In this document: positions 1 to 64,000 of the stretch, in pieces
Layout: each line of letters starts with the position of its first letter
How positions within the stretch are numbered: the first letter of the stretch is position 1
Assembly: GCA_038105035.1 (NCBI GenBank)
Contig: JAYOBT010000005.1
Span: 12,676-76,675 of the forward strand
Direction of reading: 5' to 3'
Source of the DNA: Candidatus Poseidoniales archaeon
GTDB lineage: Archaea > Thermoplasmatota > Poseidoniia > Poseidoniales > Poseidoniaceae
Length of the DNA stretch: 64,000 nt
Translations under genes and position numbers: made by a program
Notes under the pieces: model-generated
Database searches by the model: none
The model's input: the letters and a program-made list of their open reading frames with translations, nothing else
Told to the model about the DNA's origin: nothing

Positions 1-524
1 TCAGCCCAGTTATCGCTACCATTCTCATGGTCGCTATCACTGTCGTTCTCTCCGGTGTCATCTATGTCTGGGCTTCTTCCCTTGCAGAGACTGGCAAGTT
101 GGGTGTTCCTCGAGTCACTTTCGACATCGAGAACAAGGAACTTGGAACTGAAGATGGTTTCTGGGCAATCACAGTTGATCAGACCGAAGCAGAGTTGGCC
201 ACAGCGGCTGTAACAGTCGTCGTGATCTACTCGGCATCTGATGGTGTTCGAACCTCGTACGAAACACTGCTCTCAAACACAAGCAACGTCTATGGATTCG
301 ATCCATCGAACAGCGATGCGTTTGTGACCTTCGTCGACAAGGTAGAGAACCAAGGTTCGTTCAAGGAATCAACCTTCGGAATCGGTGACCAAATCTTCGT
401 GCGCACGCACGCTGGTGGTGAAGCTCTTACTGATGTTACCATCCGTATCATCTACGAGCCAGGACCAGGCGAAGGATCTGTTATCAAGACCTACGAAGGA
501 CTTGACTACAACAAGATTGTTTGA
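1..524 (+). CDS. archaeal type IV pilin-like protein (class III signal peptide, Pilin_N/DUF1628-like); 5' end outside window
   Basis: Frame 3 is open from base 3. It reads SPVIATILMVAITVVLSGVIYVW, the conserved hydrophobic N-terminus of archaeal type IV pilins. The ORF track shows only the part from the internal Met at 27. Stop at 522-524. Confidence 0.6.
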   Translation, partial: SPVIATILMVAITVVLSGVIYVWASSLAETGKLGVPRVTFDIENKELGTEDGFWAITVDQTEAELATAAVTVVVIYSASDGVRTSYETLLSNTSNVYGFDPSNSDAFVTFVDKVENQGSFKESTFGIGDQIFVRTHAGGEALTDVTIRIIYEPGPGEGSVIKTYEGLDYNKIV

Positions 525-551
525 GATTGGGAACGACTGAGAACAGTTGAT

Positions 552-579
552 GGGCCGGTGGCCTTACCGCCACCGGCCC
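552..579 (+). terminator. GC-rich hairpin downstream of the pilin-like gene
   Basis: GGGCCGGTGG-ccttaccg-CCACCGGCCC forms a perfect 10-bp stem with an 8-nt loop, 28 nt after the stop codon. Its role (terminator or RNA stabiliser) is not established. Confidence 0.3.
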
Positions 580-616
580 AATCTTCTGGAACCAAGCGAA
601 TGCTGTTAAGCAGGAG

Positions 617-1312
617 ATGCTAGCCATGGCTATGTCCACGGTCTGCAGATGCGTTGTTTTTGATTGCGATGGTGTCCTCGTGGACTCAGTGAGTTCATGG
701 AAAACGTTGCATGATGGCTTTGGTACAGACAACAGTAAGAATCTCTCACGATTCATTGCTGGTGAACTCACGGATGTTGAGTTTATGCGCTCTGATATTG
801 CCATGTGGAAAGCGATTCAAGATCCGATTCACAAGGATGAGCTGTTCCGGATGTATTCCGGAGTCACACTCATGGAGGGCACACGAGAAACTGTTCAGGC
901 GTTGCAAGATGCTGGTATCTACGTAGCCATCGTTAGTGCAGGAGTTGACTTGTTCGTGAGTAGCATTGCTGCCATGCTCAAAGTCGACGATTGGATTGCG
1001 AATGGTTTCGAATTTGATGCTGATGGATATCTCACTGATGACGGAATCTGTCGCCTTCACGCAAGTGGAAAAGGTGACGTGATCAATCGTTTGATGGATA
1101 TGCATGGGTTCAAGCCTGAAGAAGTCGTTTCGGTTGGTGACTCAGAAATGGATCTCTCGATGATGGTCCCAGGTAGTGGATTCATTGGCTTTAATCCGAG
1201 CCGTGAATCTTCACTCAATGCCTTTACCAATGCTGGCGTGCCTATCGTAACGGAAAAGAATCTTTCAGAAATCCTTGACCACATTGTATTGCCTTCAAGC
1301 GAAGGGAATTGA
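617..1312 (+). CDS. HAD-superfamily hydrolase, phosphoserine-phosphatase-like (HAD-IB)
   Basis: HAD motif I is VVFDCDGVLVD. Also present are IVSAG, a GKGDV lysine motif and GDSEMDLSMM (GDxxxD). AGGAG at 612-616 favours the in-frame ATG at 626 as the true start. Confidence 0.65.
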   Translation: MLAMAMSTVCRCVVFDCDGVLVDSVSSWKTLHDGFGTDNSKNLSRFIAGELTDVEFMRSDIAMWKAIQDPIHKDELFRMYSGVTLMEGTRETVQALQDAGIYVAIVSAGVDLFVSSIAAMLKVDDWIANGFEFDADGYLTDDGICRLHASGKGDVINRLMDMHGFKPEEVVSVGDSEMDLSMMVPGSGFIGFNPSRESSLNAFTNAGVPIVTEKNLSEILDHIVLPSSEGN

Positions 1313-2902
1313 TGTTGATTTGTGTGATTGTAAGTTCACAATTGTGAGCATGCACGGTTTCGGTTGAAATCCGAGCATCTTCTGATACGATGTCTGATCT
1401 TGCCATGTGGACGAGCAAACAAGTGTTGTTCCTCGGAAGTCCAAGCATGCATGGCCATGGACGTGACCGGTAACGAAAATGTCCGGAACTTCTCGAATGA
1501 CAAGACCATCTTCAATTTCTGGTGATAATGGGGTCTTACCCCCCCATTGCGGGGCTAAATGACGCCTTCTGAGCATCTGTCGCATAGCTTCAACTGGTTC
1601 TGAATAGGTGACTGTCCGTAAGCCAGCCACGAAGTCATCGATCGATTTTCCATGATAGGAAAGAAGGCGAACATCGTGCAATGAAAAATCACAAGGATTA
1701 CCAACAAAAGTCGTTTGGTTGTAGTCTTGTTGAATGTCCTTTTCGAAAGTTGGTTGTGGTTCTGCGGGCCGAACTGCATCGTGATTTCCAGGGAGCATGA
1801 CACATTCAACCCAATCAGGAAGAAGTTCCAGTAACCTCGCAAATTCACTGTACTGGCCAAACAAATCTGGAATAGCAAGTTCTTTGTCTTGGCCAGGATA
1901 GATACCTACCCCATCCACACAATCTCCACTCAAGATGAGATACTTGATGGTCTTCGCTAACGGATCTGTATGGAACCATCGGACCATTTTGTGCCATTGT
2001 GCTTCAAGAAACGTCTTTGATCCGACATGGATATCGGACAAGAAGGCCACACTTACACCGATTTCAGCGCTCTTCTTTTCGTGTCGATCTTTCATAGGGA
2101 AGTGCAAATCATCAACATAGAAGATATCACCTGTCTGTGAGAATGATCCGCTTACGCCAAGCACATCATCTGGCATTAGCCCAGCCTCAACAACCTGTTC
2201 ATGCATTCGATCACGGTCATCACCCTGGCGAATGGTGAGCAAACAATTCATTTCACCCGTTTCATCTTCAAGACCAAACATGAGATGCCCATTCTTTGTA
2301 TGGCGTGGTTCATTCACCAAACCGATCGCTACTGCTAGGTTCTCATAGCCCTGATATCGCCGATATTCAACGTTCAATCGTGCAATTTCTTGTGGTTTTC
2401 TAGGAAGCCTCGAATTTTTGATGATCATCTTTCGGATGCTCTCTAAACGATCATTGAAGCACGCTTGTATATGTCCCATCTTACCTTCAGTTGTGCTGTT
2501 TCCAGTGATATCATAGTGGACAAAGATGTCATTGTCAACATCTGTTGCAATCCCCGAAAAATCTCGTTCTTTCCAATCTGGAAGATTGTTTCTGTATTGA
2601 ATTTGAACGGGTTCAGGTTCCTTGATTGGAGCAATCGTTCGTCCTATTGAAACAGGTTGTTTTTCAGAATCGTCCGAACCTTTTGGAGAAGATTCTTGAA
2701 TCATTTTGTTGAGAATGTCGACGGATAACATCCCGCGTTCAAACCCTACATTCGATGCTTGATTCAGTACCTTCAACGGATCCTCGAGGGCGAGCAACAT
2801 CTCTTTGACACCCGTGGTAACGAGCATCCCCCGTTTCATTAATTCCTGCGAAATTACCCCCCATTCCGCAGTCATGATGTCCAATGGGGGGCGACCCTCC
2901 AA
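1295..2902 (-). CDS. polB: DNA polymerase II (PolD) small subunit DP1
   Basis: Calcineurin-like phosphoesterase motifs typical of archaeal DP1: FLSDIHVGSK, LILSGDCVDGVGIYPGQ, LPGNHDAVR, VTGHVHG. The size (535 aa) fits. Confidence 0.9.
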   Translation of the reverse strand: MEGRPPLDIMTAEWGVISQELMKRGMLVTTGVKEMLLALEDPLKVLNQASNVGFERGMLSVDILNKMIQESSPKGSDDSEKQPVSIGRTIAPIKEPEPVQIQYRNNLPDWKERDFSGIATDVDNDIFVHYDITGNSTTEGKMGHIQACFNDRLESIRKMIIKNSRLPRKPQEIARLNVEYRRYQGYENLAVAIGLVNEPRHTKNGHLMFGLEDETGEMNCLLTIRQGDDRDRMHEQVVEAGLMPDDVLGVSGSFSQTGDIFYVDDLHFPMKDRHEKKSAEIGVSVAFLSDIHVGSKTFLEAQWHKMVRWFHTDPLAKTIKYLILSGDCVDGVGIYPGQDKELAIPDLFGQYSEFARLLELLPDWVECVMLPGNHDAVRPAEPQPTFEKDIQQDYNQTTFVGNPCDFSLHDVRLLSYHGKSIDDFVAGLRTVTYSEPVEAMRQMLRRRHLAPQWGGKTPLSPEIEDGLVIREVPDIFVTGHVHGHACLDFRGTTLVCSSTWQDQTSYQKMLGFQPKPCMLTIVNLQSHKSTSIPFA

Positions 2903-2914
2903 AAGGCTTCATGT

Positions 2915-3637
2915 TCATTCGTTTGCTGAATCACTCGACCATTCAACATCCGTTCCAAGGTTCGAATCAGGATTATCGACAGAATCACCGGACCATGACT
3001 GAGATTGCCATTCCGCTGATTCAGCCGCAGCGGCAGCTCTCTGATTTCTTGCTATTTCTTCTAGTGCCTTGAGCCGGGCTTGTTCTTCCCGCTGCTTTAT
3101 TTCGTCTTTGAGGGATTGTTCTGCGAGTTCCATGGCTTGATCCCAGTGACGGATGGCCGTGAGTAGAGCGAAATGAACGAATCCTTGCTTGTTTTCTTGG
3201 CGGCTACCACCAATTTGGGTTGCTTCTGCAATGGCCCATGTTTTTGATGCGATACCAACGTAAACGAATCCAACTTTTTTCTTTGTACCATCGTTGCTTG
3301 GACCTGCAATTCCAGTGATCGAAATGGCAATGTCTGCATTGGCCCGGGCGAGTGCTCCTTGTGCCATCTGGATCGCAACTTCTGCGGATACCGCTCCTCG
3401 CTTTTCGAGCGTTTTAGGATCTACATTCAACTCGCGCATTTTTGCATCATACGAGTATGTGACCCAGGATTGATTGAACCATTTGCTTGCGCCTGCAATA
3501 TCGGTGAGAGTACTCGCCAACAAACCTCCTGTGCAAGACTCGGCAATGGTAATTGTGTACCCGTCCTTGAGACGGCGAACCAACCGGGCCGCAGCGGCTT
3601 GAGCCTCTTCGTCCATTGTTTGACCGTGATTCCACAT
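2915..3637 (-). CDS. CinA C-terminal-domain / nicotinamide-nucleotide amidase (PncC-like) protein with a ~75-aa C-terminal extension
   Basis: ITIAESCTGGLLASTLTDIAGASKWF ... ISITGIAGP is the CinA/PncC signature. The gene lies 13 nt upstream of polB on the same strand. Confidence 0.75.
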   Translation of the reverse strand: MWNHGQTMDEEAQAAAARLVRRLKDGYTITIAESCTGGLLASTLTDIAGASKWFNQSWVTYSYDAKMRELNVDPKTLEKRGAVSAEVAIQMAQGALARANADIAISITGIAGPSNDGTKKKVGFVYVGIASKTWAIAEATQIGGSRQENKQGFVHFALLTAIRHWDQAMELAEQSLKDEIKQREEQARLKALEEIARNQRAAAAAESAEWQSQSWSGDSVDNPDSNLGTDVEWSSDSANE

Positions 3638-3666
3638 CGGTTTTGAGGTTATTGCATTGCCAAGCG

Positions 3667-3675
3667 TTTCAAATA
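3667..3675 (+). promoter_or_regulatory. candidate TATA box for tRNA-Val
   Basis: TTTCAAATA is centred about 25 nt upstream of the tRNA 5' end. The same TTCAAAT core occurs upstream of the tRNA-Met gene. Confidence 0.3.
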
Positions 3676-3696
3676 CGTCACCAACAACGGAAGGTT

Positions 3697-3770
3697 GGGT
3701 CTGTGGTCTAGGGGTTTATGACGTCGCCCTTACAAGGCGAAGATCGAGGGTTCAATTCCCTCCGGACCCA
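3697..3770 (+). tRNA. tRNA-Val (anticodon TAC)
   Basis: Manual cloverleaf. Acceptor GGGTCTG/CGGACCC; anticodon stem TCGCC/GGCGA with loop CTTACAA; T arm GAGGG-TTCAATT-CCCTC; discriminator A. No encoded CCA. Confidence 0.85.
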
Positions 3771-4076
3771 CTACCACAGGTGTTCCTCAAGAGAACTGTC
3801 ATCGCTAGAAATGACCTTCGTAATTCCACTTTTTATTCGAATTTCTTCGGCATTTTGCCCACTTGACACGAGCATCAAATGTACTGCCCGTCTCCATAAT
3901 CCATCATCAGGATGTGAATCACGATGATCAACAGCAACCAGTATACCATCCAACTCTGCAAACATGAGTGCTCCAAGAGCGTCTTTGATTTCGTCTTGGT
4001 GAAGCAAAATCCACCGAGCTCCTTTCATCTCTTCTCGGACATTGTCGCCGAGTTCCGAGAAGCGAACAATCTTCAT
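3771..4076 (-). CDS. small conserved-looking protein, possibly Roadblock/LC7 (MglB-like) domain
   Basis: IKDALGALMFAELDGILVAVDH resembles the Roadblock/LC7 core (gv.ga.lv..dGl.va). The start is 3 nt after the pelota stop, so the two are probably co-transcribed. The assignment is tentative. Confidence 0.35.
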   Translation of the reverse strand: MKIVRFSELGDNVREEMKGARWILLHQDEIKDALGALMFAELDGILVAVDHRDSHPDDGLWRRAVHLMLVSSGQNAEEIRIKSGITKVISSDDSSLEEHLW

Positions 4077-4079
4077 GTT

Positions 4080-5144
4080 TTACACCATTTTGTAACGAAG
4101 TAAGGCTACGACACCGCCTAACCCGAGGAGTTGCTCTCCTGCATCATGTTCAGTTGAGCATTGGACCAACTTTCCACCAATATCATCGAGTCCACGAATC
4201 CAATGGCTTAACTTCACACCATCAATCTCTGTTTGTTCATCTCGAAGCAAATCAATAGCGACGAGCAACGTTTCAATCGCACCTTCTTCCATAGCGCGAA
4301 CAAGGTCTAAGTGTCCGTAGGCTACTGCACCATTGGAACTAATTCTTGCCCAGACTTCCTCGAGCAACTGGATTTCTTTGTTGATCGCAAAATCTTGTAA
4401 GAACTCGTTTGCTAAGCCCTCTCGAATGATTTCATTGGCTCCTGCTCGACCAGCCATCGATGTTGCAATTAAGCGGAGTGACCGTTCAGGTTCGATATCA
4501 AGAATAACGGTCTTGAGTTTTTCACGAGCGTGACCCGGGCCGCAGAGAATCATCGGCAATTCAGACGACGTTGCAGCAAGAATCTCTTTCGCAACTTGCT
4601 TTTGGAACGACTGGGCAACACTCTCGCTCATTCGAACATCACCCCGCTTACCTCCGCCGCGCATTGTCCATGTTGCCCCCTCTCGAAGTCCTCTTGCAGT
4701 GATTTCAAAGAGAATGATTTCATCGTGCTCAACAACAACTACCGCAATGTTGCTTTTGTTGGAGGAATCGACTGCATCATTGAGGAGCGTTGTATCAAAA
4801 TCTGGAAAAGGTTCGTTTGCAATCAACTCAATGTCATCTCCCACCTCGATGAGATGGGTATGATGTGATCCGATATCCATCGGAGCCTGGACAATCGTTC
4901 CGTGTGCTCGGAGGATGCCAGAATAGGACTGATACTCTGTCGATAAAATGCGCAACTCAATCCACATTTTCTTTCGTTCAGCAGCTTTCGCTCGAGAACC
5001 TGATTCTGCCGTCGTTGTATCACGACGCTCACCGAGCATCGCAAGATGACGTCCATTGCTTGCCAGTCGAGCAAGAACCCACAAGTCATCCTCAGATTCA
5101 ATCCGAAGTTTCCACTGGTTCTCACCCCGATTGAGAATTTGCAT
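4080..5144 (-). CDS. pelA: mRNA surveillance protein Pelota (Dom34 homolog)
   Basis: The N-terminus MQILNRGENQWKLRIESEDDLWVLARL and an eRF1-like central/C-terminal region; 354 aa. Confidence 0.85.
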   Translation of the reverse strand: MQILNRGENQWKLRIESEDDLWVLARLASNGRHLAMLGERRDTTTAESGSRAKAAERKKMWIELRILSTEYQSYSGILRAHGTIVQAPMDIGSHHTHLIEVGDDIELIANEPFPDFDTTLLNDAVDSSNKSNIAVVVVEHDEIILFEITARGLREGATWTMRGGGKRGDVRMSESVAQSFQKQVAKEILAATSSELPMILCGPGHAREKLKTVILDIEPERSLRLIATSMAGRAGANEIIREGLANEFLQDFAINKEIQLLEEVWARISSNGAVAYGHLDLVRAMEEGAIETLLVAIDLLRDEQTEIDGVKLSHWIRGLDDIGGKLVQCSTEHDAGEQLLGLGGVVALLRYKMV

Positions 5145-5150
5145 CGATGT

Positions 5151-6884
5151 TCACCCGAAGACACCCTTGAGGTGTCCGTCCTCATCCATATCCATATCGT
5201 TGGCTGCAGGTCGTTTTGGAAGACCAGGCATCGTCATCATCGAGCCAAGTATGGCTACAACAAATCCTGCTCCTGCATTCAAACGGAATTCACGTACAGG
5301 CAAGTCAAATCCATTTGGAGCACCTAGCAGCCCCGCATCATGGGAAAACGAATACTGTGTTTTGGCCATGCACACCGGTAATGAACCGTATCCCCAATCT
5401 TGAATTTTCTTCAATTGGCGCATGGCTGCTGTTTCGATTTGAACACTGTTTGCACCGTACATACGTGTTGCGATAGCGCTGACCTTGTCCTCAATGGAAT
5501 CGTTTGGAGCAACGAGAGGAAGAAATGGACGTCCAGCAGCAACGTGGTCGTGAATCGCCTCAACAACGGCATTGGCAAGGTCTGACCCACCCTCGCCACC
5601 TTTGGCGTGGACTTCCGTTCGACAAACGCGAGCTGCACCACTTGCACGCGCAGCACTTTCAATGGCATCCAGTTCTGCCTCAGTATCACTCATGAATTGG
5701 TTGATAGAAACAACGACAGGGACACCGAATCTTGCCATATTTTTGATGTGTCGATCGAGGTTGGACGTGGCTCCAGAAATGACTGCTTGGACATTCTCAG
5801 TCTCAAGTTCTTCCTTTGAAGGTCGATATCCACCACGCTCACCAAACGCCTTACCATGCAACTTCATTGACCGGACGGTCACGTTCATCACGACACAATC
5901 GGGCGCTTTTCCAGAGGTATTGGCTTTGATGTGCATGAATTTTTCAGCACCCATATCACTGCCAAACCCTGCCTCTGTGACGACATAATCGGCACATGAT
6001 AATGCAATTCGGTCGGCGACGATGGATGAATTACCGTGAGCAATGTTGGCAAAAGGTCCTCCATGAATAAACGCAGGATTACCTTCCAATGTTTGAACAA
6101 GGTTTGGCAAGAAAGCGTTCCGGAGGAGCAACGCCATGGCTCCAGCGGCTTCGATTTGTTCCGCTTTGATGGGATTTCCGTCCATCGATTCAGCGATGAC
6201 GATATCGCCGAGCCGCTTTCGCAGGTCAGCATAATCCCTTGCAAGGACGAGAATCGCCATGATTTCGGAAGCGGCTGTGATGTCGAACCGATCCTGGCGA
6301 ACATTACCGTTGGCTGGACCTCCTAATCCGATGACAACCTCTCGCAAGGAACGATCGTTCAAGTCAACCACTCGTGGCCAAAACACACGGTTCGTGTCGA
6401 TGTTGCATGCGTTTCCATGTTTGATGTGGTTGTCGATCAAGGAAGAGAGTAGGTTATGAGCAGATGTCACTGCATGGAGGTCCCCTGTAAAGTGGAGATT
6501 GATTTCTTCCATTGGAAGAACTTGCGATTGTCCTCCCCCTGCTGCGCCTCCTTTGATTCCAAACACAGGTCCCATCGAGGGTTCACGAATGACGCAAGTT
6601 GCATTCTTCCCGATATGGCACAGGGCTTGTGTCAAACCGATGGTTGTGACTGTTTTACCCTCACCAAACGGAGTGGGATTAACGGAGGTGACGAGGATAA
6701 GATTTCCTTTAGCAGAATCAAATCGTTGTTTCATACCTTCCCAGTTGAGTTTGGCCATGTACTTACCATGCGGTATCAACTCTCCAGAGGGGATGCCTAA
6801 CTTCCACGCAATGGTCTCAATGGGTTCCAGTTTGGCTGCTCGAGCAATCTCCAAATCACTTGCCATGAACCTCTGCATGTCCAT
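5151..6884 (-). CDS. fhs: formate--tetrahydrofolate ligase
   Basis: SDLEIARAAKLEPI...GKYMAKL...PTPFGEGKTVTTIGL plus the remaining conserved FTHFS blocks; 577 aa. Confidence 0.9.
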   Translation of the reverse strand: MDMQRFMASDLEIARAAKLEPIETIAWKLGIPSGELIPHGKYMAKLNWEGMKQRFDSAKGNLILVTSVNPTPFGEGKTVTTIGLTQALCHIGKNATCVIREPSMGPVFGIKGGAAGGGQSQVLPMEEINLHFTGDLHAVTSAHNLLSSLIDNHIKHGNACNIDTNRVFWPRVVDLNDRSLREVVIGLGGPANGNVRQDRFDITAASEIMAILVLARDYADLRKRLGDIVIAESMDGNPIKAEQIEAAGAMALLLRNAFLPNLVQTLEGNPAFIHGGPFANIAHGNSSIVADRIALSCADYVVTEAGFGSDMGAEKFMHIKANTSGKAPDCVVMNVTVRSMKLHGKAFGERGGYRPSKEELETENVQAVISGATSNLDRHIKNMARFGVPVVVSINQFMSDTEAELDAIESAARASGAARVCRTEVHAKGGEGGSDLANAVVEAIHDHVAAGRPFLPLVAPNDSIEDKVSAIATRMYGANSVQIETAAMRQLKKIQDWGYGSLPVCMAKTQYSFSHDAGLLGAPNGFDLPVREFRLNAGAGFVVAILGSMMTMPGLPKRPAANDMDMDEDGHLKGVFG

Positions 6885-6955
6885 TCGGCTATCAAATCAA
6901 CCCCTGTTACCAGGGCGAAACTCTCAATTTTCGAAGGGTTTCAATCCTACGGGTT

Positions 6956-8344
6956 TCACTCTTCCTTCATGGAACCGAGGTAGTCTGGTAGATCAACACC
7001 AGCCATCTTGGCTACATCATGGACAGGAGGCAATGAACGAATCAAGGAAGATACGAAGTTCGCAGTGCTTCCACCTTCGCCACCATTGCCTGAATCCCAA
7101 ACGGTGATCTTGTCGATTTGGAGGTTGGCGATGGCTTCGGTTTGCCGAGCAACAATCTCTTCAATCTTCTCAACCATCAAGAGCGTAGCAGCGGCCTTTA
7201 CATCGCCACCAGCACTTGCAACGAGTTGCTTGTAACCGTTCGCCTTTGCTTCAAGGACCGCCTTGGTACCCTCTGCTTCTGCGTTGTATCGAGCAAGAAC
7301 AGCATCTGCCTCACCTTGAGCGATGCGGCGTTGGCGCTCTGCTTCTGCTTCTGCAGCAATCTCAATCTGTGTCTTAGAGATCTCCTCACGGACGATTTCT
7401 TCAGCACGTAGACGCTCTTGTTCAAGGTTGTATTGAGCCTTTTGAACTTCCATTTCAGCAGTTCGTCGGGCGACTTCGGCTCGCTGCATTGCGGCTGCCT
7501 CTTTCTCTTCAAGGTCGGCTTGGTACGATGCGATTTCAGCACGGGACAAGTTTTCTCCTTGCACACCAGTTGCTTCCTGTTGTTGAACGAAAACACGACG
7601 ATCGACTTCAGCAGCTTTCTGTCCCTTTTGGGACTCAGCCACGTTTTGAGCGACCTGAACTTCACGGTCTCGATCAGCGTTTGCCTTACCAATTGCACCA
7701 TCACGCTCAGCGTTGGCCACGTCGACAAGAGCCTTGTTGACCGCACCAGCAGCAGCCTTCTTTCCGATGCTGTTGATGTAGTTGGATTCGTCAGTGATGT
7801 CAATGATGTTAACGTTGATGAGGTAAAGACCCAACTTGTGAAGTTCAGCACCAACGTTGTCACGAATGAGTTCGAGGAACGCATCACGGTCTTGGTTGAT
7901 TTGCTCAATGGTCAAACTTGCAACAGTCAAACGGAGTTGACCGAGGATGATTTCTTGCGCCATTGCTTCAATGTCGTTCTTTGTTAGGTGAAGCAATCGC
8001 TCAGCAGCGTTGTTCATGATGAGCGGATTTGTGCTGACACCAACCGTGAATGTCGATGGAACGTTGATACGGATATTTTGGAGTGAGAGAGCATTGTCAA
8101 GTGGGATAGAAATCGTCATTGGAATCAATGAGATTTTCTTGTACTCTTGAATCAATGGCCATACCATGACAGCACCACCATGGATACATCTCGAGGCTTT
8201 ACCACCTCGAATTCGTCCGTAGACAACGAGAATTTCGTCGGACGCACAACGCTTGTAGCGTGTTGCGACCAAAATTATTCCAAAGGCTGCGATAGCCAAT
8301 ACGCCAAAAACAATGAATACTGCCCAAAAACCTGCATCCGCCAT
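6956..8344 (-). CDS. flotillin-like SPFH/Band-7 protein (YqiK-like)
   Basis: An N-terminal TM helix and an SPFH domain, followed by a long Ala/Glu-rich coiled-coil flotillin region (AERDGAIGKANADRDREVQVAQ...). Confidence 0.85.
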   Translation of the reverse strand: MADAGFWAVFIVFGVLAIAAFGIILVATRYKRCASDEILVVYGRIRGGKASRCIHGGAVMVWPLIQEYKKISLIPMTISIPLDNALSLQNIRINVPSTFTVGVSTNPLIMNNAAERLLHLTKNDIEAMAQEIILGQLRLTVASLTIEQINQDRDAFLELIRDNVGAELHKLGLYLINVNIIDITDESNYINSIGKKAAAGAVNKALVDVANAERDGAIGKANADRDREVQVAQNVAESQKGQKAAEVDRRVFVQQQEATGVQGENLSRAEIASYQADLEEKEAAAMQRAEVARRTAEMEVQKAQYNLEQERLRAEEIVREEISKTQIEIAAEAEAERQRRIAQGEADAVLARYNAEAEGTKAVLEAKANGYKQLVASAGGDVKAAATLLMVEKIEEIVARQTEAIANLQIDKITVWDSGNGGEGGSTANFVSSLIRSLPPVHDVAKMAGVDLPDYLGSMKEE

Positions 8345-8403
8345 GGTTCAAAGTAGAGTTCGACGTTTTTAATCACTTTGCCTGCGCTCTATTTGCAGAA
8401 GAC

Positions 8404-9024
8404 TCACTCTTCGGACGAACCATCATCGAGGGGTACGACAATCATCGTCGATCCAATGATGTCGACAACTCGGATGAATTCTCCAGATGGAATCAACAAT
8501 GTCTTGTCTTGTGCCCTTGCCAGTAATGTCTTGAGTGTGCCATCGACAGGGACTTGGATTTCTCCAGTTTCGTTAGGCTTGATGCGAGAATAGACTTGGC
8601 CACGTTGACCAACAGCATCGTTGTAATTGATGGTGCCGTCTGCTTGCAATTGATTGATTCCATACATCATTTTCCCCATGCCGTACATACCTGCTGCAGC
8701 ACCGACGCCACCAGCCAAAACTGCAACGACATCGCTTCCAGTCGCAGACAAGCCAAACATACCAGTCAATCCAAACATCATGACTGCCACAGATAAACCT
8801 TGAACGCTCAGGATTTCAAAGGCGCCACCACCTGCGTCAATATCGAGGCCGATAGCATCGGTTACGCCACCGAGGACGTCCCCTACCATCATGAGAAGCA
8901 TCATGATAAAGAAGAGAATTCCGCCAAGAACCGCACAGCTCACAAAGATGATTTCCATTAACGAGGGTGCTTCGATTCCAACGAATTCTGTAATCATCTC
9001 AAATAAGGTCATGAATATCATCAA
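8404..9024 (-). CDS. NfeD-like / YqiJ-like membrane protein
   Basis: Multi-TM Gly-rich N-terminal half. The C-terminal OB-like segment GQRGQVYSRIKPNETGEIQVPVDGTLKTLLARA...GEFIRVVDIIGSTMIVVP is typical of NfeD partners of SPFH proteins. Confidence 0.55.
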   Translation of the reverse strand: MMIFMTLFEMITEFVGIEAPSLMEIIFVSCAVLGGILFFIMMLLMMVGDVLGGVTDAIGLDIDAGGGAFEILSVQGLSVAVMMFGLTGMFGLSATGSDVVAVLAGGVGAAAGMYGMGKMMYGINQLQADGTINYNDAVGQRGQVYSRIKPNETGEIQVPVDGTLKTLLARAQDKTLLIPSGEFIRVVDIIGSTMIVVPLDDGSSEE

Positions 9025-9034
9025 CCGCTAGTCA

Positions 9035-9286
9035 TTAATTGTCTTTTCCTGCAATTTGTTGTAATTTGTAGCGTTCTATTGCGACAATAATCGATAACGA
9101 GAGGCCAGAAAGGAGCGCTGAAACGATGTTCGGTAGGCCTGCAGCCCACAACAACAACCACACCCAAAGAGGCAGGAATAACATCAGTGTTCGGCGAATA
9201 AATGGCCAAAGGCCTCCAAAGAGTTCTTCTGAGCCTTCATCGATGGCGCGAATCGTTGTAACCGTTCCAGGGTCGACTGGTATCAT
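9035..9286 (-). CDS. small membrane protein (hypothetical)
   Basis: 83 aa with two predicted TM helices (LMLFLPLWVWLLLWAAG, ALLSGLSLSIIVAI). Same strand and tightly packed with the NfeD/flotillin genes. Confidence 0.4.
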   Translation of the reverse strand: MIPVDPGTVTTIRAIDEGSEELFGGLWPFIRRTLMLFLPLWVWLLLWAAGLPNIVSALLSGLSLSIIVAIERYKLQQIAGKDN

Positions 9287-9302
9287 ATCGTTCGCCCAAG
9301 AT

Positions 9303-9674
9303 TCAAAGAGCAGCGAGTAAGAAGATCAACGAAACGACCCAGAGACCAACGCCGAATCCAACGCCTTTGCCTTGGCCTTTGATTGCATCTTCGTGAACTT
9401 CACGACTCATCTTGAGTGGATTGAGCAAGAGGTCGCGCTGTTCTTGCCTGAAAATAATCAAAGCGAGCATAAAGGCAGCGGCTGCACCTCCGCCAAAGAG
9501 TGTTGTAATCCAACCTTCGACCTCGCCTACAAGTTTGATCGAAAGAAACACTTGCGTAATTGCAAACATCATCCAGAGAAAAGACCCACGTTCTGCTGCG
9601 GCCATGGTATTAGGATAACGGCCTTCTTTTTGAATACATGGCCTACATTCCTGTGTTTGTGCCAACATGCTCAA
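9303..9674 (-). CDS. membrane protein (hypothetical)
   Basis: 123 aa with three hydrophobic segments. The in-frame Met at 9605 is an alternative start. It is the first gene of the apparent four-gene minus-strand unit. Confidence 0.4.
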   Translation of the reverse strand: MSMLAQTQECRPCIQKEGRYPNTMAAAERGSFLWMMFAITQVFLSIKLVGEVEGWITTLFGGGAAAAFMLALIIFRQEQRDLLLNPLKMSREVHEDAIKGQGKGVGFGVGLWVVSLIFLLAAL

Positions 9675-9711
9675 AGCAGATGTTCATGAACAATGACGAC
9701 AAAGTCGTGTC

Positions 9712-10695
9712 ATGTTCGGTTTGAGGTACGCTGTGGGGGGCGCTCCAATCGATCAATCTCTCTCTCCCATTTTGTTCGATCTCGTTCTCGCCCACCTCCG
9801 TTCACAAGGCTTCTTCTCCGAACTCGAAGTATCCTCTGCTACGATATTAGAAGCAGACAATATCGATGAGGTTCTTGGATGGGCGTACATCGAACATGAT
9901 AAACACCAGCCTATTTGGAAGCCTGCCAATCAAAAGTTGAGGTTGTTTCAGCCACATCTCTTGAAAGAAGCAATGGGTGTGATTGAGCTTGCGCCAGATG
10001 CGAGGCTTGTTCCAAGTCTTCAAGCGAATGTTCGACGGACCGAGAATGCTCACATTCCAAATCGATCCTCTTCCGAGGAGGTATGGATCAATCTCACATC
10101 CCCTTTGAAACATCAAATTCAGAGCATGGCGTTTACTTCCATTGATGAGGCATTGGATATTCTTTCAGTCAATGCCCTCCGATACGACGGACAAGGTTGG
10201 TATTGTGCAACCACCGATGGAGAAGGAGTGGTCCATGTGGCTTCGCAATTTGGTATCGACGTTTCCGAGGGGGCCGTCCTTGGCATCAACGGTGGAGGAG
10301 GTGCAGCTCGGTCGATCGCCTCAGCATGGGTCCAACATGGTGGAGGTGTTGTTTCGATTGGGGGGAAGAGACAACTCCCTGCAACTTTGGTCAATGAGAA
10401 AAGGACAACCGAAACGGTTTTTGATTTGATTATCGATACTGAAGGTACGTTTGACGATTCCATAAGTGCAACTGCCCAACTAAACCCTCGTTATTCTCCA
10501 TTGTCAGGTTCAATCGAAGAAAGGATTGAGTTGCTTTCAACAGCCAACAATGTCATTGATGGTCGATGGATGCTTGCTGCTCAACATCTCGAATGTTGGC
10601 GCAGTTTATGGACGCCTCATCTTACAGACAATCTTCCTAATCTTGAACAATTGATGACATGGTTGGTTGCTGTTGAATCCAAATTGGAGCAATAG
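9712..10695 (+). CDS. aroE: shikimate dehydrogenase-like protein (divergent, long)
   Basis: GGAPIDQSLSPILFDL (cf. G.PI.HS.SP), NALRYDGQGWYCATTDGEGV (cf. G.NTDG.G) and GINGGGGAARSIA (cf. GAGGAARA). At 327 aa it is longer than typical AroE. Confidence 0.55.
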   Translation: MFGLRYAVGGAPIDQSLSPILFDLVLAHLRSQGFFSELEVSSATILEADNIDEVLGWAYIEHDKHQPIWKPANQKLRLFQPHLLKEAMGVIELAPDARLVPSLQANVRRTENAHIPNRSSSEEVWINLTSPLKHQIQSMAFTSIDEALDILSVNALRYDGQGWYCATTDGEGVVHVASQFGIDVSEGAVLGINGGGGAARSIASAWVQHGGGVVSIGGKRQLPATLVNEKRTTETVFDLIIDTEGTFDDSISATAQLNPRYSPLSGSIEERIELLSTANNVIDGRWMLAAQHLECWRSLWTPHLTDNLPNLEQLMTWLVAVESKLEQ

Positions 10696-10720
10696 TGATG
10701 CAATCGAATGCAACAATCAA

Positions 10721-13426
10721 ATGTCTCTACAGGAACCGACCTGCATGAGAGAGAGAGCGCTTGCACTCATTTGTTTGCTCCTCTTATCAACAGTTTCCAA
10801 CGCAGCAGCGGTTCCCGAAGAGGATCAAAATTTCCAACCAACACATACGGGCGTGGATTTTCCGGTCGGCTATGTTGATTTTGCTCAACAAGGAGGGGCC
10901 TTCGAAGAACAACACCGATTGGTGTATCCTGCATTAAACAGCGGTGAAGGGCAAGAGATGGCTGGGAATGGCCCGTTTCCTTGGGTACTGCTTCTCATCG
11001 ATGAAAATGAATCTCCTGAGAATTACATGCTCATTTCAACGCGAATTGCTCAACGTGGGACCATGGTTTACATTCATACTGAGATCAACGGTGAAACTAA
11101 CCCTACCTGGCAGAGCCTCATCGATGCCATACTCGATGTCCAGTCTTGGATGAGTCAAGCCAATCAATCCAATGATGTCGTTCTCGGAATGTATGGCTCA
11201 GTTGATGAGCAACACTGGGGTCTCATCGGTCATGGATATGGTGCAGTTTGGGCAAGCAACGTCTACATCAATTGGGATAATTTGGTGGCTGATGAAATGC
11301 TCCAACCACCTCGTGCACTGGTCGGACTCGCCATGCAAGTAGACTCCGTTCAGGACCCAATGGTCACAAGTGGAGCCATGCCGAATGTAGCGCTATTCAT
11401 CACAGGAAGCGCTGATGAGATTGCTCCTGCAACGGAGAACGTAATCCCCGTATTGGAGAATGTCGATGGTCTCGCATGGCAAATCCTACATTCGCTTGGA
11501 GCCAACCACTATCAGTATCAAGACACATCATCCTTCTTGGAAGATTTCAACGATGGCGATGCATCCTTAACACAAGAGGAGCAAATCGACCATGCGATGG
11601 AACACATTCTGCCTTACTTCGATCTAACGCTTCGTGGCGACCATTCCAAGTTTCGAGAGGCGTTCAATCGCGAGAACAATCTCTACTCCTCCTCGGATTC
11701 CAACGGATACGTCGACGAGTTGTTGGATGATGCAAAGTTGATTCGAATATCAAACGTAACCAGCCTCAATGGTACTGTATTCGGTCCTCAGGATGATGCG
11801 GCATTTGAGGCCTTATGGTCAATGAGAAACGGGGATGTGTATGCGGATTTACCCTCAATGTGGACGGTTGAGGCTCATTGCCTGTTGGACAATACTACAG
11901 AATATCAAGCTACGATTTCCAATGATAACGTCTTCTGTACAGTGCCAATGGAAGGAATAGCTCCAGGTCAGCATGAATTGAGACTGGTTGTCGGCGTTGA
12001 AGGTGGGACAGGATTTGCAAGTTTTGACTTCACTCGGACCAACGATCCGATCGAATTTGAGGATCCATTGCCTGAACTTCTCGTCCCTCAGCGTGGGGCG
12101 GTCGTCCTCAATACATCGGATGTTGCCAACGATCCGGATGGGCAAGTCATTCGCATCATTGGTGCTACGCTTCTCGAAAACGAATCGCACTTTTCAGCAG
12201 TCGTTGCCTCAGACGGTCTTTCTCTCACGTTGTATCATTCCATTGACGAGGAATGGGAAGGCACTACGAAAATCAATCTCGAATTGGAAGCAGATGGTGA
12301 AATCCTCGACCAAGCAAACGTGACGATCAATGCTAGCATCCTTCCTGTCAATGACCCAATTGTACGACTATCGACCATTGAGCAACAAACGTTGGTTGAA
12401 GATGGAGGTTCCTTGTTCCTCAATTATCAAAACTATTTCTTTGACCCTGAACAACAACCGTTGACGGTTCTCGTCAATGGGATGCCTCAAGGCATTGGAG
12501 ATGTTGTATCATGGAATGTGTCCAGCGATTCATCGATCATCGAATTCACACCGCTTCCTGATGCAAACGGTGCTGAGGTCCTCCAACTCTCCATCTCGGA
12601 TGGGTTCAATCCTCCGCTCTATGCAGATGTTCCTCTTCGAATCGAAGCGGTGGACGACGACTTTGTTGTTGATGAATCGTCATGGTCTGTCTCGATGGAT
12701 GAAGAAGAAACGCTGCTCTTCGATTTAACTGAATTTGCATCCGATGTTGATGGCGATGTGCTCACATGGACGGTTGAGTCGAGTGGGGAATCAATGATTG
12801 CAGCAGCAGTATCGGGACAAGAACTGCTTCTTTCTGCACTTCTTGATGCATGGGGTACGGATGCAAAATGGTGGCTGAACGTATCCGATGGTACGACCAC
12901 GTATTCGAAGCTGCTCAGCGTAACGATTGAACCGATGCCAGATCAACCAACGATTACCAATGCTTCTGCAACGACGCCTGATGTTTCCACGCTGCTCATT
13001 GCATGGAACTATTACGATGCTGATGGAGATACGATGGATGTCGAAATTCGAATCAATGGAGTTCAATCGAATGGATCTCGAACATGCAGCGAAATGGGGG
13101 TTTGCTCAGAAAACAATTCCATTGTGTTTGATCCTGGGACAATCGTAAACATCGATATTATTGCTCGCGACTCGGAATTTCCAGATCTCGTCATCCGACT
13201 AAATTCGCTTAGAATTGAAGATACGACACCTGCGAGTACAAACGATGGCGACAATTCGGAAGCAAGTTCAGGTGGTACCTTTGTCGCGGCGATCATCATT
13301 GTTCCACTTTTAGCAATCGTTGGTTGGCTCTTGTTCCAATTCAGAAGACCACCTCAAGAGCCGGTTCCTGAAGCAACCTCGGGAGGGTTGTTGGCTCGTG
13401 CAGAAGCGAAAGTCAAGCAATCATAG
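10721..13426 (+). CDS. large secreted, C-terminally TM-anchored surface protein (alpha/beta-hydrolase-like N-domain plus cadherin/Ig-like repeats)
   Basis: Signal-like RERALALICLLLLSTVSNAAA. The hydrolase-fold segment has GLIGHGYGAVWAS. Repeats carry P(V/I)NDP motifs. C-terminal TM FVAAIIIVPLLAIVGWLLFQF is followed by RRPPQ. Start taken at ATG 10721 (10745 is also possible); the track start at 10667 overlaps aroE. Confidence 0.7.
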   Translation: MSLQEPTCMRERALALICLLLLSTVSNAAAVPEEDQNFQPTHTGVDFPVGYVDFAQQGGAFEEQHRLVYPALNSGEGQEMAGNGPFPWVLLLIDENESPENYMLISTRIAQRGTMVYIHTEINGETNPTWQSLIDAILDVQSWMSQANQSNDVVLGMYGSVDEQHWGLIGHGYGAVWASNVYINWDNLVADEMLQPPRALVGLAMQVDSVQDPMVTSGAMPNVALFITGSADEIAPATENVIPVLENVDGLAWQILHSLGANHYQYQDTSSFLEDFNDGDASLTQEEQIDHAMEHILPYFDLTLRGDHSKFREAFNRENNLYSSSDSNGYVDELLDDAKLIRISNVTSLNGTVFGPQDDAAFEALWSMRNGDVYADLPSMWTVEAHCLLDNTTEYQATISNDNVFCTVPMEGIAPGQHELRLVVGVEGGTGFASFDFTRTNDPIEFEDPLPELLVPQRGAVVLNTSDVANDPDGQVIRIIGATLLENESHFSAVVASDGLSLTLYHSIDEEWEGTTKINLELEADGEILDQANVTINASILPVNDPIVRLSTIEQQTLVEDGGSLFLNYQNYFFDPEQQPLTVLVNGMPQGIGDVVSWNVSSDSSIIEFTPLPDANGAEVLQLSISDGFNPPLYADVPLRIEAVDDDFVVDESSWSVSMDEEETLLFDLTEFASDVDGDVLTWTVESSGESMIAAAVSGQELLLSALLDAWGTDAKWWLNVSDGTTTYSKLLSVTIEPMPDQPTITNASATTPDVSTLLIAWNYYDADGDTMDVEIRINGVQSNGSRTCSEMGVCSENNSIVFDPGTIVNIDIIARDSEFPDLVIRLNSLRIEDTTPASTNDGDNSEASSGGTFVAAIIIVPLLAIVGWLLFQFRRPPQEPVPEATSGGLLARAEAKVKQS

Positions 13427-15013
13427 TGGAATGTTGCCGTGTTTCTTTGGAGGGCTCCATTCTCGTTTCGAACGTAGGATTGCCAGTGCACGACAGAGCC
13501 GTAGTCGACTTTCAGTTGGTTCGATGACATCATCAAGCCAACCGTTTCGTGCAGCAACATATGGATCGCCAAACTTTGCCTTGTACTCTTCAACAAGTCG
13601 TTGACGAACCTCTTCCTTCTGGTCGTCTTCCACAGCATTGATTTCTCGACGGTGGATGATGTTCACGGCTCCTTCAGCTCCCATAACAGCGAGTTCGGCT
13701 GTCGGCCAAGCAACGTTGTAATCGCTTTGCAGATGTTTGCAGGACATGGCAAGATAAGCGCCACCGTATGCTTTTCGAGTGACCAGTGTGAGTTTCGGAA
13801 CGGTTGCTTCAGCATAGGCGAACAGCAACTTCGCTCCGTGACGAATGATGCCTCCCCACTCTTGGACGACGCCAGGAAGGAAACCAGGAACATCCTCGAA
13901 CGTAACGAGTGGGATATTGAAGGCATCACACAATCGAATGAATCGTGCAGCCTTGATTGAGGCATCAATATCCAAACAACCAGCAAGAACGTTTGGCTGA
14001 TTTCCTACCACGCCGATGCTACGACCGTCAAGACGAGCAAATCCAATGATGATGTTTTCAGCATAATTTGGGAACAACTCGAGGAATTCCCCATCGTCAA
14101 CAACTTCTTCAACAACACTCACCATGTTGTATGGCCGGTTAGGGTTGTCTGGAACAAGCGATTCGAGCACGTCGTTACTGCGGTCAATTGGGTCCTCTGT
14201 AGGAATGTGTGGTGGTTCAGCATCGTTGTGATCTGGGAGATAAGAAAGAATTTCTTGAACCAAAAAGAACGCATCGTCTTCATCGTCTGCGACCAAGCAT
14301 GCAATACCTGAGCGAGATGCGTGAAGATTCGCTCCACCGAGGCCAGCAGCATCCACTTCACCACGTTGAACTTCGGGAGTTTCCAATGGCGATGAGAGGA
14401 ACAGTTGGCCGTGTTCTTCTCCTAATATGGTGAAATCAGAAAGACTCGCCGCCAAGGCAGAGACACCAACTACCGGTCCCAAGACGAGGCTGATGACGGG
14501 CACTCTTCCACTGCATTGGACCAATCGATCAAGAAGTTCACCCGTTCCTGCCAGTGCATCAATTCCATCGTGCGCTCGTTGACCTCCTCCATCCCAGACA
14601 CAAACAAGGGGCGTCTTGGAGCGTTCAGCCATTTCCACAAGTTTGGCGATTTTTTTGGCGTGCATTTCTCCCATCGATCCACCATGAACGCTGAAATCTT
14701 GTGCAAAGCAGTACACTCGGCGACCTTCTATGGTCCCGTGACCAGTTACAACACCATCTCCAAGCGTTTGGTGTAGGAACATGTTGTGGTCCTTTGTTCG
14801 ATGGGTGACGAATGTATCGACTTCAACAAAGGAATCTGGGTCGAGGAGCAGATCGATACGGTCACGTGCAGTACCTCTCCCTGTGGCGCGGATGGCTTCC
14901 AGTGCCTTTCGTCCACCGCCTGCCCGAGCACGTTCACGACGCGACTTGAGTTCGGAAATTGGGTCACCTACAGGGCTTGCCATACACAGGTCAGAGCCGA
15001 TAAGGTTCTTCAT
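13421..15013 (-). CDS. pccB: acyl-CoA (propionyl-/methylmalonyl-CoA) carboxyltransferase beta subunit
   Basis: Two carboxyltransferase halves, with GGGRKALEAIRATGRGTARDRIDLLLDPDSFVE and the conserved C-terminal half; 530 aa. Confidence 0.9.
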   Translation of the reverse strand: MKNLIGSDLCMASPVGDPISELKSRRERARAGGGRKALEAIRATGRGTARDRIDLLLDPDSFVEVDTFVTHRTKDHNMFLHQTLGDGVVTGHGTIEGRRVYCFAQDFSVHGGSMGEMHAKKIAKLVEMAERSKTPLVCVWDGGGQRAHDGIDALAGTGELLDRLVQCSGRVPVISLVLGPVVGVSALAASLSDFTILGEEHGQLFLSSPLETPEVQRGEVDAAGLGGANLHASRSGIACLVADDEDDAFFLVQEILSYLPDHNDAEPPHIPTEDPIDRSNDVLESLVPDNPNRPYNMVSVVEEVVDDGEFLELFPNYAENIIIGFARLDGRSIGVVGNQPNVLAGCLDIDASIKAARFIRLCDAFNIPLVTFEDVPGFLPGVVQEWGGIIRHGAKLLFAYAEATVPKLTLVTRKAYGGAYLAMSCKHLQSDYNVAWPTAELAVMGAEGAVNIIHRREINAVEDDQKEEVRQRLVEEYKAKFGDPYVAARNGWLDDVIEPTESRLRLCRALAILRSKREWSPPKKHGNIPL

Positions 15014-15021
15014 CGAATCGC

Positions 15022-16365
15022 TTAGTTGAGAATGGTTTGCTGCTGTTCTCCAAACAAATTCTTCGCCATTGTTGAAACAACATCCATGTTGTTTGAAAGC
15101 GCAAAATGGAGCTTGACAACAGCAGCCTCAGGCGATGATGTCAAGCCATGTCCAAGAAGCCCAATATCCTGTTGAATGCGTCCTTTTGAGTAGACATTCA
15201 TATTGATGGGGCCGTGAATGCACTGGTTGACCACCAAGGCAGGAATGCTCAAGTTTGCGAGTGCATCGTGGAGTTCGATGTTCTGTGGTGCATCGTTGTT
15301 TGGATCTTCAATCGGTAGATGGCCAAGTCCTGTTCCATGGATGACGAGTGCATTGACATTCGAACCAACAGCATCGTGAATCTCTTGCGGTGTCAACCAC
15401 GGGCCTGCAATCATTTGCCGGATGACTATGTTCTCGTTGAAACGCAGTGCGTTGGTTGTGGATGGTCTTGGTTGGATGGCTGACCTCGCTTCATTGTAGT
15501 GGTCCCCGAGATTGAGGCTGACATCAGAATTCTCGATATGAACTGTCGCAAGTGGCATTGTGTTGACAGGGCGGAAAGCATCCCTTCGGCTCGAATGGAG
15601 TTTACGAACGCCGGTTGCTGCATGGATTGAGCAAGTTCCATCATCGCTCGTTGTATGCATTGAAACAACAACAGCATCGCTGAGTTCACCAGAGGGCTGA
15701 GGCCCTTCTGCTGCCCACTTGACAGCGGAGATGAGGTTCTGTGCAGCATCTGAGGAAGCCCGATCACTCGACCGTTGTGAGCCAACGAAAGCAATGCGTC
15801 CTGGCGGATTGCCGCCGTTTCCACACCACGCAAATGCGACAGCTGAAGCCGTGATGTGGAGTGTATCTGTCCCGTGTGTGACGACGACACCAACGCATCC
15901 ATCAGCAAACGCTTTCTCGGAAGCGTCAATGATTTGATTCCAGTGGTTTGGACGGATATCTTCGCTGAACATGTTTCCGATTTTATGAACGTCAAGGTTC
16001 GCAATGCTCTGGAGTTCAGGAACGTGTTCAACCAGTTCAGACGGTTCAAATTGTGCTGTTACAGCACCGGTTGTGTAGTCGACTTTCGAAGCGATCGTCC
16101 CTCCAGTGTGAACAATACGAACAGTCGGTAAATCTGGATTTGTTGTTGGCATATCAGATCCGATGGATTCAACGATTTTTGGTTGCTCACAGGAAAGGAT
16201 TTCGATCGAGGAAAGAGGGTGGCTAATGTTGTAGCCATTTGCCAATTTGACAGTGATGTGCTCAGCAACTGCTGGGGGCAGTACAACGCCATCAATCTCG
16301 GTGTCACCATCATGCGTTGTGAGTTTGAGGCGAACGTGACTGCCAACATCAGGGGCCTGTGCCAT
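15022..16365 (-). CDS. gatD: glutamyl-tRNA(Gln) amidotransferase subunit D
   Basis: GatD N-domain followed by an asparaginase-type domain (VRIVHTGGTIASKVDYTTGAV, VVTHGTDT). Start set at ATG 16365 (MAQAPDVG...) because the track extension to 16458 runs through the tRNA gene. Confidence 0.85.
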   Translation of the reverse strand: MAQAPDVGSHVRLKLTTHDGDTEIDGVVLPPAVAEHITVKLANGYNISHPLSSIEILSCEQPKIVESIGSDMPTTNPDLPTVRIVHTGGTIASKVDYTTGAVTAQFEPSELVEHVPELQSIANLDVHKIGNMFSEDIRPNHWNQIIDASEKAFADGCVGVVVTHGTDTLHITASAVAFAWCGNGGNPPGRIAFVGSQRSSDRASSDAAQNLISAVKWAAEGPQPSGELSDAVVVSMHTTSDDGTCSIHAATGVRKLHSSRRDAFRPVNTMPLATVHIENSDVSLNLGDHYNEARSAIQPRPSTTNALRFNENIVIRQMIAGPWLTPQEIHDAVGSNVNALVIHGTGLGHLPIEDPNNDAPQNIELHDALANLSIPALVVNQCIHGPINMNVYSKGRIQQDIGLLGHGLTSSPEAAVVKLHFALSNNMDVVSTMAKNLFGEQQQTILN

Positions 16366-16405
16366 GGTGCTTGGAGTGAACTCCAGCCCTTCAACAATCC
16401 GATGG

Positions 16406-16536
16406 TGGTGCCGGGAGCGGGGCTCGAACCCGCGACCTTCGGATGTCTCAGACACCACAAGGGGCTTTGCACGTCATACGATCGCCTTGAAGGCTGCCCT
16501 ATGAGTCCGACGCGCTACCAACTACGCCACCCCGGC
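16406..16536 (-). tRNA. tRNA-Met (or Ile2; anticodon CAT) with a 55-nt intron after position 37 and encoded CCA
   Basis: The reverse complement reads GCCGGGG-TG-GCGT-AGTTGGTA-GCGC-G-TCGGA-CTCATA[55 nt]A-TCCGA-AGGTC-GCGGG-TTCGAGC-CCCGC-TCCCGGC-A-CCA. The intron contains TGAG, complementary to the anticodon region CTCA. Confidence 0.8.
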
Positions 16537-16559
16537 CTGCTCTCGCCTGCGAAAACCCC

Positions 16560-16568
16560 CATTTGAAG
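16560..16568 (-). promoter_or_regulatory. candidate TATA box for tRNA-Met
   Basis: The minus-strand sequence CTTCAAATG is centred about 28 nt upstream of the tRNA 5' end. Confidence 0.3.
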
Positions 16569-16633
16569 AATGCGGGTTCAAACAGAAGGAATTCGACCGC
16601 ATCCTTCATTCACTCTCACCCATCCGAAGGGTC

Positions 16634-17560
16634 ATGGTCGACCTCTCCACGGCGATGACTGCGGCCCAAGGCGAACGTCGTCAGCGAACGCAAGGAGGTG
16701 ACAAGGAAAAGAAGGTGCGTCGAACAGGTCGAAACCTCGGAATCGAAGCATTTGACCCAGTCAAGCACGTTCAGAAGGAAAAGGCAGATACAGCTTCGAT
16801 GTGGCTTGTCCTTGCGTTTTCTCTAACCATTACACTCCTCATGCGCTATGTATTGATGGATTCCACAGATCCGGAGAATTCCAAGATTCTGTACATTTTG
16901 CCATTGACGTGTATTTTCCTTATACCCACCCTTCACCGAACAGTGATGCCAGAGCGTTTTGTCGAGCATTATGGTGGTGGCACGTGGTTCAAGGCTGCGT
17001 TCTTGCATACCTTCACTTTCCTCGCATTGTCCTTCCTCCTGGTCAATCCACCATTCGGCGATATAGCGGCGCCAGAACTTGCCAGTAAATGGACGGTTGT
17101 CACCGATGATGGTGAGGACCTCGCTTACCCTCACAGCATGGCAACATCGGGAGATACTCTGATGTGGTATACTGAAGGGTCTCCAATTCTTCAGGGTGAA
17201 GCATGGTTGTTGTTTGGATTGATGGACAACGTCAACTCCGATGGGGCTATTGTTGAAGTTACGCGTGAATACCAGGCGAATGAAACCATCCGTGAGGACA
17301 ACATTTCCTATTGGAACAACAACGCTGAGCGCATTGCCAATGGCACGTCAACATCCAACAAATCGGCGCCAAATCTGATGCCACACGGTGATTTGGACCA
17401 GCCTTTCTCCATCTTTTTAGGAACTGACCTTGAGGAAGGAACACACAAAATTGTTGTGAAGATTACCGAGCAAGGAGATCCTTGGGAAAACGTCCAACGA
17501 TACACCTGGAACCTCGTTGTTTCAAGCGATTCAGCTCTTCAAGACAACATGTCCGAGTGA
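16634..17560 (+). CDS. membrane protein (hypothetical)
   Basis: A basic N-terminus and three hydrophobic helices, then a ~170-aa probably extracytoplasmic domain. I did not recognise a family. Confidence 0.5.
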   Translation: MVDLSTAMTAAQGERRQRTQGGDKEKKVRRTGRNLGIEAFDPVKHVQKEKADTASMWLVLAFSLTITLLMRYVLMDSTDPENSKILYILPLTCIFLIPTLHRTVMPERFVEHYGGGTWFKAAFLHTFTFLALSFLLVNPPFGDIAAPELASKWTVVTDDGEDLAYPHSMATSGDTLMWYTEGSPILQGEAWLLFGLMDNVNSDGAIVEVTREYQANETIREDNISYWNNNAERIANGTSTSNKSAPNLMPHGDLDQPFSIFLGTDLEEGTHKIVVKITEQGDPWENVQRYTWNLVVSSDSALQDNMSE

Positions 17561-17782
17561 CGCTTGAGTATGCTCTCAAACACAGAATCGATTTTTTTCG
17601 ACATTCTGAGTTCAACGGTTCTTTGATTCAATTGCTGAATTCGATAACTTCGAATGAAACCAGCAAGTGGAGTCCATGACAAGACATCGAGAAGAGTGTC
17701 AACCGTTTGGTGCATGATGGTCCGAGTGTGCTCTACATGACCCTCTTGTTGCCGAGGCGTTTCGAAAAGTGAAAGTGAACAT

Positions 17783-18739
17783 TCAAGATTTCAACATGGT
17801 GACGAGTTTTGCCGTCATCGCATCCAACTGAATCTTCTCGCCACCCCCCTCAACAAGACGATAATCGACCTCTGCCATGATTTCAGTGAGGTCCAACTTG
17901 TCCATTTCTGAAATGAAATCGACGTTGTACAATTCTCGATGAAGTTGCCCAACAAAATCAGTGCCTGCGAGACCGTATTTGTTCAGAAGTTCCTGAAGAC
18001 GTCGTCGAGCAACGTGAAAACCATCGTCTTTGCATGCCATGATGTATTGATGAAGGGCCTCTGGCGGAGCGGTGGCAGACGTTTCGTAGACGATGGATCG
18101 AGTGATGGTTTCGCTGATGGCTGCAGACACCTGCAAAGCGGTGATGGCTCGCCGCAAGTCACCCTGTGCAATTTTTGCTAAGGCTTCCGCAGCATCGTCA
18201 TCGAGGATGACCTTCTCTTCGCTTGCAACGTGCTTGACTTGGTCAAGAACTTCCGAATCTGCAAGTGGACGAAACCGGAACACTGCACAGCGCGATTGGA
18301 TTGGCTCAATAACTTTGGAAGAATAGTTGCACGAAAGGATGAATCGGCACGTCTCAGCGTATTGTTCCATGATTCGACGTAGGGCGCCTTGAGCGTCGTT
18401 TGTCAAAGCATCGGACTCATCGAGAAAAATGATCTTGAATTTCGCATCGCCATAGGGCTGGGTTCGGGCAAACTGTTTGACTTTCGATCGTATTTTATCC
18501 AACCCTCGTTCGTCCGAGGCGTTCATTTCCAGAAGATTGTCACGATAATGCTCGCCAAAGACGTCTTTCGTTAGAGCCATTGCTGCTGTGGTTTTTCCTG
18601 TTCCGGGCGGTCCTGCAAACAGCAGGTGTGGGAATTCTTTGTGTTCTGCATAGACCGATAAACGACTGACAACAGAGGCTTGTCCTCGAATTTCACCTAC
18701 ACTTTGTGGGCGATGTCGTTCGACCCAAAGTTCGCTCAT
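17783..18739 (-). CDS. rfcS: replication factor C small subunit
   Basis: MSELWVERHRPQSVGEIRGQ, Walker A GPPGTGKTT, LDESD and the SRC motif IQSRCAVFRF. Start set at ATG 18739; the track start at 18772 adds 11 non-conserved residues. Confidence 0.9.
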   Translation of the reverse strand: MSELWVERHRPQSVGEIRGQASVVSRLSVYAEHKEFPHLLFAGPPGTGKTTAAMALTKDVFGEHYRDNLLEMNASDERGLDKIRSKVKQFARTQPYGDAKFKIIFLDESDALTNDAQGALRRIMEQYAETCRFILSCNYSSKVIEPIQSRCAVFRFRPLADSEVLDQVKHVASEEKVILDDDAAEALAKIAQGDLRRAITALQVSAAISETITRSIVYETSATAPPEALHQYIMACKDDGFHVARRRLQELLNKYGLAGTDFVGQLHRELYNVDFISEMDKLDLTEIMAEVDYRLVEGGGEKIQLDAMTAKLVTMLKS

Positions 18740-18801
18740 GAACACCAGAGAATGGCGAGCATCTTTCAACATTCGGTTTGAATTTTTTCGAGCCGGAATC
18801 T

Positions 18802-18821
18802 CGCCCCCCTATAGGGGGGCG
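18802..18821. promoter_or_regulatory. perfect 20-bp palindrome with a TATA core in a divergent intergenic region
   Basis: CGCCCCCC-TATA-GGGGGGCG lies between rfcS (start 18739, minus strand) and the giant surface gene (start 18870, plus strand). Confidence 0.4.
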
Positions 18822-18869
18822 TGCGCCGAATCAGTCATAACCTTCCACACCTTAGGTCGAACGAGCGCC

Positions 18870-21800
18870 ATGAGAAACAGCACCACAAATCGAAATGTCT
18901 TCACAGCAGTGACTCTCATCCTGATGTTCCTTTTTGCCGACGTCTTTGTCCCATCTGCCTTCCCTGCACCAGAGGTGCTAGAAGAAGAACCGACGGTTCA
19001 GCATGTCATTTCAACCATCAGCCCAACACTCGACACCTACATTGATTCCGATAATCCAAACGACGATTATGCGGGCGAAGATACGGGTCTCCTCGGAGTT
19101 TCTGGAACGAGCGATGCGCGCCTCCTTCTCTCGTTCCCGCTCAACTTTGCATCAACGGACACCATCCATTCTGCTCGTTTGGATCTTGTCTGTTCGAATA
19201 CTGGTGCGACCAATGGTCTTGCGGTCTACCCTGCCTCAACGAGCGTCACTTGGGATGAAAACGCAACGTGGAATTCTCGCGATGGGATGCTCATGTGGGG
19301 TGAACCTGGTGCGGATGATGGTACGGACCGTTCCGACTGGGAGCCGCCCATCGTTACTTCACCGCTGGGTCCTTCTGGTGGGTCCTCAAACGTGCAACTC
19401 AACGTGACTGCACTCGCTCAAAGTGCGGTTGCATCCAGCGCATCTGCTCTTGAAATTCTAGTTTCCGCTCTTGGTTCACAATACGATTGTGCCATGAATG
19501 AAACGCTCAATATCCCTGACCGACCAAGCCTTCGAGTGGATTCCTCGACGGCGACAGCAGGATCAGGGGGGACCATTGCACCGAATTTTGTCGATGATGG
19601 TGCTCCGCTTATGTCTGACGACTTCTACCTCACTGCTGATTTGACACCGAGCATGACATGGGATTCCTACTCGGGAATTTTCGCAGAAGTTCAGCTCTCG
19701 ATGGATGATGGGTTCAAGAGCGATGAAGACAATTACAACTGGTTGTACAACACCGATGCCCACGCATCGAGTTTCACTGTATCAGGGACCACGGGTGCTT
19801 TGGATATTCCATCATCCGATGCTTTCGACAATGGGACATTTATGCATTACAGAATGCGGGCAATGGACTCGACAGGCACCTTGAGTTCGTGGGAGCAAGG
19901 CTCGTTCTTCCTGCCAACGCATGACGTTACGGCCAACAACGATGGTACAGCTTCGATTGCAGTTGATGTCAACGATCTTGCTGATGACGTGGATTTCATT
20001 GAGGACACGTATGTCGACGAGGACAACAAAAACGACAACTTCGGCACTGTTTCAACGCTGGTAACGCAAGTGACTTCCACTCGTGAAACCATTTCCCACC
20101 TACGAGTCAACTTCGATCGATTGGGATTGCATACGAACGCAACCATCATCGAAGCTTCTCTGAATCTGACTCGCTCAACTTCGAGTGGCTCAGCAACACT
20201 CGCTCTGCACGAAATGGATACAGTTGACGTTTGGTCTGAGGGCGATGCAACATGGCGCCGCCCGACAAGCAACCAACTCTGGGATGATGGTGGTCGAGAG
20301 TACCTCGGCTATGCAACCGAATCTGGTGTGATGGGGTCGCAAACCAGCGATGACTTTTCGTTTGATTTGACAAGTATGCTTCAACAGTACCTCGACAATA
20401 GCGGTCCGGATTCCCTTGACTTTGCTCTAACTGCTCGCTCGCAAAATGGTGCGTATGCGGCCAACAATGGCGTTGATTCAGTGACGTTCCACTCCTCAGA
20501 CGCATTCAATGAGGGTGACAAGCCGCAATTGTACATCAAGTATGACTGGTCTTCTCCAGTCACAGTCGCTCCCTCGCTCACATCGCCATGGGATGGTGAA
20601 ACCTTGTGGAACCAAACAGGTCACAACTTCACCGGCAACACAACGCCAACGCTCACTTGGGCATCTTCTACCTCCTCATCCTACGACATGATCTTCGAAC
20701 TTTCTACCGATTCCTTGTTCCACGATCGAATTGCACGCATCGACACCCGAACAGATACGGAATTCGCTCCGAGCGATGGTGAAGTCAGTTTCACCGGTCT
20801 TGATAGTCTCGAAGCAGGGCACATGTACAACTGGCGTATGCTTCATGTCGATTCCAACAATCGTCATGGAGAGTGGTCCTACTCTTCATTCCTCATCAGT
20901 GCCATGAACTCAACATGGCTTGGTGGTGATCGATACGAATTCCGATTAAAGCAAGGAAACGCGAGTTCTGACGGTCTTCATCCAGCGTGTGCAGACACCT
21001 ACATCGATTCGGGTATGCCTAGTTCAAATTACGGTTCTGAGACCGAATTGCAAGTTTCGTACAACACCATTCCTTCAGAAACAACAGTTCTGTTTGGTTG
21101 TGATCTTTCCACCACCTTCCTGCCGTCTGGGTACGCTGTTGAATCTGCAAATCTTGAACTGTACCTCAGTGATTTCCCATTTGGAACACCCGTCGTTGGT
21201 GCTTGGGAAAACACCCAGCATGGATGGACTGAGGACGGCGCCACGTGGGCGACATACGACGGAACAAACACATGGAACTCGGTCGGTGCGAAAGGAAACG
21301 AGCGTTCCTCGCTTCTTGACTCAGTGAGCATTGGATCTGGATTTACCTCAAGTTCTTCTGCCAACTGGAACGTGACCTTGGCCGTTCAAAATGCCATGCG
21401 TAACAATCACTCTGCTGATTTCATTCTCGGAATCATTGGAGCAGGCAGCGGTCAAATCCGCGACGTTCTGTTCCATACAGGTGCAGCCATCGATGCCAAG
21501 CGTCCAGAGCTTTCCTTCGTCTACGTACCCGGTTCGAATGCCATTCCAATTGAGCCCGTTCCAGTTCTCCCGTTGAACGGAAGTTGGAGCGTTGCCGATG
21601 GAGTCAATCCTGAACCAATTTATCGGCCTCTCATGAACTGGACACACTCAACGGGCGTTGGAGTCAGCGGCTATGCTGTCCAAATGGATACAGTCAATAC
21701 CTTCGACAGCAGTGCCATGAGCATCGAAACATCGTGGTCAAATTCAGGTTTCGATCTAACCAACAACTCGTTTACACCAACGTCTGACCTCGATGATGGC

Positions 21801-24800
21801 AAGACATGGTATTGGCGAGTACGTGCGATTTCTTCCACCAACCAACTCGGAAATTGGTCCGAAACATTCCACTTCAATCTCCCTTCTTTGGTCACGTGGA
21901 ACCTATCATCGACCACTGCTGCTGTTGAAATCCGTCACCATGAAGCCATGCCTGAACTACAACTTCCACACTTCATTGACACCTGGCTTGCCGAAGATGG
22001 CATCGAGGGCCAACAAAACCATTCGGCCTCAACTTCGCTTAAGGTTGGTGAGTTAGGTAGTGGACATCATGCTTCTGCGCTTCTGAAAATTCCTCTGAAC
22101 CAGCTGCCAACACCAAGCAATGCCCGTGTGACCAATGCTGAACTCACCATGTGGGCGCAGTCAGGTTCCGATACCAACGTGCAGGTTGCCGTTCGGCCAG
22201 TCCTTCAAACATGGACTACAGCCCTCAACAATTCCACCTACGATGGCACGAACAACTGGTCTGCCGATGGTGCTCGAGGCATTGGAACAGACGTCGGTTC
22301 ACTGAGCGACCTCAGCGCATCAGCATCGGCAGATTGGATGGATTGGGACGTGACCGAACTTGTGCAAGCAGCGCTTGCCAACGGTGATTCCTATCTCTCC
22401 ATCGCTTTGATGACCAGTGATGCCTCAGACGCTCTGATAACCTTCACAAGTACGGAAGGAGCGTCCAACCAGCGACCTTGGCTCAATCTTACATGGACGG
22501 ACGGAACTGCAACAATTCCAACCGTTGCTGCAAGCAATGCACTTCCAGTGGATGGAGACATGGCTTGGGATTTGAGCACACACGTTCCTGAACCTTCGAC
22601 CCGGCCTGTGATGACATGGACGCACTCCAATGCAGCAAACATCGATGATTGGAAGGTCTTCATCCAAAACGATCCAACCGACATTATGCTAGGGTTCTCA
22701 ATCTACGATTCTCGAACCGATACAGCCATGTTTGACTTGCAGAGCCTTTCATTCCAACCAGCAAATGACCTCGCGACCAACCAAAGCATTCGATGGTTTG
22801 TTCAACCAGTCAACGATGAAATGCTCGGTCCACGTTCGACCAGTTCCGTCTTCCACATCCCACACGACATTGGAAATCAAATCAACAGTACTTGGGGTTA
22901 CATCAACGTCTCCGAAGGAGGCTTCTTGCCAGACCTCAATGAACCGTCAGGATTTGTGACAGATACAACACTCGATTCAGCTGCATCAAACGCGAATCTC
23001 TACAATTCGGGAACCATCAGTGTTGGACGATCATCATACAGTTCTGGATCATCACAACGTTCCTCAACCATCGTTTCCGTTGATTTAACCAAGTTGCCAA
23101 TCAATGGTACGTACGAAATCATGAGTGCTTACTTCACGTTGAGTACGAAGTCGAGCAGTTACGGCGAAGTGTGGTGGAGTGGATCTGTACTCAACACCGC
23201 CTTTGATGGTGATGCGAACTGGAACAATGCCACCAATTCAACGCAGTGGAATTCCCCCGGTGCATACCATTCATCCGACACGGATATCCCGTGGGGCGGA
23301 GCAGGATTGATTGACTCATCGAACGCAACACATCGCGGAAACATTACACCCATGCTTCAACAAGCAGTTGCGAACGGTCTGACAACGTTTGACTTCCTTA
23401 TTCAAGCCGAGGAAAACAACAGCAATGTTGACGGCCGACTGGACTTCTATTCAAGCGATGAAGCGAGTACGGCACTACGTCCTTCTTTGAACATCACGTA
23501 TCGGATGACCAACGCATACATTGATGCTAGCCCAACTGGACTACTGCCAGTTGATGCAACAACCGTTTGGAACTACTCTTCCCCAAGACCATCTGGCGCC
23601 GACCACGTAAACCTGTCATGGACACCACCATCAAACAATGAAACTGGGTTCTACATGTGCTTCGCTTCAGATGCACGTATGATTTACGACCTCAATTGTG
23701 CATCTGTAAACACATCTTCTGGATTCACCGATGGAAATTACACTTGGGATCCAACAAACTCCACATTCACGATCAGAAACCCTACTTCGGCAGATAATTG
23801 GATTTATTGGCGTGTGTTCTCCTTCCAAGAAGTTACCCAAGAGAAATATTACCGGCAAGGTGAGTGGTCGCAAGTCAACACATACCGAGTTCCAGACGAT
23901 CAAGGCTACGACGATGGTGCGGGCAATCACACCGTCAACCTCTCAAGCGGTTCCATCTTCTCCAACACAGGACTGTTACCAGCAGCTCCGGATACGCACA
24001 CCGTTTCTTCTGCATTGAACACAAACTACGGTGGTAGTACGACGCTGAAATTAGGTGCGAGTTCATCCGGCGACCATGAGATCTTCATCGAATTTGATCT
24101 CTCGCAGATGCCATGGCCAAATGCCATGACGCCGACCTCGACCATGCTTCGATTGTATCGAACGCAAGTTGCTGGTATCTCGCCACTGACAGTGAGCGCT
24201 CACGCTTGTTCGACGTTCACGGAATCGAGTGTAACTGCACTTCAACCGCCTTCATGCAGTGCTACAGAAATCACACGGTCGACGCTTTCTGTTACACCTC
24301 CATCTGGATGGCTTGAGTGGGACATTACCTCACTTGCACAATCGAACATAGCGAACGGTAACCAAACCATGACCATCCAACTCAAAGCAGTTGGTTCAGG
24401 AAGCAGTCTGCACACGTTTGCCTCTGGTGAATACGCAACAGAATCTCTGCGTCCAACGCTCCGAATCGATTATGTTGACAACGTTGCTGGTGTTGTTCCA
24501 CCAGCACAACCAGTCTTGCTTTCACCGCTTGATGGTGCTGTGCTGTACGATACGACCAACAACCTCCTAGATTCGCTCGACAAACCAGTTCTCAACTGGA
24601 ACACTGTTTCTGGAGCCACGGGCTACATTGTCACAATCCGTAACGAGTCAGGCCAGTACACCTTCAAATCTGCAACCTCGAGCCAGATTACTGGAACAAG
24701 CTTCACCTTTGCCAACACCGTTGCACCAGGTTCCACCTTTGAGTGGTGGGTCCAAGCGGTCAATGGATCGATTCCAGGACCATCGTCCTCACGATGGGTT

Positions 24801-27800
24801 GTTGGAGTTGGTGACCCACAAACCATGGACAACAACGACCATACATGGACCTATGAGTTCCAAACTGGGAACGAGATTGAAGAACTTGCACACACCAATG
24901 TCCAAGATGTCTCAATCTTCAGTGGCCTGATTGATACAAACCTCGATGGAGACGCCAACGTGATTGGCATCGATGCTGCACAAGACGAATACCGCTTACT
25001 TGTCGATGTCGATTTCGGGCAAATACCGTTTAATCCAAGCATGAACGTTCATGATGTAACCTACAGCATGTATCTCGAAGATTTGAAATTCGGCAGTGGT
25101 GCCACCGGTATGACGCTCTCAGTCCATCGTGTTTTGACCACTGGTTGGTCAGAGACCTCTGCAACATGGAACGGCACGGGTAGCGCTTCTTGGGGTGCTC
25201 AAGGTATGCAGGCTGGAGTTGATTATGATTCCACACCGCTCGATTCCGTCTTCATCAGCAATTCGCAAGTTACGGACACCTGGATTTTCTTTAATTTAGG
25301 GCACAGAATGCTCTACATCGATGGCACACATAGCTGGGTCATTATCGGCACACCGACGCAAGGTTGGATGGAATTGGACTTCAGCGATAACAGCGATGAA
25401 ACGTCCTCAAAGCGTCCCCTTTTGATGATGAATTACACCGATATTGATTCGATTACCATCTCGCCAACTGCTACCTCAACGGATGCTGATTCAACCGTTC
25501 AGTTCAGTGCCTCCACATTTGATTACAATTCTTTGGTTGCGAGTGTTCCCGTTGTTTGGTCGACAAGCAGCGGCAGCATCGACTCGACAGGATTGTTCAC
25601 GCCAACAGCAGTCGGCACCCATACTGTGACTGCATGTTTCGGAGTCATCTGTGAAGATGAAACAGTCACGGTGACACCCGGTGCCCCAGTCGACTTGGTT
25701 GTTACACCTTTGACGGCAACAATTACGACGGATGAAACGCTTGAATTGACTGCAGATGTGGTGGATCAACACGGTAACGCTGTGCCTGGTCAGAGCATCA
25801 CGTTCACGCCGAGCAACGGAACCATGGGTGGCACGTTTGGTGATGTCTTCCAACCTTACGCCGTTGGTGGGCAGACCGTTACTGTCACTTGGCAAACAGA
25901 CTCTATTGTTGTCAACATTCTGGTCGAGTTAGGAGCGCCAACGACCATCGAATTGACAGGATGCGACGGCGTCGTTCCTGCAGGTACTGAATGCGAAGTC
26001 ACAACCACGCTTTACGACCAATTTGGAAACGTCATCCCGCTCACCGAAGCAGGTGCACTCTCCTACTCAGTCAACGATGGATTCTACAGTGAAGCAACGA
26101 GCATGTATTTCGCTGACACCGTAGGCACATGGCAACTCTCTATCACATCGGCAATCGGTCTATCCGATTCGATCACTGTTCAAACAGGTCATGGTCAGAT
26201 GGCTTCTCTGGAAATTGTCCCATCGGTTTGGGACATCACGGCGGACGAAGTTGTCTTCCTCAACACGACCAGAATCGATGTTCAAGGCAACCGGTTGCCT
26301 GTGAACTTGCCACTTGCAAACTGGACTTCCATCGATGATGGCGCACTCAACATCACTCTGGACCATCCAGTCCAGTGGATTCCAAACGGCCTCGGTGCTC
26401 GAGTGATTTCAGCACAGTATGAAACCACGTTTGCATCGATAACGATCAACGTCTCCAAGGGTGTCATGGTCGATATGGTGCTTATCGTTGATTCAAACGA
26501 TGCAGACGACCAAACGTTCGGTATTACTGCTGATGAAACGCTTGTTGTCAAGGCCAAAGCAAGCGATGGAAAAGGCAACCGCTGGACCATCGATGTCAAC
26601 TGGACCGTTGCTCACCCAGACTGGAGCGAACAATCTGTGTTGCTGTATCCATTGTCCGATGAGACCGAATTTATGCCTGTCTTGGCCTCTTCAACTGCCT
26701 ATGTCATTCGTGCTGAATACACGTATGATGGCCAACTGTTCAGCGAGATTGTGAACGTTGAAGTTTCGGAAGGCATCATCCAAGTCTTCACAATGAACAC
26801 GATTGCTTCCAATGGAGACACTGGATCGGTCTACAACATCAGTGCCGACCATTCGATTGATTTCTCTGTCGCTCTTAGTGACGGCGATTTGAACCCGCTC
26901 AGTGTTGATGTCCTGACATGGCTGTTCGAGGATACAGATTCTGGAACTGTCACCGATATCACAACCGACTTCGTCGCCGATGGCTATCAATGGGAAGCGA
27001 CAACTGTAGGAAACTATCGATTGTTGGCTTATGTTGAGAATGCTGATGGATTCAACTACACACGTTCCGTTGACATCTCAGTATACCACGGAATCGCCGT
27101 ATCGCTCGACCATGAACTCAACACGTTTGATGAGGATGCAGGTGAATCGATTGATATCACCATTACTGGTACAGACAGCGATGGAAACACCTTCCCACAA
27201 GATGTCGAATGGGAAGAGGATGGTTCCTTGTCAGATCGTGTGATTCCAGGCGATGATCCTGGTACTTACATCTACCAAGCATCTGCTGCTGGAGACCACG
27301 TCATGGTATATTCAACCCCGAGTGCTTCAAACACATTCGACCTGAAGATTTCACCCCAGATGATTGTCGATTTCATCGAAGTTGAGCTGTCCGCCGTCAC
27401 GGTTGAGCAACAGGCTTCCATCGAGGTAACGGTTCAAGCGTTTGATCGATTTGCCAACCCGATTCCAGTTCCGAGCAGTGCTCGTGTTGACGCAACTGGA
27501 CGCGGTACGGCCGAAAGTACTGGCCAGGGCACATGGAAGGTGACAACCTTGGACAGTGGTCCTCAAATCATCACAGTATCCGCAGGTCAAGTTAGTGAAG
27601 ATTTCAATATTGAAGTCACAGGCACACTCGGTGGATTCTTTGCAGCAGGTGGAACATTGTATTACATCGGGGCAGTGTTGATTGGACTCATCGTTGCCGT
27701 GCTTGTTGGCCTCCTCGTTATGGCCTTGCGCTCAGGTCGAGGTGATGACGATTGGGACGACGACTATGATGACGATGAGGATGACGAACCACGCTCCTCT

Positions 27801-28037
27801 CCTGGTCCGTCTGGACCAGCACCCGGTCCATCTGGCCCAGCACCTGGTCCAAGTGGTCCGGCTCCGGGTACAGGTCCGTCAGGATCACCACCACAGGAAG
27901 AGGAAGAGAAGGAAGACACCAGTTGGATGGTTGACCACCGAACCGATGACGATGGTACTGAGTGGGCTCAAAGCGAAGATGAGACGTGGTACTACCGAGA
28001 ACCTGGACAGAGTGATTGGGTCGAGTGGCAGGATTAG
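18870..28037 (+). CDS. giant (3,055-aa) secreted, C-terminally TM-anchored surface protein: repeated DTYxD/NYG beta-sandwich plus FN3-like modules, an Ig-like array and an acidic Pro/Trp-rich tail
   Basis: An uninterrupted ORF. Start set at ATG 18870, which gives the signal peptide MRNSTTNRNVFTAVTLILMFLFADVFVPSAFP. TM helix at about 27631-27733; stop at 28035-28037. Confidence 0.85.
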   Translation: MRNSTTNRNVFTAVTLILMFLFADVFVPSAFPAPEVLEEEPTVQHVISTISPTLDTYIDSDNPNDDYAGEDTGLLGVSGTSDARLLLSFPLNFASTDTIHSARLDLVCSNTGATNGLAVYPASTSVTWDENATWNSRDGMLMWGEPGADDGTDRSDWEPPIVTSPLGPSGGSSNVQLNVTALAQSAVASSASALEILVSALGSQYDCAMNETLNIPDRPSLRVDSSTATAGSGGTIAPNFVDDGAPLMSDDFYLTADLTPSMTWDSYSGIFAEVQLSMDDGFKSDEDNYNWLYNTDAHASSFTVSGTTGALDIPSSDAFDNGTFMHYRMRAMDSTGTLSSWEQGSFFLPTHDVTANNDGTASIAVDVNDLADDVDFIEDTYVDEDNKNDNFGTVSTLVTQVTSTRETISHLRVNFDRLGLHTNATIIEASLNLTRSTSSGSATLALHEMDTVDVWSEGDATWRRPTSNQLWDDGGREYLGYATESGVMGSQTSDDFSFDLTSMLQQYLDNSGPDSLDFALTARSQNGAYAANNGVDSVTFHSSDAFNEGDKPQLYIKYDWSSPVTVAPSLTSPWDGETLWNQTGHNFTGNTTPTLTWASSTSSSYDMIFELSTDSLFHDRIARIDTRTDTEFAPSDGEVSFTGLDSLEAGHMYNWRMLHVDSNNRHGEWSYSSFLISAMNSTWLGGDRYEFRLKQGNASSDGLHPACADTYIDSGMPSSNYGSETELQVSYNTIPSETTVLFGCDLSTTFLPSGYAVESANLELYLSDFPFGTPVVGAWENTQHGWTEDGATWATYDGTNTWNSVGAKGNERSSLLDSVSIGSGFTSSSSANWNVTLAVQNAMRNNHSADFILGIIGAGSGQIRDVLFHTGAAIDAKRPELSFVYVPGSNAIPIEPVPVLPLNGSWSVADGVNPEPIYRPLMNWTHSTGVGVSGYAVQMDTVNTFDSSAMSIETSWSNSGFDLTNNSFTPTSDLDDGKTWYWRVRAISSTNQLGNWSETFHFNLPSLVTWNLSSTTAAVEIRHHEAMPELQLPHFIDTWLAEDGIEGQQNHSASTSLKVGELGSGHHASALLKIPLNQLPTPSNARVTNAELTMWAQSGSDTNVQVAVRPVLQTWTTALNNSTYDGTNNWSADGARGIGTDVGSLSDLSASASADWMDWDVTELVQAALANGDSYLSIALMTSDASDALITFTSTEGASNQRPWLNLTWTDGTATIPTVAASNALPVDGDMAWDLSTHVPEPSTRPVMTWTHSNAANIDDWKVFIQNDPTDIMLGFSIYDSRTDTAMFDLQSLSFQPANDLATNQSIRWFVQPVNDEMLGPRSTSSVFHIPHDIGNQINSTWGYINVSEGGFLPDLNEPSGFVTDTTLDSAASNANLYNSGTISVGRSSYSSGSSQRSSTIVSVDLTKLPINGTYEIMSAYFTLSTKSSSYGEVWWSGSVLNTAFDGDANWNNATNSTQWNSPGAYHSSDTDIPWGGAGLIDSSNATHRGNITPMLQQAVANGLTTFDFLIQAEENNSNVDGRLDFYSSDEASTALRPSLNITYRMTNAYIDASPTGLLPVDATTVWNYSSPRPSGADHVNLSWTPPSNNETGFYMCFASDARMIYDLNCASVNTSSGFTDGNYTWDPTNSTFTIRNPTSADNWIYWRVFSFQEVTQEKYYRQGEWSQVNTYRVPDDQGYDDGAGNHTVNLSSGSIFSNTGLLPAAPDTHTVSSALNTNYGGSTTLKLGASSSGDHEIFIEFDLSQMPWPNAMTPTSTMLRLYRTQVAGISPLTVSAHACSTFTESSVTALQPPSCSATEITRSTLSVTPPSGWLEWDITSLAQSNIANGNQTMTIQLKAVGSGSSLHTFASGEYATESLRPTLRIDYVDNVAGVVPPAQPVLLSPLDGAVLYDTTNNLLDSLDKPVLNWNTVSGATGYIVTIRNESGQYTFKSATSSQITGTSFTFANTVAPGSTFEWWVQAVNGSIPGPSSSRWVVGVGDPQTMDNNDHTWTYEFQTGNEIEELAHTNVQDVSIFSGLIDTNLDGDANVIGIDAAQDEYRLLVDVDFGQIPFNPSMNVHDVTYSMYLEDLKFGSGATGMTLSVHRVLTTGWSETSATWNGTGSASWGAQGMQAGVDYDSTPLDSVFISNSQVTDTWIFFNLGHRMLYIDGTHSWVIIGTPTQGWMELDFSDNSDETSSKRPLLMMNYTDIDSITISPTATSTDADSTVQFSASTFDYNSLVASVPVVWSTSSGSIDSTGLFTPTAVGTHTVTACFGVICEDETVTVTPGAPVDLVVTPLTATITTDETLELTADVVDQHGNAVPGQSITFTPSNGTMGGTFGDVFQPYAVGGQTVTVTWQTDSIVVNILVELGAPTTIELTGCDGVVPAGTECEVTTTLYDQFGNVIPLTEAGALSYSVNDGFYSEATSMYFADTVGTWQLSITSAIGLSDSITVQTGHGQMASLEIVPSVWDITADEVVFLNTTRIDVQGNRLPVNLPLANWTSIDDGALNITLDHPVQWIPNGLGARVISAQYETTFASITINVSKGVMVDMVLIVDSNDADDQTFGITADETLVVKAKASDGKGNRWTIDVNWTVAHPDWSEQSVLLYPLSDETEFMPVLASSTAYVIRAEYTYDGQLFSEIVNVEVSEGIIQVFTMNTIASNGDTGSVYNISADHSIDFSVALSDGDLNPLSVDVLTWLFEDTDSGTVTDITTDFVADGYQWEATTVGNYRLLAYVENADGFNYTRSVDISVYHGIAVSLDHELNTFDEDAGESIDITITGTDSDGNTFPQDVEWEEDGSLSDRVIPGDDPGTYIYQASAAGDHVMVYSTPSASNTFDLKISPQMIVDFIEVELSAVTVEQQASIEVTVQAFDRFANPIPVPSSARVDATGRGTAESTGQGTWKVTTLDSGPQIITVSAGQVSEDFNIEVTGTLGGFFAAGGTLYYIGAVLIGLIVAVLVGLLVMALRSGRGDDDWDDDYDDDEDDEPRSSPGPSGPAPGPSGPAPGPSGPAPGTGPSGSPPQEEEEKEDTSWMVDHRTDDDGTEWAQSEDETWYYREPGQSDWVEWQD
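19014..25440 (+). repeat. protein-level super-repeat (six full units and one half unit, period ~0.94-1.03 kb)
   Basis: The module-initiating D-T-x codons sit at 19032, 20004, 20994, 21978, 22962, 23991 and 24933. The copies have diverged, so this is not a nucleotide-identical repeat. Confidence 0.6.
27801..27863 (+). repeat. 3 x 21-nt imperfect tandem repeat encoding (PGPSGPA)x3
   Basis: cctggtccgtctggaccagca / cccggtccatctggcccagca / cctggtccaagtggtccggct, followed by a degenerate fourth unit. Confidence 0.8.
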
Positions 28038-28045
28038 GTGATCAC

Positions 28046-30640
28046 ATGAATCAGCAACGGACTGCACTCTTTTTGTGTAGCCTAATGCTCATTTCAGTCG
28101 TCGCAACACTCCCAGCAGCAGCGGGAGGGCCTCCTGCACAGATTGTGATTTCAACGCCATCTACCGTTATTTCATCCGATGGTGTCTTGCAGATGGAGGC
28201 CACATTGTATGACGCCCTGAACAATGTTGTCGATGGTGAAATCACGTGGTCTGCAACAAATGGAACCATCGAAGATAGCGGTTTGTTCTTCCCTTGGTCA
28301 GCGGGCCAAGTGACCATTCGGGCTGAGCATGCAGGGTTCAATGACACTGTTGTAGTCACCGTCCAAGCTGGCTTTGGTCAATCCATTGCCATCAACACAT
28401 CCGCTCATCCTCGGGCAAAATTCCCGTTCACCTTGCAAGCAAATCTCATCGATTCGCATGACAACCCCCGGCCGGGACAAGATGTTGTTTGGACCGTCGA
28501 TGGCCTCTATGTTGGACAAGGCGAACCGTCTTGGACGCCCCCTTCACTTGGTTTGTATGAAGTGGTTGCTCGATACGATCAGTTGGAACAGCGCGTGACC
28601 ATGGAAGCCATTGCTGGTGATCCTTACGAGTTCTCTTTCCCATCTGATTTGGTTCTACGAAGTGGTGAAGGCATGCAACTTTACCCTGATTTGCTCGATT
28701 CCTTTGGTCAAAAGATGAACAACACGCTCGCTGGGAACAAGGCTTGGACGGTCGAAAATGGAACGATTACACCTGTTGGCTACTATTATGCCTCAGCCCC
28801 TGGCATCTGGAATCTTTCCGTGCGTGCTGGCTCGGTTTGGGGCAACAGCACCATTCGAGTGGTTCCTGCTGATGCATCCATCGTCGAGATTCAGATTACG
28901 CCTGAAGCAGAAACCTATGTTTCCGGAGAAGTCTATCGCCTCGATGCCATTCGCACAGATTCGCAAGGTTACTCTTCCCCAGTTCCGGTTCCTATTGGAA
29001 ATTGGACCGTAGGCAATGGTATTCTGTCACAAGCCGATGATGAAGTGCATTGGACACCCGGACAAGCCGGAGAATTCACCTTGCACGTCGTTGATTCAGA
29101 TGTCCCAGCAACCATGAACGTCGACGTGATGCATGGTTCTGCTGATGCTACACGCTTGGTTCCAAGCCAATCAAGTGTAACAGCAGGAACGCAACTCGTT
29201 TTGGTGCATGAAGCCATCGACTCCTTCGGAAATGTGTGGCAGGTCGATGCCAATATCTCACAAACTGAGGGCGTTCACGCGGGTGTTGACATCTTCTCGT
29301 CGTATGTTTCCGTGATGCCAAAGGAAATGGAAACCATTGGCTTCACTGCCGACTACATCGACACAAACTCAGGTGCAATGTTCCAATCCGTTTGGTCGAA
29401 AGATGTTGAACCAGGCCGCCTCGCCTTCATTGAATTGCCCGAGTCAGGCACAGAAGTTGCAGCAGATTCTTATCTGGATTTCGACCCAGAATTCACCGAT
29501 GCATACGGGAACAGCATTCCCTATGTGGCTGTTAATTGGACCATATCTGGTGCGGACCGGACCCTCGAAATTCGGATGGCAGATGGGAAATGGTACCCAA
29601 CCCAAACCGGTGAGCACGAAGTTCGTGCCAATGCGGATGGTGTCTTTGCGTCAGTTCGCATTAACGTGGTTCCTGGGTCTGGGACTTCCTTGGTATCCGA
29701 TAGTGACGATGGCTTAACCATCGAAGCGGGCGTCCCATTCGATTTGTTTGTCGAACTAGTTGATGTCCATGGGAACACCGCTCCAGCAGAAAACGTCGAA
29801 CTGATGAGCGGTGAGTATGTTGTCTTGGAGGCTTCCTCAAGTGGCCGTGGTTTCTGGCAACTCACCGGACTTACCAGTGGATTCTACGAACTCGACATTG
29901 CAGAAGGTGAAGCAGAACATTCCATTCCACTTACCATTGTTCCAGGTCAACCCGTCCGAGTCATCACCGGCATGAGCAACGAAACCAGAAGCCAAGGTGA
30001 AGTGACACTCATCACCATATGGGCTGAAGATTCTCAAGGAAATCGAGTTGAAGTCAATCCAGATCAAACCTCGCTTTCCTGTACCTCTGGCAAGGCAACA
30101 CACGTCAAATCGGACACTTGGGAAATTGAACTCGAAGAGGCGGGCGCTGATCGTTCTTGCACAGTTACATGGAATGGATTGATTTCGCAACAATTCTATG
30201 ATGTTGAATCGGTTCTTCTCGGCGGCGCACTGGGTTCAACGAACATGGCCGTGTCGATCATTATCGCTCTAATGCTGCTTATTTTCGTCGTTCTTGTTGT
30301 CCTAATTCGCCGTGGGATTTCAAAAGATGAAGAGTGGGATGAAGAAGAATTCTACGAAGTTTCTGAAGATGATGAAGAACGTTTGGTTGAAAGTGATGAC
30401 GATGCAGTCGAGATGGACGTTCAGGCACCTACGGAAGCACGTGTGGTCGAAGCAACCAATGCGGAACCTGCGCTCGAAGGTACTCTGCGCCAAGAATTGG
30501 CAACAAAAGCAGGCCAGGTCGGTGTTATGCAAGCCGCTCCCGGCACGCAGCAAGGTGAAACAGGATGGTATGTTGATGCGAGCACTGAACTGCAATACTG
30601 GAATGTCGGTCCTGATGGATCTTGGACTCGCGTTCAATGA
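28046..30640 (+). CDS. secreted, C-terminally TM-anchored protein made of Ig-like (Big_2-like) repeats with an acidic Trp-motif tail
   Basis: Signal MNQQRTALFLCSLMLISVVATLPAAAGG, with GGTGA 6 nt upstream of ATG 28046. About eight ~85-aa repeats of the type V.V.P......G..L....A...D..GN. TM helix AVSIIIALMLLIFVVLVVLI. Confidence 0.8.
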   Translation: MNQQRTALFLCSLMLISVVATLPAAAGGPPAQIVISTPSTVISSDGVLQMEATLYDALNNVVDGEITWSATNGTIEDSGLFFPWSAGQVTIRAEHAGFNDTVVVTVQAGFGQSIAINTSAHPRAKFPFTLQANLIDSHDNPRPGQDVVWTVDGLYVGQGEPSWTPPSLGLYEVVARYDQLEQRVTMEAIAGDPYEFSFPSDLVLRSGEGMQLYPDLLDSFGQKMNNTLAGNKAWTVENGTITPVGYYYASAPGIWNLSVRAGSVWGNSTIRVVPADASIVEIQITPEAETYVSGEVYRLDAIRTDSQGYSSPVPVPIGNWTVGNGILSQADDEVHWTPGQAGEFTLHVVDSDVPATMNVDVMHGSADATRLVPSQSSVTAGTQLVLVHEAIDSFGNVWQVDANISQTEGVHAGVDIFSSYVSVMPKEMETIGFTADYIDTNSGAMFQSVWSKDVEPGRLAFIELPESGTEVAADSYLDFDPEFTDAYGNSIPYVAVNWTISGADRTLEIRMADGKWYPTQTGEHEVRANADGVFASVRINVVPGSGTSLVSDSDDGLTIEAGVPFDLFVELVDVHGNTAPAENVELMSGEYVVLEASSSGRGFWQLTGLTSGFYELDIAEGEAEHSIPLTIVPGQPVRVITGMSNETRSQGEVTLITIWAEDSQGNRVEVNPDQTSLSCTSGKATHVKSDTWEIELEEAGADRSCTVTWNGLISQQFYDVESVLLGGALGSTNMAVSIIIALMLLIFVVLVVLIRRGISKDEEWDEEEFYEVSEDDEERLVESDDDAVEMDVQAPTEARVVEATNAEPALEGTLRQELATKAGQVGVMQAAPGTQQGETGWYVDASTELQYWNVGPDGSWTRVQ

Positions 30641-32631
30641 CGGTCAGTGATCTCATGGGTGTAGAAGAACATCGAAACTGGGACGATGTTGATTATTCCA
30701 AATTGATGAGTGGGCAAGCATTCCCAAGCAATTTCATGTGGGGTGTAGCTACAGCCTCGCACCAAATTGAGGGTGGAAACTCCAACAATTGGACTCGATT
30801 TGAACCCGGTTCGAAAAGCGGCCAAGAGAGCGGTGATGCCTGCGATCACTGGAACCGCAAAGAGCAAGATGTTCAACTCATCAAAGACTTGAATGTCACG
30901 CACTACAGGTTTTCACTCGAATGGAGCCGTATCGAACCTGAGATGGGTACTTGGAATCAAGATGCCATCGATTGGTACAGCGACCTTGTCGATCAACTTC
31001 TTTACAACGGAATCCAGCCCATGGTCACACTCCATCACTTTACAAATCCACTCTGGTGGGAAGACATGGGCGCGTTTGAAGATGAAGCAAACATACTCTA
31101 TTGGATTCGATTTTGCTCCAAGATGTTTGAAGTGCTAAGTGACCGAGTTGAGTGGTGGTGCACCATCAATGAACCTGCTGTTTATGCTTCAATGGGGTAT
31201 GTATTGGGGGAATTTCCCCCTGGTGAGCGTTCCTTCAAGAAAACACGAGTGGTTTCATTGAACCTGATGCGAGCGCATGCTCGATGCTATCGGACGCTCA
31301 AGTCAATGGAGAATGGAGCGTCAAGAAAGATTGGATTGGTGAAGAACATCAACATCTTTGATGCGTATCGGCGCTGGAATCCATTGCATCGTTTCCAAGC
31401 AAAGCTCTTGGATGGGATGTTCAACCGATGTTGGATTGATGGTCTGAAAACCGGCCGTTTCAAGCCACCCTCAGCATTCAGGAGCGTTTCTATTGATGGC
31501 CTCAAAGGGAGCAGCGATTTCATCGGCGTGAATTACTACACGCATCTACTCACAACACCATTCATGCCGACCAAGGTTGAGATCGACCCACTCATCCGAC
31601 CTTGGGAGGAACGAACAGATTTCCGCTATCCCATGTATGCTGAAGGGTTGAAGCGTGCATTTGAGATGGTCGCCCCATTGAACATACCAATCATCGTGAC
31701 CGAAAACGGGGTTGCTGATGATGATGATGACATGCGCCCCGAGCATGTCCGGAGACATTTGCAAATCACTGCGGAAGCCATTGGCGATGGTCATGATATC
31801 CGGGGATTCTACCATTGGAGTTTGATGGACAATTTCGAATGGGCCGAGGGATATGAACAGTGTTTTGGATTGTACCATGTTGATTTTGAAACCCAACAAC
31901 GAACGCTTCGTGAGAGTGGGAAGTTGTATGCGGGTATTGCTCAATCGCATCGAATGCCACAAGTGGTTATCCTTGCAGGTGGGCTTGGCACCAGACTTGG
32001 TGACTTGACCAAAAACCAACCAAAGTCATTGATTGAAGTCGCAGGTCAACCTATCTTGGCCCATATCCTCGACTGGGTCAAAGAGCAAGGCTGCAATCGT
32101 GTACTCGTTTTAACAGGACATCATGGTGAACAATTCGAAGGGTTCCATTATCCGGGTATCGACATGACCTTTGTCCAAGAACAGGAGCAATTAGGTACTG
32201 GAGGTGCACTTTGGAACGCTCGTGATTACTTGGAAGAGGAATTCATATTGTTGTGGGGTGACGATTACCACCCAATTCAATATGCGCCATTGATTCATCG
32301 CCATCGAGCAGCAAACTCGACGTTGACCATGACCGTGACAACCGAACATCAAGACAAGAACCTGCACTATGCTGATGGTCGATTGGTTGATTATGGTAAG
32401 CATGACGATGTCCCAGAGGAATTCAATGGATACGAAGCAGGAACGTCCATTGTGAAGAAATCGGTGATCGATGAACACGGTAAAGAGGGCAAGTGGTCAT
32501 GGGAAAAGACGGTATATCCAACCATGTCGAACAACATCCATGTCCATCTTGACAACACAAAATTTTGGGACATGGGGACGCCAGAACGCCTCGAACGCTT
32601 AGAGGAATTCTTCAACGAATCCAGGTCGTGA
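30637..32631 (+). CDS. fusion protein: GH1 beta-glycosidase (N-terminal ~440 aa) plus sugar-1-phosphate nucleotidyltransferase (C-terminal ~230 aa)
   Basis: GH1 motifs: FPSNFMWGVATASHQIEGG, acid/base TINEP (about 31167) and nucleophile VTENG (about 31698). From about 31954 the sequence reads MPQVVILAGGLGTRLGDLTKNQPKSLIEVAG...LGTGGAL...WGDD, a nucleotidyltransferase. The ATG at 30637 overlaps the upstream stop (ATGA). Confidence 0.8.
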   Translation: MTVSDLMGVEEHRNWDDVDYSKLMSGQAFPSNFMWGVATASHQIEGGNSNNWTRFEPGSKSGQESGDACDHWNRKEQDVQLIKDLNVTHYRFSLEWSRIEPEMGTWNQDAIDWYSDLVDQLLYNGIQPMVTLHHFTNPLWWEDMGAFEDEANILYWIRFCSKMFEVLSDRVEWWCTINEPAVYASMGYVLGEFPPGERSFKKTRVVSLNLMRAHARCYRTLKSMENGASRKIGLVKNINIFDAYRRWNPLHRFQAKLLDGMFNRCWIDGLKTGRFKPPSAFRSVSIDGLKGSSDFIGVNYYTHLLTTPFMPTKVEIDPLIRPWEERTDFRYPMYAEGLKRAFEMVAPLNIPIIVTENGVADDDDDMRPEHVRRHLQITAEAIGDGHDIRGFYHWSLMDNFEWAEGYEQCFGLYHVDFETQQRTLRESGKLYAGIAQSHRMPQVVILAGGLGTRLGDLTKNQPKSLIEVAGQPILAHILDWVKEQGCNRVLVLTGHHGEQFEGFHYPGIDMTFVQEQEQLGTGGALWNARDYLEEEFILLWGDDYHPIQYAPLIHRHRAANSTLTMTVTTEHQDKNLHYADGRLVDYGKHDDVPEEFNGYEAGTSIVKKSVIDEHGKEGKWSWEKTVYPTMSNNIHVHLDNTKFWDMGTPERLERLEEFFNESRS

Positions 32632-33432
32632 TGAAACGATAACTTCGTGTTCTGGAAGAACCGATTCGTTCTCAACAAGAACGAGAATCATGCCGCCGAA
32701 ACCACCACCCATCATTCGAGCGCCATGTACGCCATCAATGGATTGTAGGGATTCGACAAGAGCGTCAACTTTGGTTGTACTCACGCCGATTGTTTTCAAT
32801 GATTCGTGTGTTGCATTGAGAAGTTTTCCTAGCGCTTCCTTGTTGGAATCCAACGCTTCTTCGACACGACGATTCTCGGATTCTATGTGATTTCGCTTTG
32901 TCAATTCATTCGAAGTATTCCGATAATCTTCAGAATTCAAAGATCGATGAAGTCCTGAATCAACGAGTTTGAAGATCCAGTCAGGTGGTAGTGCGATCGT
33001 TGTTGAGGTCTTCGTTGAGAAGTCGATGAGGACGCAATGCTCCTCAAGAGAATGCATCATCGTCATTTGATCGAGCAAGCCACAAGGTGTTCCAAGTACA
33101 ACATGCTCCAGTCTTTGTGCTTCTTCACATGCGTCTTGTTTGCTAATGCTGTCTCCATGAACGCACAGAACTACACTCAAGCACAGTGCGGCAGATGAAG
33201 ACATGCCTTTCCCAATTGGAATCGTGCTTGATACCTCCAACTGGGCGGGAGGTCCTCCTGCTTCTCTCCACAATGCCACCACCTCTGGGTCACCGCTGAA
33301 TCCACTTTCAAGAAATTCAGCTTCAAGCACAAGCCGATGTTGGGATGCGAATGCAAGCGAAAGCCCACCCGCATAATCGGTGTGCTCGCCAATGATGTTG
33401 ATTCGACCGGGGATGGATGCACGCCGTTTCAT
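32599..33432 (-). CDS. GHMP-family sugar kinase, short galactokinase-like
   Basis: Galactokinase signature GRINIIGEHTDYAGG, GHMP ATP motif PIGKGMSSSAAL and motif III GARMMGGGFGGMILVL. It is only 277 aa. Confidence 0.75.
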   Translation of the reverse strand: MKRRASIPGRINIIGEHTDYAGGLSLAFASQHRLVLEAEFLESGFSGDPEVVALWREAGGPPAQLEVSSTIPIGKGMSSSAALCLSVVLCVHGDSISKQDACEEAQRLEHVVLGTPCGLLDQMTMMHSLEEHCVLIDFSTKTSTTIALPPDWIFKLVDSGLHRSLNSEDYRNTSNELTKRNHIESENRRVEEALDSNKEALGKLLNATHESLKTIGVSTTKVDALVESLQSIDGVHGARMMGGGFGGMILVLVENESVLPEHEVIVSSRPGFVEEFL

Positions 33433-34400
33433 GCAAGCACATCCTCAGTTCTGTCGAGGTCGAACCAGACGGGATAGTGATCAGATACATCCGAGTCGCT
33501 CATGTCCCTATCGACGCCCCAACGTCCGAAGAATCGGTCCTCAATATCGCTTGTTAGGACAATCCGATCGTAGGCACAATGTGTGTTTTCTGAGAAGGTT
33601 GTATCCGCAGAGTCCGGTACGACCCAGAGATATTCTGGGCTTCGAATCTCAAGTTGATTCAATTCATAGGTCGAAGCATAACTGCAATCTGCATTGAAAT
33701 CACCAAGAAGGATGATGTCGGATTCGGTTGAATTTTGTTTGAATGTTTCAACGACATGATGCAGAGCAGCCGTTTCATTAACCGCATTGGCAGGTTTGGT
33801 ATGTACTGTGATGAATGTCATATCTTCGAGCACTGTTCCATTTTGTGAGAGGAGTTTGAACGATGAAATGTACGGTTCCCTTTGAAATTCATCCAACTCT
33901 GAATCGTTGTGTAACCAGGCAGAATCCAACTGGAAATACGATGTTCGATAGTAGAATGCATACTGTTCTTGTCCTCCCTGGTCGTCTTCTTGTTGCCCAG
34001 AACGTTCACTCAAGGCCATAGCATAGGTTTCATTTGATGCTGAATTGATGGCATCAAGGAAGTCGTAAGGGACGGTCTGATCAAGATCTTTGATTTCTTG
34101 AACGACCACCATATCATAACGTAGGGTAATGTTGACAAGTTCCGAAACAACATCCGCTTTGCTCATTTTCGTCTCACCAAAGACTTTGATGTTGAAGGTT
34201 GCAATTCGTGCAACATCTTCGCGACTTCGTGACTCAGCGCGTGCTTCAGCATCTTCATCTTCTTCTCCCTCAACTTCAACGTAGACGGTTTTCCACAGTG
34301 GGCTTTCATCTTGGTGGACCAAAAGTTGGATGGTCATTGGAAAGAGTACCAACAAGGCTACGAGCATAACGCCTTGCAACGCGTTGTCATGCCGTGCCAT
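33429..34400 (-). CDS. membrane-anchored DNase I-family (EEP) nuclease
   Basis: N-terminal TM helix VMLVALLVLFPMTIQLLV. DNase I blocks follow: IATFNIKVFGETKMSK, VVQEIKD, TVHTKP, LLGDFNADCSY, VPDSADTT, CAYDRIV, SDHYPVWFDL. Confidence 0.85.
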   Translation of the reverse strand: MARHDNALQGVMLVALLVLFPMTIQLLVHQDESPLWKTVYVEVEGEEDEDAEARAESRSREDVARIATFNIKVFGETKMSKADVVSELVNITLRYDMVVVQEIKDLDQTVPYDFLDAINSASNETYAMALSERSGQQEDDQGGQEQYAFYYRTSYFQLDSAWLHNDSELDEFQREPYISSFKLLSQNGTVLEDMTFITVHTKPANAVNETAALHHVVETFKQNSTESDIILLGDFNADCSYASTYELNQLEIRSPEYLWVVPDSADTTFSENTHCAYDRIVLTSDIEDRFFGRWGVDRDMSDSDVSDHYPVWFDLDRTEDVLA

Positions 34401-34488
34401 GGCGTTGCATAAACTCCAATGTTATCAATCATCAAGGTTCATCGTGGACCAAGCATAGGTTCTTGACGCGAATCTCTTTGGTTGCAAC

Positions 34489-35319
34489 ATGGCTGAAGAG
34501 GTCTCTCCAGAAAAGGCGAAGGAAATCGTCGAGATGTTGACAGGAGGCGGTTCAATCGAATCCATCAACACCTCTCTTGCACTTGGGATCTTACCACTGG
34601 TCGAATCCATTGGCGACATGGATCTTTTGCATCGATTGGTCGAACATGCCGAGCAAGTCGCAGAAGATGACATTGAGAAAGGTTGGGCACGGTTCGAGCA
34701 TCTGAAGCGATATACAGGATCCATCGATGATGTTGCAGAATTAGCATTCCATGCTGAATCCTTGCAAAATGGTGCTCCTCTCGCAGCTGCAGTTCTCCAT
34801 CATCACGCACTGATGCTGCTCTCCATCGAGGAGATTGAGTCGGCACAAACCTCCATTCGTCGTTCTCTAACGTTACGAGAATCCATCGAAGATCAGGAAG
34901 GCATTGTTTACGGCTTGGCAGTACTCTCACGCTGTTCGCGACTCAATCAAGATTGGGATTCCGCCATCATCCATGATACCCGCAGGCTTGAATTGGCCAT
35001 ATCCATGCAGAACGATGTCCTCCGCATGGAGGCACTTGCAGATGTTGCTCATGCACAAGCTAGTATCGGTGAACTCGCTACAGCGAGTGAAATGTACCAA
35101 GAAAGTCTTGACTTTGCTAAGCGGCTTGAACATCCCGCTGGTCATCTCGTAGCTAGTTGGGGTCTTGCGGACCTTGCCGAAATTGAGACCAGATACGACG
35201 ATGCCCTGCTGACTTTATCGGATACAATGCACCTGTTCATGCAACTTGGGATCCCTGCCCCGGACCTGCTGAAAAAACGACTCCATGCTCTCACATCACT
35301 CGGTGAAGAAGTCAACTGA
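34489..35319 (+). CDS. helical-repeat (TPR-like) protein, hypothetical
   Basis: Repeated Ala/Leu-rich helix pairs (ALADVAHAQASIGELATASEMYQESLDFAKRLEH...). I did not recognise a catalytic motif. Confidence 0.45.
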   Translation: MAEEVSPEKAKEIVEMLTGGGSIESINTSLALGILPLVESIGDMDLLHRLVEHAEQVAEDDIEKGWARFEHLKRYTGSIDDVAELAFHAESLQNGAPLAAAVLHHHALMLLSIEEIESAQTSIRRSLTLRESIEDQEGIVYGLAVLSRCSRLNQDWDSAIIHDTRRLELAISMQNDVLRMEALADVAHAQASIGELATASEMYQESLDFAKRLEHPAGHLVASWGLADLAEIETRYDDALLTLSDTMHLFMQLGIPAPDLLKKRLHALTSLGEEVN

Positions 35320-35368
35320 GGGTCGAACGGGTTATGTGATTTGACGTATTGGGAAATATGAGGCGAAG

Positions 35369-36601
35369 TTGATGGAACACGACATTTTCTTTTCCATCAG
35401 CCAAACGCCAGACTCGGATGGCCATATTCCGGATGAGCAGACGATGCTTCGAAATTACTTCGAACAACTCGAGTGTGCAGATTCTCTCGGTTTCGGAGTA
35501 GGTTGGATTGCTCAAGCCCATCTCTCAACTGAAACACAAAAATCCAACAGCAAACCAGTTGTACCCCACTGGCAAGGAGAAGTTGGACTCTGCACAGATT
35601 TCCCTCAACTTGCCATGGAATCATTTCGAAGAACCGAGAACATTGAGATTGGTAGCGCTGTCGTTTCGATTCTTGCATCGGGTGGGCCGATTGCACAAGC
35701 GGAGAGAATCGCAAACACCTTGCAACTTCTCGCAGTCGGCAACGATTCCCGCAAACTCCATGTTGGCTTCTCAGCCGGTCGCTTCGAATTCATGGCTCGC
35801 CCATATGGAATTGTTCCACGAACGGCTGTTGAAGAAGCAGCATGGCCAGCATTACGAGGACAAATTTTCCTTGAAGCGAGTGAGGTTTTCCTCCGTTTGC
35901 TGCGAGGCGATGTTGTTTCATCAGATTCCGTTCGCTCGACCATTTTAACCCGTGAGAATTTCAGAAGCGATGAAGATTGGCAGCATGTGCAAGAGGCTCA
36001 CGGTTTCGATGCTGATGCAATCGAAATCGAACGTCGTTACGTGTTTGAAGACATTCGAATCGTTCCAAACACATTCGATCGAAATCAATTGGTGCTCGTA
36101 GCGGGAACCCACGATCCTAAAGCCCAAGTTTTTGTCAACTCCTTCCTCCCAGTCCGGGTGTTCAACCTGTCCATTACACAACCGGAAGTTATCGAAGCGA
36201 CACACGAGCGCATGCGTTCTTGCTTCCATCCAGATGGAGGAGAGTGGAAGCGCTCAGATATGCCACGAACCAGTTTCGTATTTGTGAACGATGAACCGGG
36301 CATGACGCCTCAAGAGCAACGGGAGGCGGCTCATCGAGAAGCAGATGAAGCATTGGGTGCCTATTGGAACGCTCTCGAAGGGACCATCGACCCCAACAAG
36401 GTTCAGAACGCAGCTCAAAACGCATTGATTGGGAACGTCGAAGATGTCGCCAAACAACTCGTCGAACGCTTCCATCCAGAGGACCGTGTCATGGCGTGGT
36501 TCGATTTCTTCAATCATGATAGCGCTCGAGTTTGCCGTAACATGCGAGCTTACATGGAAAAGGTCGCTCCACGTGTCGAGGAACTTCTCAAGGGTGATTG
36601 A
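35369..36601 (+). CDS. luciferase-like (LLM-class) flavin-dependent oxidoreductase, tentative
   Basis: The N-terminal pattern ...YFEQLECADSLGFGVGWIAQAHLS..., then IEIGSAVVSIL...PIAQAERIANTLQLL...GFSAGR, resembles the LLM TIM-barrel family. Confidence 0.5.
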   Translation: MMEHDIFFSISQTPDSDGHIPDEQTMLRNYFEQLECADSLGFGVGWIAQAHLSTETQKSNSKPVVPHWQGEVGLCTDFPQLAMESFRRTENIEIGSAVVSILASGGPIAQAERIANTLQLLAVGNDSRKLHVGFSAGRFEFMARPYGIVPRTAVEEAAWPALRGQIFLEASEVFLRLLRGDVVSSDSVRSTILTRENFRSDEDWQHVQEAHGFDADAIEIERRYVFEDIRIVPNTFDRNQLVLVAGTHDPKAQVFVNSFLPVRVFNLSITQPEVIEATHERMRSCFHPDGGEWKRSDMPRTSFVFVNDEPGMTPQEQREAAHREADEALGAYWNALEGTIDPNKVQNAAQNALIGNVEDVAKQLVERFHPEDRVMAWFDFFNHDSARVCRNMRAYMEKVAPRVEELLKGD

Positions 36602-36603
36602 AC

Positions 36604-37725
36604 ATGAAAATCAATCATCACAATCATTCCGCAGTTAAACCTGGTCGGCCGGGTAGCGAATTGTTTCCAAATTCTCCTCTTGGTGAACAGGTAGAGGGCA
36701 TCCCAACAGGTCGGGACGTAGCGTGGGAGCCTTTGGTTGACTACCGAAGGAACGGTGTTTCTGAAACAACCATCCATGGCGCAGTTGCTTGGGCGCATGG
36801 TGATGAAGTCATACATTCCTTTGGAGGAAACGTTCTCTGCTATGGAAGATCGATGATGAAACCGTTCATGCTCAAGGCATTTGTGAATGAATTAGCCGAT
36901 CTTTCATGGGAGCAGAAGGCTATTTCGGTGGCCAGCCACAACGGTGATACAGAACACGTTGCTGCCGCACAGTCGCTCCTTTCACAATCTGAATGGCCCC
37001 TCATGTTGACGCCATTGGATGTACCGTTGATTCAATTCGGACGTCAGGTTCGGCGTCCTCGGCGGTGGTATCACACATGCTCAGGTGAACACGCAGCAAT
37101 TCTTCGTGGATGCAGGGAAAAAGGTTGGAATCGTGCAGGTTACACATTGCCAAGTCACCAAGTGTTCGATGCATACATGTCCGAAATTCGGCGCTTCCTT
37201 GGCGAGGATTGGACGCCCTTACGAATTGCAAAAGATGGATGTGGGTTGCCAACCGTTTCAAACACGGTTGCTGAATTGGCTCAGATTTATGCTGGCTTGG
37301 TTCGCGATAAGGATGAGGACTGGATTTGGGAATCCATGGTTCGTCACCCAGACCTTGTTGGTGGATTCAATCGTCTCGATTCAACAATTCTCAAAGCGGG
37401 TGAAGGGACTGTCATAGCGAAGGAAGGGGCAGATGGATTACTCGGCCTTGCAATTGAACACCCTGATTATCCGAAAGGCCTCGGCATCGTTGTGAAGATT
37501 GCTCATGGATGGAATGCACAAGCAACATGGTACGTTGCGAGAGCCATCCTTGGTGTGCTTGGGATTGATCTGAGAAATCCATACCCACTCCATCGTCAGA
37601 AAGCATTCATTGTACCTGGGATTGTTCCAGAACGATATCTTGGTGTTCTCGAGACCATTCCTACATGGGACGAATGGGACCCTGATCAAGACCGTTGGAT
37701 GTACGATGCGGAGTTGGACGCATGA
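36604..37725 (+). CDS. asparaginase-II-family (PF06089-like) protein
   Basis: GRSMMKPFMLKAF, VASHNGDTEHV, CSGEHAAIL, AKDGCGLP, AKEGADGL and VKIAHGW match the conserved blocks of that family as I recall them. ATG 36604 lies 2 nt after the upstream TGA. Confidence 0.7.
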   Translation: MKINHHNHSAVKPGRPGSELFPNSPLGEQVEGIPTGRDVAWEPLVDYRRNGVSETTIHGAVAWAHGDEVIHSFGGNVLCYGRSMMKPFMLKAFVNELADLSWEQKAISVASHNGDTEHVAAAQSLLSQSEWPLMLTPLDVPLIQFGRQVRRPRRWYHTCSGEHAAILRGCREKGWNRAGYTLPSHQVFDAYMSEIRRFLGEDWTPLRIAKDGCGLPTVSNTVAELAQIYAGLVRDKDEDWIWESMVRHPDLVGGFNRLDSTILKAGEGTVIAKEGADGLLGLAIEHPDYPKGLGIVVKIAHGWNAQATWYVARAILGVLGIDLRNPYPLHRQKAFIVPGIVPERYLGVLETIPTWDEWDPDQDRWMYDAELDA

Positions 37726-39173
37726 ATGCGTTGAACTTCATCGATGGAATCTTTGTCAATGCCGTTGATGGGGAAACGCTTCCAAATGTGAACCCTGCAA
37801 CTGGGGATGAGATTGGAACAATCGCTCGCTCCAATCAGGACGATGTCGATTTGGCGGTTCAAGCCGCATCCCGAGCCCGCAAGGATTGGGCTGCACTCTC
37901 CATGCTCGAGCGTGCAGATTGGCTCGACCGTATGGCAGATGGTCTTGAGCAGCGCAAGGAGGAGATTGCACAGCGTGAATCAAGAGATACTGGTAAGCCA
38001 CTTGCGCTTGCTCGACGAGTAGATGCGCAACGTTCGATCGATAATTTTCGATTCTTTGCAGATTTCGCTCGACAACAAAAGCCAGAAGTGTTCGAAATGT
38101 CGGATGCAACCAACGTTGTTCATCGCAATCCAATCGGTGTGGTTGGACTGATTACGCCTTGGAATCTTCCGCTGTATTTGTTGAGTTGGAAAGTTGCTCC
38201 CGCGTTGCTGATGGGCAACACCATCGTTGCGAAACCGAGCGAAATGACGCCACTTACAGCAGCATTGATGTGCGAAGTGGCTTCAGATATCGGTCTTCCT
38301 TCAGGTGTCATCAACGTTGTTCATGGCTATGGGCCAGAGGTGGGACAAGCCATTCTTGAGCACGCCTCAATCGGTGCGATTTCGTTTACAGGGGGAACAG
38401 CAACAGGCCGACATGTTGCTGCAACTGCAGCTCCAATGTTCAAGAAACTCTCTTTGGAATTGGGTGGCAAAAACGCAACCATCGTGCTCGAAGATGCGGA
38501 TTTAGATGTGGCTGTTGAGGGTGCAGTTCGAGCTGGTTTCACAAACGGCGGGCAGGTTTGTCTCTGTGGTTCTCGAATACTTGTTCACAGATCGATTGCA
38601 GATGAATTCACTCGTCGCCTTGTCGACTCGGTTGCTTCAATGATTTGCGGGCCACCTGAGGACCCATCAACGCAAATTGGGGCGCTAATCAGTCTCGATC
38701 ATCTCCAGAAAGTGGAATCGTACATTGAACTTGGAGTCGAGGAGGGTGGAACCATATTGACAGGTGGTACTCGAGAGATGACAGGACCAGTCACAACAGC
38801 TGAGGCCGGGGCTTTCTTGCGACCAACCATTATCGATGGGCTTGAACATACTTCGCGAACGTCGACAGAGGAGATTTTTGGACCCGTTGTTACCATCCAT
38901 CGGTTTGATTCCGATAAAGAAGCCATCGAAATGGCCAATTCAACGGAATATGGGCTTGCAGGCTCTGTATGGTCAAAAGACGTCGAGCGAGCACATGCGC
39001 TCGCTAGGCAAATCGAGACAGGAATCATCTGGGTCAATACGTGGTTGCATCGTGATCTGAGAACGCCATTTGGTGGCGTCAAGAATTCAGGTGTTGGTCG
39101 AGAAGGTGGCGATTGGAGCCTCGGATTTTTCTCTGAGCCGCTCAATGTTTGCATCAAACATGACCAAGAATGA
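37722..39173 (+). CDS. NAD-dependent aldehyde dehydrogenase, 2-hydroxy-/2-aminomuconic-semialdehyde dehydrogenase-like
   Basis: LNFIDGIFVNAVDGETLPNVNPATGDEIG, RDTGKPLALARRVDAQRSIDNFRFFADF, ELGGKNA, GGQVCLCGSR, EEIFGPV. ATG 37722 overlaps the upstream TGA (ATGA). Confidence 0.8.
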   Translation: MNALNFIDGIFVNAVDGETLPNVNPATGDEIGTIARSNQDDVDLAVQAASRARKDWAALSMLERADWLDRMADGLEQRKEEIAQRESRDTGKPLALARRVDAQRSIDNFRFFADFARQQKPEVFEMSDATNVVHRNPIGVVGLITPWNLPLYLLSWKVAPALLMGNTIVAKPSEMTPLTAALMCEVASDIGLPSGVINVVHGYGPEVGQAILEHASIGAISFTGGTATGRHVAATAAPMFKKLSLELGGKNATIVLEDADLDVAVEGAVRAGFTNGGQVCLCGSRILVHRSIADEFTRRLVDSVASMICGPPEDPSTQIGALISLDHLQKVESYIELGVEEGGTILTGGTREMTGPVTTAEAGAFLRPTIIDGLEHTSRTSTEEIFGPVVTIHRFDSDKEAIEMANSTEYGLAGSVWSKDVERAHALARQIETGIIWVNTWLHRDLRTPFGGVKNSGVGREGGDWSLGFFSEPLNVCIKHDQE

Positions 39174-39222
39174 CGGCGAGCCTTTGAAATGTTGAATTCA
39201 ATCGGAAGCATGAGGCAGAACG

Positions 39223-40044
39223 ATGTCGGTTCACAGGAAAGCAACGAAAGTTACCACGCATACGCTTCAGGAAATGAAGCGGGCCAAAGAACCGATTACG
39301 ATGTTGACGGCGTACGATTACTCCCTTGCCCGTCTGGTTGATGCAGCAGGTGTTGACGTTATCCTCGTCGGCGATTCTGCTTCGAACGTCATGGCAGGTC
39401 AAGTGACAACCGTTCCTATGACACTCGACCACATGATCTACCATGCTCAGTGCGTCCAGCGTGCTGTTGATCGAGCACTGATTGTCGTTGACATGCCGTT
39501 TGGAACCTACCAAGGAAATTCCCGGCAGGCTCTTGAAAGCGCTATCCGTATCATGAAAGAAGCGGAGGGCCATGCTGTCAAACTCGAGGGAGGTTCAGAG
39601 ATTGTTGAATCCATTGAACGAATCTTAACCGCAGGAATCCCTGTTATGGGCCATCTCGGACTCACACCTCAAAGCATCTACAAGTTTGGAACGTACACCG
39701 TTCGTGCCAAAGAAAACGAAGAGGCGGAGAAGTTGATTGAGGATGCAAAACTTCTCGAGGAAGCGGGTTGCTTTGCCATCGTTCTCGAAAAAATTCCAAA
39801 GGAACTTGCTCAACGCGTTCAAAGCGAGTTGAACATTCCAGTAATCGGTATCGGAGCCGGTCCTCACTGCGATGGGCAAGTCCTCGTTCTTCACGATCTT
39901 CTAGGGATTACAATGGACTTCTCACCACGATTCCTTCGCCGCTATCTCAATCTTGCTGAAGAAATTGATGGTGCCATTCGTTCCTATTGCGAAGATGTAC
40001 GCTCAGGAGACTTCCCGAATGAATCCGAGTCGTACACGTCCTAG
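39223..40044 (+). CDS. panB: 3-methyl-2-oxobutanoate hydroxymethyltransferase
   Basis: [38 protein letters not shown] and VKLEGG are conserved PanB blocks. Confidence 0.9.
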
Positions 40045-40550
40045 AAATAGATGAATGCGAGTACACTGCCGCCAAAGGCACCAACGTTGACGGCCATGCC
40101 GTGCCAAAGCCCATATCTGAACGGTGGGAACTCAAATTGAAGCCAAAAGGAACTGATGAACAACCAAGCAATTGCAGGTAGAAATCCAGCAAGATAGACC
40201 GATGAGGATCCGAACATCCAAACCATGGAAAGGCAACATGCTGTGACTGCGAAACCCATAGCATACTCACCTGCACGGCTCATTTCCATACCAATGAGTA
40301 GTCTGTAAATTAGTGGTGAAACAACGAGGTAGATGGCGAACGCGCCATGCACAGGATTTGGAACGAATGTATCGATACGAGGCATCACCGTGAGTTGCCA
40401 AATTGCACCAAGGACCATGCCAATCAGCAATGGAGCCATCATATGGCGAAGCATATCTGAGAAGATTTCGCTTCCCGTAACCGCTTCATCATGAGCGACA
40501 TCTGCCGGCAAATCATCGGATGTTGTAACAACATCATCTGCCTCCGACAT
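40041..40550 (-). CDS. membrane protein (hypothetical)
   Basis: 169 aa with an acidic N-terminus and about five hydrophobic helices. I did not recognise a family. Confidence 0.45.
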
Positions 40551-40607
40551 GCTGTGGGCTTAGCCCCTTCTCGTTTGAGGTTTAGCCTTCCGTTGCGATG
40601 CATCCAT

Positions 40608-41528
40608 ATGCGTCCAATGCTTCGTCGAACCATGTCCAAGGGTTCGATTGTTGCGGGCTGTCTTGCACCGCATCCACCTCATCTTGTGTACGCAGAAAAT
40701 CCTCCGCAGAATGAACCAACCTCTGAGGGAGGTTGGGAACAACTACGGTGGGGATACGAGAGGCTGCGTGAATCGCTTTCCAAGATCGATCACGATGTAT
40801 TGGTTATCCTTTCGCCACATTGGCAGACGTATGTGGGGACACATTTCCTAGGTCTGCCTCATTTTGAGGGGCTCTCGGTCGACCCTATTTTCCCCAACCT
40901 CTTCCGTTATTCGTACAACCTTGACATCGATGTCGACTTGAGCAAAGCCATCCATGACAAAGCAGCGGATGCAGGTCTCGCTGTAAAAATGATGGAAAAC
41001 CCAGATTTCCGTGTCGACTATGGGACAATCACAACAGGACACATGGTCAATCCATCCTTTGACAAACCTCTTGTTGTCATTTCATCGAATCGTTCTCGAC
41101 ATTATTACTCGGTCGAGGTCATGCAAGAGATGATGATGGAACTTGGTCGCGTCACACGCGATGCCATTCTCGAAAGCGGCAAGAAGGCCGTTGTACTTGC
41201 ATCAAATTCACTTTCACATCGTCATTTTACAACAGAATCCGATGTGCCTGAGGACATGAGCAAAGAGCACATAACGAGTCACGCGATGCACCTTTGGGAC
41301 ATGCGAATCATCGAATATATGCGAACCGGACAAGCACAGCGAATCATCGATGAAATGCCAGAATTCACTGAACAAGCGATAGCTGAGTCCGATGGAGGTG
41401 GCTTAACATGGCTTCTCAGTACCCTGACTGTACCTACGTATCCTGCAATTCTTCATGGATATGGAACAATCATTGGAACGGGGAATGCCATCGTAGAGTG
41501 GCCCTGTTATGCCCATGAGGAGGTCTGA
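40608..41528 (+). CDS. LigB-family (class III) extradiol ring-cleavage dioxygenase, catalytic-type subunit
   Basis: GCLAPHPPHLV, ILSPHWQ and SLSHRHF match the LigB His positions. Start set at ATG 40608 (40632 is also possible) because the track start at 40491 overlaps the divergent gene. Confidence 0.75.
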   Translation: MRPMLRRTMSKGSIVAGCLAPHPPHLVYAENPPQNEPTSEGGWEQLRWGYERLRESLSKIDHDVLVILSPHWQTYVGTHFLGLPHFEGLSVDPIFPNLFRYSYNLDIDVDLSKAIHDKAADAGLAVKMMENPDFRVDYGTITTGHMVNPSFDKPLVVISSNRSRHYYSVEVMQEMMMELGRVTRDAILESGKKAVVLASNSLSHRHFTTESDVPEDMSKEHITSHAMHLWDMRIIEYMRTGQAQRIIDEMPEFTEQAIAESDGGGLTWLLSTLTVPTYPAILHGYGTIIGTGNAIVEWPCYAHEEV

Positions 41529-41530
41529 TT

Positions 41531-42928
41531 TTGACCAACCCAATTCTAGCCTCGTACGTGGTTCCTGTTCACCCACACCCTCTCCTCGTTCCTGAACAAA
41601 ACGAAGGATGGCAAAGGCTACGGGACGCTTTTGACGAAGCACGTCAACAGATTTCAGACAGTGATGCAGATTTGATCATCATCTATTCCACAACATGGCC
41701 GAGCATCATTGGACACCAGATTCAAGCTGATCCGAACCCTACCTGGACGTTGGTCGATCAAGATTTTCACGACCTTGGATCAATGGACTATTCGTTCCGA
41801 ATCGATTCTGAATTTGCTGAAGCATGGAATACGGCAAATCATGCAAGAGGTCTCCAAAGCAGGACTGTTGCGTACAACGGATTCCCCATCGACGTCGGTT
41901 CTGTTGTCGCTCTGAAACTCCTCAATCCAGACAATGCCATTCCAGCAGTCATCGTCTCTTCCAACGTTTATGCCAATCGTGCTGAAACCACGGTCCTTGC
42001 AAAATCGTGTCTTGATGTTCTCAAGTCAACAGGAAAGAAAGCGGTTGCAGTTACTGCAATGTCAATGTCCAATCGGATGTTCACAGAATTCATCGACGCT
42101 GCTGATGATAAAATTCACTCACTCAAAGACGATGAATGGAATCGGAAGGTGCTGGAGTTTCTTGAAGAAGGACGTCTCGAGGATGTTGCACAACTCTCTC
42201 GCACCATCCATCAGCAAATTCGTGTGCAAAAGGTCGTCACCTTCAAACCGATGTGGTGGCTATCCGCTATGAACGATAATCGAAACGATTTGACCGGTCG
42301 AGTCCTTGCCTATGAGGCACTGCACGGTGCCGGTGGAGCTGTCGTCCATCTTGACCCAATGTCAAACGGGATGGGGGACAAGGAGTACGACGAGGACGAT
42401 GTTGAGGTATATCACGGAGAACGTAACGTTCTCGATGCAGAGGGTGACGACAATATTCCTGAATCTGAACCAGTCGAAGACAACGGCCCAGCATTGTGGG
42501 ACCCTGCCCAAGGAAAGGATGCTGTGAATACTGATTCTGCGCCAAAACCTGTTGGTTTGTATCCTCATGCACGACGGGTTGGTGACTTGTTGTATCTCTC
42601 AGGCGTCGGTCCTCGTCAACCAGGTACAAATGCCATTCCGGGTGGACCGATTCGAGATGCGAATGGGAATTCGCTCGATTATGATATCAAAGCTCAAACA
42701 AGGGCTGTTGTCGAAAACATCGCTCGCATCCTTGAAGAGGCTGGTTCTTCGATGGAAAAGGTCGTCGATGTGACATCGTTCCTCGTAGACATGGATCGAG
42801 ATTTTGCGGGTTACAACGAGGTTTGGGCAGAGACGCTCGGCCATTACGGTCCGACACGAACGACGCTTGCGATTCGTGCATTACCAACACCAATCGCCGT
42901 TGAGATGAAGGTTATCGCAAAAATCTAG
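41531..42928 (+). CDS. fusion: His-depleted LigB-like domain (AmnA-like, probably non-catalytic) plus a RidA/YjgF-type deaminase domain
   Basis: TTG start with GAGGAGG 7 nt upstream. The N-domain is paralogous to the upstream gene, but SPHW is replaced by STTW and SHRHF by SNRMF. After an acidic linker, the C-domain reads PKPVGLYPHARRVGDLLYLSGVGP...PTRTTLAIRALPTPIAVEMKVIA (RidA fold). Confidence 0.75.
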   Translation: MTNPILASYVVPVHPHPLLVPEQNEGWQRLRDAFDEARQQISDSDADLIIIYSTTWPSIIGHQIQADPNPTWTLVDQDFHDLGSMDYSFRIDSEFAEAWNTANHARGLQSRTVAYNGFPIDVGSVVALKLLNPDNAIPAVIVSSNVYANRAETTVLAKSCLDVLKSTGKKAVAVTAMSMSNRMFTEFIDAADDKIHSLKDDEWNRKVLEFLEEGRLEDVAQLSRTIHQQIRVQKVVTFKPMWWLSAMNDNRNDLTGRVLAYEALHGAGGAVVHLDPMSNGMGDKEYDEDDVEVYHGERNVLDAEGDDNIPESEPVEDNGPALWDPAQGKDAVNTDSAPKPVGLYPHARRVGDLLYLSGVGPRQPGTNAIPGGPIRDANGNSLDYDIKAQTRAVVENIARILEEAGSSMEKVVDVTSFLVDMDRDFAGYNEVWAETLGHYGPTRTTLAIRALPTPIAVEMKVIAKI

Positions 42929-43036
42929 ATTCCGGATTTCGGGAAGATGTATCCTCAAAAAATGCAAGAGAATATATCCTTTGTTTGCTTGAAGGGACTT
43001 GTAAGCACTCTTTGTGCATGAATTCGGGGATTTGCC

Positions 43037-44437
43037 ATGCCAATTTCAAAACTCGATTCTATCGTTGAACAAGGGACTGAAACCATCAAGAAGACCTTGA
43101 AGCGAAGCGTTGGTCTTGCAGGTGTTGTCATTATCTCGCTCTCCGCCATGCTTCCGGGCATTTTCGTGACACCAACCTTCGCTGCCGAGATCATGGGAGC
43201 AGGAATCTGGCTCGCATTCATCGTCGCAGCAGCTGTCGTTCTTCCTGCAGCCATCTCGAAAGCTGAATTGGCATCAGGCATGCCATCGAGTGGTGGTTCC
43301 TACGTCTACCTTGAGCGAACTTATGGGCCAATGATCGGAACCATCAGTGGTCTCGGACTATGGGCTTCGTTTTTGCTTAAATCAGGTTTTGCACTCATTG
43401 GATTCTCTGCTTACTTCATCGCAGTGACCACCTATTTCGATATCGACATGGAAATGCTCGTCCTCTCTATGAGCGCTCTGGTTCTTATTACGGTCGTCAA
43501 CATTCTCGGTGTCAAGAAGGTCAAAGCGATCCAAACACCAGTCTTGCTCGTCACGCTCGCTATGCTTCTCATCACCTGTGCTGCTGCTTTCTTTTCTGCT
43601 GATTTTGATGGCTCGCGACCGTTCAAGGCAGCGTTTGATACCGATTTATGGACACTTGCTGAAACATCAGCCTTCGTGTTTGTTGCCTATGCCGGTGTTA
43701 CCAAGGTCGCAGCGATTGGAGGCGAAGTCAAAGATCCAGAAAAGAATCTACCCGCAGGTATGTTGCTTTCACTACTCATCGCCACGGTATTGTACGCACT
43801 TATTGCCTATCTTATGATGGCAGCCATCCCAGGTACGTGGTGGGAGGGTGACGATGGGAAAATCGTTGAGAACCCCATCTTTGTGTTTGCCGAGCAAGTT
43901 GCAGGTACCGAATTTGGTATATTTGCAGCTATTATCTCTGTTCTCGCTATGATTTCAATGGCGCTTGCAGGTATTCTAGCGTCTTCTCGATTTTTGTTCG
44001 CCATGGGGCAAGACAAGCTTCTCCCTCCAGCACTTGAGCGTGTTCATGAGAAATACGAGACGCCACATTGGCCGATTATCGTCACAGGTGTGGCGATGGG
44101 TCTTGCTATCTTTTTCGTCCCTCTCAAGGATGTCGTAAAGTTAGCATCTGGATTCAAAATCATGATTTTCATCATGATCAACACCTGTGTCATCATTCTT
44201 CGACAAACGAGCGATCGTTATGATTGGAATCCGTCGTACAAAGGAGCATTGTATCCGTTCATGCAATTGTGGGGTATTCTTGCTGGTCTGTTCTTGATTT
44301 ACTTCATTGGCGATAAAGCATTCATCGGTGCATCAGCAGCCATTGCTGCCGGCCTTGTGACCTACTTCCTTTATGGAAAGAAGCATGCAGAGATATCGAA
44401 GACACCTTTCCAATCGTTCATCAAGCGTGACGATTAG
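43037..44437 (+). CDS. APC-superfamily amino acid/polyamine permease
   Basis: About 12 TM helices, with AELASGMPSSGGSYVYLERTYGP, a typical APC N-terminal block. Confidence 0.85.
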   Translation: MPISKLDSIVEQGTETIKKTLKRSVGLAGVVIISLSAMLPGIFVTPTFAAEIMGAGIWLAFIVAAAVVLPAAISKAELASGMPSSGGSYVYLERTYGPMIGTISGLGLWASFLLKSGFALIGFSAYFIAVTTYFDIDMEMLVLSMSALVLITVVNILGVKKVKAIQTPVLLVTLAMLLITCAAAFFSADFDGSRPFKAAFDTDLWTLAETSAFVFVAYAGVTKVAAIGGEVKDPEKNLPAGMLLSLLIATVLYALIAYLMMAAIPGTWWEGDDGKIVENPIFVFAEQVAGTEFGIFAAIISVLAMISMALAGILASSRFLFAMGQDKLLPPALERVHEKYETPHWPIIVTGVAMGLAIFFVPLKDVVKLASGFKIMIFIMINTCVIILRQTSDRYDWNPSYKGALYPFMQLWGILAGLFLIYFIGDKAFIGASAAIAAGLVTYFLYGKKHAEISKTPFQSFIKRDD

Positions 44438-44439
44438 AT

Positions 44440-44607
44440 TCATCGCTTGTAAGCATCGGATGTCTTCTTTCCAGCATCGATAAAGACGCTCGGAATCAAC
44501 CCGTGGATGAGAAGTTGGATGGCACCAAGCCCATATCGGAATGCGAGCTTGTATGCTCCAATCATGTGTTCAAAATATCCCATTCCAACGTCTTTGAGGT
44601 GACCCAT
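44440..44607 (-). CDS. small (55-aa) protein, possibly DUF6356-like
   Basis: Not in the ORF track (under 60 aa). The reverse strand reads MGHLKDVGMGYFEHMIGAYKLAFRYGLGAIQLLIHGLIPSVFIDAGKKTSDAYKR. The family assignment is from memory only. Confidence 0.3.
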   Translation of the reverse strand: MGHLKDVGMGYFEHMIGAYKLAFRYGLGAIQLLIHGLIPSVFIDAGKKTSDAYKR

Positions 44608-44680
44608 AGGTATCCCTCAGCAGTTGTCCTTCTTGAGGCTATGTTAAACGAAGTGCTTCGTTGATGGATTTGTTGTCGAA

Positions 44681-45514
44681 TCAGATGCTGCGAAGACGAC
44701 CGCCATCCACAGGTAACGAGACACCGCGAATCGCTCCTGCTGCAGGTGAAGCGAGGAAGGCGATGACGGATGCAGTCTCCAATGGATCAATCAGTCGCTC
44801 AATAGGAACTTGACTCATCCAACCATCATGGATGGCTTCGACCGATTGTCCAGTACGCTCATGGATGGATTGTGCCAAACTTCCCAATCGCTCCGTATTG
44901 GTAAAACCAGGTAAGACATTGTTGATGGTGATCGAAGGATGGAGTTCGCGTGATAGGGACTTTGCCCAGGATGCCATAGCCCCACGGAGTGTATTCGATA
45001 CGCCAAGGTTTGGAATCGGTTCACGAACACTGGTTGAGATGATTTGGATGATACGACCATAATTTGCGCCGATCATTCCGGGTGTGACCAATTTCACCAA
45101 CGTATGTGCTGCGTGAAGGTGTCGCGTAAACGGCTGAGCAAGTTCCTCAACGCTTGCATTCAACAACGGACCTCCAGGAGGTCCGCCTGCATTGTTGATG
45201 AGAATGTGAATCGGTCCGTCATCGAGAATTGGTTGAACACATCCAGCGATGCCTTCCGTATCTTCCAAGTCCATGACCAATGTTTGGTGATGACCTTTTC
45301 CGAGTTCTGTAAGTTCGTCGAGTAAGGAATTGAGTTGCTCCTCATTCCGAGATGCAAGGATGACGTTCGCACCAGCTTTCGCCATGATACGGGCGGTTGC
45401 TGCACCAATCCCCCGACTTGCACCACAAATAAGCGCTGTTTTTCCTTCAAGTGCATTGTTCTGAAGTACGGCTTGGTCTCCTAAGAGGTCCATGTGTGAC
45501 CCTACAGGTGCCAT
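44681..45514 (-). CDS. short-chain dehydrogenase/reductase (SDR)
   Basis: GKTALICGASRGIGAATARIMAKAGANVILASR (TGxxxGIG), NNAG and the active-site region; 277 aa. Alternative start at 45496. Confidence 0.85.
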   Translation of the reverse strand: MAPVGSHMDLLGDQAVLQNNALEGKTALICGASRGIGAATARIMAKAGANVILASRNEEQLNSLLDELTELGKGHHQTLVMDLEDTEGIAGCVQPILDDGPIHILINNAGGPPGGPLLNASVEELAQPFTRHLHAAHTLVKLVTPGMIGANYGRIIQIISTSVREPIPNLGVSNTLRGAMASWAKSLSRELHPSITINNVLPGFTNTERLGSLAQSIHERTGQSVEAIHDGWMSQVPIERLIDPLETASVIAFLASPAAGAIRGVSLPVDGGRLRSI

Positions 45515-45531
45515 ATCTTAGTGATTCGCTC

Positions 45532-46287
45532 TCAAAGCCAATCCAAGATTGCATCTTGCTGAACAAGCCAATCGTCGCTTGCCGCATCGATGATGCTGTA
45601 GTGATCACCAGGGAGCCAAACTTTCTGAACATCGCAACCTTTTGCCTTCATGGCACGTGCGTAGGTTTCGCTCTGTTCGATCGGAACATCTTCGTCACGT
45701 TCCCCATGAAACAGAAGAACGGGTGATTGTGGAGGCATGTCGATTGGATTGACTTTCTTCCACAAGGATTCGTTTTCGTAGGGCAGACAGCCCATCCATT
45801 TGCGAATCGCATCACCTTCGTCGCTGAGTTGTGCCTCGTCCGCACCAAACAAATCTGTAATCGGCGATTGAGCGATGGCCAGCCATGGTTTCCGCTCTGC
45901 TTTGCTTGCCATGAGAAGGGCGAGATGGCCGCCAGCGGAATGTCCCATTACCATGCTTCGAGTGATATCAATTCCTGGGAGAAGAGCAAGTTGCCCCCAC
46001 GCACGTAGAACATCCGAGAGTGTGTCCATCCATACGCCCTCGTCGCCATCTTCCCATCTTCGAAATTCAATGTTCCAACTGGCTACACCTGCATCGCTCA
46101 ACGCATTTGCAATCGGTTGCATCAACTCGTACGTGTACTGTTTCTTCCAAAATCCACCGTGAATCAACATGATGCAAGGGACGCCATGATCGTTCTGAAA
46201 CGGCGAGGGCTCATCGGGCATATGCAAATCTGCAAACTGCCAAGATTCGGCGCCCCATTGCATCCTGTCGACAGGCATAATGGCCAA
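45532..46287 (-). CDS. alpha/beta hydrolase (esterase / arylformamidase-like)
   Basis: Oxyanion HGGFW and nucleophile elbow GHSAGGHLAL. The general pattern resembles arylformamidase/esterase family members. Confidence 0.7.
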   Translation of the reverse strand: MAIMPVDRMQWGAESWQFADLHMPDEPSPFQNDHGVPCIMLIHGGFWKKQYTYELMQPIANALSDAGVASWNIEFRRWEDGDEGVWMDTLSDVLRAWGQLALLPGIDITRSMVMGHSAGGHLALLMASKAERKPWLAIAQSPITDLFGADEAQLSDEGDAIRKWMGCLPYENESLWKKVNPIDMPPQSPVLLFHGERDEDVPIEQSETYARAMKAKGCDVQKVWLPGDHYSIIDAASDDWLVQQDAILDWL

Positions 46288-46288
46288 C

Positions 46289-47689
46289 TCATGGCGTGAC
46301 GCGGTGTCGGTCTCGCGGGAACAAGACGGTCTCTCGTACGTTCCGTGATCCGGTTAGAACCATCAACAGACGAGCAACACCAAGGCCCCAACCAGCGTGT
46401 GGCGGTGCTCCAAATCGGAAACCGTCTGTGTAGAATGCGAAGTCTTCAGGATTGAGTCCCTTGCTGCGGAGATTTTCTTCAAGAACATCGACGTTGTGCT
46501 CTCGCTGTCCGCCACTTGTCATTTCATCACGGCCATAATTGAGGTCAAACCCACGACTGAGTTGCTCACCTGTGACACCGTTTTCACCAGCAACGTGATG
46601 AATGTAGAACGGCTTCATTTCCATTGGCCAACGCGGCAAGAAATGGAATCCTGGATACTTAGCAGCAATGATATCACAGTGGGAGGAATCGATGTCATCT
46701 CCCCATTGAATGTCTTCGCCAGCATCCTGAACCATTTGAATGGCTTCACAATAATCGATGCGTGGGAACGGTAGGCTTGGAATATCGACAGATATGGGCT
46801 CCAACTCCTGAGATTCTCGGTATGCATTGATTGTTTCAATGTGCTCCTGGTCGTTTTCTGCAACACATTTCCAGATGTGATGAATCATGCGCTCTTGGAC
46901 ACCCATGACATCCTCGTCGGTCATCCAAGCCGCTTCGATATCGAAGGAAATGAATTCGTTTAGGTGACGATATGTATCGTGATTTTCTGCCCTGAAGGCA
47001 GGACCAATCTCGAACACGCGCTCCATGCCGCCAAGGATGGCGAGTTGTTTGTACAATTGTGGACTTTGCGAGAGGAAAGCAGGCGTGTCAAAGTACATCA
47101 TTGGGAACAGGTTGGTGCCTCCTTCCGATGCAGAAGCGATGATTTTCGGTGTATTGATTTCTTTGAATCCTTCAGTGATGAGATGTTGTCGTCCGTATTG
47201 TAGAACGCGTGCCCGGAGCGTGAACATAGCATTGACGTGAGCACGACGGAGGTCAAGAAATCGATTGTCCAATCGCGTGTCAAGACCAATGGACACCGTG
47301 TCGGTAATGCCCAACGGAAGTGGCACGTTGGCACGTGTGAGAACATTGACATCGGACGCTACAACTTCGTAAGCTGGAGGAGGGGGTGTCTCGCCTTCCT
47401 TGACCTTCGGTGGTCGCTTCTGTGCAACAGTTCCCGTGAATTGCAGGGTTGACTCGCGAGTCATCCTCTGAACAAGGTCAAGATTCTCCTCGCCAATGGT
47501 ATCTCCTTTGAGGAAGACCTGGAGTTTCCCAGTACCGTCGCGAAGATCGACAAAACAAATCGCACCTTTGCCGCGATTTGCTTCCATGAAACCGCAAACT
47601 GTGACTTCAGTTCCGACGAGGTCTGCGCCCTTGTCTTGGATTTCGCCTAATGTGTGTGTTCGGTATGCCGTTGGATGCCAGTCAGCCAT
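46289..47689 (-). CDS. aspS: aspartate--tRNA ligase (archaeal type)
   Basis: An OB anticodon-binding N-domain, FRAENHDTYRHLNEFISFDIEA, class II motif 3 GAPPHAGWGLGVARL and a C-terminal FPRDRHRVTP. Confidence 0.85.
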   Translation of the reverse strand: MADWHPTAYRTHTLGEIQDKGADLVGTEVTVCGFMEANRGKGAICFVDLRDGTGKLQVFLKGDTIGEENLDLVQRMTRESTLQFTGTVAQKRPPKVKEGETPPPPAYEVVASDVNVLTRANVPLPLGITDTVSIGLDTRLDNRFLDLRRAHVNAMFTLRARVLQYGRQHLITEGFKEINTPKIIASASEGGTNLFPMMYFDTPAFLSQSPQLYKQLAILGGMERVFEIGPAFRAENHDTYRHLNEFISFDIEAAWMTDEDVMGVQERMIHHIWKCVAENDQEHIETINAYRESQELEPISVDIPSLPFPRIDYCEAIQMVQDAGEDIQWGDDIDSSHCDIIAAKYPGFHFLPRWPMEMKPFYIHHVAGENGVTGEQLSRGFDLNYGRDEMTSGGQREHNVDVLEENLRSKGLNPEDFAFYTDGFRFGAPPHAGWGLGVARLLMVLTGSRNVRETVLFPRDRHRVTP

Positions 47690-47855
47690 GTCAATTCCTG
47701 CGAGATGTTCTTAAAATAGCAATCGCCAAAACACATACCTGACAAAAATGAGACCTCTCCTTGTGCATTCGCTGAATGTTGCATTCAATCGTGAACTTTT
47801 CATCCAACCAGCCGATTCGCTCAAGTGCTGAGAACACCTCGCTCGGACCGGTCCC

Positions 47856-50800
47856 ATGTCGCAACTCTCCATTCGTGCGGTCGTTTTGGTTGGAATGATG
47901 CTGCTCGCAAGCGCATCGCCTCTGTCTCAGTTGTCCCAAGCGGATCCTGAAATCGAGTTACAGGTCGACATGAGCCACATGATTTTGATACCAGGGGAGT
48001 CAGTCAATCTTTCGTTAACCATTGAGAACAACGGCTCATCGATCGAAACCTATGACGTTGAAACTTCACTGGATGGGCTCTCTTCGTTGTGGATGGCTAC
48101 GCCAACAGCATCCTCTGTGAGCAATGTTCTTCCAACCTACAACGCCACGACGACAATCGTCGTTGAACTCGCTGAATCGGCAACGCCGAGCGACAACGGA
48201 AAGTTCACGATTTTCGTGAACGAAAGCGATGGGATTTCGTCCTCCTCAATTGACGTCTATGTTAGCGTCGCTGTCGTCTACAATCCCCATTTGGATGCGA
48301 CAGGAGTCGGGGACCAAGGTTTGTTGGCGATTGAACCTGGGCAATCGGTTGACCTTTCCATTCCAGTAAGCAATTTTGGCAGTGTTACGGATTCTTACCT
48401 TCTCGGTGTTGGTGAGGAGCCTGATCTCAGCGGATGGTGGGCCAACTATTCCTCCAGTGGTTCTTCGAACACAACAACATCTCCGCCTTCATGGTCGACC
48501 TCGGTCAGTGATGTCCTCACTTTTGGCAACTCCTACACGTCTCAGAACGGACTTTCATTCATGCTCGAGGAACTCCTGCGAAGTGCGGCTAGTCCAAGCA
48601 ATACCTCGGATTTTACAAGCGGTGGTTGGACGATTGCCGATCACTGGGATGACGTAAACACCTCGGGTAGTGCCCAAAACCTCTCACTCGCATCCAGTGT
48701 TTGGGACACTGTAATCGTTCATGATCAATCACAAATTCCAGGGTTCTTCCGTACCAATTCCGATTGGCTAGCGAGCAAGAACGGCAGTGTTCACCTTGCT
48801 GAACGGATTGATTCAGAAGGTGCGGCGATGATGCTGATGATGACATGGGGGCGTCGAAATGGCGATGCTCAAAATCCGATTCTCTATTCGAACTTCACGG
48901 TGATGCAAGATCGAATCGAACAAGGCTACATCGACTATCGAGACAACATTTCACTCGAAACCTCTGCTGAGATTTACATCGCTCCAGTCGGTCTTGCATT
49001 CAAACACATTCACGATTCAATCGAAGCTTCAGGAGGCAATCCCTTGTCACCAACATCGACGTTCTATGGTCTCTATTCCACCGATGGAAGCCACCCTTCA
49101 ACATCTGGCTCCTACTTGGCAGCATGTGTTTTGTTCGCAGCCCTCACAGGTGATTCGCCCGTTGGCTTGACCGACAATACGACCATGGATGCAACGCTTC
49201 GTCTGACACTTCAGCAGACTGCAGCAGAAGTTGTGTTCAACGGATCTTCCGAGTACGCCTATCCCTGGGAATCAACCGGTGCCATTCAAGCCATGAGCCA
49301 ACATTCTACGTTCCCCGCTGGGTGGGAAGTTCGATGGTTGGATGATCAAATCGAGAATCTATCTGCCAATGGCCAAGAGACCGCCACTCTTCGAATTTCT
49401 ATTCCTTCTGATGCGAGTCCTGGAGCGACTGGTGTTCGCTTGTATGCAGGTTCCTTGTTTGGAAATCTGACCACTTCCACGCTCATGGTCGTTGATGTGC
49501 AGGCCGATTACGATTTGCAAGTCAATTTCCTCAATGCAGACGATGCGTTCTTGCCCGGCGAACAGACCAACTCCTCTGTTCGATTAACCAACACTGGTAC
49601 AACCGACGCTTCCTATGAATACACCTTGACCGTGCTTTCTGGACCGTGCACTGCTGCTCTTCTCACGTATGCTTCCTCCATCAACATGGGTGCAAATGAG
49701 GATCTTGGGTTCAGCGTCGATATCGGAACTACAGCCAACGTAGGCGATGTCTGTTCACTTCGGCTGACCTCGACACTTGCTTCAGATGCGTCTGTATCGT
49801 TTGTCCGCGATTTCTCGTTTGAGGTCGACCGTGACATCAATTTCACGCTTCAAGGTCCGAACGGGGCTGTTGTCATGGACCCAGAAACGGAAACCATGTT
49901 GGAGGTTCGTGTTTTCAATACTGGAAGTGAAACGGAAACGTTCTCGTTGCAAATCAACAGTGATGCAGCGTCACCTGTCTCGCTCATGCTCGAGAGCGCT
50001 TCAAGTCTCTCTGTCGCTGCCGATTCTTCCGCTGTATGGACGTTGAAAGCAGTCGCTTCAGAGGGTTCATTGGGTCTTCTTGAACGCGTTGTAACGGTTA
50101 CGCATGATTCGATCATCAGCCAAAATCTGGCCTTGCAATTCGATGTTCAGGAACAAGCAAGTCTGAACCTCCGAGGTCCGTTGGATGGTCGAATTGTTGT
50201 CCAATCAGGAGAAGAAGCATCCGTCATGCTCACCATTGAAAACGATGGTACTTCGAACATTACGCTCGACACGTTCACCATCACTGGATTGCCTGGAGGA
50301 GTGAACGCCGTTCTACCAGAGGTAGATGGTTACCTCCTCGAGGCGGGGACGTCCCACAACGTTTCATTCAACGTTTCAGCCTCTGCTGCAACGAGCGCCC
50401 GCACGGATTCGCTCTCGCTTCAATTGCTCTCAGATTCGACCAGCGCAGTCCTATCGATTGAGTTGCAAGTTGTTGACCGAACGCTCGCACAACTGAGCCC
50501 AAACACCAATCAGGTCATCGCAGGACCGTCGGTTGCAACCAATGTCACCATTGAGGTAACCAACATCGGAACGCTTCAGGACACCTTCCTTTTGTCGATT
50601 GGCGCCGGTGAAACATCAAATTATTTTGAACTCTCATTGTCCCAGACCTCGGTCAATCTCGGCATAGGTCAATCCGAAACAGTGATTCTAAGCGTCCGAG
50701 AAACTTCTCAGGGAGCAAGTTCCAGTGGCTTACCAATCAATGTTGTTGCTACTTCAACACTCGATTCGGCTTCGACGGATGTCGCCCTCATCACACTTCT

Positions 50801-51842
50801 TCCAATGACGGCGGGATCCGACCTCTTCGTTTACGAAAACGATGCAAGTTCGGAAGCGGGTGGAACCATCGATGGAACACTCAAGGTAACCAATACAGGC
50901 AACAGTGTCGATGTGTTTACACTGTCCTCCGTAGGTTTGGATTGCGAGATTGAATCGTCAGTTCTGCTGCTTCCAGGTTCATCATCATCCGAACTTCCTT
51001 GGGTCTGCGACATCCCATCGAACGCATTGGCTGGCACCAACGCCTTCAGCTTCAGGTCAGTATCAAATGCTCGTTCTGATGCGATTCAGAGTGAAGTCGT
51101 TGTCTACACCGTCGATGCAACTTGGGATTCATCCACGGTTGCAGCGATTACTCTCGGTGATGAAGCCTTGGATATCCCGTATCAAGGTGGGTCATCCACG
51201 ACCGTGACCATCACCAATCTCGCCAACATCGCCATCTCTGGCAAATTGACCATGGTAGGTGTCGGAGATGGTGTTCTTGACATTCTATGGAACAATTCTC
51301 TGGGTGAAGTAACCGATGCGTTCACACTCGAACCGGGCGCATCGGAAATTTTCGTTGTCCGATTCAACGCATTGACAACGGAACCCACGGATGTGGAACT
51401 TCGTGTGCGTGCGCTGATTCAGGTCGATGGCAGCAGTGTCGATGCTGAGTCGTCCTCGATTGAAATCGATGTTCGAGGTGAGTCAAAACCGCCTCAAGGC
51501 ATCGAACTCCTTGGCATTGAAATTGGAAAGCAAACGACCCTCCAATTGATCGCTGCAGGCTATATTCTCTTTGCGCTTGCCTTGTTGGTTCTTCGGTTCC
51601 GAACACCGCGTGCGCCCGCACTTGACTCTGATGAGGAAGAGGAAGAAGAGGAGGAAGAAACCAAGCAATACGCTCTCGGTCCGAACGAATGTCGAATGGA
51701 CACAAATCGGCGTATTTCATGTCCCTCGTGTGAGGCACGGCTTGCTGTTCCTGGTGGAAACGAACCGCCGTTCCGATTCACTTGTCCAACATGCGAGTCG
51801 AGTATCCGCGTCGTTGAGTACGGTTCGGCTCCGAAATTCTGA
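47856..51842 (+). CDS. large (1,328-aa) secreted, TM-anchored surface protein: CARDB/NEW3-like repeats, an embedded SGNH-like esterase domain, and a poly-Glu plus zinc-ribbon tail
   Basis: Signal MSQLSIRAVVLVGMMLLASASP. About nine repeats of the type PG.s..l.l.v.N.G..... A GNSYT...DGSHPS domain. TM helix LQLIAAGYILFALALLVL. Tail CPSC-x17-CPTC. Confidence 0.85.
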   Translation: MSQLSIRAVVLVGMMLLASASPLSQLSQADPEIELQVDMSHMILIPGESVNLSLTIENNGSSIETYDVETSLDGLSSLWMATPTASSVSNVLPTYNATTTIVVELAESATPSDNGKFTIFVNESDGISSSSIDVYVSVAVVYNPHLDATGVGDQGLLAIEPGQSVDLSIPVSNFGSVTDSYLLGVGEEPDLSGWWANYSSSGSSNTTTSPPSWSTSVSDVLTFGNSYTSQNGLSFMLEELLRSAASPSNTSDFTSGGWTIADHWDDVNTSGSAQNLSLASSVWDTVIVHDQSQIPGFFRTNSDWLASKNGSVHLAERIDSEGAAMMLMMTWGRRNGDAQNPILYSNFTVMQDRIEQGYIDYRDNISLETSAEIYIAPVGLAFKHIHDSIEASGGNPLSPTSTFYGLYSTDGSHPSTSGSYLAACVLFAALTGDSPVGLTDNTTMDATLRLTLQQTAAEVVFNGSSEYAYPWESTGAIQAMSQHSTFPAGWEVRWLDDQIENLSANGQETATLRISIPSDASPGATGVRLYAGSLFGNLTTSTLMVVDVQADYDLQVNFLNADDAFLPGEQTNSSVRLTNTGTTDASYEYTLTVLSGPCTAALLTYASSINMGANEDLGFSVDIGTTANVGDVCSLRLTSTLASDASVSFVRDFSFEVDRDINFTLQGPNGAVVMDPETETMLEVRVFNTGSETETFSLQINSDAASPVSLMLESASSLSVAADSSAVWTLKAVASEGSLGLLERVVTVTHDSIISQNLALQFDVQEQASLNLRGPLDGRIVVQSGEEASVMLTIENDGTSNITLDTFTITGLPGGVNAVLPEVDGYLLEAGTSHNVSFNVSASAATSARTDSLSLQLLSDSTSAVLSIELQVVDRTLAQLSPNTNQVIAGPSVATNVTIEVTNIGTLQDTFLLSIGAGETSNYFELSLSQTSVNLGIGQSETVILSVRETSQGASSSGLPINVVATSTLDSASTDVALITLLPMTAGSDLFVYENDASSEAGGTIDGTLKVTNTGNSVDVFTLSSVGLDCEIESSVLLLPGSSSSELPWVCDIPSNALAGTNAFSFRSVSNARSDAIQSEVVVYTVDATWDSSTVAAITLGDEALDIPYQGGSSTTVTITNLANIAISGKLTMVGVGDGVLDILWNNSLGEVTDAFTLEPGASEIFVVRFNALTTEPTDVELRVRALIQVDGSSVDAESSSIEIDVRGESKPPQGIELLGIEIGKQTTLQLIAAGYILFALALLVLRFRTPRAPALDSDEEEEEEEEETKQYALGPNECRMDTNRRISCPSCEARLAVPGGNEPPFRFTCPTCESSIRVVEYGSAPKF

Positions 51843-52631
51843 TCACGCTCTTCGTTGAGCGATCAGAAGAAAAGCGGTATGTCCAAATGGCCCGTTAACA
51901 GGTCGCACGCCGCCTTTGCTAGCCTTACCCCATTCTCGTTCGATGACTTCGCCTGCCCATTCAACGTCGAGTCCTGCTTCTTCGCAAGCTGTCCATGCAT
52001 GTTCGAGTTGACTTGAAACTGGGCAATAACAAGACAGCCTGCCTCCAACGCTGAGCAAGGGTGCGACTGCTTCGACGGCAATAGGGTGGTCGGGAAGATC
52101 AAGAAGCACCGCATCAACATGGCTCGAAAGCGTTTGAATCTCATCAATGCTCGATTCGATTCTCCCATAGACGTGTGAATGCTTCGGGAATTCTGGTACA
52201 GCGTTGGCCAGAGTCTTCAAATTCTCGAGCCCAACTTCGGAGTGTTCCTCTCTTGGCTCGACAGTAATGAGATGCCCCGATTCTCCCAGAACTCGTGCGA
52301 GATGCATCGATTGTCCGCCTGAGCCTAAGCCTGCCTCAAGGACAACATCTCCAGGGCCAATACCCAATCTGGAAATAAGAACTCCAGCATCCTTGGATCC
52401 AATGGTTTGGGCTCGCCTCTTCATGCCAGCAACCAATTCGGGCAAGCGTGGAGGTAAGTGTGTGAAAATCTTCGAACCAATTTGCACCTCTTTTCCGAAT
52501 GCAATGTTCTCAACAGTCGTCTTTGGATTGAAGACACCAATTCCCTTGATTTTGACTGTCTCTTCAACCAGTTCAACGATGTGAACGCGACCGTTCTCTT
52601 CGACCAATGCCGTGATGGACGGGTCTGCCAT
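51843..52631 (-). CDS. trmI: tRNA (adenine-N1)-methyltransferase TrmI/Gcd14 family
   Basis: An N-terminal beta-domain followed by SAM motif I (GDVVLEAGLGSGGQSMHLAR); 262 aa. The stop directly abuts the convergent upstream gene. Confidence 0.8.
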   Translation of the reverse strand: MADPSITALVEENGRVHIVELVEETVKIKGIGVFNPKTTVENIAFGKEVQIGSKIFTHLPPRLPELVAGMKRRAQTIGSKDAGVLISRLGIGPGDVVLEAGLGSGGQSMHLARVLGESGHLITVEPREEHSEVGLENLKTLANAVPEFPKHSHVYGRIESSIDEIQTLSSHVDAVLLDLPDHPIAVEAVAPLLSVGGRLSCYCPVSSQLEHAWTACEEAGLDVEWAGEVIEREWGKASKGGVRPVNGPFGHTAFLLIAQRRA

Positions 52632-52717
52632 GGTTGCGGGAATCCGTTTTCGTCATCAGTCTTTTGCCAAAATAATGAAAAAAATTGAATAAAATTGTCC
52701 AGACGACAACAGAGTAG

Positions 52718-52727
52718 CATTATATAT
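52718..52727 (+). promoter_or_regulatory. candidate TATA box (leaderless-type spacing) for the 52748 gene
   Basis: CATTATATAT in an AT-rich spacer, centred about 25 nt upstream of the ATG. Confidence 0.4.
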
Positions 52728-52747
52728 CGAATAGTATTGCGTTTATC

Positions 52748-55700
52748 ATGCAAATTAGTGTCCGAACAATGGCTTTTACAATCGTCCTCCTTTTCGTTGG
52801 AAGTCTCATGGCAGGTTTAGCCTCTGAGTACAACGGTATTGAGGCTGAAGCTTTGGAAGAAGAAACCGTCGTACAGAACCCATCACAGGCTACCAGCCCT
52901 GGGCACGTTGTCTTCGGCCAATACATCTCTTCTGACAATTGTGGCCACTGCTCGAAGACAGGTGGCGGCTCAGACGCTCACCACGCTATCAAGCAAAATC
53001 ACCCTGATGAATACGTCTACGTCACGTACATGTCCGCGTCCTATGGGGACACTGACACGGCTCGTGCTGGAAATGTCGCTCCGTACAACTGGCCATGGAC
53101 CACTGGTGGTGCACCCGATGCTTACTTTGGTGACCGAACCGATAAGCGCCAATCTGGTGCCTCAGCAAACTACGACACATACGATCAACAGTTCTCAAGC
53201 GGTGGAGGAATGCACAGCACCGTCAACGACTACGGCATGACCGCAGCTATCAGCCAATCCGGGACGAATTACAACATCGATATCACGTACAAATACACAG
53301 GATCTGGAAGTGCAGCAAGCAACATGAAACTTTACGCAGCCCTCGTGGACAAGGACTGTACAGGATATTCTTACACATCGGGTATCCCACATGGATACAA
53401 CTGCTGGATGGCTTGGCTCACCAGTGGTGACACCTACAAATCAAAGAGTTCAGGCTCAGGCTCCGCCTTTGCCAGCGTCACACCAACATCAACTTCTCAA
53501 TCTGTTTCGTGGACCAGTGTCCCTGCTGCTGTCGTCCCAGGTGGACTCAGCAAGGCGATTGTTGTCGGCGTTCTCATGAGTGGGAACACTGTCTCAGTCG
53601 GTGGTTCAAGTCCTCACGTCTACCACGCCATTGACTCAACCATGGGCCCGAAGATGGATCTCTCAATCCCAAGCTTCACAGCAACCAGCACTGCTGGTGC
53701 ATCCTACGTCCGTGGAGACATCATCACGCTCGATGCTACAGTGGCCAACTCTGGTGATCTTGAGTACAACAGCGGTGGCTCTGTCGATTTCTACTACGTC
53801 ATCAACGGAAACAAGAACTACATCGGTCAGGGCACACCGATCAACACGCTTACAACGAGCGGAGCATCACAAACGATGACCGCTCAGGCAACATTCGATA
53901 CGAGTGTTCTGCCAACAAATGGTTGGAAGACCGTCTTCGGTGTTGAACTTTCAACATCTGGCGAAAGTGTCACATCCAACAATCAAGCGACCACAGAACT
54001 CGATCACGACCGCCCTCCAACCTCGAAGACACCTCAAGTCATCGGTACATCCGATATCAGCCGCGGCCAGTACTTCTCAGTGCTTGCCAAGGGAGATGCA
54101 GACGACAATGTCGACAGCGTTGACACGATGTCCTTCGATGTTGAGATTTCAGAGGCAGGAAAAGGCCAATGGACTGGAGCAGTTGTGACCGGCGGCGACA
54201 ATATCCTTTACCTCGGTTCCGCAAACGAAGGTCGAGAATACTCTGTCTTGCCGACGATGGATATGCCTGCTGGTTTGTACGATCTCCGCTCACGCACTGT
54301 TGACGCTCGAGGACAGACTTCTGGTTGGTCGATGGCATACGATGCGTTCAACCTCATGAATGCTCCACCATCCATCACTCCGAACCAAGTTAACCCGGTT
54401 CCATGCGACATTTCAACAAAAGTCGACTTAACCGGAGTCGTCTCTGATCCGGAGACTCCACTGTCGGATTTGACGATCACAAGCAACGATGCGTCCTTCG
54501 TTGGATGGCATCCTGCTACCACGGAAATTGAAGTCTTGTTTGCCTGGAGTCCTACGCAAGGATGCCCGCTTGGTCAGCAAGGCATTGAAATCTTCATGGA
54601 CGATGGTGGCGACTACACAGCACAAGGACAACTTCCCTACGGAACCCTGCTGTTCAACGTTATCGAGAACGGTCAGCCACGATGGCAAGCTTTGCCAACA
54701 CAAATCGTCGATGAGGGTGCAATGGGTACTCTCAGCTTACTTCCGTTCCTTTCTGATACGGATGACGAGGGTAATTCAGCCCCGGCATCTTCCTTGTCCC
54801 TCGAAATTATCTCAACAACAAACAGCGATGTGTTCGACGTTTACCTTGACATCACAAACATCGTCTTCGAAACGCTTGACGATGATGTCAACGGTGAGGT
54901 AACCGTCACTCTTCGTGCCAGTGATGGCGAGCAGTACTCTGACCAGACGCTGTTGATCAAGGTCAACCCAATCAACGACGCTCCTCGTCTCGACCTCACA
55001 GGTCTTGAAGAAACAACACAGAAGCTTGGTACGCAACGTGTCATTAATCTCATGGCATTGTTGACCGACGTTGATGACCCTGCGAATGAGGCATTCATCA
55101 CAGTCTCTTCGGACGAACAAGGTGCAGCAAAGTACAACCCAATCGACGGCACCATGACGCTGAATTTCCAAACATCAGGCCTTCACACAGTCACTATGAA
55201 CACAATCGATCGCTACGACAGCAACACCTACACCATCACTGTCGATGTGTTTGATTCGTACCCGCTCTACATCACCAAGACTGACGATGGCAGCGGTCAC
55301 TTCTACGTCGAGATGGAAAACACCTACATCGACCAAATCCCAACGGCCAACATCTTCCTCACCGACCTTGCACCAACCTTCACGGTCATCGAGACCACAT
55401 GGAACATTTGCAACGAAGAGACAGGTACCTGCGATGGTTTGTATGAAGAGAATTTGGACATCACTCGGTCATTGGTGGGTTGGTCAACAGAATTGAACAT
55501 TCCTTCAATCTTCATGCCTGACCAAAGTGCTCGTCCATCCGGTTCTGTCTACAAGGACTACTACCAACTCACGATTACTGCCTCTGACACAAACGGAGAC
55601 GATTACAAGACCGTTGCCGGTGTGAAGTGGGACATCCTCGAAGAACTCCCTGCACCAGTGGACATGGACGATGACATGCTTACGTCTTATATCGACCAAC

Positions 55701-56236
55701 TGAAGGCGGAAATCGCAGCCCTTGAAGCCCAACAAGATGATGAGACCATCATGAACGATGCTTACAGGGAAGAGATTGCACAGATTCTCACTGACAAGCG
55801 TGCTCAGTACGACACTGCTTGTGACGATCCTCGTGCGAACTGCCCCGTCGAGAACATGCAATCAGGCGATTCACCAGAGGTTTCCAGTGACACCAACTGG
55901 ATGCTCATCTTGGGCATCGTTGCTGGCGTAATCTTTGTTGCACTGGCGCTTGGTTTGATGATGACCCGTCGAGGAGGCGATGACAAACTCTACGAGTCAG
56001 AAGCAGAATGGACGCAAAACACCTTGCCAATCCACGACACAGTTGCGAACTCGATGTATGGTGGTGCAGCACCAATCTTCCAACAACAACTCCCGCAACC
56101 TGCAGTCCAGCCTATGCCTCAACCTGCAGCTCCGGTTGTCGCAGGACCTCCATTGCCACCAGGCGGCCTACCAGCCGGTTGGACCATGGAACAATGGCAG
56201 CATTACGGCCAGCAATATCTCGACCGATTGCAGTAA
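52748..56236 (+). CDS. large (1,162-aa) secreted, TM-anchored surface protein: thioredoxin-fold CxxC domain, CARDB-like and cadherin-like repeats, coiled coil and a Pro-rich tail
   Basis: Signal MQISVRTMAFTIVLLFVGSLMAGLAS. Also DNCGHCS, VNPINDAPRL, TM helix WMLILGIVAGVIFVALALGLMM and a tail ending PPLPPGGLPAGWTMEQWQHYGQQYLDRLQ. Confidence 0.85.
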   Translation: MQISVRTMAFTIVLLFVGSLMAGLASEYNGIEAEALEEETVVQNPSQATSPGHVVFGQYISSDNCGHCSKTGGGSDAHHAIKQNHPDEYVYVTYMSASYGDTDTARAGNVAPYNWPWTTGGAPDAYFGDRTDKRQSGASANYDTYDQQFSSGGGMHSTVNDYGMTAAISQSGTNYNIDITYKYTGSGSAASNMKLYAALVDKDCTGYSYTSGIPHGYNCWMAWLTSGDTYKSKSSGSGSAFASVTPTSTSQSVSWTSVPAAVVPGGLSKAIVVGVLMSGNTVSVGGSSPHVYHAIDSTMGPKMDLSIPSFTATSTAGASYVRGDIITLDATVANSGDLEYNSGGSVDFYYVINGNKNYIGQGTPINTLTTSGASQTMTAQATFDTSVLPTNGWKTVFGVELSTSGESVTSNNQATTELDHDRPPTSKTPQVIGTSDISRGQYFSVLAKGDADDNVDSVDTMSFDVEISEAGKGQWTGAVVTGGDNILYLGSANEGREYSVLPTMDMPAGLYDLRSRTVDARGQTSGWSMAYDAFNLMNAPPSITPNQVNPVPCDISTKVDLTGVVSDPETPLSDLTITSNDASFVGWHPATTEIEVLFAWSPTQGCPLGQQGIEIFMDDGGDYTAQGQLPYGTLLFNVIENGQPRWQALPTQIVDEGAMGTLSLLPFLSDTDDEGNSAPASSLSLEIISTTNSDVFDVYLDITNIVFETLDDDVNGEVTVTLRASDGEQYSDQTLLIKVNPINDAPRLDLTGLEETTQKLGTQRVINLMALLTDVDDPANEAFITVSSDEQGAAKYNPIDGTMTLNFQTSGLHTVTMNTIDRYDSNTYTITVDVFDSYPLYITKTDDGSGHFYVEMENTYIDQIPTANIFLTDLAPTFTVIETTWNICNEETGTCDGLYEENLDITRSLVGWSTELNIPSIFMPDQSARPSGSVYKDYYQLTITASDTNGDDYKTVAGVKWDILEELPAPVDMDDDMLTSYIDQLKAEIAALEAQQDDETIMNDAYREEIAQILTDKRAQYDTACDDPRANCPVENMQSGDSPEVSSDTNWMLILGIVAGVIFVALALGLMMTRRGGDDKLYESEAEWTQNTLPIHDTVANSMYGGAAPIFQQQLPQPAVQPMPQPAAPVVAGPPLPPGGLPAGWTMEQWQHYGQQYLDRLQ

Positions 56237-56303
56237 TTGAGCAATCAGTCAATCCCTATGGCTTATGCTAAAGTCCTAAAGGGGAGGAGAGTGAGGAATC
56301 ATT

Positions 56304-58340
56304 ATGTCAGAGGACGACCCTGTTGAGGATGTCATCGTGGATGATGACTCTGAAATGGTTACTGTTTGGGCACCTGAGCCAACAAACGACGCTGACGACC
56401 TGCTCTCTTCAAGCATCGATCAGTGGATTGATGATGTTAATTTTGAAACAACCGAAGATGTCCCAATCCCCGACCGATTGGTTGATCAGGTCATTGGACA
56501 AGAAGCAGGTTCTGTTGTTATTCGCAAGGCAGCTGAACAGCGTCGACACATGCTGATGATTGGCGATCCGGGTACCGGTAAATCGATGCTTGCTCGTTCG
56601 ATGACGGACCTTTTGCCTCAAGATGCTCTCGAAGATGTTCTCGTTTATCCGAACGAGGACGATGAAAATGAACCTCGCGTTCGCTCCGTCCCAGCGGGAC
56701 GCGCAGAACGCATTGTTCGAATCCAAAAAGAAGCTATCCGTGAACAAAAGGAAAAAGCACAGCGTATGCTTCTCATAGGATTCGGTGCTGTTGCGTTCCT
56801 CTTGGTTATCGTCGCCATTCCGACTGGGGATATTTTGACACTCTTGTTTGGTATGTTCCTGTTGATGTTCGGTTACATGTTCATTCGAAGTCGACTCGGC
56901 TCTGGTGATGAAGGACGTATCCCGAAGGTTCTCGTGAAACACGATTTGGACGAGAGGCCACCGTTCGTCGACGCAACTGCTACCCTTTCTGGATCCCTTC
57001 TGGGAGATGTCCGTCACGATCCGTTCCAATCTGGTGGTATGGAAACCCCTGCACACGATCGAGTCGAGCCTGGTGCCATTCACCGTGCCAACAAAGGTGT
57101 TCTCTACATCGACGAGATCAACCTGCTTCGACTTGAAGAACAACAAGCACTCCTCACGGCCATGCAAGAACGTGCCTTCCCAATTTCTGGTCGCTCCGAG
57201 CGTTCCTCTGGAGCGTTAACCAAGACCGAACCAGTTCCGTGCGACTTTATTCTCATCGCTGCAGGCAACCTTGATGCAATCCAAGGTATGCATCCTGCAC
57301 TGCGAAGTCGTATCCGTGGGTATGGGTATGAGGTTTACGTGAATTCAGAAATGCCTGATACCAACCGTAACCGAAAGCGCTTGATTCGTTTCATTGCACA
57401 GGAAGTTCGCCGCGATATGGGCAGCACCAGAGAGATTCCTCACTTTGATAAGTCGGGTGTTGGATTGATTCTACGTGAAGCCCAACGCCGTGCAGGTCGT
57501 CGAGGTAAACTCTCCCTGCGTCTCCGTGAACTGGGAGGCTTGGTCCGAATTGCAGGAGATCTCGCTGCTGAAGATGGTGCCCCATACGTCACGGATGCTC
57601 ACGTTCTTGCAGCGCGCTCGATTGCTAAGCCACTCGAGCAACAAGTTGCAGACCGAATGATTGAGCGACGTTTGGACTACGCTCTTATCGTCAATTCTGG
57701 CAACCGAATTGGACGTGTAAACGGTCTAGCCGTGCTTGGTGCGAATTCTGGTCTTTCCGATTTTTCAGGCATCATGTTGCCTGTTGAAGCACTTGTTACA
57801 CCATCCCAAGGCGGTGGTGGAAAAATTCACGCTACAGGTGGTTTGAGCGACCTTGCCAAAGAGAGTGTCACCAACGTGAGCGCGGTCATCAAGAAACTTA
57901 CAGGCAAGGATGTCTCTGATTACGATATCCACATTCAGTTTGTTGATACACACGGTGTTGATGGCGATTCTGCTTCAATTACGATTGCAACGGCCATCAT
58001 TTCTGCGCTTGAAAACATTCCAATTCGTCAGGATCTTGCCATGACTGGCTCACTCTCGGTTCGTGGAGAAGTTCTGCCAATTGGTGGTGTCACAGCGAAA
58101 ATCGAAGCGGCTGCTCGTGCAGGCGTCAAGACGGTGGTCATTCCTCGCTCGAACATGCAGGATGTATTGTTGGATGAACAATTTGAAGGTAAAATTGAGG
58201 TCATTGCAGTCGATACATTGGATGAAGTCATGGAGCATGCACTCATCACACACGAGCAAAAGCAGAGCCTCGTCGAGCGTCTTGGCTCGGTCATCGACCG
58301 CTTGACGCCTGAATTGACAGGTCCTACAACCTCGATTTGA
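56304..58340 (+). CDS. lonB: archaeal membrane-bound Lon protease (LonB)
   Basis: Walker [12 protein letters not shown]. Two TM helices are inserted in the AAA+ domain ([18 protein letters not shown]...LLMFGYMFI). The protease domain has GDSASI and a downstream Lys. GGAGGAGAGTGAGG lies upstream. Confidence 0.9.
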
Positions 58341-58389
58341 TTCCCTGATTGAAGCATGACTTCAAAGGGAGGGCTACCTCCAGTCAAAT

Positions 58390-59736
58390 ATGGATGATGA
58401 TGCCCACACTCCATCCACTATGGATGCAGGCAAGGGGGCATTGGTCGTTCTCTTCCTCGTTACCATGATTGATATGATCGGTTTTGGTATTGTTATTCCA
58501 TTCTTGACATATCTGGTTGAAGACTTGGCTGCTGCCGAAAACATCACCTCAACTGGGATTTGGGTTGGTTTGCTGATGACCTCGTATTCAGCCGCTCAAT
58601 TTCTCTTCTCTCCGGTTTGGGGAAGCCTGAGCGACCGTATTGGTCGTCGCCCAGTACTAATGATAGGTTTGGTAGGGAATACGGTCTTCTTTACCATGTT
58701 TGGTCTTGCAAACACGTTGTTGATGGCCCTTGTAGCTCGGTTTCTCGCAGGTGTATTCAATGGGAACATCGCTGTTGCTCGTGCTTACATTGGCGACGTT
58801 AGTACACCGAAGCAGCTCGCTACCCGAATGGGGCTTATTGGAGCAGCCTTCGGACTTGGATTCACGATTGGACCTTTCCTAGGGGGTGAACTCTCGGCAC
58901 CCGCTGAGCGATGGGATGTGTTTACTGGAACCATCCTTGAAACGTATCCTTATCTCTTACCTTGTCTCTTAGCGAGCGTACTTTCCATCGTGTCCCTTCT
59001 TTTGGCGTTTCGATATCTCCCTGAATCCCTCGCTCCTGAATCGCGCTCCAATCGTACAACACAAACGTGGAGTGTGACCATGAAACGAACAGCTTCCAAT
59101 GTACAGCGAATGCTCGGTACCAAAAACATCGGTTCACTCATGTGGGTTACGTTCCTCTACATGTTTGGCTTCACGGTTATGCACGCCGTTTTCATCCTCT
59201 ACACGCAGATGGATCCTTCGACGGGGGGTCTCGGATTCAGTGAGGCAGATAATGGACGAATTTTCGCTTTGATAGGCATTCTAGGCATCGTTACACAAGG
59301 AGGCCTTATTGGACCTCTCTCGCGGAAATATGGTTCCTTGTTCATCCTACGGTTCGGGTCGGTTCTCTCAGGAATTGGCCTTGTGTTGATTCCATATTCA
59401 TCGTTGGACTTTGTTTGGACATGGATGATCATCATCACGGGATGCATCGCTATTGGAAACGGTCTGTTTCAACCATCATCGAGCACGCTTCTCACATCGT
59501 TAGCACGCCGAGATGATTACGAATTGGGTGCAGTTATGGGTTCACAAGAATCACTTTCATCCTTTGCTCGAATCTTAGGTCCTCTGACTGGGGGATATGT
59601 ATGGACGGTAACGGTGAACCGTACTGGATTCTTCGATTACCACACTGCATTCCACATCTGTGGCGTATTGATGCTCCTCGCTTTTCTTCTCTCCTTCAAA
59701 GTTGAATTTTCTCAGGCTGAGGAGACGTCACAATAA
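58390..59736 (+). CDS. MFS transporter (drug/H+ antiporter-like)
   Basis: 12 TM helices with the MFS loop motif GSLSDRIGRRPVLM. Confidence 0.85.
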   Translation: MDDDAHTPSTMDAGKGALVVLFLVTMIDMIGFGIVIPFLTYLVEDLAAAENITSTGIWVGLLMTSYSAAQFLFSPVWGSLSDRIGRRPVLMIGLVGNTVFFTMFGLANTLLMALVARFLAGVFNGNIAVARAYIGDVSTPKQLATRMGLIGAAFGLGFTIGPFLGGELSAPAERWDVFTGTILETYPYLLPCLLASVLSIVSLLLAFRYLPESLAPESRSNRTTQTWSVTMKRTASNVQRMLGTKNIGSLMWVTFLYMFGFTVMHAVFILYTQMDPSTGGLGFSEADNGRIFALIGILGIVTQGGLIGPLSRKYGSLFILRFGSVLSGIGLVLIPYSSLDFVWTWMIIITGCIAIGNGLFQPSSSTLLTSLARRDDYELGAVMGSQESLSSFARILGPLTGGYVWTVTVNRTGFFDYHTAFHICGVLMLLAFLLSFKVEFSQAEETSQ

Positions 59737-59766
59737 ATTCAAACGTAATGTCGAAGAGAGCACCGT

Positions 59767-61191
59767 ATGGACGGACAGGAGTCTATGTTTGACAACGAGA
59801 CGTTCCACAAGCGTCTCGGCAATCTTGCATTCGCAGCAATCCTTCTGACCTTGCTCACGGTTTGGATGATTGAACTAAAGGGAATTTTCCAACCGTTTTT
59901 CATTGCCTTAGGGATTTATTTTGTCCTCAAACCTGGTTCTGATTATTTGTCCAAGAATGGGTTTCCCGTTGGGCTCTCCTATCTTACAATGCTTCTTTCA
60001 GCGTTTTTGATTATCGTTGCAGCTGGCTATCTTGCCTTCGACCAAGTCAGTGATCTTGCTGATGATGAAGATCGAATCAAGCAGTACAATCAGAAGTTGG
60101 ATAAGCGTTGGGATCAACTGAAAGGTACGCCTGTTGTCGGTTCCTCTATCACTGAATCCTTGAATTCAACCAATGGAACTTTCACAGAAGATTTGGCAGA
60201 GATGGGTCTTCTTTCCAATGATTCAGGCATTGCAGATCTCGTAGGAGGGGTCGTCTCAAGCGTTGGAAGCATGCTGGGGATGGGTCTAACTGTGACCTTT
60301 TTCCTGATTTTCATTATCTTTGAAGCGAACTTCTTGCCTGGACGAATCGAACGTGCTTGGCCTGGTGGCGTTTCCGGTCGTGTCCAAGACATGCAGATAC
60401 AGATTCAGGAGAGTATCAATACATACGTCATCGTCAAAACTGGTGTTGGTTTCGGTACGGCTGGAATTACCGGTATCATTCTATTTTTGTTTGGAATCGA
60501 TCTTTGGTTCACATGGGCTTTGTTGACCTTCATTCTGAATTACGTCCCTTACATTGGTTCCCTGATTGCAACCATCCCTCCACTCATTCTTGGATTTGTG
60601 ACGCTTGTACCGCTCGCATGGTTTGTATTGCTGATTTTGCTGGTTTCCAACCAGCAGCTCTGGGGAAGCATCATTGAGACAAAATGGGCTGGGCGTGCAC
60701 TGGACATCTCTCCGGTCTTGTTGCTTCTGACGACTGCATATTCCTACTGGGTTTGGGGTATTCTCGGCATGGTATTGGTTGTTCCATTCACGGTCATTTT
60801 CAAGATTGTACTCGAAAACATCGAACCAACTCGCCCGATTGCAATCCTCCTTGCAGAACGAGCACCATCCATAGATGAGGCTTGGAAAGAGGCCATGAAA
60901 GATGGTCGAATCTCGAGTCATGAAAGCCGTTCGTTAGAAGAACTTCAACGCATTTTGGGACTAAGCGACCGCCAGATGAGCAAGGTTGCAGCAAAACACG
61001 CCATTGAGCGTTCCCTCAAGCGAAACCGAATTACAGCAGAACAATATTCATTCATCCAAGATGCCGCTTCCTTGTATGACAACGATGCTTATGTCCTTCA
61101 ACTCAACAACATTGATGTGGAATCAGGACGATTGAAGAAATCCAACAGGATGGTTTTGCAATCCATCTATGATTTGCTGGAAGAAGAGTAA
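59767..61191 (+). CDS. AI-2E/PerM (UPF0118) family transporter with a ~115-aa C-terminal extension
   Basis: LNYVPYIGSLIATIPP is the family hallmark. The multi-TM core is followed by a soluble helical tail. Confidence 0.8.
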   Translation: MDGQESMFDNETFHKRLGNLAFAAILLTLLTVWMIELKGIFQPFFIALGIYFVLKPGSDYLSKNGFPVGLSYLTMLLSAFLIIVAAGYLAFDQVSDLADDEDRIKQYNQKLDKRWDQLKGTPVVGSSITESLNSTNGTFTEDLAEMGLLSNDSGIADLVGGVVSSVGSMLGMGLTVTFFLIFIIFEANFLPGRIERAWPGGVSGRVQDMQIQIQESINTYVIVKTGVGFGTAGITGIILFLFGIDLWFTWALLTFILNYVPYIGSLIATIPPLILGFVTLVPLAWFVLLILLVSNQQLWGSIIETKWAGRALDISPVLLLLTTAYSYWVWGILGMVLVVPFTVIFKIVLENIEPTRPIAILLAERAPSIDEAWKEAMKDGRISSHESRSLEELQRILGLSDRQMSKVAAKHAIERSLKRNRITAEQYSFIQDAASLYDNDAYVLQLNNIDVESGRLKKSNRMVLQSIYDLLEEE

Positions 61192-61458
61192 TCACAGAAT
61201 ATCTGTGAGAATTTTCTCAAGTTCAGTGTTGATCATGAGGATGAGCGTTCCGAATTCAGGTGGAATGTTTGGATCTTCGTACAACTCTTCAAGCTTGGAT
61301 TGAGACATGGCAATTCGAACATCGAGTTTCTTGCTCTTGTTGAGCAACCAGTTGTCACAGGTTTCTTTTGCTTGCTTGCGAATGTTCCGTGGAACCTTTG
61401 GGTCATCGATTTGGTTGATGACGGTTGCAACTTGTTGTAGTCGTGTCTCAACGTCCAT
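61192..61458 (-). CDS. UPF0147-family small archaeal protein
   Basis: IDDPKVPRNIRKQAKETCDNWL matches the D.sVPRNIR core I recall for UPF0147. Start set at Met 61458 (88 aa); 61518 is possible. The track ORF extends to 61734 and overlaps the divergent peptidase gene. Confidence 0.55.
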   Translation of the reverse strand: MDVETRLQQVATVINQIDDPKVPRNIRKQAKETCDNWLLNKSKKLDVRIAMSQSKLEELYEDPNIPPEFGTLILMINTELEKILTDIL

Positions 61459-61537
61459 CTCATCAGCCCCTGGAAAGCCCAATACTTCCTTCTTGTCGTG
61501 GGCCGTCTTTAAGGTCATTGGCGACGTGGACACATCA

Positions 61538-62536
61538 ATGGATGTCGATTCCGATACCATTCTTGGGTGGGCACGGATGGGTGTCCTCATCATCTGTATG
61601 GGATGGGCTGCATGGTTCGACCACAAGGAACGTCGTGTTTCGAACGAACATTGGATGGTCTGGACAAAACCGATTGTCTTCATCTGGACTCTTGATTTAT
61701 TGATGCAAGCCCCCCATTGGTCGGTTTGGCTCACCGCCTCTGCACTTCTCGCATATGCCAGTGGTTCTGTTCTCGGCAGGCCTACACTGAAGGATGCTCG
61801 ACAAGGAAATCGAATGGATCAATTTGTTCTTTTGTGGTATCTTCTTTCTGTGGTTGGATTGATTGCTGGAGCATTACGGTTCATGGAGGTCTCTCCCCTT
61901 GATGTTCTCATTGGTGAAGCATCAACGGAGGCAACCTTGTGGTGGTCGTACATTGGAGCGATGTTTACACTGATTGTCATCGACATCGCTTGGAGATTCA
62001 GATTCATTCATGGTGGAGCAGACGCAAAGGCGCTGATGTGGGTTACTTTGCTCTTCCCTTCATGGGCAGAAGTACCGGTTTATTCAGATACTGCCATGGC
62101 CGAGATCGTATTGCATCTCCCTCCATCACTGAGCCTTTTGATTTGGGGCGGATTTTTGTTCGTGCTCATCCCATTCGTTTTGTTGTTGAGAAACATTGCA
62201 ACAGGTTCTGTAAGGAACGTATCGGATATTCTCATGGCATGGATGTCTCTTTCAGTACCGTTAGCATCTGTCCGTGAGAGGCATGTTTGGATTCTTTCCG
62301 ATACGATGGATATGCCGAGTGGTGAGACAGTACTGATTCACAAAAAGCGAGCACCACGAAGAACTCCAACGGATGAGGAGATGAGCGAGCACATCAAGCG
62401 TCTCGAAGAAATGGGAACTGAACGAATTTGGGTCAGTCTGAAACTACCCCTTCTGTTGTTCTTGTTCCCAGCAATCATACCATTTTGGTTGATTGGGGAT
62501 CCAATGGCAGCCATTCTGCCTTTGCTATTACCGTGA
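61538..62536 (+). CDS. A24-family aspartic peptidase (archaeal prepilin/preflagellin peptidase, PibD/FlaK-like)
   Basis: The first catalytic Asp lies in AAWFDHKERRVSNEHW and the second in IHGGADAKALMW (GxxDxK). Polytopic membrane protein. Start set at Met 61538. Confidence 0.65.
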   Translation: MDVDSDTILGWARMGVLIICMGWAAWFDHKERRVSNEHWMVWTKPIVFIWTLDLLMQAPHWSVWLTASALLAYASGSVLGRPTLKDARQGNRMDQFVLLWYLLSVVGLIAGALRFMEVSPLDVLIGEASTEATLWWSYIGAMFTLIVIDIAWRFRFIHGGADAKALMWVTLLFPSWAEVPVYSDTAMAEIVLHLPPSLSLLIWGGFLFVLIPFVLLLRNIATGSVRNVSDILMAWMSLSVPLASVRERHVWILSDTMDMPSGETVLIHKKRAPRRTPTDEEMSEHIKRLEEMGTERIWVSLKLPLLLFLFPAIIPFWLIGDPMAAILPLLLP

Positions 62537-62539
62537 GGA

Positions 62540-62689
62540 TCAGTTGCCCTTACGCTCGATGTTCTTCCATCGTAGGCCCTTGTAGCCACACTTTCTGCAG
62601 CGTGCGGCACGTGCAGCGTTTCGAGCGTTACACTTCATGCAAATCTTGCGCACAAGCATACGAGCCTCTGCTTCAGGAAATCGTGCCAT
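62540..62689 (-). CDS. rpl40e: 50S ribosomal protein L40e
   Basis: Not in the ORF track (49 aa). The reverse strand reads [49 protein letters not shown], with the CxxC...CxxC zinc-ribbon typical of L40e. Confidence 0.85.
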
Positions 62690-62710
62690 GCATTGGCGAC
62701 CAACTTCCTC

Positions 62711-62717
62711 TATTTAA
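62711..62717. promoter_or_regulatory. candidate shared TATA box (TATTTAA)
   Basis: Centred 25 nt upstream of the rpl40e ATG (leaderless spacing) and about 37 nt upstream of the divergent 62751 gene. Confidence 0.35.
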
Positions 62718-62750
62718 CCGCAACCACCATAACCGAGACAACCGGATGGC

Positions 62751-63572
62751 ATGATTCAAACACTTGACGGCATACCGGGATTCATGCGCATCGTGCGTCT
62801 TCCAGGAATTCATCACGATGCGAATGCGGTCTTGTTGATGGATTCAAAGGAAGCCATTCTCATTGATTCTGGGACCGCTTGGTATCAACTGCTCCAACAA
62901 GAACGCATTGTCGGGCAGCTTGGTGATGAATTGCAATTAATAGAAATCGTACTCACATCTCGACGCTACCCTTTCAGTGGAGGTAGTGCGTCGATTTCAG
63001 AGCGATTTGGGAATATTCCAATCAAAGCCCACGCATCAGCGATATCTTCACTTGCAACGGGTGATTTTTTCACAACATGGGCCAACAGATTTGACTCGGA
63101 TATGCCTGTTGTGAATGCAATGGAATTGGAGATTCACCGAGAATCAATGCTCGACGGTCAAACCATCGAATTCATCGAAGCACCAGGTCCGAGCAGTTGC
63201 AATCTCATGGTCTACATTCCATCCGCAAAGACGGTCATTGCAGGTGCATTGCTTCCAAGGGCAGACCGGCCAATGCGCTGGGATGTACCAACGGGCAATC
63301 TCATCGATGGAAAAGAGAGTCTTGAGGTTTTGAAATCACTCGGCGCAGAGAAACTGATTCCAATGCATGGGCCGAGTATCAAAGGACATGATCACATTTC
63401 TGAAACGATACAACGGCACATAACAATGCTCGAGAGTATTATTCAAGATCAAGGCGTCCTACCACGCTCATGGCCCAAACCTGCTCATACTTCGCTGTGG
63501 CATGAACCAGTGCCTTCTTGGCCAAGAGTTGAGCAAGAAACCAATCAGGCCGATGGTAACAATCTGAGTTGA
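62751..63572 (+). CDS. metallo-beta-lactamase-fold protein lacking the canonical metal ligands
   Basis: MBL-like blocks AILIDSG, IVLTSRRYPFSGG (in place of THxHxDHxGG), APGPSSC (in place of PGHTxG) and IPMHGP. Confidence 0.55.
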   Translation: MIQTLDGIPGFMRIVRLPGIHHDANAVLLMDSKEAILIDSGTAWYQLLQQERIVGQLGDELQLIEIVLTSRRYPFSGGSASISERFGNIPIKAHASAISSLATGDFFTTWANRFDSDMPVVNAMELEIHRESMLDGQTIEFIEAPGPSSCNLMVYIPSAKTVIAGALLPRADRPMRWDVPTGNLIDGKESLEVLKSLGAEKLIPMHGPSIKGHDHISETIQRHITMLESIIQDQGVLPRSWPKPAHTSLWHEPVPSWPRVEQETNQADGNNLS

Positions 63573-64000
63573 GCCTCTGCCTCACGACGTTGAGCCTCAT
63601 TCGCCTTCTTCTCCCGCATTCTACGTAGCATGAGATTGTCTCCAAACGATGTTGAGGCATCTTTCCGATTGGCAAGGGTTCCATCATGGTTGTAGACGCA
63701 CTGTTCCCAACCGGATTGGATACGGATGATACCACGTTCACTTCGTATGGACGATACAGAACGATTTGTCTCGAACAGGAGTGTGGCTTTACATCCTGCA
63801 TCTACAGTGAAGATGCGTCCTTCTGCATCGGCTATGAGAAGTTGAGATTGTTCGTTCATGCACATGGATCGCAATGGTGTATGACTGATGGTTGAAGTAG
63901 ATACGAGCGTGAACTCAGGGAGCTGTACAATATGGAGTTGACCGAGTTTGTCCCCAACATAAAGTTTGGAGAGAGCGACGTCGTCTTCCTTGACGCCAAG
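63545..64000 (-). CDS. hypothetical protein; 5' end outside window
   Basis: The reading frame stays open on the minus strand from 64000 down to the stop at 63545. The TTG at 63874 listed in the track is probably internal. Beta-strand-rich sequence; I did not recognise a family. Confidence 0.4.
   Translation of the reverse strand, partial: LGVKEDDVALSKLYVGDKLGQLHIVQLPEFTLVSTSTISHTPLRSMCMNEQSQLLIADAEGRIFTVDAGCKATLLFETNRSVSSIRSERGIIRIQSGWEQCVYNHDGTLANRKDASTSFGDNLMLRRMREKKANEAQRREAEAQLRLLPSA

Follow-up and report, generated by a model that had tools for sequence, protein, structure and literature searches.

A conserved in-frame fusion of GH1 glycosidase and sugar-1-phosphate nucleotidyltransferase domains, paired with a galactokinase-like gene, suggests a sugar-salvage module in Poseidoniales

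In the 64,000-nucleotide stretch of Candidatus Poseidoniales DNA analysed here (the window), a single gene encodes a GH1 beta-glycosidase domain joined in frame to a sugar-1-phosphate nucleotidyltransferase (NTase) domain, and the gene of a short, galactokinase-like GHMP kinase converges on it from downstream. We found that the fusion is real and conserved in Poseidoniales (MGII), that its catalytic motifs are intact and that both of its halves are under purifying selection. The locus is likely to be a three-enzyme sugar-salvage module, leading from a beta-glycoside to the free sugar, its 1-phosphate and an NDP-sugar. MGII are among the most abundant archaea of the surface ocean and are uncultured, and to our knowledge their carbohydrate metabolism is essentially unknown. 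Genome surveys have read their lone glycoside hydrolase, a GH1, as a beta-glucosidase for polysaccharide processing; a paper that reports no glycoside hydrolase other than GH1 in MGIIa MAGs leaves the fused domain unmentioned (PMC6864105). Our literature searches found no paper on a GH1-NTase fusion or on an MGII galactokinase, in agreement with the original prediction from this DNA, which had held the combination to be undescribed.

Results

The fusion gene (30637..32631, + strand) is an open reading frame of 664 codons plus a stop, without internal stop and with two Pfam domains, as the original prediction had it; the positions given there for the TINEP and VTENG motifs and for a Met codon at 31954 also match the translation. 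An alternative start, TTG at 30622, would yield 669 residues instead of the 664 that follow from the ATG at 30637. The GH1 domain (PF00232) occupies residues 27-439 (30715..31953, + strand) and matches profile positions 3-452 of 453 with an E value of 9.2e-91 (305 bits against a cut-off of 22.6). The NTase domain (PF00483) occupies the 225 residues 440-664 (31954..32628, + strand), its match starting at residue 443 with an E value of 1.3e-17 (64.7 bits against 21.2). On these profile scores, both matches lie far beyond chance. Both domains are complete and follow each other without a linker; in the AF2 model of the whole protein (pLDDT 88, pTM 0.88) they look rigidly joined. The window fusion protein has no signal peptide, transmembrane segment or hydrophobic N-terminus, and N-terminal membrane anchors are present in some of its orthologues.

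Within the GH1 half, the acid/base Glu179 lies in TINEP (residues 176-180; nt 31162-31176), the nucleophile Glu356 in VTENG (residues 354-358; nt 31696-31710) and the glycone-binding Glu401 and Trp402 in DNFEW. These three motifs show no variation among 17 aligned fusions (alignment A1), and the GH1 catalytic motifs were found in every complete fusion of a set of 60. When the AF2 model of the fusion was compared with the PDB by Foldseek, the top match was 1vff (39% identity, TM 0.88) and the following 49 were all GH1, so that a (beta/alpha)8 barrel fold is predicted for this half, whose dN/dS is 0.036. In GH1 enzymes the Glu of DNFEW marks non-phospho glycones; as it is kept here, the GH1 half is predicted to take a non-phosphorylated sugar. 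It scored below the cut-off of the canonical beta-glucosidase equivalog (NCBIfam TIGR03356, BGL; 315 bits against 478.5), and beta-glucosidase substrate specificity therefore cannot be assumed.

The solved structure of HddC (5xhw/6jq8) aligned with the C-terminal half from residue 3 to residue 215 of its 225 (E 2e-20), indicating that the NTase domain is complete and more than an N-terminal remnant. The AF2 model of this half is confident (pLDDT about 90 across residues 440-660). It contains GGLGTRL (448-454), Lys463, GTGGA (520-524), GDD (541-543), E600 and FWDMGTP (643-649), which we take to be the pyrophosphorylase signature G-G-x-G-T-R-L, the conserved Lys and the acidic ligands of the metal and the sugar phosphate; AGGLGTRL, K463, GTGGA, GDD, E600 and FWDMGTP are invariant in alignments A1 and A2. 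The dN/dS of this half is 0.077. Scores against named NCBIfam equivalogs were all far below their cut-offs (man1P_GTase, 98 against 440; AglF, 83 against 400; HddC, 68 against 300; MurU, 62 against 250). The closest outgroups of the MGII NTase, at 38% identity, lie inside GDP-glycero-manno-heptose biosynthesis operons, and its HddC-type relatives are embedded among glycosyltransferases. The NTase thus appears to belong to the biosynthetic HddC/GDP-mannose-pyrophosphorylase lineage.

The kinase gene (32599..33432, - strand; 277 aa), identified by Pfam and AF2, is convergent to the fusion gene, with 33 nt shared between the two 3' ends. It had no place in the original prediction. The protein passes the Pfam cut-offs for GalKase_gal_bdg (PF10509, 39.5 against 23.1), GHMP_kinases_N (PF00288) and GHMP_kinases_C (PF08544), and GRINIIGEHTDY, PIGKGMSSSAA and GGGFGG are unvarying across the kinase family. 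When it was aligned with human GALK1, R10, E16, H17, D19, G118, D121 and Y170 proved identical to R37, E43, H44, D46, G183, D186 and Y236, to which we attribute galactose-contact and catalytic roles; Y170 is conserved in at least 90% of the family, and the other six are invariant. All 50 of the top 50 PDB neighbours of its AF2 model (pLDDT 91.7) are galactokinases, with a TM score of about 0.6 when normalised to the PDB targets. Its best NCBIfam matches are likewise galactokinases, all below cut-off (TIGR00131, gal_kin, 115.7 against 226.65; best model PRK03817, 154 against 443), and the fucokinase model reached an E value of 0.004. With 277 residues against about 350-390, it is some 75-110 residues shorter than characterised galactokinases; its dN/dS is 0.119. 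By sequence and by model, then, the kinase is galactokinase-like.

Kinase and NTase are genetically linked and co-inherited: the kinase gene is adjacent and convergent to that of the NTase in 76 of 80 GTDB loci, whether or not GH1 is attached, in unrelated neighbourhoods and even where every other neighbour differs. Upstream, an 874-aa Ig-like surface protein with a C-terminal transmembrane segment and a weak Big_1 match is encoded by an ORF at 28016..30640 (+ strand), whose stop codon overlaps the ATG of the fusion (ATGA); its synteny extends to about 36 GTDB loci, and it is absent from the remaining fused loci. The same gene string is headed by the gene of a 3099-aa surface protein (18738..28037, + strand) with at least five CBM96 modules (PF24517, E 5.6e-60 over 5 stretches), and the same architecture is seen in loci L001, L002 and L005. 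Both surface-protein genes are lineage-specific context, outside the universal module. No glycoside transporter forms part of the conserved module.

The in-frame fusion was present in 59 of the 79 assessable GTDB species-representative genomes of Poseidoniales, and the fusion-bearing set includes the 2012 MG-II genome (CM001443.1). Full-length fusions form about 59 protein clusters (90% identity) that are 62-89% identical and come from ENA, JGI, NCBI and Tara assemblies. Among the best 150 representatives (50% identity) of the NTase half, only the MGII cluster showed a fusion to a glycoside hydrolase; the other multidomain relatives among these 150 were NTase-HAD, DHQ synthase-NTase, epimerase-NTase, NTase-B12/radical SAM and tandem NTase proteins.

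Two readings would make the fusion less than it seems. A related long-read contig, L005, calls a 472-aa and a 204-aa gene in its place, as would be expected if two ordinary neighbouring genes had been joined in the window's contig through a frameshift or because a stop codon was lost. However, the L005 split was traced to one extra A within the GGLGTRLG codons of an error-prone contig that has other split genes, and the stand-alone GH1 relatives, only about 52% identical, never adjoin an NTase. The in-frame fusion recurs in 59 independent species representatives, and dozens of assemblies produced with different technologies contain it as well; this excludes the frameshift or misassembly that had called for a check, and the chance of such an artefact is negligible. 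The second reading concerns the domain junction (...AQSHR-M-PQVVI..., 31939..31971, + strand), where PQVVILAGGLGTRLGDLTKNQPKSLIEVAG comes directly after Met440 (nt 31954). Stand-alone NTases begin at the position of Met440 or a few residues earlier (A2 consensus xxxxxMPQVV), and 44 of 59 fusions have Met at the junction, as if a free NTase were made from Met440 beside the full fusion and the latter served mainly to co-transcribe two functionally separate enzymes. Yet the other 15 have a non-start codon there (ACC, ACG, ACT, ATT, ATA, GTT, TTA or TCG, for Thr, Ile, Val, Leu or Ser), which makes a conserved internal start unlikely; Ala and Arg stand at this position in P0024 and P0030, and direct reading of the 60 nt upstream of 31954 revealed no Shine-Dalgarno-like or A/T-rich box. 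In the AF2 model the last GH1 helix (residues 426-437) continues straight into the first NTase strand (442-446), so that a rigid junction of unbroken secondary structure is predicted with high confidence (pLDDT 91-94 across residues 431-450). The dual expression from an internal start that the original prediction had entertained is therefore unsupported as a conserved feature, and we hold it to be improbable.

We then asked how the fusion arose. Neither an NTase nor a kinase gene adjoins the closest stand-alone GH1s (about 52% identity), and stand-alone NTase orthologues (57-65% identity) are paired with the kinase just as the fused ones are. Since the kinase adjoins stand-alone NTases and not stand-alone GH1s, GH1 was presumably inserted beside a pre-existing pair. 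Long-standing adjacent genes joined by loss of a stop codon were rejected on the same two observations, and the loss of a stop codon or spacer between neighbours, as first proposed, gives way to an addition of GH1 upstream of an existing NTase-kinase pair. In trees that were quick NJ constructions rather than a rigorous analysis, the fused GH1 domains formed a single clade apart from the 41 closest stand-alone GH1s (bootstrap 30/30), fused and unfused forms were not separated by the NTase domain alone, and a concatenated NTase and kinase tree required 2-5 state changes, and never 1, in 200 bootstraps. None of the closest 94 GH1 sequences was a stand-alone protein of the fusion-type clade. A phylogeny of each half, suggested at the outset, thus gave a single origin for the GH1 half and a mixture of fused and unfused forms for the NTase half, and a clean single-gain history was discarded on the mixed NTase tree and the 2-5 changes of the concatenated one. 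GH1 monophyly and the multi-change trees together indicate one capture of GH1, immediately upstream of the NTase, with losses or transfers thereafter: the GH1 of the fusions has a single origin, and some lineages have probably shed it since. The kinase and NTase salvage pair itself appears to be the older, MGII-wide unit.

Discussion

We propose that the cytoplasmic GH1 domain would cut a non-phosphorylated beta-glycoside to release a free monosaccharide, that the separately encoded galactokinase-like GHMP kinase would phosphorylate the freed sugar at C1, and that the fused NTase domain would use this sugar-1-phosphate and an NTP to make an NDP-sugar on which glycosyltransferases could draw. 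We infer the reaction order and, with it, which sugar and nucleotide take part, the module's physiological role and any physical channelling between the enzymes. The original prediction had likewise supposed 1-phosphorylation of the released sugar before its activation, and the conserved, convergent kinase gene downstream strengthens that idea. Because all three proteins fall below NCBIfam equivalog cut-offs, specificities are not transferable from the named families. Galactose, or a relative with the galacto configuration, is the most likely sugar, and the nucleotide may be GTP, given that the NTase falls in the HddC/GDP-mannose-pyrophosphorylase lineage. The fusion carries steps 1 and 3, which are not consecutive, and step 2 resides in a separate protein; the fusion alone therefore gives no channelling. 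In GH1 enzymes glucosides are usually the best substrates, and glucosides would need no anomeric kinase. Points that we counted against a salvage module are this glucoside preference, the fusion of non-consecutive steps, the lack of a conserved transporter and of a signal peptide or transmembrane segment in the window fusion protein, the NCBIfam scores below cut-off and the shortness of the kinase.

The same three enzymes could instead form a catabolic bypass of the Leloir pathway, in which a galactoside would be turned into galactose, Gal-1-P and NDP-Gal, an unlinked 4-epimerase would produce NDP-Glc, and the NTase working in reverse would release Glc-1-P for central metabolism. MGII are heterotrophs with GH1 as their sole recognised glycoside hydrolase (PMC6864105), and an unfused locus, L013, has an NAD-dependent epimerase two genes away. 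The first Leloir enzyme is a galactokinase, which the kinase resembles; no GalT-like gene was seen in the module, so that the NTase would have to stand in for it. We nevertheless find this route rather unlikely: no epimerase belongs to the conserved pair, neither GalE nor GalT was found among the window ORFs scanned, the nearest relatives of the NTase are biosynthetic HddC-type enzymes among glycosyltransferases, and many MGII genomes have the kinase and NTase pair without GH1. That the steps carried by the fusion are not consecutive, and that fusion or fission apparently happened more than once (2-5 state changes in the NTase and kinase trees), would also suit two unrelated domains, a catabolic GH1 and an NTase acting with the kinase in a separate glycan pathway, whose fusion was a neutral accident kept by linkage. 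Such an accident is very improbable in the face of a fusion kept across lineages whose NTase domains share no more than about 60% identity, the strong purifying selection that acts on each half, a linker-free and confidently predicted inter-domain geometry, and a fusion GH1 clade that is never stand-alone among the closest 94 GH1s.

Within the preferred salvage reading, a more specific arrangement can be imagined, and we think it unlikely. The GH1 that is the sole glycoside hydrolase of many MGII archaea would then be no catabolic beta-glucosidase but the entry to a hydrolase-kinase-pyrophosphorylase assembly at the inner membrane face, with the kinase docked on the fusion. It would take a beta-galactosyl or related head group off an amphiphilic glycoside, perhaps a breakdown product of algal galactolipids or a glycolipid of the cell itself, and the sugar would pass by direct transfer via GDP- or UDP-sugar into the glycosylation of the giant sequon-rich surface proteins encoded nearby. 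Pointing in this direction are the anchored orthologues, the alkyl-glycosidase BGPh as nearest solved GH1 and the translational coupling, in the window's clade, of the fusion gene to CBM96 surface-protein genes.

With GH1 fused to an NDP-sugar pyrophosphorylase and locked to a galactokinase-like kinase, the reading of this enzyme would shift from a weak polysaccharide degrader to salvage of glycoconjugate sugars. For enzymology, a fusion of glycosidase and pyrophosphorylase that occurs in nature offers an unusual architecture, and combined with the minimal 277-aa galactokinase it could serve the one-pot conversion of cheap beta-glycosides to nucleotide sugars.

Comparison with known systems

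HddC is a D-glycero-alpha-D-manno-heptose-1-phosphate guanylyltransferase that is paired with the GHMP kinase HddA. Among solved structures it comes closest to the MGII NTase, whose closest non-MGII relatives adjoin a GHMP kinase in heptose operons. However, identity to these relatives is at most 38%, the HddC model is missed by far (68 bits against 300), the galactokinase signature of the MGII kinase is missing from the heptose-operon kinases, and the MGII module is without GmhA or GmhB genes. GalK/GALK1 of the Leloir pathway shares with the MGII kinase the fold, three GHMP motifs and the galactose-contact residues; the MGII kinase differs in its shorter chain (277 against about 350-390 aa), in falling below TIGR00131 and in having an NTase, not GalT, as its partner. 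For the GH1 half, the closest solved enzyme is the membrane-bound beta-glycosidase BGPh of Pyrococcus horikoshii (PDB 1vff; E 8e-89, at the identity and TM score given above), which is membrane-associated and acts on alkyl beta-glycosides (PMC8790579). The N-terminal membrane anchors of some fusion orthologues resemble it in this respect, whereas BGPh has one domain and the fusion two, and the window fusion is without a hydrophobic N-terminus.

Plants and trypanosomatids recycle sugars through substrate-specific sugar-1-kinases followed by UDP-sugar pyrophosphorylase (USP; PMC3659416, PMC4002622). The logic is the same, from glycoconjugate breakdown to free sugar, sugar-1-phosphate and NDP-sugar, but USP is a large eukaryote-type pyrophosphorylase, unlike the 225-aa MGII domain in size, and the hydrolases are unlinked there. 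L-Fucokinase/GDP-fucose pyrophosphorylase (FKP) is a bifunctional sugar-1-kinase/NDP-sugar pyrophosphorylase. So is the zebrafish glucuronokinase/UDP-GlcA pyrophosphorylase (PMC3938481), and salvage routes of sugar-1-kinase and pyrophosphorylase, fused versions included, are a precedent for the module proposed here (PMC3659416; PMC3938481). As in these two enzymes, a GHMP anomeric kinase and a short bacterial-type NTase are predicted here to convert free sugar to NDP-sugar in two steps, and the two activities are genetically coupled. In contrast to both, the MGII kinase is galactokinase-like, neither a fucokinase nor a glucuronokinase, and is encoded by a separate convergent gene, and the fusion partner of the NTase is a glycoside hydrolase that would act at the step before the kinase.

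A GH1 domain and a nucleotidyltransferase domain share one reading frame

The fusion ORF starts at 30622 (TTG) or 30637 (ATG) and stops at a TGA at 32629-32631 (+), giving 664 amino acids from the ATG. When the window sequence was read through, neither an internal stop nor a frame change was present. Pfam placed Glyco_hydro_1 at residues 27-439 (E 9.2e-91, almost all of the 453-position profile) and the beginning of NTP_transferase at residue 443 (E 1.3e-17). The GH1 motifs TINEP (31162-31176, +) and VTENG (31696-31710, +), and the junction Met440 (31954, +) followed by PQVVILAGGLGTRLG, lie where the original prediction had put them, and its single chain of GH1 and nucleotidyltransferase (NTase) was confirmed. 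Because residues 3-215 of the 225-residue NTase half align with a solved guanylyltransferase, HddC (5xhw/6jq8; E 2e-20), this domain is complete. In comparison with L018, the closest relative with unsaturated dS, the GH1 half has a dN/dS of 0.036 and the NTase half one of 0.077; neither is decaying. The window further encodes the DNA polymerase II small subunit, aRF1, GatD, RFC and LonB, indicating that the source organism is archaeal.

The fusion is conserved among marine Group II archaea

Among 5.8 billion proteins searched, about 59 full-length clusters (90% identity) share the PF00232 and PF00483 architecture and are 62-89% identical to the window protein. They originate from ENA, JGI, NCBI and Tara assemblies, and those with names are all Poseidoniales or marine Group II (MGII) euryarchaeota. 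We then scanned GTDB, one genome per species, with the NTase-domain alignment. The best 80 of 424 relatives were all from MGII MAGs, two of them apparently mis-binned under bacterial names. GH1 was in frame with the NTase in 59 of these 80 loci, and the NTase stood alone (232-265 codons) in 20; the remaining locus ends at a contig edge, so that the fused or stand-alone state is known from 79. A 2012 MG-II genome (CM001443.1) also has the fusion. TINEP, TENG, DNFEW, AGGLGTRL, K463, LGTGGA, WGDD and FWDMGTP were invariant in 17 aligned fusions, and the same catalytic motifs occur in all complete fusions of the GTDB set. The fusion is thus real and conserved rather than an artefact, and the recurrence of the in-frame form rules against the stop or frameshift at the junction that had been an initial concern.

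The sole 'split' fusion encountered (L005) was caused by a single extra A within the GGLGTRLG codons, and the long-read contig in which it lies has further broken genes. Split genes were seen in 'pilon'-polished long-read metagenome contigs (L005, 9330-9460; L001; L010), among them aldehyde dehydrogenase, PDH E1 and this fusion, and gene calls from such assemblies need caution. The two contigs under bacterial names, CALDQY010000023.1 (L017, 'Rhodobiaceae bacterium') and CAXQWT010000042.1 (L024, 'Salipiger bermudensis'), both in GTDB representatives, hold the whole MGII string of surface-protein, fusion, kinase and Exo_endo_phos (EEP) genes at 74-94% identity and are almost certainly mis-binned archaeal DNA.

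The junction lacks a linker and its Met is replaced in some fusions

An AlphaFold2 model of the fusion built from 141 sequences had a mean pLDDT of 88 and a pTM of 0.88. In this model the last GH1 helix (426-437) runs directly into the first NTase strand (442-446), leaving no linker, and residues 431-450 have a pLDDT of 91-94. Such a high pTM for a two-domain chain suggests that the mutual orientation of the domains is fixed. A structure search of the PDB found no chain spanning both domains (TM normalised to query at most 0.58).

The Met at 31954 had been proposed as a possible internal start. It is present at that place and retained in 44 of the 59 GTDB fusions; however, the other 15 carry ACC, ACG, ACT, ATT, ATA, GTT, TTA or TCG, and two additional database homologues have Ala and Arg. 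Since the Met is so often replaced, it looks like what remains of the start codon of a once separate NTase, rather than a conserved site of internal initiation.

A galactokinase-like kinase accompanies the NTase

Directly downstream lies a convergent gene for a 277-aa kinase (32599-33432, -); its 3' end and that of the fusion gene share 33 nt (32599-32631). Most related loci, whether fused or unfused, show a similar overlap (27-39 nt). In the kinase, Pfam finds the galactose-binding signature of galactokinases together with the two GHMP kinase domains. It is identical to human GALK1 at R37, E43, H44, D46, G183, D186 and Y236, whose roles we take to be those in the GALK1 structure; among 54 family members the equivalent residues are invariant, the Tyr being at least 90% conserved. 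Its AF2 model (pLDDT 91.7) had only galactokinases as its 50 best PDB neighbours (TM 0.8-0.87, normalised to query). By these features it appears to be a trimmed-down, galactokinase-like enzyme, about 75-110 residues shorter than characterised galactokinases. Its best NCBIfam matches are galactokinases, every one below cut-off, and neither it nor GH1 or NTase reaches an equivalog threshold.

In 76 of the best 80 GTDB loci, the kinase gene lies next to the NTase gene and converges on it. Among the four exceptions, two have it nearby but non-adjacent and two lack a match, at least one of these being cut at a contig end. It stays beside the NTase where all other neighbours differ, and the pairing is equally faithful for stand-alone and fused NTases.

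Weak hints at the substrate

The closest solved GH1 is Pyrococcus horikoshii BGPh (PDB 1vff; E 8e-89, 39% identity, TM 0.88), an enzyme described as associated with membranes and as acting on alkyl beta-glycosides (PMC8790579). Several fusion orthologues have an N-terminal transmembrane helix, and a few are three-part proteins with an N-terminal multi-TM DoxX/MauE-like domain of about 120 aa (PF07291); orthologues with an extra membrane part are L073 (2159-4687), P0031, P0039, P0037, L051, L061 and L063. In the roughly 36 species of the window's clade, two genes precede the fusion gene in a string: one (18738-28037, +) for a predicted surface protein of 3099 aa that carries five or more CBM96 modules (E 5.6e-60), then one for an Ig-like protein of 874 aa, the stop codon of which overlaps the fusion ATG. 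The founding CBM96 member binds alginate (PMC9971899). BGPh likeness, membrane anchors, this string and the alginate binding of that CBM96 member are weak hints on substrate. N-x-S/T sequons are numerous in the surface protein, and its other features are a C-terminal TM helix and an acidic tail of PGPSG repeats.

An EEP-family gene (33429-34400, -), whose product has a hydrophobic N-terminus, overlaps the kinase ATG by 4 nt with its stop codon and is therefore probably co-translated with it; conservation of this gene order is limited to the window's clade (about 36 GTDB loci). The surface-protein context is lineage-specific, and only the fusion and kinase pair is universal.

Elsewhere, two adjoining LigB-type extradiol dioxygenase genes occupy 40491-42928 (+), the second (465 aa) being another two-domain fusion, with a C-terminal RidA/L-PSP domain. 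Region 47856-56236 (+) contains two very large ORFs, one of 1328 aa with an NPCBM-associated NEW3 domain and one of 1162 aa for which a Pfam scan gave no match at all.

Evolution of the module

In an NJ tree with the 41 closest stand-alone GH1s, the GH1 domains of the fusions grouped together as a single clade (30/30 bootstraps), as would be expected of a single origin of that half. Neither an NTase nor a kinase was found beside the nearest stand-alone GH1s (about 52% identity), and MGII has many stand-alone NTases, 57-65% identical to the C-terminal half, which are kinase-paired. On NTase and kinase trees (200 bootstraps), the fused or unfused character required two to five changes, never a single one, a provisional count from quick distance trees. 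On the simplest reading, the kinase and NTase pair is old, a GH1 was captured once and fused upstream of the NTase, and some lineages subsequently lost GH1 or received the fused form by transfer.

When 1.84 billion 50%-identity representatives were searched exhaustively, the NTase family proved isolated: one fused and one stand-alone cluster, then a fall to at most 43% identity. Two outgroup NTases examined (38% identity) sit in GDP-D-glycero-manno-heptose-type operons, consistent with HddC as the best solved match. These operons hold NTase, SIS isomerase, HAD phosphatase, glycosyltransferases and a GHMP kinase that, unlike the MGII kinase, is without the galactokinase signature. Other multidomain relatives have HAD, DHQ synthase, epimerase or radical-SAM partners, and the 150 best representatives included no glycosidase-NTase pairing outside the MGII cluster.

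Discussion

With the functions of all three proteins wholly inferred, we propose the following route. The GH1 domain would hydrolyse a beta-glycoside whose glycone is presumably non-phosphorylated, because the DNFEW Glu is kept. The separate kinase would turn the released sugar into a sugar-1-phosphate, and the NTase domain would convert this to an NDP-sugar. The N-terminus of the window protein is hydrophilic, and the two later steps consume ATP or NTP; the chemistry is therefore predicted to be cytoplasmic. From the residues of its pocket, the kinase would act on galactose or another sugar of galacto configuration, and the relatives of the NTase point weakly to GTP. The fusion joins step one to step three, so channelling, if there is any, would depend on docking of the kinase onto the fused protein.

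Public databases name the fusion proteins 'beta-glucosidase', 'glycosyl hydrolase family protein' or 'hypothetical', and the kinase 'galactokinase'. Our literature search found no paper on the GH1-NTase architecture or the kinase module, in agreement with the original view that the combination was undescribed. In one MGII study, no glycoside hydrolase other than GH1 was reported from the MGIIa MAGs, and GH1 was read as a polysaccharide-processing beta-glucosidase (PMC6864105). For an abundant group without cultured members, the unusual architecture would alter this reading of the sole glycoside hydrolase, and it can be tested directly.

The module may be seen as known kinase/pyrophosphorylase sugar salvage newly extended by a fused glycosidase. 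Plant sugar-1-kinases with UDP-sugar pyrophosphorylase (PMC3659416) and fused kinase/pyrophosphorylases, for example zebrafish GKUP and FKP (PMC3938481), have a similar kinase and pyrophosphorylase design, but carry no attached hydrolase.

Follow-up and report, generated by a model that had tools for sequence, protein, structure and literature searches.

A DNase I-family protein of Marine Group II archaea, putatively anchored at the cell surface, belongs to a long-loop prokaryotic branch of the family

Bovine and human DNase I (PDB 1DNK, 2DNJ, 4AWN) and DNase1L3 (7KIU) share their fold, the catalytic set of His, Glu, Asp and Asn residues and the sequence GDFNADCS with a protein encoded by a Marine Group II (MGII) archaeon of the Poseidoniales. 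Its gene lies in a window of 64,000 nucleotides, the whole stretch of DNA that was analysed. The animal enzyme is a cleaved, secreted glycoprotein, whereas the MGII protein carries a predicted N-terminal anchor followed by an acidic linker. The Cys101-Cys104 loop of animal DNase I is absent from the MGII protein, the net charge is about -30 versus -9, and, of six mapped actin-contact positions, only D53 and E69 are unchanged in MGII, the other four (H44, Y65, V67 and A114) being different. DNaseTA of Thioalkalivibrio sp. K90mix is a Ca2+/Mg2+-dependent DNase, the activity of which is killed by the H134A substitution (PMC4486849). Like the MGII protein, it is a prokaryotic and acidic member of the DNase I family from a saline habitat, and it is extracellular, as the MGII protein is predicted to be. 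However, DNaseTA is distant, being roughly 25-34% identical to family representatives over about 120 N-terminal residues, as estimated from an OCR-damaged sequence. It has GDFNL in place of the MGII GDFNADCSY, a cleaved signal peptide and a C-terminal double-HhH domain. Compared with DNaseTA, the MGII protein is far more similar to animal DNase I, and it has a putative membrane anchor but no accessory DNA-binding domain. Archaeal members of InterPro family IPR016202 were listed earlier from Methanohalobium, Methanococcoides, Methanoplanus and a thaumarchaeote, in a survey that did not include Poseidoniales (PMC4486849). Thus, an earlier note on this DNA overstated the case in calling such a protein unusual for archaea, since it is conserved across Poseidoniales and archaeal members of the family were already tabulated in 2015.

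More similar to the MGII protein are the long-loop homologues from Polyangiales, Phycisphaerae, Reichenbachiella, Bacteroidales, MAGs labelled 'Deltaproteobacteria' and a TBP-carrying archaeal contig (42-53% identity). Like it, they have a GxQxDDxxSQE loop, the complete catalytic set and the Cys pair, and an extracellular location is predicted for them as well. The other archaeal long-loop member (P0128) differs from the MGII protein in its lipobox-like N-terminus and in a membrane segment at the C-terminus. Similarity to other nucleases of the EEP fold is low. MnuA (NF045851), a membrane-associated EEP nuclease, matches weakly over residues 66-200 (E = 3e-13), and its score of 50.4 bits against a cut-off of 185 means that the MGII protein is not a member of this family. 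MnuA proteins are lipoproteins of host-associated bacteria. The DNA-acting CdtB (NF011787; 21.5 bits, cut-off 189) and ExeM/NucH (NF033681; 16.9 bits, cut-off 300) give marginal matches only, and the MGII protein belongs to neither.

The gene is complete (33429..34400, minus strand, as are all features given below), with 323 codons and a TGA stop in the ORF list and its translation. The closest match in the protein collection is 91% identical, the exact protein being absent. The blocks from which the earlier note recognized a likeness to bovine DNase I (RIATFNIKVFGETKMSK, VVVQEIKD, TVHTKP, LLGDFNADCSY, VPDSADTT, CAYDRIV and SDHYPV) are all found in the 323-aa translation, and the bovine blocks that it quoted agree with the aligned sequence of DNase I in the PDB. 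By codon arithmetic, positions 33681..33704 do encode GDFNADCS (G233-S240). In a phmmer search of the PDB, the only matches were DNase I and DNase1L3, over residues 65-312 (bovine and human DNase I, E = 1.1e-39 to 7e-39; DNase1L3, E = 4e-34). BLASTP aligned the protein with bovine DNase I at 34% identity over 263 aa (E = 3.5e-48), and the archaeal catalytic domain corresponds to bovine residues 2-256. The domain covers residues 63-316 (33453..34214), as delimited by Pfam (PF03372, Exo_endo_phos, residues 67-308), the DNase I alignment and Foldseek. The ten best Foldseek matches in the PDB are DNase I or DNase1L3 (E = 4e-24 to 3e-21, TM 0.83-0.87, rmsd 2.6-3.1 Å). The AlphaFold model used has a mean pLDDT of only 76, with values above 80 in the core and below 50 in the linker. 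An MGII profile matched DNase I at 2e-51, and the next EEP structure, EEPD1, at only 6e-4. As judged from its sequence, the gene encodes a genuine relative of animal DNase I, a member of the DNase I family proper as originally suggested, and placement among ordinary EEP phosphatases or sphingomyelinases is contradicted by the gap between these two scores.

Considering these similarities, the protein is probably a cell-surface, type II-anchored, Ca2+/Mg2+-dependent ecto-DNase of the DNase I family that degrades dissolved DNA; we infer its activity, topology and nutritional role. A single N-terminal helix would reside in the membrane and leave the short N-terminus, which is positively charged, on the inner side, and an acidic disordered linker of about 30 residues would keep the 255-residue DNase I domain outside the cell. 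His200 and His308 would form the catalytic pair, and Asn70, Glu102, Asp234, Asn236, Asp278 and Asp307 would surround the catalytic Mg2+. Also predicted for the domain are a disulfide between Cys239 and Cys275 and two structural Ca2+ sites. The enzyme would nick and cut double-stranded DNA to 5'-phosphorylated oligonucleotides, taking its cofactors from the cations of seawater, which contains about 10 mM Ca2+ and 50 mM Mg2+. Ca2+ and Mg2+ probably bridge DNA to the enzyme, whose surface is highly acidic (net charge about -30), and a conserved extra Asp-Asp loop would be located where metazoan DNase I puts Tyr76 into the minor groove. The cell would thus break down DNA in its vicinity, whether dissolved or attached to particles, and likely use it as a source of phosphorus, nitrogen and carbon.

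The nutritional part of this reading is without support from genomic context, since no conserved neighbour for nucleotide processing or uptake was found in the loci examined. Nucleotidase and transporter genes are unlinked to the nuclease gene in every one of them, as might be expected if a surface DNase served another purpose, for example DNA uptake, the loosening of a particle or biofilm matrix during attachment or detachment, or the destruction of foreign DNA. Bacterial precedents exist for such roles. EndA is a membrane nuclease that processes DNA in pneumococcal transformation, and mycoplasma MnuA and the wall-anchored nucleases of streptococci are anchored EEP nucleases that act on host or matrix DNA. 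The abundance of giant adhesin-like surface proteins in the window also fits a particle-associated lifestyle. On the other hand, the nuclease and its neighbours show no match to defence-system models (PADLOC-DB, E <= 0.01), competence genes were not seen nearby, and only 3 relatives were found among 2.9 million viral contigs, so that viruses carry the gene rarely. We therefore regard a non-nutritional role as rather unlikely, and such roles would in any case be compatible with scavenging.

Cell-surface retention of the predicted ecto-DNase depends on the N-terminal region. Residues 1-32 (34305..34400) comprise the short, putatively cytoplasmic N-terminus MARHDNALQ and a hydrophobic helix, which we read as an uncleaved type II signal anchor. 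Residues 10-28 have a mean Kyte-Doolittle value of 2.44, with Arg3 upstream, and the AlphaFold helix extends over residues 4-32. Fifteen of the first 29 positions are conserved at 90% or more across MGIIa, and the dN/dS of the hydrophobic helix (0.01-0.05) indicates constraint as strong as that on the catalytic domain. Such near-invariance is unlike a typical cleaved signal peptide. The following linker, residues 33-62 (34215..34304), was delimited by charge count, pLDDT and orthologue variability. It contains 11 D/E versus 4 K/R, differs in length and sequence between orthologues, and its dN/dS is about double the value elsewhere in the protein. The layout of helix and acidic linker is retained in MGIIb. 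The membrane anchor and acidic linker of the earlier note were thus recovered as a hydrophobic helix and an acidic disordered stretch, an arrangement consistent with a cell-attached ectoenzyme. At 1.86 per 100 aa, the density of N-X-S/T sequons is the highest in the window, comparable to that of giant putative surface proteins and about fourfold that of cytoplasmic proteins, and the predicted ectodomain is probably glycosylated.

The segment could alternatively be a cleavable Sec signal peptide from which a soluble DNase is released. Secretion is the rule for most characterised enzymes of the DNase I family, the hydrophobic segment sits at the extreme N-terminus, and most prokaryotic members, that of Methanohalobium among them, have a predicted signal peptide (Alzbutas et al., PMC4486849). 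However, the hydrophobic run of about 19 residues, within an even longer modelled helix, exceeds a typical signal-peptide h-region, and no small-x-small cleavage motif follows it (LLVHQDES). Together with the low dN/dS of the nearly invariant segment, this makes release of the enzyme improbable. A dilute planktonic cell would also lose the products by releasing its enzyme, which is an argument rather than data. Accordingly, we retain anchoring as the more plausible topology.

The residues expected of a DNase are largely preserved. Bovine N7, E39, E78, H134, D168, N170, D212, D251 and H252 correspond to N70, E102, E145, H200, D234, N236, D278, D307 and H308. At least seven of these nine catalytic or metal-binding positions show no variation among the 21 MGII sequences, and six of them (D234 being the exception) show none among 45 prokaryotic sequences either. 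The codon of His200, which is invariant in both the 21 MGII and the 45 diverse prokaryotic sequences, is at 33801..33803. GDFNADCS (residues 233-240) supplies the metal ligands Asp234 and Asn236 as well as Cys239, equivalent to bovine D168, N170 and C173. According to the residue map, His308 is encoded at 33477..33479, and the surrounding SDH[YF]PVW is found in 76 of the 80 loci listed. His308 is the sole catalytic or metal-binding position that varies within MGII (20/21, with N in one sequence, P0028). Loss of this histidine throughout the respective clade was considered and rejected, as the genomic loci of the clade encode His, including one (L030) that is 99.7% identical to P0028. Ca2+ site II (bovine D99, D107, F109, E112) is fully kept as D166, D170, F172 and E175. 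In Ca2+ site I (bovine D201, T203, T205, T207), D266, T268 and T273 are kept and the T205 equivalent is variable or gapped. Cys239 and Cys275 (codon 33576..33578 by the residue map; bovine C209) are the only cysteines, are invariant in MGII and match the essential bovine Cys173-Cys209 pair. The expectation that catalytic, Ca2+-binding and disulfide residues would be found intact is thereby borne out for the catalytic set, site II, most of site I and the Cys pair. Among DNA-contact residues, bovine R111, Y175 and Y211 are kept as R174, Y241 and Y277.

The main departure from the animal enzyme is in the minor-groove loop, where the 11-residue GQQEDDQGGQE replaces the 7-residue GRNSYKE, a 4-residue insertion between the equivalents of G72 and E78. 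Loop comparison identifies residues 136-143 (QQEDDQGG, 33972..33995), with the conserved Asp139-Asp140, as a subfamily marker. The position of Tyr76 is occupied by G, S or Y in MGII. Gly or Ser at this position in most of these sequences, together with the larger, acidic loop, may give the enzyme a substrate preference or metal requirement unlike that of its animal counterpart. However, Tyr76 is not universal among animal homologues either (S in 65 of 87 sequences of the metazoan group, Y in 13), so the loop change affects details of mechanism rather than homology. The strongly acidic ectodomain without an accessory DNA-binding domain counts against the proposed DNase role, as such a domain was argued to help acidic DNases to bind DNA at high salt in the case of DNaseTA (PMC4486849).

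Could the DNase I fold act here on another phosphodiester substrate, such as RNA, lipids (sphingomyelin) or phosphorylated sugars? The Pfam match is to the broad Exo_endo_phos family only, and the Tyr76 loop is remodelled. Furthermore, of the two PROSITE DNase I signature patterns, both of which match bovine DNase I, signature 2 (GDFNAxC[SA]) matches at residue 233 and signature 1, around His134, does not (ITVHTKP versus bovine VALHSAP). Nevertheless, a different substrate is very unlikely, given that no other EEP structure comes within 45 orders of magnitude of the profile's match to DNase I, that the DNA-contact residues, Ca2+ site II and most of site I are kept, and that members of the subfamily are fused to other nucleases or DNA-binding domains. 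Specifically, bacterial long-loop relatives, which bear lipoprotein-like or secretion signals, include fusions to S1/P1 nuclease, Endonuclease_NS or ComEA-like HhH DNA-binding domains, and the gene of one relative adjoins an Endonuclease_NS gene.

The long loop also bears on the ancestry of the protein. Poseidoniales have an 11-aa loop, with DD in 12 of 13 sequences. In group A, which is bacterial and archaeal, the loop has a median of 11 aa (range 6-14) and DD in 26 of 44 sequences, whereas DD accompanies the short 7-aa loop in none of 25 sequences of group B and in one of 87 of the metazoan group. Group B is at least partly bacterial, judging from the gene context of one 4.4-Mb contig. Long-loop homologues are thus present in Myxococcota, Planctomycetota, Bacteroidota and another archaeon, and metazoan DNase I is without the insertion. 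In a neighbour-joining tree (100 bootstraps), Poseidoniales are monophyletic with 84% support and long-loop sequences group together. Deep nodes received 15-28%, so that it is mainly the loop indel and the ranking of identities (42-53% to prokaryotic relatives, 34% to bovine DNase I) that place the protein with the bacterial homologues. Of the two origins offered in the earlier note, transfer from metazoa of a 'eukaryote-type' enzyme is contradicted by the same loop and identities, and an overlooked prokaryotic DNase I lineage was the right choice, except that this branch of the family had already been catalogued. Membership in a catalogued but little-studied prokaryotic branch implies no recent borrowing from animals.

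The archaeal origin of the gene is well established. Other genes of the window include those for the PolD small subunit, an RFC small subunit, an eRF1-family protein, LonB and an intron-bearing tRNA, and GC content is uniform across the locus. A genome scan with a 14-sequence alignment gave 80 listed loci, all filled by Poseidoniales, and 373 other genomes were positive. Synteny is conserved at about 75 of the 80 Poseidoniales loci listed, in MGIIa and, rearranged, in MGIIb, and the gene evolves under strong purifying selection (dN/dS about 0.03-0.06), having been inherited vertically. The downstream genes of MGIIa genomes outside the clade with at least 70% protein identity code for an SDR, a hydrolase and a tRNA synthetase of class II (Asp/Lys/Asn-type). 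One MGIIb locus is arranged differently, with the GHMP kinase gene and a nucleotidyltransferase gene upstream. The genome is therefore that of an archaeon (Poseidoniaceae, Marine Group II), and the archaeal flanking genes and conserved gene order argue against eukaryotic or bacterial contamination. Two near-identical loci bear bacterial MAG labels (L004 and L007), but the archaeal synteny block is complete in both, so they must be misbinned contigs. Although mammalian DNase I is 34% identical, with several motifs near-identical, and these two loci carry bacterial labels, recent acquisition from an animal or other eukaryote, or a contaminated assembly region, can be virtually dismissed, because flanking genes are archaeal, gene order is the same in about 75 Poseidoniales genomes, GC is uniform, the loop insertion is common to bacterial but absent from metazoan homologues, and the nearest relatives outside Poseidoniales are prokaryotic.

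Marine Group II, which is uncultured, ranks among the most abundant groups of planktonic archaea, and published surveys of MGII genomes emphasize the use of proteins, lipids and polysaccharides. Seawater holds a sizeable amount of organic phosphorus and nitrogen in the form of dissolved DNA. Literature searches linking MGII or Poseidoniales to dissolved DNA, DNase or extracellular nuclease turned up no relevant paper. If the proposed function is true, a strongly conserved, surface-tethered DNase I adds DNA to the substrates of MGII and provides a clonable target for testing. More tentatively, surface DNase I in Poseidoniales, in both families examined, might constitute a major, unrecognised sink of dissolved DNA and phosphorus, the long-loop Asp-Asp variant might represent a seawater-adapted, metal-bridged chemistry, and most of the DNase I family might be prokaryotic, the animal enzymes forming a single derived branch. 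Close relatives of a textbook animal enzyme are widespread in prokaryotes, keeping the disulfide residues, Ca2+ site II, most of site I and GDFNADCSY, and a 2022 study of DNase1 origins does not mention them (PMC9208542). A very acidic DNase I, if active in seawater-like ions, could also serve as a salt-tolerant reagent, which was the motivation of the work on DNaseTA (PMC4486849).

Directly downstream of the nuclease gene lies that of a GHMP-family sugar kinase (32599..33432; Pfam GHMP_kinases_N/C, GalKase_gal_bdg). The nuclease TGA overlaps the kinase ATG in ATGA at 33432-33429 of the minus strand (GCATGAAACGG), as was noted before. The adjacency holds at 32 of 34 loci of a clade with at least 70% protein identity; at the other two (L018, L034), the sequence ends within the DNase gene. 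A functional link to the kinase was considered and rejected: the overlap is real, but being restricted to this clade makes a functional partnership unlikely. Upstream, an alignment of MGIIa intergenic regions revealed a TATA-box-like element, ATTGATAA (34422..34429), located 22-29 nt before the ATG, a putative promoter of a leaderless transcript. Its positions T68, T69, A71, T72 and A73 are invariant in the 14 aligned MGIIa intergenic regions.

The ORF at 33429..34400 on the reverse strand (323 residues) encodes a predicted nuclease whose likeness to DNase I, as judged from its sequence, exceeds motif level. All the sequence blocks quoted in the earlier note are present in its translation, with GDFNADCS exactly at 33681-33704, and the ORF shares an ATGA with the one that follows (32599..33432), as described there. 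A phmmer search against all PDB sequences matched only DNase I and DNase1L3, with E-values of 1.1e-39 to 7e-39 for the bovine and human DNase I (residues 65-312 versus 2-256) and 4e-34 for DNase1L3. The proposed kinship is borne out by BLASTP, which aligned 263 residues with bovine DNase I at 34% identity (E 3.5e-48), and by a profile from 21 orthologues, which matched DNase I at 2e-51 and the next structure of the EEP superfamily, EEPD1, at 6e-4. Pfam assigns the ORF only to the broad Exo_endo_phos family, and the NCBIfam matches to MnuA, CdtB and ExeM/NucH are all below threshold. A 373-aa database protein (P0030), in which the C-terminal part of the DNase is joined to a galactokinase signature, probably arose artificially where the two genes overlap at ATGA, by a gene-calling error or a frameshift.

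The AlphaFold2 model built on 21 orthologues has a mean pLDDT of 76 overall, and all 10-residue blocks of the catalytic domain average above 75 except residues 71-80 (59). In a Foldseek search of the PDB, DNase I and DNase1L3 structures take all of the first ten places (E 4e-24 to 3e-21, target TM 0.83-0.87), followed with far weaker scores by EEPD1, CNOT6L and TDP2. The bovine catalytic and metal-binding residues N7/E39/E78/H134/D168/N170/D212/D251/H252 map to N70/E102/E145/H200/D234/N236/D278/D307/H308. Ca2+ site II (bovine D99/D107/F109/E112) corresponds to D166/D170/F172/E175, D266, T268 and T273 of Ca2+ site I are kept, and the essential bovine disulfide C173-C209 corresponds to C239-C275. 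The mapped catalytic, Ca2+ and cysteine positions are invariant or almost so across 21 MGII and 45 diverse prokaryotic sequences. Unlike bovine DNase I, the nuclease lacks the C101-C104 loop, Tyr76 is not conserved in MGII, and four of the six mapped actin contacts are changed (H44, Y65, V67, A114; D53 and E69 are kept). PROSITE DNase I signature 2 is matched and signature 1 is not.

When 1.84 billion cluster representatives were searched exhaustively, 2379 related clusters emerged at E <= 1e-3, of which 255 reached E <= 1e-30. The nearest relatives outside Poseidoniales are 42-53% identical, and the named ones are bacterial ('Deltaproteobacteria', Polyangiales, Phycisphaerae, Reichenbachiella, Bacteroidales). 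The 53% identical protein P0128 is encoded on a contig with a TATA-binding protein gene, indicating that it comes from another archaeon. The N-terminus of this 429-aa protein (loci L081/L082, 6001-7290) resembles a lipobox, and its C-terminus is a hydrophobic tail with the final residues RRPRNA; the same enzyme appears to be anchored there in another way. Sequences from metazoa (Styela, Seison, Aplysia, Convolutriloba, cattle) group separately, with 34-40% identity. Phylogeny was informative in part: Poseidoniales sequences, including the MGIIb representative P0127, are monophyletic in 84% of neighbor-joining bootstraps, but the deep nodes have a support of only 15-28%. The affiliation was settled instead by a discrete character, the loop between the equivalents of bovine G72 and E78. 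This loop has 7 residues (GR[ST]xSKE) in the metazoan cluster and in an unnamed, at least partly bacterial cluster, versus 11 (GxQxDDxxSQE; 10 in 2/13) in Poseidoniales and a median of 11 (range 6-14) in the bacterial/archaeal cluster. An Asp-Asp (DD) pair is found in 12 of 13 Poseidoniales and 26 of 44 bacterial/archaeal sequences, versus 0/25 and 1/87 in the short-loop clusters. The shared long loop places the nuclease, on these sequence characters, in a prokaryotic long-loop DNase I subfamily, the second of the two alternatives in the earlier note, and speaks against the first, horizontal transfer, which is rejected for a metazoan source. A short-loop homologue at 4071-7035 of locus L086, a 4.4-Mb contig with bacterial-type genes, adjoins an Endonuclease_NS gene and IS elements, which hints that the form typical of animals may be present in bacteria too.

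The gene is neither 'eukaryote-type' nor exceptional for prokaryotes. About 300 prokaryotic proteins of the InterPro DNase I family IPR016202, in 86 UniRef90 clusters, were catalogued by Alzbutas et al. in 2015, including those of the archaea Methanohalobium, Methanococcoides, Methanoplanus and a thaumarchaeote (PMC4486849). DNaseTA from Thioalkalivibrio requires both Ca2+ and Mg2+, and the H134A mutation abolishes its activity (PMC4486849). It belongs to a distant subgroup, with GDFNL where the MGII nuclease has GDFNADCSY and an identity of only ~25-34% in the N-terminal ~120 residues, as estimated from a damaged DNaseTA sequence. Prokaryotes do not figure in a 2022 analysis of where DNase1 originated (PMC9208542), and our literature search found no paper linking MGII/Poseidoniales to a DNase. 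The family is already catalogued; the MGII nuclease adds a new, uncharacterised member to it, set apart by its loop and putative anchor, and brings to light that animal DNase I has a large sister group among prokaryotes.

The host is archaeal, as seen from window genes for a PolD small-subunit-like protein, an eRF1-family protein, LonB, an RFC small subunit and an A24 peptidase of archaeal type, and from a tRNA with an apparent intron. The closest database proteins (91% identity) are named Candidatus Poseidoniaceae. Each GTDB species was scanned through a single genome; 453 genomes encode a relative, and the best 80 are Poseidoniales throughout, including Thalassarchaeaceae (57-60% identical to P0127) and the 2012 MG-II assembly CM001443.1. 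In ~75 of these 80 loci the nuclease adjoins, divergently, the same TPR gene, beyond which lie the same unknown 410-aa protein, asparaginase II, aldehyde dehydrogenase and PanB. GC content is uniform across the locus, and pairwise dN/dS against the closest orthologues is 0.03-0.06. Taken together with the monophyly, these genomic data show that the nuclease is a maintained, vertically inherited gene of Poseidoniales, and neither contamination nor a recent import. Two contigs labelled as bacterial, L004 (CALDQY010000023.1, Rhodobiaceae) and L007 (CAXQWT010000042.1, Salipiger bermudensis), carry the whole archaeal synteny block at ~90% identity and, since the entire block is present, are most likely misbinned Poseidoniaceae contigs.

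The earlier note is upheld on the enzyme, the host and, in all likelihood, the N-terminal anchor. The most hydrophobic 19-mer spans residues 10-28, preceded by Arg3 and followed by an acidic stretch; residues 4-32 are helical in the model and 33-58 disordered. The helix is mostly invariant across MGIIa; its dN/dS (0.01-0.05) matches the low value of the catalytic domain, and the linker changes at about twice the rate. Given these features and the lack of a small-x-small cleavage motif after the helix, the helix would act as an uncleaved type II anchor. The N-X-S/T sequon density (1.86 per 100 aa) is the window maximum, near that of the giant putative surface proteins, the only two cysteines are at the disulfide positions, and bacterial relatives bear secretion or lipoprotein signals, which suggests an extracellular location. 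Very large ORFs clustered on the forward strand (18738-28037, 10667-13426, 28016-30640, 47856-51842 and 52748-56236) are probable surface adhesins: one, of 3099 aa, carries five CBM96 modules, Ig or cadherin-like domains occur in others, hydrophobic segments are present at every C-terminus, and sequon density is high except in 52748-56236 (0.00 per 100 aa).

DNase function in the long-loop subfamily is supported by domain fusions in bacterial homologues, to S1/P1 nuclease (P0285, P0287, P0290, P0139, P0333), Endonuclease_NS (P0306) and ComEA-like HhH domains. Among these homologues, P0130 (locus L084) may be carried by a mobile element, to judge from the integrase, TrbH and restriction-endonuclease-like genes in its region. 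The MGII ectodomain is very acidic (48 D/E versus 18 K/R) and has no DNA-binding accessory domain; the plentiful divalent cations of seawater may mediate DNA binding, possibly at the conserved Asp-Asp loop. The most economical reading is that the nuclease scavenges DNA, dissolved or on particles, which would have an ecological implication for an abundant, uncultured archaeal group. Gene context in the examined loci lends it no support: the downstream sugar kinase is linked to the nuclease in one clade only, and unrelated housekeeping genes lie alongside elsewhere. Possible alternatives are surface DNA processing for uptake and remodelling of DNA-rich particles. Defence-system models gave no match for the nuclease, and few of its relatives occur in viral contigs.

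A forward-strand ORF (30622-32631) combines a GH1 beta-glucosidase with a sugar-phosphate nucleotidyltransferase domain and is convergent to the gene of a short (277 aa) GHMP kinase of galactokinase-like type. At the MGIIb locus L077 (5220-5933) the nucleotidyltransferase is unfused, and its pair with the kinase is again beside the DNase gene. Upstream of the nuclease ATG, at 22-29 nt, an invariant ATT[G/C]ATAA suggests a separate promoter and a leaderless mRNA. A 17-nt non-coding motif, CGCGTCAAGAACCTATG (34454-34470, read on the reverse strand), lies 19-35 nt upstream of the divergent TPR gene (34489..35319, forward strand). It is nearly invariant across 14 MGIIa loci, even with the TPR protein only ~45% identical, and could be a promoter or regulator-binding site. 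A tRNA match at 16409-16536 on the reverse strand (Rfam, 56 bits), absent from the ARAGORN output, would be an archaeal tRNA with an intron, judging from its length of 128 nt, and overlaps the end of ORF 15022..16458.

Follow-up and report, generated by a model that had tools for sequence, protein, structure and literature searches.

Can archaea of Marine Group II, which are abundant in ocean surface waters, open the ring of an aminophenol-type compound? The question is raised by a locus in a 64-kb window (the whole stretch of DNA that was analyzed, 64,000 nucleotides) whose source is a Poseidoniaceae (Marine Group II) archaeon and whose nearest genomes are Poseidoniaceae/Poseidoniales MAGs. 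An initial annotation had proposed a ring-cleavage module here and considered such a pathway not to be an established trait of planktonic euryarchaea; in line with this, our literature search found no paper describing an aminophenol ring-cleavage gene set in Marine Group II. Its implied host group, planktonic euryarchaea, was correct. We consider, with a probability of about 0.72, that the locus specifies enzymes for a modified meta-cleavage pathway of the 2-aminophenol type, covering its upper three steps. Its features are collected in Table 1.

Table 1. Features of the locus, by position in the 64-kb window
Feature	Position	Strand	Basis
LLM-fold (luciferase-like) oxidoreductase, about 409 aa; conserved first/second operon gene	35372..36601	+	predicted fold
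Class-3 (Rhizobium etli type) asparaginase-II-like (AsnII-like) amidohydrolase, 375 aa	36598..37725	+	PF06089 E 2.9e-48
2-aminomuconate/2-hydroxymuconate-6-semialdehyde dehydrogenase-like ALDH (AmnC-like), 483 aa	37722..39173	+	PDB, Pfam, NCBIfam
panB (ketopantoate hydroxymethyltransferase), interrupting housekeeping gene	39223..40044	+	TIGR00222 E 8.6e-102; Pfam E 1.2e-116
Small hydrophobic protein, 169 aa, divergent from amnB	40041..40550	-	ORF
Predicted AmnB-type catalytic beta subunit, extradiol 2-aminophenol 1,6-dioxygenase (LigB superfamily), 298 aa	40632..41528	+	PDB matches
AmnA-type non-catalytic alpha domain (fusion residues 1-275)	41531..42355	+	PDB matches
Acidic linker (fusion residues 276-330)	42356..42520	+	composition
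RidA-family domain, predicted 2-aminomuconate deaminase (residues 331-465 plus stop)	42521..42928	+	PF01042 E 3.4e-25
APC-family amino-acid permease	43037..44437	+	PF13520 E 1e-36
Short-chain dehydrogenase/reductase (SDR)	44681..45514	-	PF13561 + PF00106

Proposed ring cleavage, oxidation and deamination

Two adjacent LigB-superfamily genes stand at the center of the locus. The product of the first matches the beta subunits of solved 2-aminophenol 1,6-dioxygenases, namely 8ihg_A (E 3.7e-111, 56% identity), 3vsg_B (E 4.9e-107, 54%) and 7txy_B (E 3.5e-91, 49%). Its His motifs had been described as intact, and in the alignment H14, H63, H196 and E252 coincide with the His/His/His/Glu of the solved beta subunits; these residues are also kept in 17 of 17 partner AmnB ORFs. 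The gene ends at 41528; its start had been placed at 40608, but the likely start is 40632, because the alignment with the solved AmnB chains begins at MSKGS.

The second gene (41531-42928, forward strand) carries PF02900 (E 4.4e-11) together with PF01042 (E 3.4e-25), and is thus the LigB paralog fused to a RidA/YjgF domain that the initial annotation had reported. Its alpha domain matches 3vsg_A (E 8.5e-39), 7txy_A (E 6e-37) and 8ihg_B (E 7e-33), and has V, T, N and Q where the beta subunit has His/His/His/Glu, a loss also seen in the solved alpha subunits and in all 37 of the fused homologs examined. Among LigB families, the pair groups with AmnB/AmnA, as had been anticipated, while HpaD, the next LigB relative, reaches E 2.5e-06. 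A Memo-type LigB fold was rejected; no Memo-type Pfam match was found. Since the archaeal AmnB is as distant from each characterized AmnB as these are from one another, it may belong to a sister clade whose substrate has shifted. In the proposed assembly, AmnB and the degenerate AmnA-like domain would form an Fe(II) extradiol dioxygenase, which would convert an ortho-aminophenol ring to a 2-aminomuconate-6-semialdehyde.

The second step would fall to the ALDH, which would use NAD+ to oxidize this unstable aldehyde to 2-aminomuconate. The protein (Pfam Aldedh, E 1.2e-170) contains RDTGKPLALARRVDAQRSIDNFRFFADF; GQVCLC, ELGGKN, RSIDNFR and RDLRTPFGG are conserved in its alignment, and the catalytic Cys and Glu as well as both conserved Arg positions are kept. 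In the PDB it is best matched by 4u3w and 4i1w, both 2-aminomuconate 6-semialdehyde dehydrogenases (E about 1e-143 to 3e-143), and its best NCBIfam match is TIGR03216 (2-hydroxymuconic semialdehyde dehydrogenase) at 566 bits, short of the equivalog cut-off of 693. The ALDH thus groups with the 2-aminomuconate/2-hydroxymuconate semialdehyde dehydrogenases, the subfamily first suggested for it.

The third step would be enamine hydrolysis by the RidA domain, yielding 2-oxohex-3-enedioate (4-oxalocrotonate) and ammonia. The domain's best PDB match is the 2-aminomuconate deaminase 6izh (93 bits, E 1.7e-24), with generic RidA at 80 bits, which agrees with the earlier suggestion of a YjgF/RidA-family deaminase. 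It has the 6izh-type extended loop, which generic RidA is without, and the conserved Arg (GPTRTT) is present; its identities to 6izh (43%) and to generic RidA (41%) are nearly equal, and its assignment to a specialized deaminase clade is only partly secured. Human RIDA, a generic member, does not speed up 2-aminomuconate deamination (bioRxiv 10.64898/2026.06.05.730449). The JGI product name of the fusion protein is 2-aminomuconate deaminase.

The linker joining the alpha and RidA domains holds 18 Asp/Glu and 3 Lys/Arg in 55 residues, differs in length among homologs and has a pLDDT of 26-31 in an AF2 model of low overall confidence. With the deaminase tethered to the dioxygenase scaffold, the enzymes for two unstable intermediates would stay together. 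Other organisms have ALDH::RidA and ALDH::3xRidA fusions of the same subfamilies, with RidA domains 49-61% identical to that of the window; in those lineages the deaminase would be tethered to the ALDH instead. All four amn activities that had been read from the locus are supported by these PDB matches (beta, E 3.7e-111; alpha, 8.5e-39; deaminase, 1.7e-24; ALDH, 3e-143), which are far beyond chance.

The operon and its neighbors

The module had been delimited as 37722-42928. Its components do lie there, but the boundary does not hold: the module runs upstream to 35372 and probably also takes in the SDR gene. The LLM-like protein has weak sequence matches (Pfam Bac_luciferase, E 0.0035; PDB 8k74, E 5e-4); its AF2 model (pLDDT 77.8, pTM 0.80) has top Foldseek PDB matches that are all of the LLM family (2i7g at E 4e-14, 8k74, RslO1, luciferases, Mer and RutA; 12-18% identity). 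An ortholog lies directly upstream in 57 of 57 Poseidoniales loci and in the operon of the bacterial contig L081. The amidohydrolase gene overlaps both flanking genes by 4 bases, at the stop of the LLM-like gene and at the ALDH ATG (37722). Its product, best matched in the PDB by R. etli L-asparaginase II (7os3, E 2.5e-16), keeps the S-x-x-K motif and both Cys, although most operon-linked orthologs have Glu in place of the Lys of CSGKH, and it is the most conserved operon protein (58-87% across lineages; the others, 40-60%).

On this comparative evidence, the LLM-fold oxidoreductase and the AsnII-like amidohydrolase belong to the module, and the SDR probably does too. The SDR gene probably headed the ancestral operon and was then displaced: its product shares 39% identity with the SDR heading the contiguous L081 operon and 52-63% with the operon-heading SDRs of L138, L141, L144, L147, L148, L159 and L163, and many Poseidoniales loci have the SDR gene upstream, on the same strand as the operon; its orthology is uncertain. 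The three enzymes may make the ring-cleavage substrate from a natural aromatic precursor that contains nitrogen, possibly an aminophenol with an N-acyl or amide group or a compound derived from tryptophan or kynurenine; alternatively, they may process the C6 product.

Conservation of the operon is directly observed. The AmnB, ALDH, AsnII-like and LLM-like genes occur together in 57/57 Poseidoniales loci with enough flank, and the ALDH and AsnII-like genes in 13/13 distant loci with AmnB upstream. Both the AmnA::RidA fusion and the operon are also found outside archaea: L081 has an uninterrupted six-gene operon (SDR-LLM-AsnII-ALDH-AmnB-AmnA::RidA), an order that recurs in soil and marine metagenome contigs of 34-71% GC. 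In the window, panB and a divergent membrane-protein gene interrupt it, exactly as the initial annotation had it; this is lineage-specific insertion or rearrangement. PanB is outside the pathway; its gene is missing from this site in L081 and the soil loci, and in L144, L146, L148 and L159, which are low-GC marine relatives, it is found downstream of the permease gene. The hydrophobic ORF has no Pfam or NCBIfam match, and its position is kept in most Poseidoniaceae loci, with poor sequence conservation (26-87% identity).

As seen, the pathway stops short of central metabolism. The 64-kb window has no 4-oxalocrotonate decarboxylase, hydratase, aldolase or acylating dehydrogenase, and no lower meta-cleavage enzymes occur among the annotated neighbor families of related loci. 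No tautomerase-family match was found among the scanned ORFs, which were those of 140 aa or more and, at 35-46 kb, shorter ones as well, so that a small 4-oxalocrotonate tautomerase elsewhere could have escaped.

Alternative substrates and roles

In soil and marine metagenome contigs, the fusion gene is often followed by a gene of the Cyclase family (PF04199), which we take to be the kynurenine formamidase/isatin hydrolase family; it comes directly next in 24 of 40 distant and 7 of 11 intermediate loci. This would fit a module that forms the lower half of tryptophan/kynurenine-type catabolism: the AmnAB-like enzyme would then act on 3-hydroxyanthranilate or 3-hydroxykynurenine and not on free 2-aminophenol, the ALDH and RidA would act as in the bacterial/fungal kynurenine pathway, the amidohydrolase or cyclase would be an arylformamidase, and the permease would import an amino-acid-like substrate. 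In 66/72 Poseidoniales loci, and likewise in the low-GC marine group, the gene immediately after the fusion gene is that of the permease, a candidate importer; bacterial loci do not have it there. L083 has a fragment of a tryptophan 2,3-dioxygenase about 4 kb away from the fusion, and the deposited function of the best solved ALDH relatives also fits. We nevertheless hold this route to be unlikely, for the Cyclase gene is found in 0/80 Poseidoniales loci and not in the window, where tryptophan dioxygenase, kynurenine monooxygenase, kynureninase and ACMS decarboxylase were not found either. If 3-hydroxyanthranilate were cleaved, the resulting semialdehyde would carry a carboxyl group and need a decarboxylase, and none was seen; to our knowledge, characterized AmnAB enzymes do not use 3-hydroxyanthranilate, which also counts against the route.

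It is improbable that the LLM, asparaginase-like, ALDH and SDR genes are an unrelated module beside amnBA, or that the whole is a biosynthetic set, for example for picolinate or another pyridine made from the semialdehyde. Besides the split in Poseidoniaceae, a UvrD-type helicase gene separates the operon halves in another marine lineage, and some loci have AmnB-AmnA::RidA-Cyclase without the other operon genes nearby. However, despite these different insertions the halves stay adjacent over lineages of 34-71% GC and are contiguous in L081, L092, L099 and L138; the ALDH lies in the upstream half, yet its step has to come between the two that the downstream half provides; and ALDH::RidA fusions join the halves. 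2-Aminomuconate semialdehyde does cyclize spontaneously to picolinate (PMC10470539), but the ALDH and deaminase would pull flux off that product.

Least probable of all is ordinary meta-cleavage of catechol-type substrates with the RidA domain as a general enamine/imine deaminase: AmnAB and semialdehyde dehydrogenases have some activity on catechol-derived substrates (PMC10470539), and the TIGR03216 match and the near-equidistance from generic RidA would fit, but the beta subunit is nearest to aminophenol-specific enzymes, AmnAB is inhibited by the catechol product (PMC10470539), no tautomerase was matched within the scan described above, and a RidA-alpha fusion kept in archaea and bacteria, with a RidA-ALDH fusion elsewhere, is difficult to account for if RidA has no part in the pathway.

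Comparison with known systems

The 2-aminophenol-type reading can be set beside the amn clusters by which Pseudomonas sp. AP-3 and Burkholderia xenovorans LB400 break down 2-aminophenol (amnRJBACDFEHG; PMC3790839; PMC6742747); the deaminase is named AmnE in one account (PMC6742747) and AmnD in another (PMC10470539). The window shares with them AmnB, a degenerate AmnA paralog, a semialdehyde dehydrogenase and a RidA-family deaminase, and the predicted three reactions ending in 2-oxohex-3-enedioate and ammonia. It differs in that its AmnA and deaminase are one polypeptide with an acidic linker, its locus is without the decarboxylase, hydratase, aldolase and acylating dehydrogenase, its operon adds the LLM-fold oxidoreductase, amidohydrolase and SDR, and its host is an archaeon.

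CnbCaCb, the 2-amino-5-chlorophenol 1,6-dioxygenase of Comamonas (PDB 3VSG-3VSJ), is likewise an alpha/beta LigB-type pair. Its beta subunit (54% identical to the window's AmnB) has the same His/His/His/Glu, and its alpha subunit (31% identical to the window's alpha domain) shares the losses (YST.W replaces SPHW), but it is free-standing and belongs to a chloronitrobenzene pollutant pathway, whose deaminase is of a different family.

For ring opening, the kynurenine pathway relies on a cupin-type 3-hydroxyanthranilate dioxygenase and then on a decarboxylase. The window yielded neither of these and has a LigB-type AmnAB pair instead. The predicted ALDH and RidA-type deaminase steps match in chemistry those of the lower kynurenine pathway of bacteria and fungi (bioRxiv 10.64898/2026.06.05.730449).

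The likeness to the Rut pyrimidine pathway, where an LLM-fold oxygenase, an amidohydrolase, a RidA-family deaminase and a reductase release two nitrogens as ammonia, is in enzyme logic only. The structural matches of the LLM-like protein include RutA, but there is no sequence-level membership: RutC is far below other RidA matches, the Rut amidohydrolase is of another family, and the aromatic ring-cleavage dioxygenase is the window's feature.

The ARO bacterial-microcompartment locus of Actinobacteria encodes a dioxygenase (Micromonospora rosaria; PDB 7TXY; 49% identical to the window's AmnB) that experimentally prefers 2-aminophenol, and is a 2-aminophenol meta-cleavage set in organisms of unpolluted habitats, whose physiological substrate is not known even there (PMC10470539). 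Unstable intermediates are apparently handled by physical organization in both: the ARO enzymes lie in a protein shell, whereas the window has a covalent alpha-subunit::deaminase fusion, no shell genes and other accessory enzymes. Marine Group II has a conserved gene set close to the bacterial enzymes that open the 2-aminophenol ring and release ammonia.

Predicted ring-cleavage and deamination core of the locus

The initial annotation had placed an aminophenol or meta-cleavage-like module at 37722-42928, composed of a semialdehyde dehydrogenase (ALDH), a LigB-type dioxygenase pair and a RidA deaminase, and interrupted by panB and a divergent membrane-protein gene. The ORF listing and the family scans of the window agree with it on the position of all these components, and the sequence block by which the ALDH had been recognized, RDTGKPLALARRVDAQRSIDNFRFFADF, is found in that protein. 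One boundary has to be moved: the first LigB gene does end at 41528, but its start is most likely 40632 and not 40608, because the alignment to solved homologs begins at MSKGS.

Positions in the window of the module genes and of other ORFs discussed in the text
Feature	Coordinates	Strand	Basis or remark
ORF, 919 aa	10667-13426		Big_9 and cadherin-like domains
ORF, 3099 aa	18738-28037	plus	
ORF, 874 aa	28016-30640		faint bacterial Ig-like signal
Glycoside hydrolase/nucleotidyl-transferase ORF, 669 aa	30622-32631	plus	
TPR protein	34489-35319	plus	Poseidoniales-specific insertion
Luciferase-like (LLM) gene	35372-36601	plus	most likely start, ATG at 35372
Asparaginase-II-like gene	36598-37725	plus	
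ALDH	37722-39173	plus	ORF listing and family scan
panB	39223-40044		ORF listing and family scan
Hydrophobic ORF, 169 aa, divergently transcribed	40041-40550	minus	ORF listing and family scan
LigB-family gene (AmnB)	likely 40632-41528	plus	start from solved-homolog alignment
LigB and RidA fusion (AmnA::RidA), 465 aa	41531-42928	plus	ORF listing and family scan
Short-chain-type gene (SDR)	44681-45514	minus	likely displaced ortholog of the operon's first gene
ORF, 1328 aa	47856-51842	plus	NPCBM-associated and zinc-ribbon signals only
ORF, 1162 aa	52748-56236	plus	zero Pfam matches

The dioxygenase pair is predicted to be of the AmnB/AmnA type, and on this point the solved-structure searches for the pair are unambiguous. 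In the PDB search, AmnB matched the beta subunits of solved 2-aminophenol 1,6-dioxygenases, namely 8ihg_A (E 3.7e-111, 56% identity), 3vsg_B of Comamonas CnbCaCb (E 4.9e-107, 54%) and 7txy_B of Micromonospora rosaria (E 3.5e-91, 49%); for comparison, the proteobacterial and actinobacterial beta enzymes are 58% identical to each other. The next LigB enzyme outside the Amn type is HpaD (8iq8), at only E 2.5e-06, and the full-length similarity of AmnB to characterized beta subunits far exceeds that to other LigB families. We reject a DOPA-dioxygenase or HpaD-type enzyme on this comparison (E 2.5e-06 vs. 1e-111). The Memo type, which the initial annotation had raised as the contrary case, is also rejected, as both LigB paralogs match PF02900 only and give no Memo-family match at E ≤ 0.01. 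The M. rosaria enzyme prefers 2-aminophenol in vitro (PMC10470539).

The initial annotation had called the His motifs of the first LigB protein intact. They are kept in this beta subunit, where H14, H63, H196 and E252 match residues conserved in all three beta chains of known structure as well as in 17 partner AmnB ORFs (alignment). The corresponding positions of the alpha domain hold V, T, N and Q, with loss of the metal ligands and of the catalytic His. We take two of the beta-subunit His and the Glu to be iron ligands and the further, second-shell His to be the catalytic base, following the CnbCaCb structure literature. The same V/T/N/Q-type pattern of loss is shared by the alpha chains of known structure and by all 37 of the fused homologs, which come from unrelated contigs. 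Fusion residues 1-275 match the alpha subunits 3vsg_A (E 8.5e-39), 7txy_A (E 6e-37) and 8ihg_B (E 7e-33) in the PDB search, and the fusion gene begins 2 bases past the amnB stop.

The alpha domain is not free-standing, as it is in AmnA/CnbCa (about 270 aa); it is joined to the RidA domain by a linker of 55 residues, 18 of them acidic and 3 basic, and this fusion is conserved in Poseidoniales and many bacteria. An AF2 model of the fusion protein, built on an alignment of 23 closely related sequences, reaches a pLDDT of 55.9; it is too poor for a fold search and hints weakly at a disordered linker. Other architectures occur among the representatives at 50% clustering, including ALDH::RidA fusions and one ALDH::3xRidA fusion, in which identity to the window proteins is 51-56% for the ALDH portion and 49-61% for the RidA portion. 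This RidA subfamily is thus tethered to the enzyme acting either immediately before or two steps before, as expected if it acts on 2-aminomuconate. The fusion would physically couple the enzymes around two unstable intermediates.

The RidA domain (PF01042, E 3.4e-25) has as its best PDB match the 2-aminomuconate deaminase of Pseudomonas sp. AP-3 (6izh), with 93 bits as against 80 bits for PH0854. Its GPTRTT motif aligns with GPARTT of 6izh and keeps the active-site Arg; Arg117 is listed among the family-conserved residues in the 6izh paper (PMC6742747). The domain also shares the extended loop between strand 3 and helix 1, called Lp2 in the AP-3 deaminase (PMC6742747), with 3 gap positions against 6izh, compared with a 12-residue gap for the generic PH0854. 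Overall identity failed as a discriminator between deaminase and generic RidA, at 43% to 6izh, the one validated deaminase sequence compared, and 41% to the generic archaeal protein. Because identity hardly discriminates, and because generic human RIDA gives no acceleration of 2-aminomuconate deamination (bioRxiv 10.64898/2026.06.05.730449), the predicted deaminase is the least secure of the four component identities.

For the ALDH, the top seven PDB matches are 2-aminomuconate-6-semialdehyde dehydrogenases (443-481 bits), followed at a distance by betaine aldehyde dehydrogenases (about 380 bits). The best NCBIfam model is TIGR03216, 2-hydroxymuconic semialdehyde dehydrogenase, at 566 bits, which lies under the equivalog cut-off of 693.25 bits. 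GQVCLC, ELGGKN, the R of RSIDNFR and the R of RDLRTPFGG align with the same residues in 4u3w and 4npi; going by the literature on the Pseudomonas fluorescens enzyme, these are presumably the catalytic Cys, the catalytic Glu and the Arg pair that binds the carboxylate of the substrate.

Several unusual relatives of the fusion were encountered. Protein P0122, from the transcriptome of the marine protist Diplonema japonicum (EukProt), has 430 aa and three tandem RidA domains, each 49-57% identical to that of the window, and could be due to contamination, prey or transfer. Three metagenomic proteins of 682-1034 aa (P0197, P0220 and P0224) carry a permease domain of the ABC branched-chain-amino-acid type fused to an AmnA-like LigB domain, one of them together with an alpha/beta-hydrolase domain; a membrane-anchored AmnA paralog is unexpected. 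In eight high-GC metagenome contigs (L098, L103, L107, L117, L125, L126, L134 and L139), the alpha domains of the AmnA::RidA fusions are degenerate, and no AmnB, ALDH or LLM gene was detected within the available flank of up to 8 kb. A KDPG/KHG-aldolase gene precedes some of these fusions, and a Cyclase-family gene follows some. Either a catalytic partner has to be encoded at another site, or the fusion serves a different purpose.

Operon conservation, hosts and the additional enzymes

Other genes of the window are archaeal in type; they encode replication factor C, GatD, the small subunit of PolD, a LonB of the archaeal kind and an A24 peptidase domain, likewise archaeal. Close homologs of the fusion protein number in the thousands, the named ones from Poseidoniales or 'Euryarchaeota' MAGs, and at least 560 stretches encode a relative of it (one genome per GTDB species). 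The best 80 of these at least 560 relatives (75-96% identity) include the original MG-II assembly CM001443.1 and are labeled Poseidoniales, Poseidoniaceae, Poseidonia or with broader archaeal names, with one exception. This exception, a 4.3-kb contig (L003, CALDQY010000115.1) binned as 'uncultured Rhodobiaceae bacterium', encodes AmnB, fusion and permease 95-99% identical to those of the window; it almost certainly comes from a Poseidoniaceae genome and was binned wrongly. The locus nearest to that of the window shows 96% identity and is collinear with it across the whole region.

Several further ORFs of the window lie outside the module. The 3099-aa ORF, the 874-aa ORF that follows it and the separate 919-aa ORF look like giant surface or adhesin-like proteins. 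The 669-aa ORF is an unusual fusion of glycoside hydrolase family 1 (E 9.5e-91) with a C-terminal nucleotidyl-transferase domain, and two other large ORFs give few or no domain matches (Table).

As for the extent of the module, the components first described do belong to it, and it reaches beyond their 5.2 kb, since the luciferase-like and asparaginase-like genes upstream are also linked. The ALDH gene overlaps its upstream neighbor, and 4-base overlaps at 36598-36601 and 37722-37725 leave the three genes translationally coupled. Wherever a Poseidoniales locus has 7 kb or more upstream of the fusion gene, AmnB, ALDH, asparaginase-like and luciferase-like genes occur in the same order (57/57).

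The decisive evidence for the larger module is the gene order of distant relatives. A fusion protein 41% identical to that of the window (P0123) lies on a 103-kb contig (L081), on which genes for SDR, luciferase-like protein, asparaginase-like protein, ALDH, AmnB and AmnA::RidA are contiguous and co-directional, with nothing between them. We infer that the host is a bacterium, because the contig also carries general secretion protein C and CdsA-type genes. A metagenome scan seeded with P0123 gave 80 further loci from soil and sea (34-71% GC), and the high-GC ones would likewise be bacterial, because some contigs exceed 1 Mb and the high-GC group has ECF sigma factor, GGDEF/EAL and Ser/Thr kinase genes; such assignments of metagenome loci are drawn from neighbor genes and GC content, and ORF calling for the high-GC loci is crude. 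In the most distant group, AmnB is found upstream in 13 of the 18 loci with enough flank, and these 13 also have ALDH and asparaginase-like genes (13/13) and, in all but one case (12/13), the luciferase-like gene.

A low-GC marine group of loci (L144, L146, L148, L154 and L159), whose AspRS is 71-72% identical to that of the window, probably represents Marine Group IIb. Here the genes run AspRS-SDR-LLM-AsnII-ALDH-(small gene)-AmnB-AmnA::RidA-permease-panB. Because panB follows the permease in this group, its position in the window is a Poseidoniaceae-specific rearrangement; the interruption by panB is present as first described. In another marine lineage, a helicase gene (UvrD/RNase T) splits the two operon halves. 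That the halves stay adjacent despite different insertions argues for their functional coupling, and chance juxtaposition of the genes is rejected on the synteny statistics. The SDR of the window is 39-63% identical to the SDRs that head the operon elsewhere, and in many Poseidoniales it lies upstream on the operon strand; it is likely the displaced ortholog of the operon's first gene. The TPR protein of the window is inserted between the SDR position and the LLM gene, and in many Poseidoniales a gene for a Lon N-terminal substrate-binding domain lies between ALDH and panB (for example, 6855-7628 in locus L032), which is absent from the window.

The luciferase-like protein (409 aa) gives only faint luciferase-like signals in sequence searches. 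Its AF2 model (pLDDT 77.8, pTM 0.80) matches in the PDB only TIM barrels of the LLM family, at 12-18% identity, among them FMN monooxygenases, bacterial luciferases, F420-dependent Mer and RutA, and the protein is thus modeled as a divergent LLM-fold oxidoreductase. The asparaginase-II-like protein (PF06089, E 2.9e-48; E 2.5e-16 against the Rhizobium etli enzymes) is the most conserved of the set, at 58-87% identity across lineages. Both Cys and the S-x-x-K pair are retained in it. In its CSGKH motif, the Lys is kept in the bacterial operons L081 and L092 and replaced by Glu in most operon-linked orthologs. We take this Lys to be a zinc ligand in the R. etli asparaginase, the roles of the R. 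etli residues being those of the literature, and its replacement would suggest a changed metal site or specificity.

The position after the fusion differs between hosts. In bacteria, a Cyclase-family gene (PF04199), which we take to be the family of kynurenine formamidase and isatin hydrolase, directly follows in 24/40 distant and 7/11 intermediate loci; none is present in the window or in the Poseidoniales loci, and an APC-family amino-acid permease occupies this position in 66 of 72 Poseidoniales loci. In four marine loci (L136, L145, L147 and L163; e.g., L163 10030-10794), a conserved 254-aa protein with no Pfam match follows the Cyclase-family gene and may be a further pathway component.

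Candidate route and the kynurenine alternative

Homology and residue conservation identify the core proteins as a predicted extradiol dioxygenase of the AmnB/AmnA type, semialdehyde dehydrogenase and deaminase of the RidA type, and together these would convert an ortho-aminophenol to 2-oxohex-3-enedioate and ammonia. The complete amn-type meta-cleavage pathway is not encoded with these upper genes in the 64-kb window: the Pfam scan, which covered nearly all non-nested ORFs of at least 140 aa apart from the 3099-aa ORF, gave no 4-oxalocrotonate decarboxylase, 2-oxopent-4-enoate hydratase, 4-hydroxy-2-oxovalerate aldolase or acylating acetaldehyde dehydrogenase. Lower-pathway genes are also absent from L032, from the genes called around L081-L084 and from the recurrent annotated neighbor families. 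Other neighbors were rejected as pathway genes and put down to lineage synteny: the gap gene between ALDH and panB, which encodes the Lon N-terminal-domain protein; the UvrD/RNase T helicase; and the recurrent soil-lineage neighbors (glycosyltransferases, ECF sigma, HEAT-repeat, Wzy, GGDEF/EAL and kinase genes).

From the conservation of the operon, the SDR, the Ser-Lys amidohydrolase and the enzyme of LLM fold may form an upper pathway in which a natural aromatic containing N is turned into the aminophenol, or may process the product. Judging by the amidohydrolase and, in bacteria, by the formamidase-family gene, the substrate may carry its nitrogen in acylated or amide form, which could yield a second ammonia or be a masked amine that is released. 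As the main rival we consider a route of the kynurenine type, with 3-hydroxyanthranilate or 3-hydroxykynurenine as substrate; it is supported by the formamidase-family neighbor in bacterial loci, the amino-acid permease beside the fusion and a tryptophan dioxygenase fragment near one homolog. What weakens it is that the decarboxylase and all upstream kynurenine genes are absent: the Pfam scan of the window gave no tryptophan 2,3-dioxygenase, arylformamidase, kynurenine monooxygenase, kynureninase, cupin 3-hydroxyanthranilate dioxygenase or ACMS decarboxylase, and there are no kynurenine-pathway genes among the annotated neighbors in related loci.

A more far-reaching reading, to which we give a probability of roughly 30%, is that the conserved operon (SDR, LLM, asparaginase-II-like, semialdehyde dehydrogenase, AmnB and AmnA::RidA) encodes an uncharacterized, widely distributed catabolic route for a natural nitrogen-rich aromatic substrate, such as an ortho-aminophenol that is N-acylated or derived from tryptophan, and that soil bacteria share this route with the most abundant planktonic archaea. 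The missing upper pathway would then consist of the three extra enzymes, and each substrate molecule would yield two nitrogens as ammonia. The operon is accompanied by the kynurenine-formamidase-family gene in many bacteria and by the amino-acid permease in Marine Group II.

Relation to known systems and significance

The core of the window module belongs to the Amn/Cnb type of modified meta-cleavage. It differs from the known systems in that the alpha subunit is fused to the deaminase, no lower pathway is co-encoded, three uncharacterized enzymes are constant partners, and Marine Group II archaea carry the module as a conserved trait. The homology is already visible in databases, because the JGI automatic annotation labels some of these proteins 2-aminomuconate deaminase or AmnB. 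In open-access text, including papers on MG-II genomics and transcriptomics (supplementary KEGG tables being outside this scope), we found no description of amn-type genes in Marine Group II, and no paper in open-access text was found to describe the six-gene operon.

The alpha::deaminase fusion and the alternative ALDH::deaminase fusions are natural cases of enzyme tethering around very unstable intermediates. The same operon in soil bacteria bears on a question raised for actinobacterial 2-aminophenol systems, namely which natural compound supplies them outside polluted sites; if the route outlined here is real, it would reveal the natural source, long sought, on which 2-aminophenol pathways draw in unpolluted habitats. 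The relevance is mainly to marine carbon and nitrogen cycling; the module is directly testable and a concrete target for cloning and assay. The uncultured Marine Group II archaea belong to the most abundant microbes in surface ocean waters; their known diet consists of proteins, lipids and polysaccharides. A conserved O2-dependent module for aromatic ring cleavage and deamination points to an unrecognized substrate class in marine dissolved organic matter, and, should the proposed route prove true, Marine Group II would be a major sink for an unmapped class of dissolved organic nitrogen.
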